64,000 bases of DNA from Yuukianura sp. NJ FZ-2021 (lineage: Eukaryota), in NCBI GenBank assembly GCA_046563655.1, contig CM102283.1, positions 6,572,001-6,636,000 on the forward strand, given 5' to 3'. The notes under the pieces are model-generated. The model made no database searches and was not told the origin of the DNA. It was given only the letters and a program-made list of their open reading frames with translations. Both the position numbers and the translations under genes were made by a program. Positions 1 to 64,000 of the stretch are shown here, in pieces (within the stretch, counting starts at the first letter, position 1; the number at the start of each line of letters is the position of its first letter).

Positions 1-137
1 ACCCGCATTAATTCTTCGTTTCCGAAACGTTTTAGTGTAATGCCAAGGAACCAATATTTTCTTTGCTGTTTAGATTGTGACTGAAACAGATTGTTATACT
101 AATTATTATTGTAATTCTAGATAAATCGTTTAGGATG

Positions 138-597
138 CTAAGATTTTTTGATAAATGTTGGATCATAAAGAGTCGGATTTGATTCAACTGTTGTTTGATT
201 GATTTGTTCCATGAAGCGGACTCCTCTGTAGCCATACTGCGCCTGTACATCAACCAAAATCAGGAATCATTGTACAATAATTGCATTTTACTTTAAGTTT
301 TTCCTAGGAATAGTAACGTGATTTACCTGGTATTTAACACCGTTTCGTGCAGGAGCTGCGGGGTCAACTGTAAAAGATTCTGGTGTGTATAGGAAAGGTG
401 TCCCGATGATGTTGTGCAAATACCCGTGAGACACTGACCCACATCCCACTATGACAGCCACCATCAACCAACCTAACTAAAATTGAACAAGAATCTATTA
501 GAGACGCCGATTCAACCTTAGTAAGTTAAATAACATTGTGATTAACGTTAAAAATTTTTTGTTAATTCGATACACTTACCATATTTCTCAATTCCAT
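138..597 (-). CDS. Small secreted protein, 90 aa, 3 exons (597-580, 476-327, 242-138), uncharacterised
   Basis: Three exons with GT-AG borders join in phase 0: MELRNM|LGWLMVAVIVGCGSVSHGYLHNIIGTPFLYTPESFTVDPAAPARNGVKYQ|AQYGYRGVRFMEQINQTTVESNPTLYDPTFIKKS*. The N-terminus is hydrophobic and signal-like. Confidence 0.7.
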
Positions 598-2449
598 CCT
601 TGTAGGAACTTTGCTAAAGGAAGATCTACACTCTTTCTGAAGATGCAGACGAATTTCCTCTCGAGGCAAAAGTTACGCAAAAAGAACTCGAGGACGCCAC
701 AATGCATGCAACATGCAACAATGAAGTCAACAGCTTGAGGTCATCGCAGGAAAAAATGAAAGTGAGGCGTCTCTACTTGCAAAAATTGATTCACCTCGTC
801 AGAAGCATTGCAATTTGCAAACCCTTCAAGCCAACGAATCCCAAAAATGACAAACGTTATGCAGAGGCGTGTCCATGTATGCACAATTAATTAAATGCTA
901 TCATGTTTCACAGAAAAATTGTGTATTTTTCAGACATAGTGTTTCAAATTCAAAAGTCAGAACTCAAAACACTCCCGCCTCTGCTCTGCCGTAATGAGGT
1001 GACAATGTCGGCTCCACTGAATACATAAAGGGAGGCCTCCGAAGTCATAAAATGATAACTTATTACCCGCATTTCGACATTTGACAGTTTTTCGGGGATT
1101 TTGAGGGTCTCCAGAGAATCGATGCTTAGTAAAGACCTTGGAGAGTCTACAGCAATCGCAGTGCAGTGTGCATTAGTGCGAGGATGACAAATGGGTATTT
1201 CGAGTTAACAAAATTCATGACAAATGACGCTAAATAATTTGTCTTTTTCATTTAATTGAAATCAATTAACTCAAGTATGCTTTCCAAGGAAGGCCATTTA
1301 GTTTAAATCCTTTTGGGTTTTCCAAATTATATTCCGAGTGTCCGACCTTTGCGGTTTTCAAATTGCGTAGTTTTAACGAGAATCAATTTAAAAAATCGCG
1401 TTGTATCTTAAAGCGTTTTTTGAAATGACAATCTCAACAATTTCCACGAACTGACGAACTTTCATGGTTCTCTTCACCGAATTTTTTTTGAGACGCTAAT
1501 TGAATCTAACTCAAAGAAATTTGTGGCTTTTCCAATAAGTTGACGTCTATGACTTGATCGTAACTTTGAATCACTATGAATCATTACAATTTTTCAGAAG
1601 TAAAAAATTGAAACAAAGTTTGAAAAAAAATCTGCTTCTTGGTGTCTTTGGAATTAGAATTTTATTAGTAGTCGTTTTTCAAAATTTCAGTCTTATCTTT
1701 TCCGGCGAAAATTTCTGAATGTAATTTTTGTTTAAATTCCATTTACGTCCTGAAACTAGTAATCTCTGTAAACAATTTGATCAGTCAAAAACGTCCAGTT
1801 TTGAACTTTCAAAATTTCGCAGCTCCAAATTGTCCATGGTTTGTTGACTCTGCCATTACAAATTTAAGCGCGAAAATCAACAGAAGATAAAATTTTGACA
1901 AAATTATGCAAAGATCATCTTGGCGTCATCTGCGAAATTTTACTTTTCTACTGGACTGTTCTGGAGCTTTAAATTTACGACCCACGTCCGTTGTGTTCCA
2001 GACCATTTTTACAACTTGCCAAATTTAGTACCTTTCTTTTCTCATTTTTAATTTAAAAATTTTTTTCTTTTGTTTTTTTTTTCAGAAAAAGCAGCCGTGA
2101 ATTTCAAATCCTGTCTTGGTCCACCTAAAATATTCTGACATTGAAGAAATCCACTTTGGAAAAGAGTTGCAGCAGCAGGCCAATCGAAGAGAAAAAATCC
2201 GGGTAACCCGGTTCTGAACGCGTCAGTTGAATCTCCGAAGCCACCGAATTCGGATCTAGTCCTTCACACTTCCATTTGTTTATTTGTTTCAAAACGGAAC
2301 CAGAAGGGTCTGTCAATTGACAAAGAACAAACTGCTGGTGATTTCACCTTCGCCGTGGACCAAGTTTAACACAAAGATCAAGAAAGTATTTGAAGTCGAA
2401 GTTACGACAAGGGACGTCGCTATTGGCTGCTGGCGGCCTGGTTGAGCCA

Positions 2450-5335
2450 ATGGGAGGCCTCCGGACACTTTGGGTCATTTTCAGCGTCGTGACCTTTGTA
2501 AGGTCACAGACTGTTATTCCTGACAGTGATTACTACAACGAAGATTTGGGAGATGATGAATTACGCATGTCCGATTCGGATGTGCTGGCGATATGTCACG
2601 ATGACGTTTGCCCTACGGGGGATTTGGAGAAGCTGAAACAAGCCTCTGCGGTGAAGGTCAAAGGTCGATTCAAATTGCGTGTGGACTACAAATCGAAACC
2701 ATATTCGTGTCGCTGTGATAAGTACTGTGTCAAATACAACGATTGTTGCATCGGTCTTATTGTCAATGGCACGGACGAAGCGAAAGCCAGCGTTCTCAAA
2801 CAACATCCTTGGAGATGTAACTTCCTGGAGATTCATGAACCGAAGGTGAGTCTAAAAAAAATTGAACAAACTTTTTCAAAATTTTGAATTTGCTACTTTT
2901 TCAATTTCAGGCAGTTTGGGCGCTGATGATGAGCAAATGTCCACAAGACAGTCAAGATTTGGAGACAAACAGACTTTGCGAAGGTGTCAACATCGAACTT
3001 CCGCGAAGACAAAAATATCTCGTTGACGTTCCAATTTACAGTAATCGGACCAAGGTCCTCTACAAGAACGTTTACTGTGCTCGATGTCACAACGAACAAG
3101 GCAGCGACATTTTGAAGCACACTTTGCGTCTCAACTGCGACCAGGAGTTCACTCCCCAAGAACGCGCCCTTTTCCAACACCGAGCTGAGTATATTTTCGG
3201 AAAACGAATTTGGAAATACGAAAACTCAACATGTTATCTCAGTGTTGAACAATTCTCGAAGGAGAACTTAGAACGCAACATTCCAGGGATTCGTTACTGT
3301 GGACCTGACATGGTCCAATCCTGTCCCGCCAATTCAAACGTTTCAGAAAAAACGGAAGCTCTTTGCACCGGATACACGCAGGCGCTAACTTTAAATCTCC
3401 CGCCAGAAGATCAATTCTCTAAATTCGGTAGTCAGACGTTCTTCAAAAATCCACACTGCTACTTATGTCACCACGGAATTGAAGAGGTTCCGGAGAAGCC
3501 GTTTCAGTTTCCATGTTACCAGCATATCACGATGACCCGCTATGGACCATCCAGAGATCAGCCGGTAGAGGGGGCGGGGCTTAACTTTCTATTTGACTTT
3601 AACGTTTTCAATGAGAATCAGTGGGTGGGGTATGAGATGCTTTGTAAAGAAGATGAAGTTTGGGACTACGTTAGACATGACTGTCACCCCATGGTATGTG
3701 GCAAAGGACATAGATTGAAAGATGGAGAATGCGAAAGTGTCGCTCCAAGTGGTGAGTCTAAAGATGATGATGATCCGAACGACCATGAGCCGAAACGGGA
3801 CTTGGCCGAAGAACCGGACTGTTACAGAATTGTTTTGCATAAGTCGGAGTACAGTTTTCTGGAAGATCAAAACGATACGCTGGTGGTCAACTTATCAACA
3901 GGTAAAAATTCACACTTTTGTCAGTACTACAAACTTTCCCGGTCTTTCCAAATTCAAATTTTCGAACAGAATAGAGCTGATTGGAGGAGAGCGAAAGCGA
4001 CAGAAGAGATTTGATTGGAGGAGAGGTTTTTCGTCTTCGATTTCCACCAATCAGTTCACATCTTTTCACAATTTCAATAACAAAAAGCCCGCCAACATTC
4101 GAATTAGTTTAAAACTCAATGTAGAGGACATTCTTAGCAAACTTAACACTACAACTTTGATTTTTTTTAATCATTTATTTCTTCCGCTAGGTGGCTCTGT
4201 ACATCTTCCGCCCAGCGAATACGAAATCTGGAACGATACTGCAGTTACAATCTGTGCAAAATTCCTTCACCGAGCCTTCGAATCCCGATTTTCACCGATT
4301 TTCAATTACTTATCAGTTGCTCTCGTTGGACTCAGCGTTTGCTTCTTATTTCTCCACATTCTACTGTACATTCTGCTTCCAAAACTACGAAATCTACCGT
4401 CAAACAACTTATTCTGCCTCACTCTGTCCCTGTTCCTGTCACAACTCATTCTACTCATCTTCATCACTGAAACCGAAAACCGGGAACTTTGCATCGCCGC
4501 AGCCATTTTGATCCACTACTTCTTCCTCTCTGCCTTTTTCTGGATGTGTGCCATGAGCTTCGACATTTCCAGAACCTTCTCAGGTCAAATGCTGCTTCAA
4601 GGAAGAAGGGGACGTCGGGGCGGACGTGGATCCTTCGTTAAGTACTCCATCTTCAGTTGGGGTGGGCCCTTCATTATCGTGTCCTTGGCGGTCATCACGG
4701 ACTTTGGTGGACTGGACTTTGACTTTCTGGAGTCCATCAAACCAGGATATGGACAAACCGGGCTCTGTTGGATCTCACATCGCATGTCACTTTTAGTTTT
4801 CTTTGCGCTTCCAGTGGGGCTTGTCATCTTATCCAACTTGATCCTGTTTTCGCTGACGGCTAGAGCCATTTTGATTCAAAATCGTGAATCCAGTAGAGTA
4901 CTTGGAGGCGGGGCGAAGGATTCGGCAAAGTCCGGGAAGAACAACGACGAAGCGCTGCTGAAACTTTATGTCAAACTGGCTCTAATCATGGGCTTGACTT
5001 GGATTCTGGGATTCATTTCAGCGTTTCTGCTCTGGGACTGGGTGTGGTACGCCTTCGTAGTTCTTAATGGACTACAAGGAACTTTCATCTTCTTTGCATT
5101 CGACTGGAAACGCAGAACGCTTGGATTTTTGAAGGACCGATTGGGACTGAAGAGCAGCAAAGAAAATTCGACCTTGACGGGGTCACTGGGGGTGGGAAGG
5201 TCAGACTTGGGGGGACGCAAAGCTCTGGCCACAAGCACATCGATTACAAGTTTGGGCAACCACGCGACAATTAATTCAGGAATGATTTCTGGACATGAAC
5301 TCAAAAAAAGTTCGGATTCAGTTGCAAGTACTTGA
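2450..5335 (+). CDS. Family B (adhesion/Methuselah-like) 7TM GPCR with somatomedin-B domain and Cys-rich ectodomain; exons 2450-2845, 2911-3901, 4191-5335
   Basis: Signal peptide MGGLRTLWVIFSVVTFVRS. SMB motif CRCDKYCVKYNDCC. Two Y/F-KNxxCxxCH repeats. Seven TM helices with family-B motifs (LRNLP, HYFFLSAFFWM, CWI, MGLTWILG, NGLQGTFIF). Splice phases are consistent. Confidence 0.9.
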
Positions 5336-8300
5336 AATCATTTTCTAATCCAAAAGTCATTTCAAAATTCATTTTGCTTCCTCGGGCCATCCATTTTTGG
5401 CCAGAAGCATTTTAAATTTCGAATTTCTGAAAACTTTCAAAGTAGTTTTAATTAATAACTTTTCTTTTGTGTTGAATTCCTTTTATGGAAATTTAAAATG
5501 CAACTTCTTGAATTTGAAATTTTAAATTTTACAATAATAATAATCGCGCAAATAAAAAAATAAAGCAGGATTTCACTAGTTTATGAAAGAAAATTTGAAT
5601 TATGGTGTGTATTGTATTCTATTTTTGAAAAAAAAACACTTGTGACTTTCATTGAAATTATGCAGCTACATGAAGTTACTTTATGAATCTATTTCTGGAG
5701 AAATCAGAACAAAAATAAATTTCAAAGCTGTGGTTAATTTCAAAATTTTTATATAAGCTTCGTAAATTAAAAAAGAAGCGACTCGAAACAGATTTCAAGT
5801 GTAGTTTGACGTTGTTGCAAAATCCGAATGCGAAATCTTGTGCTATTTCTGGAGCCGCCATCATCAGTGCAAAAATGAATTTGAGAGTTTGGTTAATTTC
5901 AAAATTTGGTTAATTTTTGTATAACCTTCGTAAGGTCAACTATAATGAAAATTTAAAAAACTAAGCAGATTTCAAGTGTTTTGACGTTTTCAAAAAACCA
6001 AATGTGCAAGTTCCTCCTTTTTGCATTGAATTTTACTTTATGCCGCACATATTTTGGTTTTCGTCAGTATTTCAGAATTTTTTGGATCACTTACGGAGAT
6101 GATTTTTAGGCGTGGTTCAATTAGGCTAAAAGAAAGCAATTGTTTACCTTGTGCTGAACACTATGGGAAAACAAGATTTAGTAGCATCCATAATAGATTT
6201 ATGGATGCTTTTAAATGTTATTTTCTGTACTAACCTGACTTCAATGTGTTTAATTTGACATTAAGTTTTAGGAACTGGGCGTGTCAGGCTCTGTCTAAAA
6301 ACAAAAAGGTAATCCTACTTAATTAACTTTCCGCTTGAAATTATCCTCATGCATTTTAGGGTTCAGTGGGTACACGGAAACATGTTTTGGTTGAACGACG
6401 AAACAAGTTGATGATGGACATGGAGTGTCAAGGACTCCTTTGACGTCATCAGGCCTTCATTTCAACCAACCCTACACACGTTACATCTTGAATCTAACAA
6501 ACAACGTCTTAACAAAAGCCTCAAGCCAAAATTTAAGCATTGCAAGTACATAGTAGAATCGAAAAAAAGTGTTGTTGAGAACCATCTTCAGTTCAAATCA
6601 CACGAAATTTGCATTTTCTTTAAGTTTCTGTTTTTTGTGAAGTGAATTTTAATTAGCCGAGCTTCAGTAGATACAAAACAAGTGACGTTAAGAAGTCTGT
6701 GTTTTGGATTTGACCAGTTTCGAAAAAGTTTGTGAGCTGCGCCGTGGGAGTCACGTCTACATAGAGTTGACGCCATCAAAAGTTATAAGTTCAGAGTGCA
6801 AAAATATGAAAAGTGATCAAACTTAGAAAAACAACAAGATTTGGGGATAGTCCTGCAGGGATTTGCTATCCAGTAGTTCTGGAAGGACAATCACCGACAT
6901 TGTGTTTAGCCATGACACTTGGAATTCAAGTGTTTTAGTTAGATTAGATGATTTGTGTGATTACTTGGAAATGGGGTTGAGGTGACCTCTGACTTTTTAG
7001 TTGAAGGCGGAAAATGTAATGGGAGATTCAATTAAATCGGTTTTTGTTGACATTCTTTCCGCTGTAAATCAAAGCGACTGTCATGCCCTGAATTTTTGCT
7101 TACGCACGAACCAAGTTCAATTGGTTTGGAAAAAAAAGATGATAAAAGAGAATCTCATCCTCCAAACAATTATAAAACAAGGTTTTACAAAAACTAGCTT
7201 TTGATTGTACAACAAAAGAACAAAAAGAACTACATTTCTGAAGAATCTTCACAGAAGGACTCTGGAGGAGCTCGTGTCGTTTAATGGAATTGTGCTTAAG
7301 TACTTCTTTGAACAGTTATTTTCGGAACTTCCGAAATTAAGTAACGGCAATGTTGCACTTTTAAACAGTTTCCGGCTGAATTTAAAAGTCAAAAGTTAAC
7401 TTTCAAGTTTTGTTAGTTTGTGATTCCAACTCACGCCAACAGGCAACAAACTATAGCTGAGGTGTCTTTGTTTTTCGAAAGTTTTGTTTTTCAAAGACTT
7501 GAAAATTTTAATACTATAAACATCAACTGCTTCTAAAATTTTCACACATTAAAAAAAACCACGACGGCCAACAGCACGAAGGGAGACGAAAATGTGCTAA
7601 GCACATTTCTCGTAAGGCATTTTTTTTTGCTAATCATTCTGTATTTACTTATGTACTATCATAATTTATTATTAATTATCGTTTCTTTTAAATTAATGTA
7701 AATTATATTCTGCAATACACCGAAATGTGATGTGCATTTGATTTTAAAAACCCTGGAATTGAAATCTTGAAATAAGCGCTCTGCATTAAATTCAATTTTG
7801 GACTGAACCATTCTGAATTCTGATTTTTTTTCCTACTTTCACCGTTTTAGTTAATAAGCTGTGAACTGGGTTAGTAATCCATGAGACTATTTGCAAAATT
7901 TTTCCATTGTTAAAATTTTCTATCTTTTTTAAAATTTTTGTTGGTCATTGTTATACAAAAGTTTTCTCCTCTGTTTGTCAAGCATACTGCAAACCCCCAC
8001 GTACTAAAACTTTTGTATTATTCACACTCTGAATTACTTTTTGAAAAGCCCTGCCCCTAAGGCACAGATCCGCATAACGGTATTGGCACTTTCTGCCTCT
8101 GGGAGTGTCGTTTTACAATTCACAATAGGAATTTCATTGTAAGCGGAAAAACAGACTAAACTACAAGTGTATTAACTAAAGTGCTTTGCAAATGGTTGAA
8201 GGACCAATGAACGCATGGGATTTAGCCACTTGCGTAGCTGTGACCCAAATACCAATTTGAGGTCAATCTATAACAAGCTGTCGTCACTTGTCTATTTTTA

Positions 8301-8559
8301 AGTTGAGTGAACAATTGATCGTTTCTATTCTTTGTTTCCAATTTGTGTTGCGTAGAATCTACATCAGTGTTGTTTCGTGTCGTGTCGTGTTCGCGTGTCT
8401 TCTTGTCCGTGACACCAGTTGACCTTCAGCGTTTCAAAACAACTTGACCATCCACCTCTCTCCTACATTGTTAACGATTTACCGAAGTTTTGGAATGTGG
8501 TCTTTAGCTTGGGTAAGTTGAAATTTTCAAATTCTGGATAATATTCTATGTAACAAGCG

Positions 8560-8900
8560 AAATGGAGTGACACGACAATGAAAGTCTCCATGATGAAATC
8601 ACGATGGACAAGTGAAATAGTAGTGTTGGTTTGTAAAGCAGTGGACAACAGCAGAGTTATGCGTTCGAGGACGAAGTGACGCAGGACAAGTGACATAACT
8701 TCCGTTTTCTATGATGAAATCACTGTCGGCTAGAGACATGCTGGCGTTTTCTAACTACGACGAAATCGCTTTGGACAATTGACAAATTGCGAAGTTCCAT
8801 AGCGAAGTGTCTGTGGACAAGTGACAGACTTGCGCGTTCGAGGACGAAGTGATGATGGACAAGTGACATACTTACGTTTTCTAGAAATGACGGACGATAG
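8560..8900. repeat. Degenerate ~39-bp minisatellite (about 8 copies)
   Basis: Recurring unit resembling GACGAAGTGATGATGGACAAGTGACATACTTnCGTTTTCT. Small indels break any reading frame. Confidence 0.7.
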
Positions 8901-11900
8901 TACTTCAACTGTATCTGTTTAGTTACGTACTACGTACATGTAAAAGTTCAAATGCTGGTAAAACTGCGTCGTTCTAAAAGCGTAGTTCAACTAGTTTCTT
9001 TTATTGTTTTCTCTTTTTTTTTTTTGAAAAAGTTATACATTCATAAAAATTTTCCCAGGAAAAGTATAATGTTGCACCAATTTATGATTTTGCCTAAAGC
9101 AACTTTCATTTTTCGAAAAATGATTCATGTCATAAAAATCTTACGAGGAGCAAACCCTTTGTAATTTTCAACTTTTTATGATTCATGTGGGATTTTGCTG
9201 TTTTGCCATCTCGTGACGTTTAACACGTTTACTCAAAGTCAAAGAAACTGTTTTGTCAGAACATTTATTTGCAGTAAGAATTTAGCACACAACAGAGAAA
9301 ACGTAATGTTTCTGTTTTTGTGAAACTTCGATTTGCCATGTTAGGTATTACTCCGCAGATGATGAATTTCTGTTTGAATGAAAAGTTTGACGTTTTGGTT
9401 ACAAAAATTCACGTTTCAAGAACAGGATACTGCGTCGTCGCAGTGACTCGTCTGCTGCGCCGTGTCTCACCTAACAGCGTCACAATTCCAATGAAAATAG
9501 AAAATTCGCAATTGTGAATTACAAATTGGCGCATGACGAATTCTGAGTCAGGCAATTACAGGATGACTTAAACTTCATACCTGAACCGTGTCAGCCCCAG
9601 CAGTGACTTGTTAAGCAAGTAGACAAAGTATGACACAGAAAAATCATACATAGTGTATCACTTGATAAATGCAAAATTCAAATTTTTGAATTTGAATTCG
9701 GAAATCCAGATGCACAGAAGTTAGAAAAGTTTTGACCTTTCACTTTATGTTGCAAGCAACAGCAAAGTTGATCTTGCGGACATTACTTTCATGAAACAGA
9801 TTCTTGGATTTCCGGGTTGTGTTGTCACATTGTCACTTCCTCGTGACAATAAAGATACCAGGCACTTCTAAGTACAAGCAGATAAGTGAACACTACTTAC
9901 TGTACTGTACATAGTACATAGTACATCAGTTGAAAACAATTGACCGTGCAGTTCAAAGTTCCAGATTTGATTGTTCTATTTGTTTGATTGTTGGCAATGA
10001 CTCTGAGTAAACAGCAAACTGAAGTTGGGGACAAACGACTTGTAAAGTTAAATTTTTCCATTTTATAGTACTTTACATGTTAGATAAAATTAGTTCCCAC
10101 TTTTGAACGTAAACCTGTGGACCCGGATAAGTTGTATAAGTTAACTATGCGGTTAGTAACAAAACCAAAACGCCCGCATTAGCAATTTCCTTGATTAATT
10201 TATGGCTATAGTTAACGTGCTGGAGGTGCACATGTCTAATTTATGAGATTGGTTGACTGGGGCCATGTTTGCGGTAAGCAGTTGAAGTTGCGGTTTGGGA
10301 ACCCTACTTATGGACATTCCCTTGACACGATACGTTTTAGACGTAAATTACATTTCACAGTAGTCGTGGTTTAGTTGCTGCCAGTGTGGGAAATCCATTT
10401 GTAGTTTTAAGGTCAAAGGTCATCCATTTCTGAAAATCAAAAGTGTTTTGTGTTTTAGTTTATTTAGTTTGATGTTTTATAAGTCATCCAATCCCAGGTA
10501 AAGTTTTTGAAAATGAAACCACAACTTAGTATGTACTACGTAGTATTTTCCCAAAATTTTTGTTTTGCTTTTCAAAAATTGTTTTGTGTTCATCGGGATC
10601 GAGGAAAATTTTGAAATATTTTCCGCAATATATTTTTTTTTGGTTCCCTACGCACAAGCGAATTTTAACCTAACCATTTTGTTTGCATGTCGGACTGATT
10701 ATTTCATTAATTGGATTACTGTTTATTAGCGGATTAACAGATTGATATACTGGTAAGATTAAATTAAGTTTTTGAACATTTTTACAACGAAGGGTTTAAA
10801 ATTTTGAAATAGTTAACGAAAAATGACGCTTCAAATGATTTGGATAAGGGATGGACGCACTTTTTTTAGCCGCGAAAGGCGCGAAGTCGAAAATGTAAAC
10901 AAAATTTTGAAAGTGCGTAGCGTTTGCACGAAGAAAAAAGAGAAGAGGACGTGAAACGTAACATGAAGTTTCGGAATTCAATATTCAATTTATGCGAAGA
11001 ATTTTGCGGTGTCGAATTACTTCGATCAATTACTTCGATCATCTCAGTCTCATTTATTCCCAAACACCTCATCATCCCATTCAACCATTCACGATTTAAG
11101 GCCAAGGCACGTCCTGTCCATCTTGTCTTTATCACATTCGAATTTACAACATTCTAGTCCCCATCCCAAGTCGACCTGCTCTCTCGGAGTTTATGTGCAG
11201 TCATTGCCTTGGTTCTTTTCCATTACATTGTGATTGTTCTTTGAAAAGTGACGACGACGCTTGTGGGAAGTTTATTTTCGTCATACTAAACAAAGGTCTG
11301 TTCTCGGTAAGAGGTCACACACCTTACCTGAACTAAAAAGAGACACATTCTAGATTCAAAAATACTTTAACAGCTTTAACAAAAACGACTCCTTTTTCCC
11401 GTCGTCGTATGTGTTGTACTGGCAGAAATACTTTGAACAAGGCAGCTGAGGAAGGAAGGCAGGATACATTGGGTAAATTTTTTAGTAAACTTCGCAGTAT
11501 TTTGAAAACATCACTGGTTGAGGAATAATTTGAGGTTTAAATATTTAGATAGAAGCATATGGACCAGGTATGTTTACACCGTAAACTGTTTACGGATGTG
11601 TATACGCTGTTTTGTAATGGGATTGACGATTAGTGTATGCTGGATGGATGACGGATGTTGATGTAAGTGTCATTAGTCAGACTTCCGTTGTAAATCCTAT
11701 AATTACCATTTAATCTAAATGAATTATTGGTTTGGGTGTGTTTCAGAGTTATAATGAAAAGTAATGAAGGTAAACGGTAATTGCAGACAGATCATAGAGG
11801 TTCATTTCCTTCCGGTATATTATTCTTACTGTTTGATGTACTCTGGCAGAAGTGGTTTACTTAACCTTACAGTACGATGACACCGCTACCACTACGATAG

Positions 11901-12686
11901 AACCACACGTCTTTGCCTCTTCACTTATCGTAAAACCCAAAAGCAAACACGTTATCTAGTGGAACCAAAAGTTTTGCTAACCTAACTACGCATGGGATTT
12001 CACTTTTTTGCTTACGTTGGTAGTTGTTTGTGTGCATTGTGATTTATTAAGTATCAAAAGGGGTCCCCGAACATTACTACCCATTTTTCTACTTAGAGTA
12101 CAAGTTAAGTGTATCTAGAAGATTCTTAATCAGTTGCAGTGAGTTGGTTCGTTAATGAATCAGAAGAGCCGAAGACGTTGTGATTAATAGTAGGTTCATA
12201 GCAAGTTTTGTAGATTTGGGAGGTTGATGGTTAGCTAAAAGTTATAACTTTAAGAATGGGGTTCTGGAGCGCGTAATACCGCTCCAGTGAAATGTAATTA
12301 CGTCAATCGTTTTTTTTTCTCCTAACTCCTGACACTCTGCACGAGTACATAAACTACCTCCAAAACCAAATCCCAAACTGTGAGTAACCTATCACTTTGG
12401 ATTTTGGTTTTGGAAAAGACTCCCCCACTTGTTTGTTAACTCTCATTCAGACTACACGTTCATCCCTGAAGTCACTAAAGTGTCGAGATACTGTTGAAAA
12501 CTAGTGTTTGTTTGGCCATATAACATTACAAAGTGGTCACTGGCATTGGAACACTAGATCCCTGCTGGTCAACGCTACCCAGAATCATCTAAGTTCTCCA
12601 TGTGAAGTGTATCTAAAACTAACATGCTTCTCTTTTCTCTGATTACTCAGGCAGCTCCAGAATCCAGCAGTGTTGGTCAAGTGACA

Positions 12687-14417
12687 ATGAGTTCCGATCT
12701 ACTTCAGTGTATCAAATCGAACGCTTCTAGTGCCAAGAAGAAGGCAACAAACGGTGGATCAATCCTGTCGACTCCATCGTGGTTCAAGTTCAAATCAAAG
12801 TCATCAAGCGATCCCAAAATGGATTTGGTTCAAGTACTGGCTATCAATGCCCTTGAACTAACAGCACCAGCAGCCTTCTTCCTACGCCCAAGTATTACTT
12901 GCTCAAATCCAGCCATCTCTCCACCACCAACTGATGCCAATCGAAGGCCGTTCATTCAAGTGTCAGGCCATCCAGGCTCCTTAGCTCCAGCTGGTCCACA
13001 TACCCTGTGGAAGAAGCAAACTGGTAATTAACATTTCAAATGATTCATGTGTCCATGATTCGCAATTTTTAGGCTGATGGCCGATTAACTTTGAACAAAA
13101 TGCGGAAAGTGATTTGACTGCATTCGATTTAAATTTAGTTTTCCTACGATGATGATTCGTGATATCGAATTTTAACTGAAGATGAAAGATACCGGCTTTA
13201 GAAATTTCAATTTCTCAAAGTTGTGGACTTGTTTGTATGAGGACAAAGGTTGTAGCAGCTTACTGCTTGCTATGTGTCGTTCTTTTAACACTAATCTAAT
13301 GGATTCAAACATGACCTCATATTTTAGGATGAACTGGATTTGGTATTCATGTATTTCTTACTTTTGAATGACGTAGATTCGAGTACTGAAGTAGATGTGT
13401 ACGAGTACCTCACAGGAAGCGATGATCCCATGAAAGCTGTCATTCCTAAGTACCACGGCAAGAAGCTCTGGAACGATGAAACTTTTCTGGAGCTGGAAGA
13501 TTTACTTGATGGATTCGGACCTTCACCGGCCATTATGGATATTAAAATGGGCTCAAGAACTTTTATGGAGAGCGAAGTTTCGAATACTAAAGCTAGAAGT
13601 GATCTCTATCAAAAGGTATTTATGGCCATTTAGCAACTAAATAGCTCATCTTCTTCAGCAGAGATAATCTTAGCCTTGTACTGGATTATAATTATGCAAA
13701 CAGGCAAACTAAATTACTCTATGTCAATGTCTTTCAGATGGTAAAAGTTGATCCAAATGCGCCAACAGCAGAGGAGCACGAAGCTGGTGCCGTTACCAAG
13801 TTACGTTACATGAAATTTCGTGAAGAGCAGTCCTCGACTTCACTCTTGTCTTTTCGTATTGAGGCCATTCAATTTCCACGCTGCAAATCCATAATGGATG
13901 TCAAAACTGCCAAGACTGAAGCTCAAGTTGGAGAAATTCTAGACAAGTTTCTACCTTCGAAGGAGCTCAAAGTTCAATTCCTTGAAAGACTTGAGCACAT
14001 GAGAGATACGCTTCAAAAGTCTGATTTTTTTATGCATCATGAGGTGAGTATTCCACTGAATTCGTGTTTCATTGAATGCATTGCATAAAACTTTGTAAAT
14101 TAACTTTTAACTTTTGGTTTAAAGGTCATCGGCAGTTCTCTTCTCATCGTGCACGATACCTCAAATCTGTCTGCCCATTTAATTGACTTTGCCAAAACTG
14201 TCAAGTCTCCCACAAAGTTAAGTCATACCAAACCATGGGATATGGGAAACCACGAGGACGGATATCTAAATGGCCTGTCCAATTTGATTAGCGTAAGCAA
14301 ATTACTAAAATATACAAAGAGAGGATGACAGCATTAGAATTTTGAACCGGATCAAAGTAGCCTTCAAATCTAATGACTTTTTATTGACGTCTGCAGATAT
14401 TAGAGTGTCAGCTATAA
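12687..14417 (+). CDS. IP3K1: Inositol-1,4,5-trisphosphate 3-kinase (IP3K1-like); exons 12687-13023, 13377-13615, 13738-14043, 14125-14292, 14397-14417
   Basis: Motifs QVLAINALELTAPA, QVSGHPGSLAPAG, PAIMDIKMGSRTF, HEVIGSSLL, LIDFAKT, NHEDGYL. Splice phases are consistent. The start could lie further upstream (acceptor at 12650). Confidence 0.92.
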
Positions 14418-16170
14418 ATTCCAAAAAATAACAATGGATTATGGGAACAAGACGGGAGTTGGGAGTCGAACACTCGCTGCTGGATCCTAGTCAATTGCTC
14501 TTATTCATGTTAAAATGAGCTGGGAACAACTAAAACTACTCCTCAAAATGTTCATCATTTCCATATACATAAAGCCCCCCTTATATAATCTACTTTTATT
14601 TATGAAAACTCCCTTTAGAATTGTCTAAAGTTATTATATTTAAAATTATTTTAATAGTAGGAGCAGGTTGACCTAAATGCCCCCTATTGTATTTTACTCA
14701 GAGATTAGCCTACTATCGAGGAAAACAAGATAAGGACAGACAATGGTGGTGGATGACCTCAATGCGGGTTTCATTCCAACGTGCAACTGTTTTCGCACGT
14801 CGCGTCTTGCGTGTGTACACATATAATTAATGCCGAAATCTATTAATACCTCCAATTCACCACCAAACATCCCGTTTTTCTTAGTTTCTAATTTCCAGCA
14901 TAAGAACTACCAACCTGTTGCAGGTCTTTGTACAAAGCTAATTTTTAAATGTTCGCAGCTTTTACAAAAAGTTTGTAAACATCATTCCGAAACTCGTTTG
15001 TTAAAGGGGCCATTGACCTCTGAGCTCTCTCCCTATAAGGCTCGCTTTTGATTAATTAATATAATAATATAAGTCGGGATTTATACTATTTTTCGATATT
15101 TATATAAATTGTAAAGTAGGGTTTAAAAGAAGTACGAAAAATAGTTGCAAATTATATTAAACACTTGAACTAATTTTTTAAATTTCCAAAATTCAAAATA
15201 AAAAGCTAATGAAAGAAACCTGGGGGAAGTTCTCCGTTTTTTAAAACCCATAAAAAATAATAGTCGTTTTTAGAAACGTCTAAAAATTCAGAGGTTTTGC
15301 ATAATGACTTGACTAGTTGTTGTATTTATTATCCAAGAAACAATAGAAAAACGTTTTTTGAGAATATTTACAACAAAGTGAAAAGTGGAAACACAAAACA
15401 GGAGTAGAAATTCTTCGTCGGTATTTTAGCATTACTTTTTTGTTAGCAAAACGCTGAAAACAAACTTGTTCTTGAAAATCATTTTGAAATGCGAATCAAT
15501 TCTTGAACAATTTGGTATAAAATTTTTTAGTTTTTCTTAACAATTCAAGGGAATTTGACAAAGTTGTTCTTCGTTTTTCCTTTGTTACCGTAACGGGTAC
15601 GATCGTGTTACAATTAATTGCATAAAGTCAATTAATCATGAGTATACATAAAGTAAATTACCGTATGTTGTTGATTAGGAGAAAAATTTGTTGGCTAGAA
15701 TCAAAATTTAGGACAGTTTTTTGTTCTTTGGACACATGATTACACAATGTATAAGTCTTAAAATACTCAAGAACAAATTCGCACTTCAAAGTTTTAATTT
15801 ATACTAAAAACAACACAATTAATTAACTAATAATAGTAGAAGCCCAAATAGTAATAATATCTAAACAACCAGGCAGACTCAAACAATGCCATACTGCTGA
15901 ACAGCATCTTCCAGTAACATTAGGTTACGAAGTATAACCTAACTTCTTAGGAAGTTGCGGAAGTCTTAAGTCTTGAATATAAGTACCCAAAACCGTGCAC
16001 TTTTTTCTGTAAAGTTACACAAACCATGTATAAGGGCGGGACGACATGGAAATTTAGGCTGCAATGATCGTTAATCAATTAACAATCATTGTTAAAACTG
16101 AATTGTTGTTCGTGTGAGCGTATAGTCTGGCAAGGATTAACTTAGGAATGGCCGTTTTTGTTGAACCACG

Positions 16171-21539
<5,369 letters not shown>

Positions 21540-22746
21540 ACTCTAGATTCCTGAAGCAAGAACTAGCCGCAACCTTGGAAGTTGTTCTAAATGTTAGCTG
21601 GACATGGACATCTTTACTCCATATGGTGTGGACACAGGATTTTTCGAAATACTGACACCTTTACCTACCAGGAGTATGCTATTCACCTAACAAACACAAT
21701 AAACAAAGACAAATTAACATAAAAACTCTCAGCTGATGACGTTTTGTGTCCAATACCAATGTTACACCATACAATTACCTAAGCTTTCCGGTTTCGGTTT
21801 AACAGCGAAGATCAGTCTTCTTTGTGTTGATCAGTCGATTAATATCAGGCTCCAGCGACAGTCATTCCTCATCGGCTAAATTTATGATCAATCTTCACCT
21901 AAGTTTCCCTTTGTGTGCTAAATTTCTGTTTCTTCGTGTAATTTTTTATGACCTTGTCAATATTCGTCTCCCAAACGTTGCCGTGTATCACTTTCGTTTT
22001 CGTCGTCTCGAGTAGGTTAGCTACGGTAACTAATTAAAGGGATTAAAGGAGTTGTAATTAAACTTGAATTGGTTTTCTACACAACCTAAGAATGAAATGA
22101 TAAGGGCAGGGAAACAGTTTTTTACTAAACACCACCCATGTGAAATCCCATTCAGAAAAAAGTGACACATCTCTGCTCCTTCCTCTGTGCTCTCCTGCCA
22201 TCTCTCTCGTCGCCCTCGCCCCACTTCATACGTTGGACCAATCAGAATCTTAGAAATCGCTTCAAACTACTTAAGCTTCTTCAGGTAAGGTAGTAATTGA
22301 CTTAAACTACGTTTGTTGTGATTTAGGTCTTTGGATTTATTTGACAGCTAATAGCTCAAAAAATTTGAAGAGGGCAAACATAAACTCAACTTTATACTTG
22401 AATTTTTGAACAATTTGTCCAAGTTTTCTTGGTTTCTAAATAAGTAGTGTATCCTAGAAAGGTACGTTCGTTTGACCGTGAGCGTTCCATTGACTAAATG
22501 TCGTCACGAAACAGAAAATTTAAAATCATAATAGCATAATTCAAGCAGTACTTTTGACGAAAATTTTAGGGCAACTCTATTTTTTACTATTGGAGGGTTA
22601 TATTGTTGTAAGTTGTAGTGGTGACTGATTGTGGTTGAACTTTCTGGCTTACTAACGTCTCTTCTTCCAGCATTTCCCGGGTATTCTTCACATGCATCCG
22701 TAAAATGGATCCGCCATCCTCCACATACTATTTGAGTTTGAGTAGT

Positions 22747-23883
22747 TCAAGCCTTTGCGGCCAGGGCCTTGTCAATGGCAGCACACGTTTGACTAAAAAT
22801 GATGTCCGCATCAGTGTCCGCTGGGATTGTAGCTACCTTTGAGGCGTAGTGGGCCATCACGGGCTCTGAGTGCTTGTGGAACGTGTCCAGTCGTAGTTTT
22901 ATTGTCTCCTCGTTGTCATCTACTCGGCCTGAGCTGAGTCCACGTCCAAGAAGACGTTTCGTCATAGTTTCATCTGAGCAGTTGTAGTAGAGAATCAATG
23001 TACAAGGGGCAATCTACAAACATAACAAGAACGTAAAGAGAGAGTCACATAAATGAAAATTTTCATTATTAAACAGGAAAGGTTTGATTGGTTTTACTTT
23101 GGACTCAAAATCGATTCCTTGCTCGACCTCCCGAGGGTAACCGTCGATGAGAAAGCCTTTGGCGGAAGACAGGTTCTTCTCAATGGCCGCTTTAATAAGG
23201 TCGAGAACTACTTCTCGGGGGACGAGAATTCCTTTGGACATGATGTCGTTGAGTTCCTTGCCCTTGGCTGAGCCAGAGGCGACTTCGTCACGAAGGAGAT
23301 CACCAGAGGACAAGTGGATGAAGCCGTACTTTTCGACTAGCCGAGCACATTGTGTTCCTTTTCCTGACCCAGGGCCACCAAGTACCCAAAAGATTGGAAC
23401 CGCTTTTAGTTTCTGAAAGAAAAAGTTCAAAATTACTAAGGATTAAGGATAGCATGTATTTTGTTTAGCGACCCCCTGAGCATTTGATTTCGCTTACATA
23501 CGGACTAGGAGGTCGCTTGTTCTTTTTCCCTACACCACACATGCTAGGTCAGTAGGTCAGTTGACCTCACAAGGCCTAAATTTTGATTTTAAAAATTTTG
23601 ACAATGCCCGTAGCATGGGCGCTGTGAATAAAAATCAATGAAAAGCGACGGACGAAATTCTGCGTAAAATTTTCATTATCTTCTGACCTTTGTGTCGTCG
23701 TTGTTTGTTTATCAAAACTATTGACTTTAATTTATTCCGATACCAGTTTCCACAGCAACAAAAAACGTTAATTTCTATACTTTGGCTGAAATAAACTGAA
23801 GTTTTTCAATTTTGAAATTATTCTAGATTACAGACTGCAGTAAAAGCTTAAGATTTTTCATTACTTACCTCGTCACCACTCAT
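22747..23883 (-). CDS. Adk1: Adenylate kinase 1; exons 23883-23869 (or alternative 23542-23498), 23412-23098, 23013-22747
   Basis: P-loop [29 protein letters not shown] and short [18 protein letters not shown]. Confidence 0.95.
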
Positions 23884-25077
23884 GGTTTCCCAGTTAGTTT
23901 GATTTAAAATACGAAACTGTTAGCCCAACAGCGACTCAGACTTCAGTAGGTGTATGAGATCGTAGATCCGAATCGGTCGAGCGTAGAAGTTCAACTGGGT
24001 GTCGTCCAAGATTAAAATTGGACTGAAATAGTTGTTCAAAAGTAATTTCCGAATCCGGACTTGGCTCGTTATCCGAAAATCGTCGTCAGCTAACAGGGCC
24101 GGTTTTCGTTAGTTCACGGTCTTCAATGAACTGGAACTGAGGCAGTGGGGCAAGGTCTCCCTGGGCTTGACTAGTCTTCCGTCGATTCCGCCCGTCCTAG
24201 TCAGTGCCTCGCTCGGTTTTAAAACCTGGGACAAAAATAGAATCGATTAAGATATACCCCAGATGATGTTAAGGTTTAGAACAGTACATACGTGGAATTC
24301 GGTTGACGACGATGAGCCCGGGGAAGGAGTAGGTGTCTGAAGTTCGAGGATGATGGAGACCAGCCAAGAGTGGAACCGGGCCAGGACAAGGACAAGGTCA
24401 TTTGCAGAATAAGGAGCAGACGAACCTCTAGAACAAGCCAAGGAGCCACACTCGACAGTCGATATCCACTCGTCCTCCCCGTTGGTAGTCCACCAAGAAA
24501 AACTAAAGAAATAATTCACACATATCTAAGAGTGAAGTACTATGTACTAAAACAGTACTTACAATAGATAACAACGGGACGAGGACAGACACGAGGAATT
24601 GAGCCTATTTCCCACTCCCTCCTCGACTTCGGCAATTTCTTTGAGACTATAAACGGCTACTGTAACATGTGACATAAGATTTGAAGTAAATTATGAAGAT
24701 GACGTTAGAAAATCAGCACATGATGCTTTAAGGCCAAAGGTCAAGATGATGATTTCAGGTCAAAGGTCAGCAGGGTCAATAGTTATAAGCACACTTCTTA
24801 AAAGTTAACGCGTAACGATCAGAATCTGACCGCCAGACTTTACTCATCCGTAGGCATAAATCACCAGTCAAGTTGACAAGTTTTTACCTACCAAACAAAA
24901 CTGCTTTTATGCTTGGCAAGTTTTCATTTTGCAGTGACCTTGTTTAATCAGTGCTCCAACCCAAAGCATTCTTAAAAGTGGATACATTTAGCTTCTAAGA
25001 GCATACCTAATAACTGTGATTAACTTTTCCGCTTTGCTTGACTTTAAACTTTTTAAATGTCAGACGTATCCAGTTTT

Positions 25078-25190
25078 CGCGTAATTGCTACCTGGGGTAA
25101 ATTTACCCCAGGTAGCAATTACGCGGAGCTAAATTTACGTAAATTGTAAATCTGGTAAACTAGATTTGCAATTTACATAAATTTAGCTCC
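25078..25190. repeat. Two abutting long palindromes: a perfect 48-bp palindrome (25078-25125) and a 66-bp hairpin (25125-25190)
   Basis: CGCGTAATTGCTACCTGGGGTAAA|TTTACCCCAGGTAGCAATTACGCG, then 31-bp arms (GGAGCTAAATTTAC...TAAATTTAGCTCC) with 3 mismatches and a 4-nt loop. Confidence 0.92.
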
Positions 25191-25979
25191 ATAAAGTGTA
25201 AATAAGTTAGTTAAGTTAAATGACATACTTAAATTATTGAACAATTGTGGTTACTGCGGAGTGTGGAGTTCCTCAACTTTTGTTGAACTTGAACGATTGA
25301 TTTATTAGCGCAAGATATGTTACTGCACAAATAATTACTAAATCGACCTCATAAGAATAGGGAAAGCAACCCCAACATAATTACATAACGACCCAAAATA
25401 ATTTCTATTTTCAAAATTTTGGAATTCGAATTCGATTAATTTTTTTTAGAAACTGGTTGTTCTTTCACTTGTTACTTTCTAGAACAATGAGGTATAAAAT
25501 ATTCACAAAACTGAGAATTGAAATTCTGAAACTTCAAAAAAGTTTTAATAGGATTAAAAAATTGTCCATTCAAAAGAAAAGTAAAAGTACTGCGCAGTAT
25601 TTACAGATTTGAGGAAATTTTTCATCCAGCAGCAGGGTATTTGTATGAGATTTTCTTTACTTTCTCCATTCAGTTCTCCGCTGAACTTTCCCTCGAACAC
25701 ATTCTGCTCTCCCTCCAGCACTTCCTGGATGCTTGCAACGTGCCCAAGCACGTGCTCCAGCATAACCTACGAAGTTTATACTTTCAAGCATTTTCAAGCG
25801 AAACCGACTCTCTAACACTAAAAATCCTCCAGAAGCCATTAATTAGTTGCAGGAAATTAGGAGAAAGAAAGCTGCTAAGCTCGGGTGTAATCAAAACCCA
25901 ATTAACCGCTTTCACACTTCCCAGCAGAGAGTGTCGACTTTTTGTCATTTATTATTAGTCGGCGGAGAAAGTTCACAAA

Positions 25980-28900
25980 ATGTCACTTTGTCACTTTGTG
26001 CTCTTCCTGGGGCTCTACTTCTGCTTTCTACACTTTACAGGTATCAACTAATTAAGTAGCTGTCACAAACACCAACATAAGATTCATAACACCAAGATGC
26101 CAGGAAATACGGTATTTTCTGTCATAAAGGCACTGTCAGTGTCCAAAACTTTAAGAACGAAAAACTTTAGCAAAAGACGCGCGTCGCCTGAGGAAGTTTT
26201 GAATTTTGAAAATTTAAAATTCCAAAATTAAAACTTTACCATTGCCGCTATAACTTATACAAGCGTGCATGGTTCCAGGTAATTTGGTCGGAATTGGATT
26301 GGTCGAAAACGCAGAGGTCGGCAAATCTAACCTACCCCTAGCATTAGAAAGATTAACCAAACCTAACCTAAATCCCATATACGCCTGCCGACCTCTGCGT
26401 TTCCGACCAATTCACTTCCGACCAAATAACCTGCTACGAGCGTGCATCGTAACTAATCTTTAAAAACAGCATTTAGGTTGAAAAGTTCAACGTAAAAACT
26501 AATTAATGTTAATTACATTAACTTTTAGACGCATCATGGGCATCGTGGCGTCACCCGGAATTTCATGCCGACTTCCACAGCAGATCCGGTCGTCGATTGA
26601 AGAATCCCCGCAATGCTCCTTCTGAATACTGTCCGCGTGACGAAGTTTTGGCGACGCAACAGGGCCGAACATGTCTTAGGAAATGCGTTTCCGACGAAGA
26701 TTGCAAAAGTAAGCGCAAGAAATGTCTCTGCGATGGACCTTGTGGACTCAGCTGTATCAAACCAGGTAAATTTTTTATGAGAAACTTGCGCAAATTACTA
26801 ATTTGTGCGAGAATCTAATACCTTCATTTTTCAAATTGTAATTTCCAAAGTTTTGAACCATGAAGAAACTTCTAGAAGCCTCTAGAATCGCTGGAGCTGG
26901 AAAAGCCATTTGAGTTTGTTCATTTTATGACACGGTTCATGAACTTGATCTGAGTCCTTGAACAGGATCCAAAGACATTAAAATTTTAGTAATTAACTTT
27001 ACTAAGTAATTAATACGGAAAGTGCATAAAAACATAACTTTCTAAATAACACTTTTTAGCCTAAAGGTTTACTTAAGAAATCTCCGTCTTGCAGAACGTG
27101 TGCTTTTTTCTGTCGAGCAAGACATAAAAAAGTGTGCCGCCAAAACTTCGAATTTTGTTAGACTGTTAAAAAATTCTTTTCAAAAAGTTGAAATCGTAAG
27201 CCTTTTTAAGTTTTCCCGCCCTGCAAGCAATGAAGTTCTACAGAAAAGGAGGCGGGAAAATTCAATTCAATACAAAAAGTTAACAAAACTGCTTGCTTTC
27301 TCCATTCAGCGAAGAGGGAAAGTTTGCTTTTGAAGGAAAACTTTCAAATTTTCTCTTGCTTCTTCTTTCTTCTCCCGCGTGGGAATTCTTTTTCTTTCGT
27401 TTTTCAAAGAAAAGCCAAGTGAAAGTTCAGGTTTATTAAGGCTTTTGTCGCCTTCTCGACATAACACATAGTTACTTCTTCCATTTCCTGCATTCCCGGT
27501 ATTAATTTTTAAAATTTTACACGGATTTGGAAAAACAATTTGAAAAATGAAAAAAGAAAAAACAGTCTGCAGTAGCGTTTCAAAAAAAACGGAACAACAA
27601 AATTTAATCAAAATTTCCATGCTTTCCTGCTCGTGCTTTTTTTTAAAAAAAAAGGTAAGGCAGTACCTTCGAAATTTCAATTTCAGAAATCGTGTTTTTA
27701 AAAGACAGATTTCAAAAAATCCCACCCTGATTTAGTCCCACTTTTGTTTGAATTCATGGACTTCTTTAAGCTCTCTCTTTGTTCAACCCATCAAATCAAA
27801 ATTCAGAGCAGTGCAGCACCCACTTTCAGTTGTCAAGTGAAAGTGATTCTTAGCAACCCGATTTCCCAGAACTGGAGCACACAAACCTTTAGTAAATGGT
27901 ATGGAAAAGACATGGAACGTGTTTGAGATGTTGGCGGGCAGATTAGAACGGAAAAGCAGCATTATAAGGATTCTATTGTCTCGGATCCGCCCAGTAATGA
28001 ACAAAGGCACTTCGAATTTCCAAGGATTCTGAAAAGAAAGAAAGTGAAAGTGACTCTTTTCACACCTCCCGGAACGAGAAAAAGTTCATGGACCAATGAA
28101 TATTACTTTTTTAAATTTTTCAAAATTGAAATTTTGAAAAGCCCGGCGGGAGACGTGCCTGGGCAAGATTTGATCATGATCAATAGATCCGGGGGGCTCT
28201 TAAGTGGCCTTTACTTGGCTCTGTCGAATTGCCTACCAATGAGGCACAGGTGAAACAGGCCAAAGATGAGATCTGAATACGGAATGAGCAGTTATTGGCG
28301 GGAAATTAGAAAACGGCTTTCACTCCCGCTCCTTTTCAAAAATTTTCCCGGCCATTTTGGGCCGCTTACAATGCTGGAATTCGATTGGTTCACGACGAAA
28401 AGCCTTAGTCAGTCACTTCCCGCTTGTTTGTTTATGGGCTTAAAGTACTGCTGGGTGTTTGGAAGTTCTTTGAAAAGTACTTCTCGTATGTAGCCATGAT
28501 GGGTTCCTTAATAACAGGCGGATTGTAAAGGATTAGAGATTTGAGTTACTCAACGTTTTTCGTATTTGGTTCAAAAGTTGCCGCAATTAAAGGATTGAAT
28601 TCCACCGTGGCGGATTATGTTACTTGGCTGAGCCTGAGGTGACAACTTATTGTAAACTTTTAAGATATACGAACTTAAGCCAATCGTAAGGCGAACGAAA
28701 GTGTAGAAGTAATCGAATGTTCAGTCAATTGATTAATCTCCGTCTAAAGTAGTATCCAAAATGGCCCAGCGGGAATATCATCACGTGACCCTGTTTTAAT
28801 TACCGATTTTTTGATTAACCGAATCAAACTCCTGGAATTCAAAAGAAAATCACCACGTTATGCACAGGCATAAGTTACTTTAACACATCAGATTAACTGC

Positions 28901-31900
28901 AATAGAAATCAAACGTAAAAGACAAGTATTTTATAGTAATCATAATTTACTAAAGTATATTTCAAGTTTAGTAAGTTAGGATGATTTGTAATAAGAGGGA
29001 CGAATCAAGAAAAAAATCAGCTTAGGGTTATTTCTTTACATTTCAAAGGCTAAGGTGGTAAAGTCGTCCTTTGGACAAACGTTTTACGGTAGTGAGTGAC
29101 ATGGCTGAAAATTGGGTATATCGTAATCAATCACTACTAATATTTAAGTTGTATTTTTAGTTATAAGTGTATTTCATATTGCTGCTGCAGCAAATCTGGT
29201 GACGATGACCTGTGATGAGGTTGTTTAGCGTTGGGTTATGACTTGGCCGCCTTCTTCTCCGCTTCCTTGGCCTTCATCTTGGCCCGTTGTTCTTCCTTGG
29301 CCTTCCCGCCTTTCGGCTTGTTCTTCTCCGACTTGGAATTCGGTTTCGGGACGAATTCCTTCTTCTCCGACTTTGGTGGCATGTCTGCTCCGTGGATGTG
29401 GATGAACTCCTAAAACGTCAATTAAATACACACAATTAGTTTAGCCGTTCGCATGTCATTGACACCATGTCAGTGTCGTGTTTATAAACATGTTTACCAA
29501 GTACGAGCATAGTTACAACTAAAACGAGCCGTTATGGGCTACCAGCCGTTATAACGGCTTGGCCACCGCAACTCCAGCCTCCAGCCACCCCTTCCCTCAC
29601 AAAAAATTGGCAAGGACAAAGGAAAGGCAAACGGGATTGGTTGATACGCGCTAACTAGCATTAACATTAACATTTATATGGCTTGTTACTCTCATTCATG
29701 AAGTGTTACATTCAATTAAGTTGTACTTACCGAGATTAGTAACACAGACGTGTGTGGCTGAAACTTAATGAATCGTTGTTAGATTGATGTGTAGATGTGC
29801 TGTTTGAAGAAGTAGAAGCGAAGAAGTGTTCGTGTCTGTCCTGGATTCTTCTGGATTCTTTGGTAGTTTGTTGACTATAGAGCGGGTATAAGGTGACTTT
29901 GAAATTGGGGCATGGAAAATAGAAGCGCAGCGAGCAGAGGGTTGGCCAAATCTCCGCCAAGTCGGAGCGTCCCGAACGTATCCAAACGACAATAGCCAAT
30001 ACATAGGCTTTTGTTCGTTTTCAAAACATAACCTAATATTAAAACATAACCTAACAACAGCCTTCACAAACATAATACTATGAATTAATGATTAACTTAA
30101 TCAATTATTTACATTTGACACAATTTTAGACATCACGCTAAGAAAAAAGCTGACGACGATGCCAAAAAGCGAAAACGTCGGAGGCAAAGTCAAAACTCGA
30201 AATAAAATATTTAAAAAATTCCAATTCAAAATTTATTTAGTCAATAAAGTTTACTTAAATTCTTAAAATTCCGATTTTCTCTGACGAATCTGAAATATTA
30301 AAAAAAGTTCCAGAAATTTTTGAAAACAGATTCAATTTTTGCAAATTAAAAAAAAATTCTCCGAGCAGATCCAATTTTTTCCAATTTGCTTTTTCCACTT
30401 TCACCGAAAGTCTCCATTTTCAATTCCGTTGAGAGTGAAAAAAATCTAATCCTTGCGGCATGGAAGTCTACACCAGGTTCTCAGCTTTAAAAAAATTTTC
30501 GAAACCAAAAACCCGTAATTGAAAATTTCGGAAATGAAAAATGTTCATAACCATTTTTTGGAAATTTAGAATCAGTAAAACAAGAGAAGAGAAAGAGACA
30601 GAGATGAATGAAAAAGGAAAGTGAAAGTAAATTAGTTTTTCTCCATTTCATTAGACTGCTGCACACGAGCACCTAGGGCTTTCTCCTGTCAAATTGATAC
30701 AGCAAGTACCCCCCCCCCCCTTCTCGCCAAGTCCCCCTCCCCTGTTTCCTTGATTTGCTCCCTGTAGATGCTACTGATTTAAAGGATTAAGGTCATGTCA
30801 CACTCCAAGGAGCTCCATACTTGCTCAAGAGTGGTTACCATGCCATAGGTTATGCCATTTTCAAAAGTTCCCGGGCAAAGTGGCATGCCTAAGGTTAGAT
30901 TTAGTAGTGGCAAGGAATAACTCTATTAAGGAATTCCCCTACCACTTTCTCTTGTATCCCGAATTCCCAGAAGCGGAATTTCATCTTCAGGTGAAAAAGC
31001 GGTTGACTGCCTCCGTGCTGTTCAATGCTCTTCTATAGTAATTGGCTCCAATACTTTCTCCCCGAATTCGTGTTAGGATAAAAACACGCCTTTTGCCTAA
31101 CCTATAACCTAATCTAATGGTGTCTAACAGTGTTGCTGGATATCCACTTTTCCGACATTTCATCCAGGGCTGGCTATCCAGTGGAAGAAATGGACGAAAT
31201 CGATGAATCCAAATGGGCGGAGCTTCGCCCGTGTGGCTTGAATTATTATATGCAAAAAGCTTAAACTATTCAAAATACCGTAAAAAACGAAGGAAATATG
31301 TTTTTTTAAAGAGTTTTAAATAAATAATTAATTTTCACGATGAAAGAAACTCTTTTTAAATTTTGCAATTTAATTTTTCTTTTTTTGAATTCCTCGCTAA
31401 ATTGTTAATTTCTTCCGTCCATAAAAGTTTCATCCATTTCGGGTGCATTTCTTCCAGTGGAAGTCCACTAGACGCTTAAGCGTCCAGCTACACTGGTGTC
31501 TAACATAACCTGGCCTAACTTTAACCTAACCTTGAGCCTGTTATTTGGTTTCTGTTTTTACAGAAAAGGAATGCGGAGATCCAGAATCGCCGGCAGAACT
31601 GGGAGAAGTGCATGTGACAGGGAAAGTGTTTGGATCCAAGGCTGTGTACTCGTGTCCAGAAGGATTCCGTCTCGTTGGACTTGAAGAAAGAGTGTGTCAG
31701 GCAGATGGAACCTGGTCAGCATCACCACCCGCCTGCAAAAAGAACAGTAAGACACGACAATCATTGTTTCCTATCGATTCCCTACAAACTACAAGCATTC
31801 CTAGCATTTTCGTTTACGTTTTTAAAAAAAAAAGCGAGAGAAAAGAGAAAGAAACAGCAAAATTGTCTTTGCTGAATCGCTGTTTTGTTTTTTCGCGGAT

Positions 31901-34900
31901 TGAGCAAAACTTAACACCAGGATTATGTTTGAAGTGGGACAAACTGTGCCGGAGAATTTTAAATTTGAAAAACTTTTCGAGTTTTTCAAAAAATTTCTCA
32001 TGAGACAACGTCAACTTTTCATTCCGGAAGGAAACAAGGGAGAGGATGTGTTGTTGAGCGTCTCATTTATTCTCTAGGGTGAAACTCTTGTCTTCATACT
32101 TTTACTTAAGTTTGTGTGTCGCCATTTCAGAAATGAATCTGAGAAGAAAGCAATTTTAATAAATGCTCGTACAACGCGTCTCTTCCTCCCTCTTATGTCT
32201 TATCTTGTCTCTCAAATGTCATAATTCCCGCTCCGAAATCACGTACGCCATCTTTATCTTATTTTCTCGCTTTCCCTTAGTTACTCTACTTTCCTGAAAA
32301 GAGATTTTCCAATCGATCAATGTTCAAAAACCTTCTTAAAAAGTAGGTAGCAATTTCTTTTAGAACGTGTCACCATACTTTCTCGTTTTTCAATTCCAAA
32401 AAAAAATCAAAAAAAGAAGAATGTTTTTTTTTATTGAAACAGAAACCGAAAGGACAAATGCCTCTTGGTCAAAATTTCATTATGAGAGAAAGAACTTCAC
32501 TTTCACTTCCAAAACAAAGAAAAAGCAAACAACAAAAAAAGTTCTTTAGAGAAAAGTAGGATAAAAAAACTGCATCTTCAAAAACAATTTGAAAAATCAA
32601 ACCAACCAGGCCAAATTAATTTCCAGGTGAAAGCAATTCTACAAGAAAGTGAAAGCACAGGCAAACAAATTATCCGCAATTAAGCAGATGAGTAACTAGG
32701 TTATGTTTACATTTTGTACGGATTCTTAGGTTAATTACTGTTTTCAGGTTAGGTTAGATTAGGTAGGCTTCGTTGCTTTCATATTAGGTCGTCTATTCTG
32801 CTTTTCCTTTGTTAGCATCTCTTCTGTTGGAGTTGTTTGAATAAACTCCTAGTTGACTTGAAGTTGTGTTCATATTTCACTGAATTCCTATGTTGTTTTC
32901 CAAGATTGTGCTTTGGTTTTCATTTTCTCCTGGAAAAGCAGTGAGAGAGAGTTGTGTTGTAATAAATTCCGGTGATCAAAAGAAGACGCACATGTGCTTG
33001 GTTAGGTTTAGGCACCTAACCTAAAGCTAAGGGAGAAATGATTAGCCTCAGCATTCCAGTTGACTTTGAACTCCCGCTTCCCAGCAACGATACGACATCA
33101 AAGGAGACATTGCCAACTCTACACCACTATGTTTTCCCTTTGAAACGACTAACCTTAACATAACCTAACTTATGTAGAACCAAGGTCCTCTCCATCACAC
33201 AACCACCCGCTCCCTTCTGTTCCTACCCTAATTTCATCATCATAATTTTCACTTCATGCCTCGCTTATTTCCTCTTTTCCCCACATCCACTTTCTCTTCC
33301 AACCTAATCCAAAACAAACCTCAGTCAGCCAATCCACACCCACTTCAACGCGGTTTTTCTCAGAACATAACATAACATACAATGCTTTTCATACGTTATG
33401 TTGGTTCATACCTTCTCGGCTTACTAGGTTGGTTAGTTTAGGAAAGTATAAGGTTAGGCTAGGAGTATGTTATGTTTCTCTGTCTATTGTTAAATTGTTA
33501 GGTTTTGGAAGATGCTGGAAGCAAAAGGAAACCTGAAACTGTATTTTCTCTTGAAAACCTATTGAGACTTTCTCTTTTCAAACTGTTCGAAGTGAAATGG
33601 ACAAAAGACACGAAGAGATTCACTTTTCCTGTTCCAGGAAATCGACGTGGGTGGAGAGTGACCTTTACTTTTGAAAAGTAGAGGACACTCACAATAGTGG
33701 TTGCAACATTGTAAAAAAAAACTTTTTTGAAACTCAAAAAAAACTTTCTTGAAACTTTCAAAAAAATGAAAAGAAAAAAAGAAGTCAGCAATCGAAATTG
33801 AAGAGTTTGGTCATGCAGGATGTCGCTCGTGTAAAAAGATGTAATTTGGAAATTTACGGTATTTTAAATTTGGTTTTAACGACAACTCAAAGGATTTTGC
33901 GCAGTGAAAGTTTGTTTAAATGTGTCTTTGTCCATTTTTTTTCTGCTTTTTCTTTAATTTGAACTTTTTTTTGGATTTCAGTTTACTGTAGTCAGCCGCC
34001 GGTAATTGACCACGCGCGACACAACGCTCCAGCGGAACAAACGACATTTCCGCAAGATACTTCACTGCAGTACCAGTGTTTTCCAGGCTACGTCACCAAG
34101 GGCTTTGCTCGTACCAAATGTTTCCTGTACAATGGAACTGCCAAGTGGTTCGGTCCAGACATAACTTGTGAACGTAAGTTTTAGTCTTACTTTTAGGCAC
34201 ATGACTGTTCTTAACACAACAAAAGTCAGAGGACTCATCCTGGATTTAACACACAAATCCAGCCGGAGAAAGACAAAGTTGTAAAAGCCCCAAGAAAAAA
34301 GTACTTTCCAAGAATAACATCCGAAATCTAATACAACCCGTGGAGTGCACCGTACAGCCATAGTTACTCCCTCCACCACTTTTCCTGGAAAAAAACTTTT
34401 TATCCAGCACATACTGCTATAAAGTTTCACTTATTGAAAATTGGGTTGTTCATCTTCCAGTTTTAGTCTCTCCTTCCTGATCAGAATCAAAGATCAAGCG
34501 TCACTCTTCTTCTTCTTGCCTCCGTTCTTTGTTTGTTACCCGGGTAAAACTTTTTTCGGTTTTCTTTTTTTGAAAAAAGAACAAAAGTTATGACACTCCA
34601 GGGAAGCTCCATTTACAACTTTGAGGAAATATTAGTATTCCAAAGCCGCAGACAGGTTTTTTCGAAAACTTTTTTTTAGAAGGAAAACTTTTTGCGGGTA
34701 AACTTGAAAAAAGATCATAATTCGGATTTAATACTCTTTTTTTTTCAAAAAGCGCGAAGTTGTGGTGAACCTGCTGAAATTCTCAATGGACATCGTTCGG
34801 GCAGTTGCTTTCACTTTACCTGTAAAGTGACTTACCATTGCCAAGCGGGATTTGAGCTTTTGGGAAAATCTGAACTGAGTTGCTTGTCCGATGGCACATG

Positions 34901-37900
34901 GAGTCCTGCTGACCTTCCAACGTGTGTCCGTAAGTTTTGAGGTCAAAGGTCAACTTTAAGTTTAATTGCTTAGGGTTCACATTTTTATTGGCGTTTTCTA
35001 GCTGTCCAGTGTCCAATTCCGGAAAATCCGCAACATGGCAAGGCCGTTTTCAGCACAGTGTCGTTCAATTCGTATGTCAACTACGAGTGCAAGTATGGCT
35101 TCATGCTGGTGGGTGAAGGAAATAGAAGATGCGGTGCAAATAAGAAATGGACAGATGCTGAACCACTTTGCAAAGGTATTTTTTAAATTTGAACGTTCCC
35201 GCTCTTTTAGATTTTTTGAAATTAGATAAAGTTAGCTTCCTGCATGTCTGTTTTTCTTTCATTTCTGTGACCTTTGATATGTTTTGTTGTCAGAAATCAA
35301 CTGTGGGAGTCCCGGACTCCTTCACAATGGTTGGCTGGAGGGGTCAAGGACGACGCTCCATGCAGTAGTGCTGTTTCACTGTCTCCAAGGAACAGCATTC
35401 GATGGGGCAGACAGAGCAGTGTGTCAATCTGACGGAACTTGGTCACATCCCCTGCCAAAATGTTACGGTACAATTTTCAAAAAAAATTGAAAAGATTCAA
35501 CTTTCACCAAAATCAAAAAAAGAAGAGATTTTATCGAAAATTCATTTTGAACCTGGGAAAAATGTGTGACGAGAGAGAATTTTCAAAGCAAAAACAGCAA
35601 ACACGATTGTTCAATTTTTAAAAATTCATTGAAAAACTTTTTCTTCGGTGTTTTTTCGACGGGTTTTCTTTCAAGCAATTTTTTTTTTCAAAATTGGCAG
35701 TTTTTGACAATAGAAAATTTGGATGCAATTGGTTGTGACGAAATTTGTTACAAATTGCAGGGCGGGAAAAAATGATGATGATTTGAAATTGTACGTTTCT
35801 GGAAAATAATGAAGGATTTCCGGGACCTCCACTTGCAGTTGACTTTCTACTTTCTCTTTTCCTTTCCTTGTGTTTACTCCCAGTTGCTTTTGATTCGATT
35901 ATGCTAGGTTGGTTAGGTTAGCCTAACATACCCTTATTATTAACCTAACTAACCTAAACCATGATTTAGGTCAATCAGTTCCTCTTTATGTCCATATTTA
36001 GAAATCAACTGCGGAGATCCCGGAGTCCTTGCCAACGGTTGGGTAGACAATGTTGAGCGGAATTGGGGCGTAGGGGCGTCACTCATTTTTCGGTGTTTTG
36101 ATGGCATGACGTTGGTGGGACACAGTTCGTCCGTGTGCCACGTCGATGGCTCCTGGAGATACCCGGTTCCTCAGTGCCTGGGTCAGTTTTTAGTAGTACT
36201 AAATCCCCATTCATGTTCCGAGTCACTTAAGGGCCCCCAGAACTCAAAGTACCTCTGGAGTACCTTCCAGCAAGGTTTTTTGACTTTGATTGTTTTTAAC
36301 ATGTTGGCTGATACCTTATGTCTTTTTTGATTTTGCATAAAAAGTAACCTATCATTTCAGAGCATCGTAGTGAAAACAATACAGCCGAGTTTTTTAAATT
36401 TTGCACACGATTTGGTAACATTTTTTTGAATTTGTACTAAAATTGGTACCAATTTTTGTTTTTTGTTTTTTTTTGTCAGCAAGCGAGGTAGTACCCAACC
36501 TGTTAAAGAAAATTCGCTATTAGTTGTCAAGGAACCTTGCCTTCCAGAACCGATGTGTTGTGTCTGAAGGTCGTTAAAAGAAAATGGAGAGGTCATTAAC
36601 CGTTCTCTCTCGTCCCCCAGTCTCTCCCTCGTCATTGAGTAATGGCCCAATTAATTCGTTTATGTCTCTAAAGCTCCCTGTACGATTCCTCCCGTTGCCT
36701 ATGGAAACGTGACCTCTCGACCTGACATTCATGGAGCCACAAACGAAACGGCTAATACGATTCCAGTCATTTTAAGACCAGGAACGATCGTTCCGCATGG
36801 AAAGGTCATTGGAGTTCAATGTGAAAAGAAGTACGAACCTACCTATAACATTACACCCTCCACTTGCTTCAATGGTACATGGACTCATGCTCCAAAATGT
36901 CAACCAGGTTACAAAATTTTTCAAAAAATCAAAATTTTGAAAAAAGTTTATGAAGTTGAAGTATTGCTCAATGTTCCATAGCTCGTTGTAAGCACTTGCC
37001 GAAAACTCCTAGGAACGGAATGGTTATTGCTCCTAAAATGGAACATGGAATGAAAGCGCGTTATCGATGTCGCGATGGCTTTAACCTGATTGGTCAAAAT
37101 GTTACGGAATGTCAATATGGTGACTGGATTGGCGAACCACCGATTTGCAATCAGAGTAAGTGGTTTCTAGAACTAATGAAATGTTATATGCTAATGAAAT
37201 GTTATGTTAATTTTGTGGGATTACCTTATGCATATGCTATTAGCCTACTGTAAGTATCCTGGAAGCATTCTAAACGGTAAAGTACTTTTGGTTGGAAACA
37301 TGGGACTCTACGACTACAGAAACTACGTTACTAAGGTTGCCAACAACCGTCAAATTACTTTCGACTGTGACAAGGGCTACGTTCTATCTGAAGGGCCCCT
37401 TGGCAAAACTTGTCTTCACGGAGAGTGGTCACCTAAAGCAGATCCGCCAAGGTTAGTCTGCGCATGTGCAAAAAGAAACTACTTTTCTTTCACCATTTTA
37501 CGAAATTGTGTGACGTGGATAGTTTCCCCCAAGCTTGTTAAACAAAAAGAAATACTTTTTGAAAATTCGAGTTATTGCCTAACCTGTTAAAGAAAAACTA
37601 ACTCGTTGTCAAGACACCTTGGTTTCCCCATTTTTGCTACAGAATCCAAAATAAAAATTCATTTTTTCGAAATATTCAGATGCATTCCGAGTCAGCATCC
37701 AAACTTTCGTTGGATTCGACGCAAGCGTCGTGCCATTAAAGCTGGTGGTGGAAGTCTTGTTAGAAATAACAAGGCAATGGGCGGTGGTGGTGGTTCTGGA
37801 GCACGACGTGGGTCGCGGCGGCGCAAACTGCCGGACGGTGAAGAAGATTATGATCCAAGTAAGTTTCCAAAATTTTTGAAACTTTCACGGAATTTTGAAA

Positions 37901-40900
37901 TTTGGATTTGAATTGTTTGAAGCTCCTATGCTCTGCGAGGACTTGGACGAAGATCCTTACATTCAGTACGAAGTGATTGAGCACGGTGAAGATGATAACA
38001 GTTCCTTTACTGCTGGTACGGTGCTCAAGGTCAGTTGCACGGCAGGTTTCGGCGTCAACTTACAAAATACGACTGTTCGTTGTGTCCACGGTGGCTGGAA
38101 ACCGACTTTACCGCAGTGCGATGCACGTAAGAAACTCAATTTTTGGAATTTGGAGCTAATTTTAAATTGAATTTTGCTCGAGTGTTAATTTTCCCGGGCT
38201 TTTTAAGTTCCCTGCAAAACTCCGCATATTTGGCATGGATCGTTTTTCAACGGCACCGTCCCTTCGAAGCTCCTCTATTTTCAGGAAGTTGTGAAGCACT
38301 CAAAGCAGATCGAACTCCGCTGTAGCAAAGGCTACGTCCTCAGCGGACCTGCCAGAATGACCTGTTGGTATGGTGAGTGGGACGTTCTGGAACCACCTGA
38401 ATGCATTGCAGGTTTGGAGCGCATTTTCAAAAAAAAAAATTCCAAAATTTTGAAAAATATTATATCCAGAAAATCTTCTTCCAGCTACTTGTACGCTCCC
38501 ACCAATAGAATATGGAACCTATCTTGGAGGTCATCGCTCTAATGCAATCATTCAGCACAACATTGAAGTACGATTGTTTGATTCATTTTTTAAAAAGTAG
38601 AAGTTTTTTTGAAAAAGGAATTAATCTTGCTTAGAAAACCGAAAAAATATTTTTTATGCACCACCGACTCCTTTCGAAAGCCATAAAGTAAGAAATCAAT
38701 TGGAAGTGCACCCCATAAAACTTTTCTTTTAGAGTTGTGCACCGATGGAATTTATTACCCATCCCCACCATATATACTTTGTGTCCTTGGCTCAAGTAGA
38801 AGGTTACATTAGGTTAAGCTAACCTAATGTAAAATGGAAAGTTGGAGGTCACAAGGTCATTTCCATATTTTGGTGATTTTGACTCCGTAGGTGGACTATG
38901 TGTGTGGAGGGGACTTCCGGAAGATCAGTCCTGGCCCAAGTCGTTGCCATTTGGGAGAATGGCGCCCCAGTAAGCCCCACTGCTTCCATTCTTCTGTGGC
39001 ATTCAACTACACTGACTTGGAGTACTCTGAAACTGGAAGCAGCAGACGCCCCAGGGGTGACGCAAGGTCGTTTTTGTCCAGAGGAGCCATTCCAGGAGCT
39101 TTGAATACCCGGAAACCATGTATTCAACCGCCAAAAGAGCGTGGAGCGATTGCCTACTTTGAAGGCAGACCGATTGACTACGCTCATGATTTCAGGTAAT
39201 ATCACGAATTTAAGTAGTAAGAATCCCAATTTCAGGTAGGAAAACGATTTCAAGCAAAATCGAGATTTCAGGATTGCTGGTAAAATCCCGATTACAGGCA
39301 CGAAAACGATTTGAGGTAAAATCGTGATTTCACATGGGAACACAATTGCTGGTAAAATCGTGATTGTAAGGATTAAGAGGAAATACGCATTTCAGGTAGG
39401 AATGTGATTTCGAAAAAATTGTGACTTCAGGTAGGAAGAGGAACGCGATTTCAGGCAGGAATGCGATTTTTGCTGAAATCGTGTTTGCAGGTAGATCGCG
39501 ATTTTAAGTTAAATTTTTGTTTTAGTCGCGGCTGGGATTTCAGGTACGACCAGGTAGGAGTTTTTTATGACGTTGAAATCGTTTCCGTAGTTTTAAATCG
39601 CTTGCCCAAACGTCCCCTTTGAGCGTTTGAAATCCAGGAAAATGCAAAACAACGTCCATTTTTCTTGTGCGTTCCAGAAGTTGCTGGAAAGAGTCCAAGG
39701 GGAGCCGCTAAGATTATCCCATTCATTTTGTCCAAAGTCCCACCTTAATCCCACCGCCATCCAGGAACTCCAGTCAGAGTCAGATAAATAATAAAAATAT
39801 ACTCTACAGCACGCTCGTTCTCAAAAACTTCCAGAACACTCTTGTTCTAAAAAAGGGAAAAAGCGAAAGCTTCTGTTTTCTATTTGAGCACGTCGCTTGA
39901 CTAAAACTTTTCACTTTTTTAGCTTTCCAGACGAATCCGTGACGTTGTATAAATGTTCCAATCCGAAATCCAAGGCCAAAAACCGCTGGAAGATCACGTG
40001 TGAAGATGGAAACTGGACCGGATCTAGAATGACTTGCGGTAAAAAAAATCGCGGGAAAATTCAACACTTGAAAATGCTTTAGTTTACTTGAGAATCAAGT
40101 TCCGTGAAATCCGATTCTTGATTTCTAAGTCAATATGAATTTTTTGCGAACATGTTCTAAAAAAGTTTTGTTCAAACAGAAATAATTGAATTGAAATTGA
40201 TTTTTCTTGTTTTTTCTAAATAGAGGGAGATGTGCCTGAGGGCTTGGTGGAGAGTTTACTTAAAATGATCAATGGTCCTTGTCTTTTTGATAAAAAAGAA
40301 GACCATGTCGTAACTTTTTTCAATAATCAGGAAGTTGACAAGGAAGATGTTGAGTATCCATCGTCGACATTTTTGGTAAGCATTTACGAAAAAAAACTTT
40401 GACCTACATTTTTTTAACAGATTTTTGCTTCTGAAATTGGCCAATTTCTTTTATTGACCTATGTGATGAAATGACCTTTCATTTCTTTCTTTGGCATAAC
40501 CTAATCTCCGAAATAGCCTAACTTATTCTGTATCTTGCAGATCTCAAGATGTTCCGACATTGGGAAGTTTGAGATGCATGGTTCATGGTGGAGAAAATGT
40601 GTGTCTGGCCAATGGCTTGGCATTAAGCCAACTTGTGAAGGCCTAAGTCAGTTCAATGATTATTCACGTAAGGATTAGCTTTCTCCGCAGTAGCATCACA
40701 GACTTTCTCCAACTTCCTGCCAAGTTATAAATGACTTTCTCTTCTTTACGTTAGGCTACTCTTGTTAACTTGGGCAATTCGCTTGTCCATTTTCTAGGTT
40801 ATTTCTTGTGGAAAGTGGACCTAACCAATCCCATTCTTTTGTTATTCGACTTGTTCGATACTTAAGTTTCTTCCGTTTGGACACAAATCAATGGAGAGTC

Positions 40901-42652
40901 ATTTATCTCTCGCGCTTGAGTGACTCTAAAGAGTCTTTTAGCTTTCATGTATTCTGAAAAACCTAGAAAGCCTAACCCAAATATCTAAGCCTAACTTAAA
41001 GCCTAATCTGAAATGATGATGAATTGTTTGGACAATTTACTAGTCGACAGACCACCGACCATCCTCTTTCGTCAAGTCAATGGTTCTATGATCCAGAGTA
41101 ATGATGGGAAGATGGTCGTTTATCCTGGAACGACGCTCCACATGGAATGCATTTGGATGCGCAAGTTCGGACGGCCGAGATGGGATCATCCCAACAACAG
41201 CTTTCCATTGAGGCATTAGCACAACATAGAAAAAACGATTTTTTTTTCAAAATTTTGCATTTTGAAACGTGAAAGTAGCTTTTTTTTTTAATTTAGAACT
41301 TACGAAATTGGTTGGACAAATGACACTGGACGAGAAGCTACGCTGGAATACCGTATAACTGTGGATAATGCCCAAGAAGAAGATTCAGGCCTCTATACGT
41401 GCACGACTCCATCAAAACATGCCCACAAAGTGGAAGTTGTTGTTAAACGTAAGCATATATTTAATTTGATACGGAAAAAGGCGGTATTTTGGAACTTTAC
41501 ATTTTAAATTTTTGGCGCGCGTGGGTTTGATTAATTTGAATTTGAACAGGGGTTGACTGTCCAAAGCATCCGGAGCATGACGACTTGCAGTACTCTTCAA
41601 TGAACCGCGAACTTGGGACGATCGTGACATTCAACTGTAGCAGCGGAAATGCAGTCGTTGGAGCGGAGATGATTTATTGCACGGCAGAAGGAACTTGGTC
41701 TGCTCCTTACCCACGCTGTGAAAGTAAACTCCAGCCAATTTTGAACTTTTGAAGAAAAAAAAAGTTTGCCGCCAAAACACTTTTGCTTGTTTTGTTGTAG
41801 ATGTTGAATGTGCTGACATCTCCATTTTACCGGCAATGGCTCCGCTGGCTTACACTGCTGTTACTAGAAACGGAACTTTGGTTAGAAACGAAACGGCTCC
41901 ACCGAAGATAACAATTGGTGGACGAAACGTCGGAGCGAAGGCGTACTTTACATGTCCAGTGGGTTTTGTTATTCATGGAGCTTCGGAAGCAACTTGCCAG
42001 ACCTCTGGAGAGTGGTCAGCAAATATCCCCCTCTGCAAAGGTAGCCAAAACAATTTGAGCTAAAGGTTTTTCAAATTTTATATAATTATGTATACTGTGC
42101 CATATAATTTTAAAATAGAGATTTGAAACAAAAATTTAAAGTGTTTATGATACTGTAGAGGTGGAATGTGCCGATCCGGACCCGCCCGATAACGGTCACG
42201 TGTCAGGGTCCGGGACGCCGTACAAGGCGGGAGATTTCGCCCAATTTGAATGTGACCACGGATTTATGCTGGAGTCGAGTCAGAACACTGTAGAATGTTT
42301 GGGCACTGGAAAATGGTCGAGGATTTCTCGACTCAAATGTAATTTTCAAAAATTCTCATCCCGCTTGAGGCTCATAAGCCAGGATTTAGGGTAATTTTGA
42401 AAAAAAAATTAATTCCGTTTTGGTTTTCTTCTGGAATTAGGTGTGCAGGCTTGCACTTATCCAGGAACGATAATCGGTGGCACAATTTCGGAAGTTCGTT
42501 TCAACTACAAAGTGAATGAGACGGTGACATTTGACTGTACGGAGGGCTATACGCTCATTGGAGCCAGAATGCTCCATTGCTTGAAAAATGGAAAGTGGTC
42601 AAATTCAGTGCCCACTTGCGTTCCAAACAGAAATGGAACCAGGGCTTCGTAG
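25980..42652 (+). CDS. Secreted WAP + multi-CCP (sushi) + Ig synaptic scaffold protein with a Hasp/LEV-9-like N-terminal half and a Hikaru genki-like C-terminal half; about 25 exons
   Basis: Signal exon 25980-26040 (MSLCHFVLFLGLYFCFLHFT). WAP exon 26529-26765 (CLRKCVSDEDCKSKRKKCLCDGPCGLSC). CCP exons start at 31564. RWIRRKRR near 37708, RGD at 39053-39061, Hig-type Ig region (PPTILFRQ...QSNDGKMVVYPGTTLHMECIWMRKFG). Stop TAG at 42652. Confidence 0.9.
26271..26438. mobile_element. 168-bp MITE with ~48-bp subterminal inverted repeats and 9-bp TSD (Mutator-like), in intron 1 of the WAP-CCP gene
   Basis: Direct repeat AGCGTGCAT at 26262-26270 and 26439-26447. Arms CAGGTAATTTGGTCGGAA...GAGGTCGGCA and TGCCGACCTC...AAATAACCTG have about 4 mismatches. 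Internal AACCT repeats. Confidence 0.85.
29236..29382 (-). CDS. Nested antisense Lys/Glu-rich smORF, 48 aa (MPPKSEKKEFVPKPNSKSEKNKPKGGKAKEEQRAKMKAKEAEKKAAKS)
   Basis: Strong GC3 codon bias within an AT-rich intron. A TTTTAG acceptor lies just upstream (~29410) and a GTAAGT donor near 29730 defines a non-coding first exon. Confidence 0.7.
   Translation of the reverse strand: MPPKSEKKEFVPKPNSKSEKNKPKGGKAKEEQRAKMKAKEAEKKAAKS
31128..31495. mobile_element. 368-bp hAT-type MITE with 13-bp TIR and 8-bp TSD
   Basis: TIRs CAGTGTTGCTGGA and TCCAGCTACACTG (1 mismatch). TSD GTGTCTAA at 31120-31127 and 31496-31503 fits the nTnnnnAn pattern. Subterminal inverted repeats TGGAAGAAATG...GATGAA. Confidence 0.85.
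39185..39560 (+). repeat. Degenerate ~18-bp minisatellite (GATTTCAGGTAnnAATCG-like) beginning at an exon-intron junction
   Basis: Many degenerate copies of CGATTTCAGGTA-like words. The first copy is the real donor at 39195/39196. Confidence 0.75.
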
Positions 42653-42904
42653 ATTCAGTTGCATGAAACAAGCTGAATTAAAAAAAAACGAAATTTTCTC
42701 AAAATTATGAAACTCGAATTTCAACACTTTATTCAACGTCAAAGCTTCAACATTCCAGTAGTGTGTATTACTTTTAGATTTAATGACAATAAATTTACAA
42801 ACGATGAATAATGTGTTTTTATGTCATTTTTAATGAGTTACTTAAAGTTTTCACAAGTTTTGCTTCAGAATTGTATCCACTGAATGTTGCTGTTGGAGCT
42901 TTTG

Positions 42905-43194
42905 TTAAAAACCGATACAGCAAATCATCTCCGTAGTATCGTTGGGAGTACGATCACATCCTCCGTCAATTCGTCTTCCTCGACCCGTACAAGCTTGACG
43001 TGAAACACAAACCCCAGTTCGGTTTTTACATTGTTCTAGTCAAACAAAAATTCTTAAATTTCAAAGTTCAGCGAATTTTGAGTTTTGGAATTTAAGAATG
43101 TAGTATTTGCCTCACCTAAAATTCCTGAAGTCATATCCAGTCCAACTGCCACTAACAAAATGGCAACCAAAAAGTAGCTTTTTACTGAAGCCAT
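42905..43194 (-). CDS. Small secreted 6-Cys peptide, 69 aa, with beta-defensin-like spacing; exons 43194-43116, 43035-42905
   Basis: MASVKSYFLVAILLVAVGLDMTSGIL|EQCKNRTGVCVSRQACTGRGRRIDGGCDRTPNDTTEMICCIGF*. Phase-1 GT-AG intron. Spacing C-x6-C-x5-C-x10-C-x11-CC. Confidence 0.8.
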
Positions 43195-43795
43195 TTTTCA
43201 AAATGTTTTGAAGTTGGAAATCTGAGAACGTTCGTTTAACAGGTTTGAAAATTAAATGATAGCTAAAATTTAACTTTATGTGTGTTGTGGCGCAGTTTTA
43301 TTTGGAATTGAAGGTAATTGGCGATGTGAGTGACTAATTCCAGGAAAGTTTTCCATGAAATGCTTACTCAAGTGAAGAAATTTAAATTAACACAAAGCCA
43401 CAGCATCCTTCAGCAATTGTAAATTTTTCTATTGTGTTTCTAACAACTAGCATTAGTGCAAAGTGACATAACAGAGTCGAGGTTTTAGTCCAAGTTTATT
43501 GTGCTGTTCCAATTTCCAAGACTTATTCACTTAAAAATCACAATTGCTTGAATCCATGAATCTTAAGTGGATTTTTACCACATACAGCTCCTATCCAAGT
43601 AAATTAGATTTTAGACTTCTGCTAATTAACACTTGAGTGAAATTTTAGTAATTAACACTTAAATACCCATTTGGTGCTAATTACTCTTAATTGACGGACA
43701 TTCGTCCCTAAATACTTTTTTACGCTATAAATATTGACGATTCTGCCCCAAAACTTCAAAATCCTTTTCATTTAAGAAGTTTTCTTTTGAGCACA

Positions 43796-44350
43796 ATGCA
43801 AACCGGAACAGTTTTTCTCGCAGCCATCTTGGTTTTGGCGCCAACTTTTCTCCCGGGAGTTTTTGGAGCCATTGTTGACCCCGCGACGGTCACTTGCGGT
43901 GCACAGGAATATACTTGGTGTGACTTTGACAATGGCTTGATTCGTGGTGGATCATCTCCAAGGAAGTGTGCAGGTCAATGTATCTGTGAAGGTCACCCTT
44001 CATTTCATGGAGATAATCTGGATTGGGTCAACGGAAGATGCGAAACCACTGAAGGTCATGCATGTGGAACAAGCAAGGACGGGACGATGGAAATCTTTTG
44101 CGCAAGCGGTCTGGAGTGTATCGTTGGCCGATGCCGGGAACCGAACTTTGCGAAACTGCCGGCACGCAAAAGGTGTCGTGACGATGTTGAATGTCAAGAG
44201 GGACTCAAATGTCGCGTTCACTTTGTCAGCAGCCCACCATTGCCGAGACCGAGAACAAAGCGTGCCATTGGTCCGCAGTATTGCTGCTCTGCAAGGGAAG
44301 CTGAAGTGGAAAACAAGTCTTATACTCTGGCGGAGTTACCTTGCGACTAA
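43796..44350 (+). CDS. Intronless secreted cysteine-rich protein (184 aa) with EB/DKK-like Cys modules
   Basis: Signal peptide MQTGTVFLAAILVLAPTFLPGVFG. Modules CASGLECIVGRC and CRDDVECQEGLKC. TATAAA near 43727 and AATAAA near 44370. Confidence 0.8.
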   Translation: MQTGTVFLAAILVLAPTFLPGVFGAIVDPATVTCGAQEYTWCDFDNGLIRGGSSPRKCAGQCICEGHPSFHGDNLDWVNGRCETTEGHACGTSKDGTMEIFCASGLECIVGRCREPNFAKLPARKRCRDDVECQEGLKCRVHFVSSPPLPRPRTKRAIGPQYCCSAREAEVENKSYTLAELPCD

Positions 44351-44650
44351 AAATTTTCAGGAAAATTGAAATAAAAAACCAAAATCAACTTCAAAGTTCA
44401 ATTGAATTCGATTTATTCTGGAAAGGTCAAATGAGGATTTTCTTTTGGAAGTAAACGAAATCAATTAAAAACGGTTAAAATTCTAGCGTAACTTTTTGTC
44501 ATGAGCTTACAGAAGAGATGGAGTTTATTTTCTCATATTTGATAATGAATTAATTTCATTTCAAAAAACTGTTTTTAATTGGTATAACTTAATTAGTTTA
44601 ATTTTAATTTAATTTTTCAAGTGACACTTTAGCTTCCTAATTTAAGTTTT

Positions 44651-45637
44651 TTATGGCTTGATTTCTCCATTGTCCAGCATGTACTTGACTTCCTGTTCCA
44701 AAGTTTCGTAAACATTGGGGTGACTTGGTTTCCATCCGATTTTTCGGCTTCGGTTTGCTACACAACGACTGTCACCTTCCCAAAGTACCCGGAATTCATC
44801 TCCCCACAGGTACTTGTCAACATATTCTTTCTCAAATTCTGAAACTTCAGCAGTAGTCACATGACCCAGTTTGTGCAGCACTTTTCCAAGATGTTCAGCC
44901 ACCTTGCCCCACTCATGCTCCGTGGTGCTTGCAAAGTACCAGCCACCTTGTTTTCCACTTTCAATCGTATTGGACAGGAGTCCGTCCAGGACGAGTCGAT
45001 AAAGTTCAGCCACATCGTGGATGTTCACGTTGCCCCAGACAACGTTTCGGCGTTTTCCGACCCACCCAGCCTTCTTTCGACCAATCGCTGCTAGGGCCAG
45101 GTTTGGAACTTGCTGTGAAGTCTTGCGGAATGGACCGTTGCTGATTCCGTTGATTGTAGATGGAGCAATAATGGCTGCAGAAATGCTGTCAACATTGTCG
45201 TAGATCCAAGCATCAACGTGTTTATGTGGAGCGTTAAGAGGGATGGCATGGATTCGAGCCATGTCTTCATCATCAAATGGAACGTCAATTGCTGCTCCAG
45301 AATAAGTTAGAACTCCAGTTCCAGAAGTATGGACATAAACTGCTCGCTTGTCATGCTTGGCCGTGAGTCCTTTGACAATGGCTTTGGCAGAGTCCAAATG
45401 ATCAGCATGCGCAGTGTGCACGACAGCATCGGAGTCTTTGGACCATTTAGTCAGAAGGTCAGCGTCGTCCAGTCCTCCGAGCACTGGAGTCACTCCTAAC
45501 TTCGTCAACTTCTCAGCATCTTTGATACTGCGTACAAGTGCTGAAATTTGGTACTTGTTTGGGTATTTCAGCAGAACAGACAAGACAGAACCGCCAATGT
45601 AGCCAGTAGCTCCGGTCAAAAATACTTTAGACGGCAT
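44651..45637 (-). CDS. NAD(P)-dependent epimerase/dehydratase (atypical SDR, fungal-type), copy 1, 328 aa, intronless CDS
   Basis: TGATGYIGG Rossmann motif, ALVRS, YVHTSGTG, WGNVNIHDVA, SRKIGWKP. A 5'UTR intron is likely at 45644-45790. Confidence 0.9.
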   Translation of the reverse strand: MPSKVFLTGATGYIGGSVLSVLLKYPNKYQISALVRSIKDAEKLTKLGVTPVLGGLDDADLLTKWSKDSDAVVHTAHADHLDSAKAIVKGLTAKHDKRAVYVHTSGTGVLTYSGAAIDVPFDDEDMARIHAIPLNAPHKHVDAWIYDNVDSISAAIIAPSTINGISNGPFRKTSQQVPNLALAAIGRKKAGWVGKRRNVVWGNVNIHDVAELYRLVLDGLLSNTIESGKQGGWYFASTTEHEWGKVAEHLGKVLHKLGHVTTAEVSEFEKEYVDKYLWGDEFRVLWEGDSRCVANRSRKIGWKPSHPNVYETLEQEVKYMLDNGEIKP

Positions 45638-46606
45638 TTTGTACTAAAACAAATGAACTTTGAAAAAAGTGAGAATAAAGTTAGAATTGCACAAGCGTAT
45701 GGAAGAATGAATTTGTAAATGGATCGGCACAGGTATAAATATCAAAATTTTGTACTTTGAGTGCGGAAAGTGGACGGTGACGTTACTTACATGGTGCTTT
45801 GATGACTTCGTTCTTTTTACAAGGACGCTCAAGTGGCTTATTTGTTCCAGAATTAAACTTTATCATGGGTGACAATGACAATTCTATCCTGACCAAAAAG
45901 AGGCGTCTCAGATAACCGTGGTGACGTTATGTTCAAGATTATGTAATGATTATGAGCTGATCACGAGTGTCAAAAGTTTGGTATTCCAAAGCTAAAATGG
46001 ACAAATTACGTAATAGCTGTTTCAATAAACAGAAATCGATGACAGCATAGTAGAACAAAAACACTCTGGAAATGCCTGGTTGAGGTGTGATACGCTAGTG
46101 GAAATCAATTTTTGGCACTTTGGAAAATTGCTATCACCTTGTTTTGTCAATTTGTCTATTGTTTGGCCTTATATGGTCATTCGTCACGATTGACACCGGT
46201 ATAGTTTATTCACTTAAACTCTAAACGCATTTGAACAAACATGCCATGCTAAAAACTGAAAATTATTTCTAGCGGTCAGCGCTATCGTCTGAAATGGGCT
46301 GATTAAAATTGCGTTGTTTGCCGGTTAGTAAAAAAAATTATTGAAAATGGTAACCACCAAAAAAAGATTTTCAGTTAAAATGAGTTTTTGAAATTAGTTT
46401 AATTAACTTACGTTGATCCATATGTAATTGATACGCCAATACATTTATGCAGTAGTATAGTATATGACTAAACAATTTTTTGAAACAGGACAGTTTTTAA
46501 CTTTTGAAGTTTTTCCTTCATTGTTTTCAAATTTTTATTGCAGTAGCGTTCCCTTGATAATTCAAGTTTTGAATTCATTTTTTTAATCGTTTCGTATTTG
46601 AAGTTT

Positions 46607-47754
46607 TTAAGGTTTGAGTTCCCCATTGTCCACCATGTACTTGATTTCCTCTTCCAGCGTTTGGTAAATATCAGGATGAGTCGGATTCCATCCGATTTTT
46701 CGGCTTCGGTTTGCCACACATCTACTGTCCACTTCCCAAAGAACCCGGAATGTCTCTCCCCAAAGATGTTTGTCAACATACGCTTTTTCAAATTCCGAAA
46801 CTTCTGGAGTAGGCACCAACTTCAATTTGTACAGCGTTTTTCCCAGAAGTTCAGCTACCTTGCCCCACTCATGCTCCGCGGTGGTGCCAAAGTACCAACC
46901 GCCTTCCTTCCCGCTGTCAATTGTATTAGACAGGAGTCCATCCAGGACAAGTCGGTACAGTTCAGCCAAATCCAAGACATTCACGTTGCCCCAAACAACG
47001 TCTTTTCTCTTCCCGGCCCACCCAGCCTTCTTCCGCTCAACCGCTGCTTTGGCCAGGTTTGGAACCTGCGATGAAAGTTTTCGGAACGGACCAGTACCGA
47101 TTCCATTGACAGTGGCGGGAGCAATGATGGCAGCGGTGATACTGTCGACATTGTCGTAGATCCATGTGTTGATGTCTTTGTGGAGAGCTGTAGCTGGAAT
47201 GGCATGGATTCGGGGCATATCGAGGTCATCAAATGGTGGTTCAGATGCTGCGCCAGGATAAGTGACGATGGCAGTTCCAGAAGTTTGGATATAAACTGCC
47301 CGCTTGTCACCCTTGGCCGTGAGTCCTTTGACAAATGCTTGTGTAGATGGTAAATGATCAGTTTGTGCTGTATTTACGACTGCATCTGAGTCTTTGGCCC
47401 ATTTAGTCAGAAGGTCAACGTCTTCGAGTGCTCCAATCACTGGAGTGACTCCAAGCTTCTTCAGTTTTTCAGCATCTTCTGGGTTTCGGACAAGCGCTGA
47501 AATTTTGTACTTGTCTGGATATTGTAGAAGAAGGGACAAGACGGAACCGCCAATGTAGCCAGTAGCTCCAGTCAAAAATACTTTGGCCGGAGCTTTTAGT
47601 TGAAAAAAAAAATTTAAACAGTATTAAATTTTCGAAAATTAAAGAAAAAAGGTTTTCAAATTCAGAAAAAAGTGAAATTCGGCCTACCTTGTGCTTTGAT
47701 GTCTTGCCCTTTGTTCTTTTTACATGAGCAGTCACGTGGGTTGTTCAATGACAT
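46607..47754 (-). CDS. NAD(P)-dependent epimerase/dehydratase copy 2, about 350 aa; exons 47754-47688 and 47592-46607
   Basis: Close paralog of copy 1. The position of copy 1's ATG reads GCT, but an upstream exon supplies an in-frame ATG (MSLNNPRDCSCKKNKGQDIKAQ|APAKVFLTGATG). Confidence 0.8.
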
Positions 47755-48149
47755 GTCGATGGTTCGAGCTAGGTCAAATTTACGTTAAGTTAGATGGCAA
47801 AATCAAAAATAAAGAAAGAGTCGGCACACAATTTGTGTTTTACACAAATACTCTCTTTGTACTAAAAAAAAGTTAAAACTACTTGATAACAGTTGCGTGG
47901 AGGTCAAGAGGTCATGAGTTGATAAAAAAACCTCCATCAGTTGCATGAATACTCAGCTTCCATGGCAAAAGAAGAACTTTTACTGAAGAAATTAACCACA
48001 GAAAAAAATGTAATCAAATCATATTCTCCTAATTAAAGTTTAACTAACCATAATTTACTTCGAACAATTTAGCGGGTAGGATTGTAGTACGATAAGAACT
48101 GTTTTTACAGTTATATTTTCAATTTGAATCCATGTCCATGTCCGATTTT

Positions 48150-48695
48150 TCAGCCCCATCGAAGGCGCATGGCATAAGGACGTCTTGGACTCGCCTGGGT
48201 AGAAAAGAGGCGCCGAAATTCTGAAATGAAGTACTCAGCAGAGGTGCTTGGCGGAATGTGATACTGGAAGTAGCTGTCAGATCGAGGAGCGTAGCGTTGG
48301 TTGTACAGCTTCCGAGCATGCGCCTTCTGAGTGTCCAATAAACCAGTGTACAGTTGCGACAAAGCTCCGATGGATCGGGAGGATCTTGAATTTTGGTCCT
48401 CTTCTAGCTAGAATTTAGAAAAAATATCTGTAAGGCTCATGCATTCAACAATGCTCAAAAAAGTTGAGAACTTTTTTGGGAATACCGGAAATGTTGGAGA
48501 TGTTGAGGAAAACGTTTGAAGTGTCCAGTATTGTTCACTAAATGGACCGTCTGCGTCTGCGTAGTAACTGTCTTGACTTTCTTCGTTATCCGGCGAGCTG
48601 ATTTTCAACGGTATTTCATTTCCCACCACCAGTGGAACCAACAGTATCCAAATAGAAAACAAGACGCGAAAAAGACGACGTCGACTAAGCTCCAT
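48150..48695 (-). CDS. Putative neuropeptide precursor (155 aa) ending MRLRWG-stop, sNPF-like RLRW-amide; exons 48695-48486, 48407-48150
   Basis: Signal peptide, acidic pro-region, basic sites RSSR, RK and RR, and a C-terminal Gly amide donor. Phase-0 GT-AG intron. An upstream non-coding exon is likely (GTGAGT donor near 49369). Confidence 0.75.
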
Positions 48696-51600
48696 TTTCC
48701 TTTTTCAACTGAAAAAATATTTTGAAATCAAAACCTCAGTTGCGAAAACATGACTCTTAGCACAAATTTTGAAAGATTGAATTAGCGAAATAAGAGCAGA
48801 ATTAATTCGTTTTTTAATTAAAAATTTCGTCCTCGCCTCCAAAAAATTGAATTATTCAGACGAATTTCTTTTTGAGTCTTTGAAGCAAAACCCACGCTTA
48901 GCTACCCCACATGTCGCCTTCAAAGGAAAAGCTCTTTTAATTTAAAAATTTCAGTTAACATTTTGTTACTTAAAGTTCAACACAGTTAACTTAATTTTTT
49001 TCCAATTCCGAAAACAATTTTTCAAAACAAAAATAAGCTTTTAACAAAAATTTATATTCTGAATTTTTGAGATATTTCAAAAAGCAATTTTTATGCATTT
49101 CCAGATATTTGTACCGATTTTCTTTAGTTTACCGATAACAAAATAATCATAGATCGAAAAAAATCAAAATTTTGGAAAAGAAGTATCAGAAGAAAAGTTT
49201 TTAATAGGGGACATTCTTTCGGTGTTTTTTCCCAAGGTTTCATACAGATCACCCAAACGAAAAGCAAAGAAAAATTAGAAAATAGTCAACTGAGGCACAA
49301 AATATGTTTATTGTAAAACCCAAATTACAAATACAACAAAAAATTAGAGAAATTTAAGTAGATACTCACCTTTGTCTTGAGATAACTAGTAGAGATAATT
49401 TTTTGGGAAACTTGTTGCGTCTGTAGCGTTTGTATCGCAAGTGTGGGAACGATGCTTGAAGAAGATGCTGCTGGTGGAGACCCAGAACGAAGATGGCTCA
49501 TTCATCATTCATTTGTCGGTTGTCTGCTCATGTCGTTGGGAATGTCGCTTTGGGTTAATGGGAAAGTGGAGAAAGTACGTGGGGGTCCTTGTGGGACTTT
49601 CTTTTAAAAAGTTTTTACTTTTGTTCCTGTTTTCCCCCACAGGAATTCATTAGAATCTCTCCGTCCCACGTAACTAAGAACATTTAAACCTTTCCGGAAA
49701 CATCGACAAGGAAAAGTATCGCGCAACATTGTAACATACGTTGCTCCACTATTTGTATACTTAGCTAAGCTCAACTAAACATACTTTTTTAAAGATGATA
49801 CTTCCTTATTTATGTAGGTGTAAAGAACGATCAAAATCAACCAAACCTTTGAAATGTGAAATTCGTAACAACCAAAAACTGACCAAACGTTCGAGTACAA
49901 CATTTTAAAAAAAATTGCGCTTGTAGTGTACCATAGATAAGCATGAAAATTTGTTATATATTTTTTGGATTAATTTGGTTTTGACAAAAAATAAGCATTA
50001 AAACATTTCAGTTTCAGTTTTCATGATCTTCCTTAAGTGGAACTGTGGTTCCATCTTTCGTTTGGAAGTGGATTCGACGTGTGAAAAACGCCAACGTTAC
50101 GTAACACCGTGAATTTGTTAAAGGATGTCTCCGGTAAGTGGAGTTCGCGAAGCCTGCTAAATCTCCAACCCTTCTCACATAACACAACTAAAATTCAAAC
50201 TATCTATTAGTTCTTCGATTCTTCATATTTTTTTCTCTTTTATTAATTTTTTAAAAGGCTTTTTAGTCTTCTCTTTCCTCCTCCGAAGTTTTTTGCCTCT
50301 ACTTTTCGATAATCTTTTCCAAATTTTTGAAATTAGAAATTCATAAAGCCAAATAATGTTAAAGGAAATTAAAGATAAAATCATAAATCATAAACAAAAA
50401 AAACTTTTTCATGTTTTTATTTCTATCTTTTGCAAAAGTTGTAACTTTTGTTAGACTTTTGTTAGGGTGAGTAGTTGTGATTGAATGCACATGTGTATGA
50501 TTGGGTTGATTGTTGTGAGAACAATGTGTTTGACGGAATGTGAAGTGACAATGGAAAGTCTTTTTGATTTTTATATTTTGAATTGAGGCTTAATGAAGTG
50601 GGCGGAGGTTAATTTGTGAAGCGGAGGTTTTCAAACGACGACACTCTCACCCCTCCCGCCTAAAACTCCGTCAGACGCTGAGCATTTGCTGGTTCTGCGC
50701 AAGTTACTTTTGGTCCTCTGCGCAGGTATTGTTGGTTCCTTGGGCACTTCGAGTCTCCCCATATTTTAAACAACAATGGGGCATTGTTGCCTTCATGACT
50801 CCGATGATAAGCAACATAGCCTAACATAATCAACCAGCATCTCACACCTCTCCGATCACCACAATTTACGAAGAGAGGTCCATTGGCTTCAAGAATTCAA
50901 AAAAGTTCAGATATAAATCAATTTCGGTATTGAAACTGATAAAAACCGATAAAAAATTAAATTCAGTTTTTCCAAAGTTCAATATAAAATCTTCTCTCTT
51001 GCGCTATAATACTTTGCTTCTCGGAAAAAATTAATTTTGCTTATGGTTGCTTTTGGTTAACGTTTTGTTTTGATTAATTTTTTTAATTTGTTTTGACTTT
51101 AATCGACTAAAATCGATGAAAATTGAGAAAGCGTTGTTATAAAAGTTCCTTTATGCGCTAATAATAGATTCTATTTCTTTCTCTCCTTGATTGTTGGCAT
51201 TGTTCGGAATGCGTCCGTCTAAATACTTTTGTTAGGCCCTTTTCTAGCCGTAAGACGACTCATAACAATTGATTGTAACAATGAAGTAGGCGCAACAATG
51301 GAGTCAGCATCACACATGGACTGAGAGTGTCACTACTAAATCTTTTAGGTGAATCACAATTAGCACATTGTGTTTTTCATACCATCGTTTATCATAATCC
51401 TCATAAATAATAGTTACTCCCTTAAGTGTCACACAATCAAAACCTTTGTTACAATCTTCCCAAGGCTCACTGCCTCTTTTCACATTCCAACAATCAAAAA
51501 CTTAAAATTTCTCTCTTACGTAAAAAAAATACAAAATTCAAAAAGTATCAGAAAAAATTGTTAGTAGATTTAAATTTTAAGAATTTAATATTACAAAATT

Positions 51601-54600
51601 GTTTTTATTGTTCCACACTTGAATCACCTGCTACTGAAATTATTGTTTACTAACTTTGAAATTATTTGACAAACTGCTATTCCTGCTTAGTCTTAATTAA
51701 TTGTTATTGATTTAGGATTCTTGTGTCTAAATGAGTTTCTACCTTTTAATTATTTTACCTTTTCAATTTCATTATGGATTCTAATTCTGTTTCAATATTG
51801 ACTCTCCCCTCCAATAGTCAAATGAAAATCATCATTCTATCTTTTCCAACCACTTCACAACTTAATGAAGCACTTTTCTACCCCTTTAGCACTTCATTAT
51901 TGCTCAGAAAGAATTCATAATAAAAACAGGTTTACAAATTTACAATGATGCAATAACAAGGACGTACAGCATCACAAACAACTCTTACTAAAAAACGAAA
52001 TTCTAACAATTTTATTTTACTCATAACTTCCATTTTGACAACACATTTAGATTCGTGTTTACTTAAACGGGACTTGCACAACAGAACAAGAAGTTTAGAA
52101 CTTAATCTGCAAGGGAAAATGCACTTGATTTTACTAAACTTGATTTTTGGAGTTCAGAGTTTTTTAAATTTGTTTTGCAGAAGTGGCTTTCTTTTGTTAA
52201 TTTTTAGAGAGAACTTTTTTTCTTTTGAAAACCTCATCAAAATTGAAAAGTTGGCTACTTTAGAAAAAGAAAACTTACATGTGAAAATTTACATTTGAAC
52301 AAACTCTTTAGAATTTGAAATGTCTTTTGTTCCCATTAACCAGCAGCATTTCTGTATTAACTTTCTCCATAAATTTACTTGTAAGAAGGACATGCTTAGA
52401 CGCCTTTTCCTTAGATTTGAATTTAAGACTCGGAAATTTTACAAAGTTTTTGTAAATTCAGCATTTTAGAAACTACTTGAAAAAGTTGTTGGATTTACAT
52501 CAAAATGAGGTTTTCTTTTTCTTTTTAAGTTCAAACTGGAAAATGTTCAGATTTATTTTATTTTCATTGTAGAGAGAGAAAGTACAGAGCAACACAAAAG
52601 GAGTTTTCACTTAACATTCACCCAGTGCATTCTTCAATTGTGAAGGAAAGGGGATCCTTTACTATGGAAATGGAACTCTCCTTATAACTCTGGTTTTGTA
52701 CGGTGGACAAAAATTGTGGAATTTTGTGGATAGTTGGACAGAGATGTTGAAAATTCTGGTCATGATTTGGGTACAGAGTGTAAGAATAGAAGAAGTGATG
52801 AAAGCGGGATGATTTGAATGGGAGAGGGGGCTAAAAGGGTCGAATCCACTCACTATTCTTCTCCATTGTTACCCGGGTATTTTCGTATTCACCCGCCGAA
52901 TCCACTTCAAAAACGGACCACTTCCATTTATCTTAATATTCTCTTTCAAATCAAAGCCACTTTTCATTTTTTTACAATACAAGAACAAGTTGGAAAAATT
53001 TGTTTTGGTTTTCTTTGTGCTTCTGTGATTTCGGATTTTTGGGAATCCACTCCTAGTGTTTTTTTTTAATAATTTTGAAATTTTGATAACTCTAAATGTG
53101 TAACATTTCAGACTCTGAACAAGAGCTCGTTAAGCTGAATGCCAAAAAAATGCAACGTTTTTGGAAGTATCTGAGTTTGGATTTTATAACTTTTAGACTC
53201 TTTTTCTATTTTCTTATTCAAAATATTAGGATTTGAAAATATTTGGTTAATAATAGTCTAAAACCAGTAAGGAAGAATAAATTAAACTATTTTGAAAATT
53301 TTTGCTCTTTTGAATTGCTTATAGTGAGCAAAATAAATTTTATTTGTTTCCATTTGACATTTCGAAAATTTAAATTAGACCCACTTGAATTCAAATTTTC
53401 ATTTTAGAGCAACGGAGTTAACTTTTTTGTTGCTTGTGGCTAAAGAAGTTTTTATTATTGAAATTAAACAAATGCTGAAAAAGTTGGAGTTGTTCAAAAT
53501 GAAGTTTTCACTTTCACGGTTCTGGTTTTGCTGTAAGGGGGAATTGAAAAGGGGAAATGTCGTTGGAGGGAGTAAATGGAGAATTTAAGGGTACGGGAGC
53601 GTGAGACTTGATTTATTTTACATTAGGAAGGGAATTCATGCAAAGTTAACTCGAAATACACTACGAACTAGCTACCCGGAGCCCTTAAAACCCGGGAAAT
53701 CCAAAAAGTGTTCAAGTGGGCACAAGCTCAAAATCTTATTAAGAAAACACACCAGCCAAAATCCAACCAAAAACACAATCCCCTTAGATCTACTACCAAA
53801 AGGTCCGTTTTTCCTGCTGATCAAATTTCCCGCGCAAAATCAACTTCAATACAAAACGTTTTCCCAGTTCCAGCCAGAACCCCTACTTTTGACGGTGCTA
53901 ATTTAAAAGAAAAGTACAAATCCTACGCTTTTTCTTTTTAATATGCAAGTAAACCGACTCAAAATTGTGTTGGTTAAAAAAAATCTTTGAATTGGGTAGC
54001 CGGAGCTCCATAATTTTTTAAGATCGAAACCAGCATGCAAAGCATTCTTACCGGGGCTTCGCCACAGGAACGTTGAATCGTCCGCATATTTTAGCCTAGT
54101 AATCATAATGACTTTCTCCAAAAAATAAAACGCTAAAAACTTAGAACGTGTCATGAAGTTTAAAAAAAACAACATTTTGAAAAAAATTCAATTTGTCGTG
54201 ACTGAGAAGTTTATTTTTTGCAAATTTTCAAATCAAAGCTTGACTTTTTTTTCCCAAAAGCAATTCGTTAGAAAGTTAGAAGGTGTGATGGAGTTTTTCA
54301 AATCATAGTAGTATTTAAAAAAATCAATTTGTTGTGATCGAGGAAGTTACATTGTAACCAGACTAAAGGTAAAACAAATTGAAGAGTACACAAATCATTT
54401 AGTAACTAATGTAATTTCGGAATTACCTCTCACCTGTAACTTCACATTAGTATTACATAATAGATGTTAGGAACTCATTCCTTATGTTTTGTGTTCCGCG
54501 TTTCTGTGTTGTGTTACTTGGAAGTTATAAGTTTTTGTATTAAATTCAATTTGATATTTCTCATTTTTTTTTCATTTTCTTATCACGTCAAAAGTGTCAT

Positions 54601-55444
54601 TCTGGAAAACCAAAGGAGACATAAACACTTTCTTTTGAAGTTGGCTTGAAAGACACTTCTTTTGACTTTGTTCAAAAACGTTCCAAAGTTTTCTCAAGTG
54701 TCATGTCAAACTGTCAACGCAGTTTCAAAAGGACAGTAGCGTCTTTTCATCCTCGTGATAAAAACATGACGTACAGAGTCCAAAACAATTTTCAAACGTT
54801 TCATAAAACAGTTACTAAAAACCGCGTTCCGATAAAACTTTACCTCTGTAAATTTCGACTCCCACTGTACATTTGAGCAACAATGAAAAACTTTTTTCGT
54901 TTTTCTTACTTTTTCATTTGATCTCCTTCTCACCTGAATTTTGAACCTATGGACATAGTGTACGTTTTGGAACCAGGAAAAACAAACAATTGCGCAAACA
55001 TAAGTGGCCTCCTTATTCCTTATAATTTGAATTGTAAATAAAGTCAATAATTTTAAATAAACTTAATTTTTTCTTCAACTAAAGTGACCGATAAGCGATT
55101 CACTTTAGAATGTTTCAGGTGAGACGCAGTTTCCTAATAAAAGTCAAATCTAGATCATTTTGCTTAAGTATGTCTATTATTTGAATAGCTTTTCTTCAAC
55201 TTAACAACTTTGGCGCCTCTTTTCAATTCTAAAAGTTCATTGAACTTACAAAACACTAAAACTAAAAAAAAGTGGACAAAAAAGTTTCAAACATCTTCAA
55301 ACTTTGTTTTCAAAATTTCTTTACAGTTTGACTTTCAATTGACTTTGAAGATGAGGAAAGAAAGAAAGCAAATAGAAGAAAAGTGATCTTGGAATTGATC
55401 TGTCTAATCCACTGAATTCGGTTGTTATTTTAAGGCAAGGTGAA

Positions 55445-55657
55445 GCCTTACTTCAACCTAAATTCTCTCCTCCTGTGCCTCCTTGCTGCCATACTTCAAC
55501 CAATCATTTCCCTCGTACCGATGAAAATCTTTGGTGCTAGCCATACTTCAACCAATTATTTCTGCCGTACCGTTGCTGCCTAGCTTAGGTGCTGGCCGTA
55601 TTTCAACCAGTTTTCTCTCTTGCACTTCCGTACTTCAACCTAACAATTCCGTACCGC
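55445..55657. repeat. Degenerate ~30-55-bp tandem repeat with conserved core (GCC)RTACTTCAACC, five copies
   Basis: Core at about 55450, 55492, 55544, 55599 and 55631. Several copies are followed by CGTACCG. Confidence 0.65.
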
Positions 55658-58485
55658 TTTATTTGAGTATTTGAACAGAAAGTCCTTGATCGTTACATTC
55701 TGAGAAGTGAGTGTCTCGTTGACAGTGAAAGAATAATAAAAGTGGTTGTGATCAATAGGATACAATTGTGGAGAGACAGACAGCGTTTGTCCCTTGGACC
55801 ACTTTCACTTTCCAGTGCCCAAGAACAAAAATAACAGAAGAAAGGCAGCTCGTCGTCGGAATCCAATAATAATGAAATCAAGCGCCGCTTCCGAACCTTC
55901 CTCAAAATCCCCTCCGAGTCACATTGACAAGTAAACAGGGAAACCATTGATTAGGCTGCTTTCTCTTCAAATTCAATTCCCTTTTCAGCTTAGTCCTTAG
56001 TCCAAGGACACGCAAGGACCAAGCGGTGTTGTTTTTGGATCGCTGCAGAAACACCTTCGTACTGCAAATCTCAAAATGCTTAGAAATTTTCAATTTTATT
56101 TTCGACGTTGTTGAGAATTTGAAGAATCCAAGCCCTCGAGGGTTAAAAATTGGTGAAAGTTGGAGAAAGTCATCAACGGAATTCGTGCAGTTTTTGGGTT
56201 TGAGTGAATATTGTTTTTTGTACTAATGATGAGGTTTTAGAGAAAGAGCGTTTTGGCGGGAAAATGAATAAATTGTGGAGTTACATTTCCCTAAGAATTT
56301 CTCCTTCCCCTGCCCATAATTCATGTCTCCCTTGGTTCCATTTTGTTGAGTTTTCAGTTAGTACAAGGCAGAAGAGCCTTTTGAAAGTGGTGGGAAGTAA
56401 TGAATGGCGGATATGGTTGGGTCGTATATTTGGACATAATGGCCTCAAGGTGCTTGGCGATAAGACTTAATATCGGAGGAAGCTGCACCTTCATGAGTCT
56501 CTTCAACCAAACCTAACATTGGGTTTTATTAAGAGAAAGCGGGTTATTTCCTTTTGCAGGAGGAGGAGAAAGCATCAACGCCAAAGGGCCGCACACTTCG
56601 CACACACAAGGGCTTTGTATTCCACAGAATGACTAAGTCCCGCTTTATGTCCTTTGTGAAAGTAAGGGATGCTTTTCAAAAAAAAAAAGCGAAAAGAAAG
56701 AAAATTGGAAAAAGAAAGTGTCGTAAGTGTCACACAGCCGCTTTCACTTGTTTTGGAAATATGAAAAAGAAAAACATTTTTCTTTGAAAAAGGAAGAAAA
56801 GTTTTGAAAATTTACATTTAAATTTGCAATCTGCTAATTACATTTGTATACTTAAGTTCCAATTTCCAGTTTTCCTCGTTAGTACTAAAATAAAATTCTA
56901 ACTACAAGTCAAATTTTCAAAATTTTACTGACCTTCCAAATTTGGAAGCTATGGGAATGCACTGCATCAAATTTGGAGAGAAAAAATTATGAAATTATTT
57001 TTCAGAAGTTTTCATTTTTAAAATCTCCGAAGGCAAAGTGATGGAACTAAAAATTTTATTCTTCCTGTTTTTTAGACATGTAATTTTGTTTTTAATTTTT
57101 TGGCGCTCTACTACGACATGTCTTTTGAGTTTGCGTTTTGTGTAAGTTGTGGCGTGCTAATGAAAAAGTTGTCTTTTGACTTTTTGTGTGTTGAGCCTAT
57201 TCACTCCAAGTGGCTTTGCTGTTCCTGTTGATGTGTTTTCCCCATTTGTGCCTTATACTTTCCCCATTGTGATCTCTTTTGCGGTTGTCTTTTTGAATGG
57301 AAAGCTCCTTTTGATTTATTCTTCTCCACCACCACTTCTATACTTTTTTGAAACACTTTTCGGATGAAAAGCTGAGATAAGACGAGGAGGCTGTTTGGAC
57401 TTTGGCGGGAACGGGAACGAGCTCGTCTTCCCATTTCCGCCATTGAGACAAGAACAGCTTCATTTCATGTCAGGAGGAGATAAGGACCAGTCTCACTTTC
57501 CCCCACTTTCTCCCATTGTCGCCTCTACTAAAACTGGAGTCAATAACTTGGAGTCAAAAGAACAGTGGCTCTGGTCTATGTGTCAACTTTGGACAGACCA
57601 TTGTCAAGGGAGCTCCAGGACACTTCAAGGCAGCTCAAGTGCCTAGTTGCTTGTTATTCAGGATCCCCTTCCAGGAACAATGACAATGGTGACAAGACAC
57701 TCGCTTCACGCCTAGCCCCCTTCTATTATGGCCATTGTTCCACTTTTTTAGAAAAAAAAACAGACCCCACTGCTCACGTGCCAGTCATTTAGATTTTGAA
57801 AAGTGACAATTTCAAGGACTGGAAAATTGACTCTTGAAAAAAGTCAAAATTTTATTTCATTTAGATTTTCTTTCCCGACGTTTTTAGAATTCTGATGAAA
57901 TCTAATTTAAACAATGGTGAATAATTGACACAATTTTTTCTAGAAATTTCCAATTTATTTGTTTACTTTCAAATTCTACCTGAAACTAAAGCTGAAAGAT
58001 GACTAAAATTGTTATCTGCACTGTTCACACGCACAGTGGCGTCGCTCTGTACTTTAGTTTTTACTACAAAGCTAATCAGTAAGAAGCTCAAGAGCATGAA
58101 TGCTCTGAAGTACGCACTGACGACATAGGGCAGTAAAGTAACGTTTTAGCACAATTCCGCTTTTGTTTATTTAAAAAAAATTGTGACAGAAAATGACAAA
58201 AGAATTCAAATAAATAAAAGTTGAAGTCCAAGTTTTAAATTTAAAAATGCATGAAATTAAAAATTTAATTAACTCAATTAAAATAATTCAATCTTATTTT
58301 CAACCTTACTAATTAATGCGTACAGTTAAGTTTATTTATTAGCACTTTAATTTTATTTTGATTGTTTTTGAAACTCCCTGTGCTCTTGCAGATTTAAGTT
58401 AGGTTGGCTAACCTAATTTTAACACGTCATTGATAACATTAGGTTAATTTAGCAAATCTAACTTTTACAAATTAAGTTAAGTTTT

Positions 58486-60229
<1,744 letters not shown>

Positions 60230-62649
60230 TTAAACAATAGGAAATGTTTTCGTTAAAAACTTCTAGGAACACAATAGAAATCTCGAATGCCAATGACAAA
60301 GAATCTGAGTAAGTATTTTTTGTAGGTGGTCATCTCATATTGGTTGAGAGTTTCGTGTGACCTAATCTTGAAAACATTGTTTGAACATAGTTTATCTGGC
60401 ATTGAAACCTTGACTTTTTTAGTTTCATTTTAAACAAAGAACCTAGTGTTTTAAAGTGATAAAACAAGAAATGCAGGAGAATGGAGAATCTTGAGTAAAG
60501 AATAATAGGAGAATAAAGTGTCACAATCTTTTGTTTACTTTCACACCAACCTTAATTGTTCCAATAAACGAGTTCCGATTTCGTCAGAATTCTGTTTGCG
60601 TCACAAATTGTTCAGTTTGGCCAGAAAATCGTTTTTCCCAAATTCAGTTTCGTCAGAAAATTTCCCGTAGAAAGAAATTTCATTGGCGTGTGAGTGCGTT
60701 CTCCGAATTGTTTTTGGAAATTTTAATTGAAAATTTCGAAAAAATGGACAAAAATTTCTTGGAGCGTGTTGGTCTAAATGCTTGGGAAAAGATGTTCCTT
60801 TTAGCGTCTTGGTCTCAATTTTCGTGTATTTCGAGTGTGTGCTGGACTGGATCCGAATTCGGACTGATTCCGAATAGTTGAGATGCTATTGAATAAGGTT
60901 AAAAGGAAGAGACAGAGGAAGAATGAAAGTGTTGGGGATGATTGTTTGGGGTTTTGTTGAAATTGTGGATAATCGTGGATCCTCCCTTTGTGTATGTGGC
61001 GCAGACACTGAAAGGGGATGCGATCTTGTGCCTCTCCATTTGTTTCCATTGGTTCAAACCACCTTCCCTACTCCACAGTTCACAAAACCAACTCCGCCCC
61101 CACTATTACACGCTTCAAACAAAAGACTTTCTCTTCACTTTCTCCAGACATATCAAAATTCTGCTAAGGTTGGTCAAACAAAACGAGCTGGAAGTCTGCG
61201 AAGGCCTTCCGGGGTATCCAAATTTCCTAACCTTAAAAACTTCAAAATCCAATTAGCATCCAATGGACGAAGTGCTTCCCAAACGGGCACGCTGCTTAAA
61301 AAAAAAGTTTTTAACAAAAAAAAACTCGTAGTTTGAGGTTTCAGTTTCGGAAGTTTTTATGCCACTTTTATGAACTGTAGTTGAGTAAAATAAAACGATT
61401 TTTAACAGTTCGACTTGAGTAATTTTTTCGTGAAACAGAAAATTCTTGCAGAAAACTTCGAGCAGAATTAACAAAATCTAAACCTTGAACGTACCAAGGT
61501 AAAGCAAAAATTTTGGAATGAAGTTCTGAATCTGAATTCAATTTTACAGTAAAATTATGTCTTTTGTCTTCTCTATTTTTAAAAATTGAAACCTCGTGAC
61601 CTCGCAGTGGTCCAATATTATAGCAGTACATTCGGCAGCTGTCGAAGCAAATAGGCTAACAAACCGCCAGAAAATAGGATTTCTTTGTTCATTTATTGTC
61701 ATTGTCACTTGTGTCAATGGAAGTTTGTTGTTTAGGTTGAATTCGGAAGATACGTTCAGACCCTCTGGAGAATCCCATTGTCTCCCTTATAAATGTACTG
61801 ACACAATACAAGTGACAATGGAGGCTAGAAAGTAGAAGTGTCTCTGTACTGTAGCAAAGACAATCGTTTCAAATTCAATTCTCATTTTGAGAAAAGGGTG
61901 GATTCAGAAACACAATCAACAGCCCCAGTCTCTTCCAGATCCTGAATGGATTCATTAAGAACAAAGACTTGGAGGACCAACAGCATCCAATGGCAAACAG
62001 CATCCAATGGGAGAGCATAATGAGCCTAACATTGTTAGCCTAACAATGCCTCCCTTTGTCCCTTATAAGGGAATCCTCTGTTCCCCTCAACCTCCATTGT
62101 TGCCTCCATTGTTGAGCCAATTCTGTCCCTTTACTGCAGTGTCACTGAAAATTATATAAATAGAATACGTACAATGTCCAAATTCAACAATTGTATTGTA
62201 AAGTGCAGTATTCATATGTTATTGTGCTTTCAAAATTTTGATACATCGGATGTGTTTCATTTTATAATATTGTTCAGAAATAGAATTTTTGTGTGTTTCT
62301 AACACCTAATAAATCTAACTTTATATTTAATATCAAGGCCCATTCTAACAAGGCAGCCCTGAGCCCTTAGTCAGATCACAGCTTTTGTAATTAACACAAA
62401 ATTTTGGTCAAAACGTCCAAATTTTAAAAATCTGTTTGTTAAATCTACAAGTAAATTTTATGTAAATGAAATATTATACCAGTTATGTACCAAGTTTCCC
62501 GGAATGCTACGACAGCTACCAAAGAAGTTGTTGAATAGTACTAAAATTGGAACTATTCAATTAAACCCATAGTTAAAGTTTAAATTTTAGGTTCTAGGTT
62601 AGGGTTTTTACTTTTTAAGTGAGATTTTCTATAAGGCAGCGGTTACTGT

Positions 62650-64000
62650 TTAGTTGAGAAATTTTCGACATTTTTTGGTTCCACAAGAACAGGGAAGCTT
62701 GACTCCCTCTTCTTCAAATTTATAGTCGTAAGTCAATTCTTCGCCAGCGATTATCTTCCGAAGAGCCATTATCAAAATGTGCTTCTTTCCCAATATTTCA
62801 AGCGTCTTTGATCGACAGTTTGGCTACAAGGAAAAAATTAGAAAAAAAATAGTTAGTAATTTTGAAGTTATTCCAACAAGAGGAATGTTGAAGTTGATCG
62901 TCAAAATCAAAATTCACTTACATCACAAGAGTGATTGATGAATCGAGCAGCATTTCCTTTGAGAGTTGCATCAACCACCACACGGTCATCAATTCGAAAC
63001 ATGTAGCATCCAATACCTTTCGATTCGTAGTACTTCTCGCGTAAGTCACATAAAACAGGACGGATAACCTAAAACATCAAACAGATTTCCAAAAAATTGT
63101 ATTAGTTTTAAACTATTTTACGAGTTGGGTGTGAACTTCACCTCTCCAGCATATTCGATGATGACATCTCCAGCTTCAATCTCTTTCGTTGTAAACAGTC
63201 CGCGTCCATGAATGCTTGACCAAAACACGTTCAAGTGCTTCGTTCCAAACTTGATCATGTTTCGATACTTCATGGCCATCGGCAGGCTCCCGCCCTTCTT
63301 CTCAGAGCTGTTTAACATAAGAACAATTCGATAATTAGAAGTGAAATTAAGGTTTCACCAGAGTTTTCATTTTGAAATTTAAAAATAGTTTAAACTTACA
63401 TTCTAGAAGACACTGCTGGAACTTCCGGCTGACGATGTTTAGAAGCCAACCATCCAAACATATCAAAAGGCTTTCTGCCACTAAATCCTTCACTTCGAGC
63501 TGCTCCAGTAGGATTCTCAACTACTGGTGAATCTTCAATAGATGCCTTGGGTGGTTCTTGAAATTTAAAAACATGGCCTTCCTTTGCGGCATTTTTCACA
63601 CCAGGGAGTTGCTCCAGAAGAAACTGAACTGCACGATGAGTTAGCCCAAGTTTATTGAAACTTGCAGCAGCTTCTCTTTTGTTTTCTAAAAAAAAAAACA
63701 CAAATTTCGTAAACTCAAATTCAGGTATAGATTAAAATCCAACGTTTTATATACCTGGAAGAGAAATGTTAGTTGCCGGATAAGACAGTGGTGGCAAATT
63801 ATGATTTCGTCTAGTTCCTTGGACACGTTCCAAAATGTATCCCCATACGGCTCTCACGTCGCATGATTTGTACTGTACTTTGTCATCAATTTTGACTTCA
63901 TAGACAATAACTGCACGATGAGTCTGCAAAAATAAACAAAATTATAATTTTAGTTGTAATAACACTTTAAAACGTTTTTTAAATCTTTACCAGCCGCAGA
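62650..64000 (-). CDS. trx: Histone H3K4 methyltransferase trithorax/KMT2A-B, 3' part (FYRC, Win motif, SET, post-SET); gene continues beyond the window
   Basis: FYRC ([10 protein letters not shown]), [71 protein letters not shown]. Six exon segments are visible. Confidence 0.95.

Follow-up and report, generated by a model that had tools for sequence, protein, structure and literature searches.

A likely HanSolin orthologue with a predicted C-terminal RWamide in the genome of Yuukianura sp.

A gene on the minus strand of the window (the stretch of 64,000 nucleotides analysed here) is likely a HanSolin orthologue. The predicted fate of its product is secretion, cleavage at basic sites and amidation, which would yield one C-terminal RWamide. 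The gene does not represent a novel signalling system; it would add a divergent member to an orphan family that is already known. The first HanSolin was reportedly that of Carausius morosus (Liessem et al. 2018).

Splicing as read from the sequence joins two exons, 48695-48486 (210 nt) and 48407-48150 (258 nt), into a frame of 155 amino acids and a stop codon. The sequence-only reading had proposed that two ORF fragments splice in frame into a protein of this length, and the 78-nt phase-0 GT-AG intron, which is the same in an orthologue designated L108, bears this out. The basic sites that it listed are also present: RSSR at residue 78, RK at 102, and RR at 135 and 145. The C-terminus is RLRW-G, with the Gly directly before TGA. 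The protein contains no cysteine, and the peptide lies at its C-terminal end. The features of the locus are as follows.

48486..48695, minus strand: coding exon 1 (70 codons with the ATG, the predicted signal peptide and an acidic spacer); it encodes a hydrophobic core, and the equivalent exon in L108 is poorly conserved.
48618..48695, minus strand: predicted signal peptide, residues ~1-26, based on hydropathy.
48408..48485, minus strand: phase-0 GT-AG intron of 78 nt with a predicted junction; position, phase and length are shared with L108.
48150..48407, minus strand: coding exon 2 (85 codons and TGA); 47 identical columns (55%) with L108.
48354..48386, minus strand: RSSR, a predicted convertase site, and the following box, residues 78-88; by-eye counterpart of the HanSolin box KR-[AG]-[LI]-S-x-[LI]-S-R, without W-[KR]-P; RKRK at this site in L108.
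48282..48296, minus strand: RYAPR landmark (R-Y-x-x-R); RYAIR in L108, and present in many HanSolin precursors.
48210..48230, minus strand: FISEFRR landmark, which ends in the predicted dibasic site RR135-136; six of seven residues are the same in L108; counterpart of HanSolin F-[VI]-S-A-E-x-R.
48156..48209, minus strand: predicted amidated 18-mer, residues 137-154, [M+H]+ 2235.21, from putative processing.
48156-48179, minus strand: predicted short form, residues 147-154, 1091.59, likewise from putative processing.
48150..48155, minus strand: terminal Gly, which would donate the amide, together with the stop codon; the Gly is followed by TGA here and by TAG in L108, and Tenebrio HanSolin also ends in Gly-stop.
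48709..49369, minus strand: likely 5' UTR intron with donor AAG/GTGAGT and acceptor TTTTCAG; GC content 0.28; the donor context ACAAAG/GT is common to L108.
49370..49537, minus strand: probably a first exon without coding sequence, or a promoter region; it holds two blocks that are conserved (49491-49513 and 49525-49537).

Strong hydrophobicity is confined to residues 12-24 of the protein, where a 13-mer reaches a KD value of 2.8, versus at most 1.05 beyond residue 35. The GC contents of the exons are 0.44 and 0.52, versus 0.31 for the intron. A codon score was trained on seven long ORFs of the window and compared with a background of 124 ORFs. The score of exon 2 is matched by one background ORF and that of exon 1 by five. 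An antisense frame of exon 2 scores higher than exon 2 itself (0.165 vs. 0.125), so the codon score alone leaves the strand undecided and is support for the gene, not proof. Exon 2 is single-copy: a protein search of its own 98.7-Mb genome matched solely the gene itself.

L108 is a metagenome contig. A pattern search of the metagenome collection gave 178 matches, of which L108 alone encodes a relative, and it is the one orthologue found in total. It shares 55% identity with exon 2 (tblastn, E 3e-23), and its product is 177 aa long with its own hydrophobic leader. Little of exon 1 is conserved, with 18 identities. Conservation peaks in the last 31 residues, including the basic sites and the Gly-stop. 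Of the 31 codons that precede the stop, 11 agree exactly, 16 show synonymous differences and four show non-synonymous ones. Both RR135-136 and RR145-146 are kept, RSSR corresponds to RKRK, and RK at 102 has no counterpart. The last 12 residues are the same in both proteins. Retention of RLRWG in an orthologue had been set beforehand as a test by the sequence-only reading, and RLRWG-stop is indeed kept in L108, with TAG in place of TGA. A Lys codon follows the TGA, which raised the possibility that the TGA was once an Arg codon; this is dropped, since L108 has TAG.

This sequence comparison shows a real gene on which purifying selection acts. The claim of a conserved secreted-type precursor of a C-terminally amidated RWamide thus gains support from L108, with the signal judged by hydropathy and the amidation predicted. 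The upstream region also retains two blocks in L108 by blastn, one of 23 nt at 91% (E 0.001) and one of 13 nt that is exact (E 0.47). Together with the donor context they suggest a putative non-coding first exon, and a clear acceptor for the upstream intron was not found in L108.

It is extremely improbable that the product is a small secreted protein that stays unprocessed and whose amidation-type ending is incidental. The poor conservation of exon 1 would fit such a protein, whereas the focus of conservation on the last 31 residues, the basic sites and the Gly-stop is the usual pattern of a peptide precursor. Atlas features also lean toward peptide-hormone precursors, although their scores (0.84-0.85) are under or near the noise level and are only a lead.

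The structure of HanSolin can be taken from the sections of PMC7179676 on this family and from its supplementary alignments. HanSolin is a single C-terminal amidated peptide of variable length with the consensus GQPLRW, and its precursor is among the fastest-evolving single-copy precursors. A mono- or dibasic Arg site is N-terminal of the peptide. In Polyneoptera, the precursor is 88-139 aa long, and the Gly is usually followed by RR, KR or R. The alignment ends in R-P-x4-L-R-[WFY]-G. In the upstream part of the insect precursors, the alignments show a conserved box, KR-x-[LI]-S-x-[LI]-x-R-W-[KR]-P, which the passages on the family do not name as defining; F-[VI]-S-A-E-x-R is also present there, and R-Y-x-x-R is frequent. 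The comparison with these published alignments was made by eye and with short motifs.

The window gene shares with HanSolin the single predicted amidated peptide at the extreme C-terminus. Its ending is R-P-x4-L-R-W-G, and basic Arg sites precede the peptide (RR135-136 and RR145-146), as in HanSolin. Upstream, a basic site, an [AS]-[LI]-x-x-L-x-[RQ] box, R-Y-x-x-R and F-[VI]-S-x-E-x-R are seen in the same order. At the positions of the consensus G-Q-P the window protein has A-M-R, a change that would suit sNPF equally well, and A, M and R are each known there in insect HanSolins. In the PMC7179676 supplement, stick insect HanSolins contain RPY and sometimes M, several grasshopper HanSolins contain RRP, A and RLR, and A or M is also seen at these positions in Zoraptera. 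Based on a by-eye comparison with the alignments in this supplement, every one of the last ten residues of the window protein has a match at its position in at least one insect HanSolin. For the six residue classes that precede LR[WFY]G, the chance probability is ~3e-5, which is overstated, since the classes were chosen post hoc. The three upstream landmarks appear in HanSolin order in both the window protein and L108. All three are present in none of 200,000 shuffles of the window protein and none of 200,000 shuffles of L108, and this is overstated as well with motifs chosen post hoc.

Three differences from HanSolin are seen besides A-M-R. Neither the window protein nor L108 has the near-invariant W-[KR]-P; the first eight positions of the box align without gaps with the HanSolin KR box. 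The precursors are longer (155 aa in the window and 177 aa in L108, versus 88-139 aa). The host is likely not an insect. The Gly-stop ending is unlike the Gly-basic ending of Polyneoptera and the same as that of Tenebrio, and thus Gly-basic is not a strict feature of the family. According to the supplement of PMC9552230, in the part that concerns HanSolin, the Tenebrio precursor of 121 aa ends in Gly-stop and its amidated 22-mer is confirmed by MS2. The window gene resembles it both in this ending and in a long amidated form, which is predicted here.

The RLRW end also resembles short neuropeptide F (sNPF). The consensus of sNPF is xPxLRLRF-amide, and RWamide sNPFs are present in flies and mosquitoes, according to the relevant parts of PMC7179676 and PMC8950018. 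sNPF is an undecapeptide in the middle of its precursor, after RK and before RR (PMC7179676 section 28). The sequence-only reading had noted the lack of the usual sNPF core, and the end of the window protein, P-Y-A-M-R-L-R-W, does depart from xPxLRLRF-amide; this test is not strict, as the sNPF of this genome also lacks the Pro. The same reading had taken RLRF/RLRW-amide as the signature of sNPF. Grasshopper HanSolins can also end in RLRF or RLRY (alignments in the PMC7179676 supplement), so an RLR core does not by itself identify an sNPF. Counted by eye over the last 10 residues, the agreement is ~5 with sNPF and 6-7 with HanSolin.

The search for a canonical sNPF elsewhere in the genome, which had been proposed as a check, found a canonical-type gene at G000:C1:6761441-6763922 (+), also covered by L107:4442 and L078:1375-1578. 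A pattern search revealed its peptide exon at G000:C1:6763845, where RK is followed by an 11-residue peptide ending in LRLRF and then by GKR. An exon that encodes a signal peptide and has a phase-1 donor is 2.3 kb upstream. The label sNPF is based on cockroach precursors and the description in PMC7179676; a protein search gave two close relatives and no named sNPF. The peptide of this genome lacks the usual Pro (N-T for P-S), and the two close database relatives share this loss. Three earlier patterns missed the gene, which has K after the Gly and no Pro, and the candidates L060-L062 were rejected; the fourth pattern found it. One of the earlier patterns gave 84 matches, of which 25 loci and 14 stretches were translated.

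Since a separate canonical sNPF gene exists in the genome, the window gene is not the sNPF orthologue. A lineage-specific sNPF duplicate that lost its C-terminal extension and converged on HanSolin is quite improbable. It would account for the R-L-R-[FW]-amide end, for which RW variants in Diptera are a parallel, and for the presence of both genes on the same contig, 140.7 kb apart; scattered sNPF duplicates are also reported for non-pterygote hexapods in the parts of the literature on them. The precursors differ in their layout, however. The sNPF gene (L078/L107) carries RK before and KR after a mid-precursor peptide and has a phase-1 intron, whereas the peptide of the window gene is terminal, without RK before or RR after it, and its intron is phase-0. 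The R-E-x-x-E-x-L motif upstream in sNPF precursors is missing from the window protein, which contains the HanSolin landmarks instead. The two loci are separated by numerous unrelated genes.

The start codons of the sNPF gene and the window gene are separated by 140,746 bp. For a single gene named in advance, the chance of lying within that distance on either side is ~0.3% in a genome of 98.7 Mb, and it would be higher if similar families were counted. In this one genome, the linkage is a lead for a shared origin. A cluster of RFamide genes was considered and dropped: no further R[FWY]G-basic precursor is seen between or just beyond both genes (C1:6756001-6756999, ~1 kb, was left out). HanSolin and sNPF may have a deep kinship. 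It can be speculated that HanSolin arose long ago by duplication of sNPF. This gene, with its RLRW core and its 141 kb linkage, would then be a missing link, the family would be older than the insects, and a GPCR of the sNPF-receptor type would be predicted; this whole scenario is rather unlikely.

A new lineage-restricted RWamide family, unrelated to both HanSolin and sNPF, is highly improbable. The missing W-[KR]-P and the longer precursor would agree with it, as would the lack of homologues in protein databases and Pfam. Against longer proteins exon 2 gave nothing at E<=10, nor was there a candidate of similar length. Among 1.84 billion representatives it matched three, all repetitive proteins aligned in several stretches, which were rejected. 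Pfam returned DUF1961 alone (E 0.17). The protein databases gave no HanSolin match either, with thresholds and word indexes that would miss so distant and short a peptide. HanSolin is one of the fastest-evolving single-copy precursors, and a blank in the databases is therefore expected. The four ordered landmarks common to HanSolin also argue against a new family. So does the outcome of three genome-wide patterns, which gave no further HanSolin candidate.

These genome-wide searches were made on DNA and could miss a locus with an intron inside the motif. The RPx4LRWG pattern gave five DNA matches, two as protein and one terminal. A wider pattern for HanSolin-type decapeptides gave two DNA matches (four in the control), and at the protein level it matched this gene only. 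The RW[KR]P box has 37 matches in the genome (34 translated, three excluded by codon reading), and none is preceded by KR. A P-x-R-[WF]-G-basic pattern matched seven sites in the genome, with no precursor among them. Several loci were rejected as HanSolin-like: L018 and L020 are off-frame or within unrelated ORFs, the peptide of L071 is not terminal and has no basic site, and L109 and L140-L143 were also discarded. The text of the Derst 2016 supplement has no RLRW or RLRF sequence.

The preference for HanSolin over a new RWamide family or mainly an sNPF paralogue, which the sequence-only reading had considered, comes from the decapeptide, its terminal position and the upstream landmarks, and from the separate sNPF gene. 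Precursors of the Luqin/RYamide type carry their peptide or peptides near the signal peptide and have a two-cysteine C-terminal domain. Their RWamides share the RW-amide end with the window gene, whose cysteine-free protein and terminal peptide set it apart by this description.

The signal peptide would route the HanSolin-like precursor into secretory vesicles. Prohormone convertases would cut after RSSR (residue 81) and after RR (136), and carboxypeptidase would trim the ends. Amidating enzymes would convert the terminal Gly to an amide, with no downstream cut needed. The 18-mer is probably the product, and the 8-mer PYAMRLRW-amide is the alternative. Pro after a basic pair usually hinders cleavage. 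The 18-mer is considered more likely because a Pro follows RR145-146, and it is further favoured because Tenebrio HanSolin occurs as a long amidated form. The 8-mer is favoured because full identity with L108 spans the last 12 residues only, and because 8-mers are predicted in grasshoppers and the pea aphid; in grasshoppers they follow RR, according to the HanSolin section of PMC7179676. The earlier proposal of an amidated 18-mer with a Pro-blocked second RR is therefore plausible in view of the Tenebrio 22-mer, and the short form may still be released in view of the grasshopper 8-mers.

The mature peptide may signal, as a hormone or neuromodulator, through a class A GPCR; a receptor of the sNPF-receptor kind is the most plausible, as the LR[WF]-amide end of the peptide suggests. 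HanSolin is among the few insect neuropeptides with a function stated as unknown in the literature, and the passages on the family name no receptor. In a termite, hansolin is expressed in the brain and ovary, with higher levels in queens and nymphs (passages of PMC10148640). This expression points to a possible reproductive role.

In the passages that name the family, HanSolin is known from insects only, down to Thermobia (an unpublished remark in PMC7179676), and it is reported missing from two shrimp assemblies. No HanSolin outside insects was found in these passages, and Liessem 2018 and other subscription papers may hold a springtail form. Literature listings on springtail neuropeptides, LRW-amides and a receptor link contain nothing on this gene. 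The 2016 survey of non-pterygote hexapods predates HanSolin. As for the host, the present data show a hexapod-type sNPF gene and arthropod-like neighbours. A member in this probable springtail would move HanSolin back to the base of hexapods. The comparison would separate old residues (R-P, L-R-W-G and F-x-S-x-E-x-R) from losable ones (W-[KR]-P). A testable lead on the origin and receptor of HanSolin would come from its RLRW core and from its loose linkage with sNPF.

Another peptide precursor is seen at L066:1255-1770 (-), located on G000:C8 near 8442477. It is apparently a single-exon precursor with a signal peptide and three NFIR[FL]G repeats, and is likely of the extended-FMRFamide type.

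Directly downstream of the HanSolin-like gene, two NAD(P)-binding ORFs of the NmrA/epimerase-like type stand in tandem at 44651-45643 (-) and 46607-47623 (-). Their frames are long and uninterrupted, and they may resemble microbial enzymes found in springtails. A small cysteine-rich ORF of the secreted type is at 43712-44350 (+) and has no Pfam match. By eye, other genes in the window are taken to be a cysteine-rich adhesion/Methuselah-like GPCR (2342-5335, +), an Abl-like C-terminal region (16529-18866, -), an adenylate kinase (23014-23442, -), a multi-Sushi-domain gene (31536-42063, +) and a SoxB-type HMG gene (58486-60229, -).

Between the HanSolin-like gene and the sNPF gene, ~6 similar small ORFs of the secreted type with an N-W-G-D-W motif are arranged in tandem (L151-L152, G000:C1:6712000-6721000, +). 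We assume this array to be VMO1-like. Elsewhere on the contig, L074/L077 and L075/L076 (G000:C1:4.34-4.36 Mb and 4.85-4.87 Mb) are near-identical pairs in opposite orientation, ~0.5 Mb apart. These pairs suggest a putative inverted segmental duplication.
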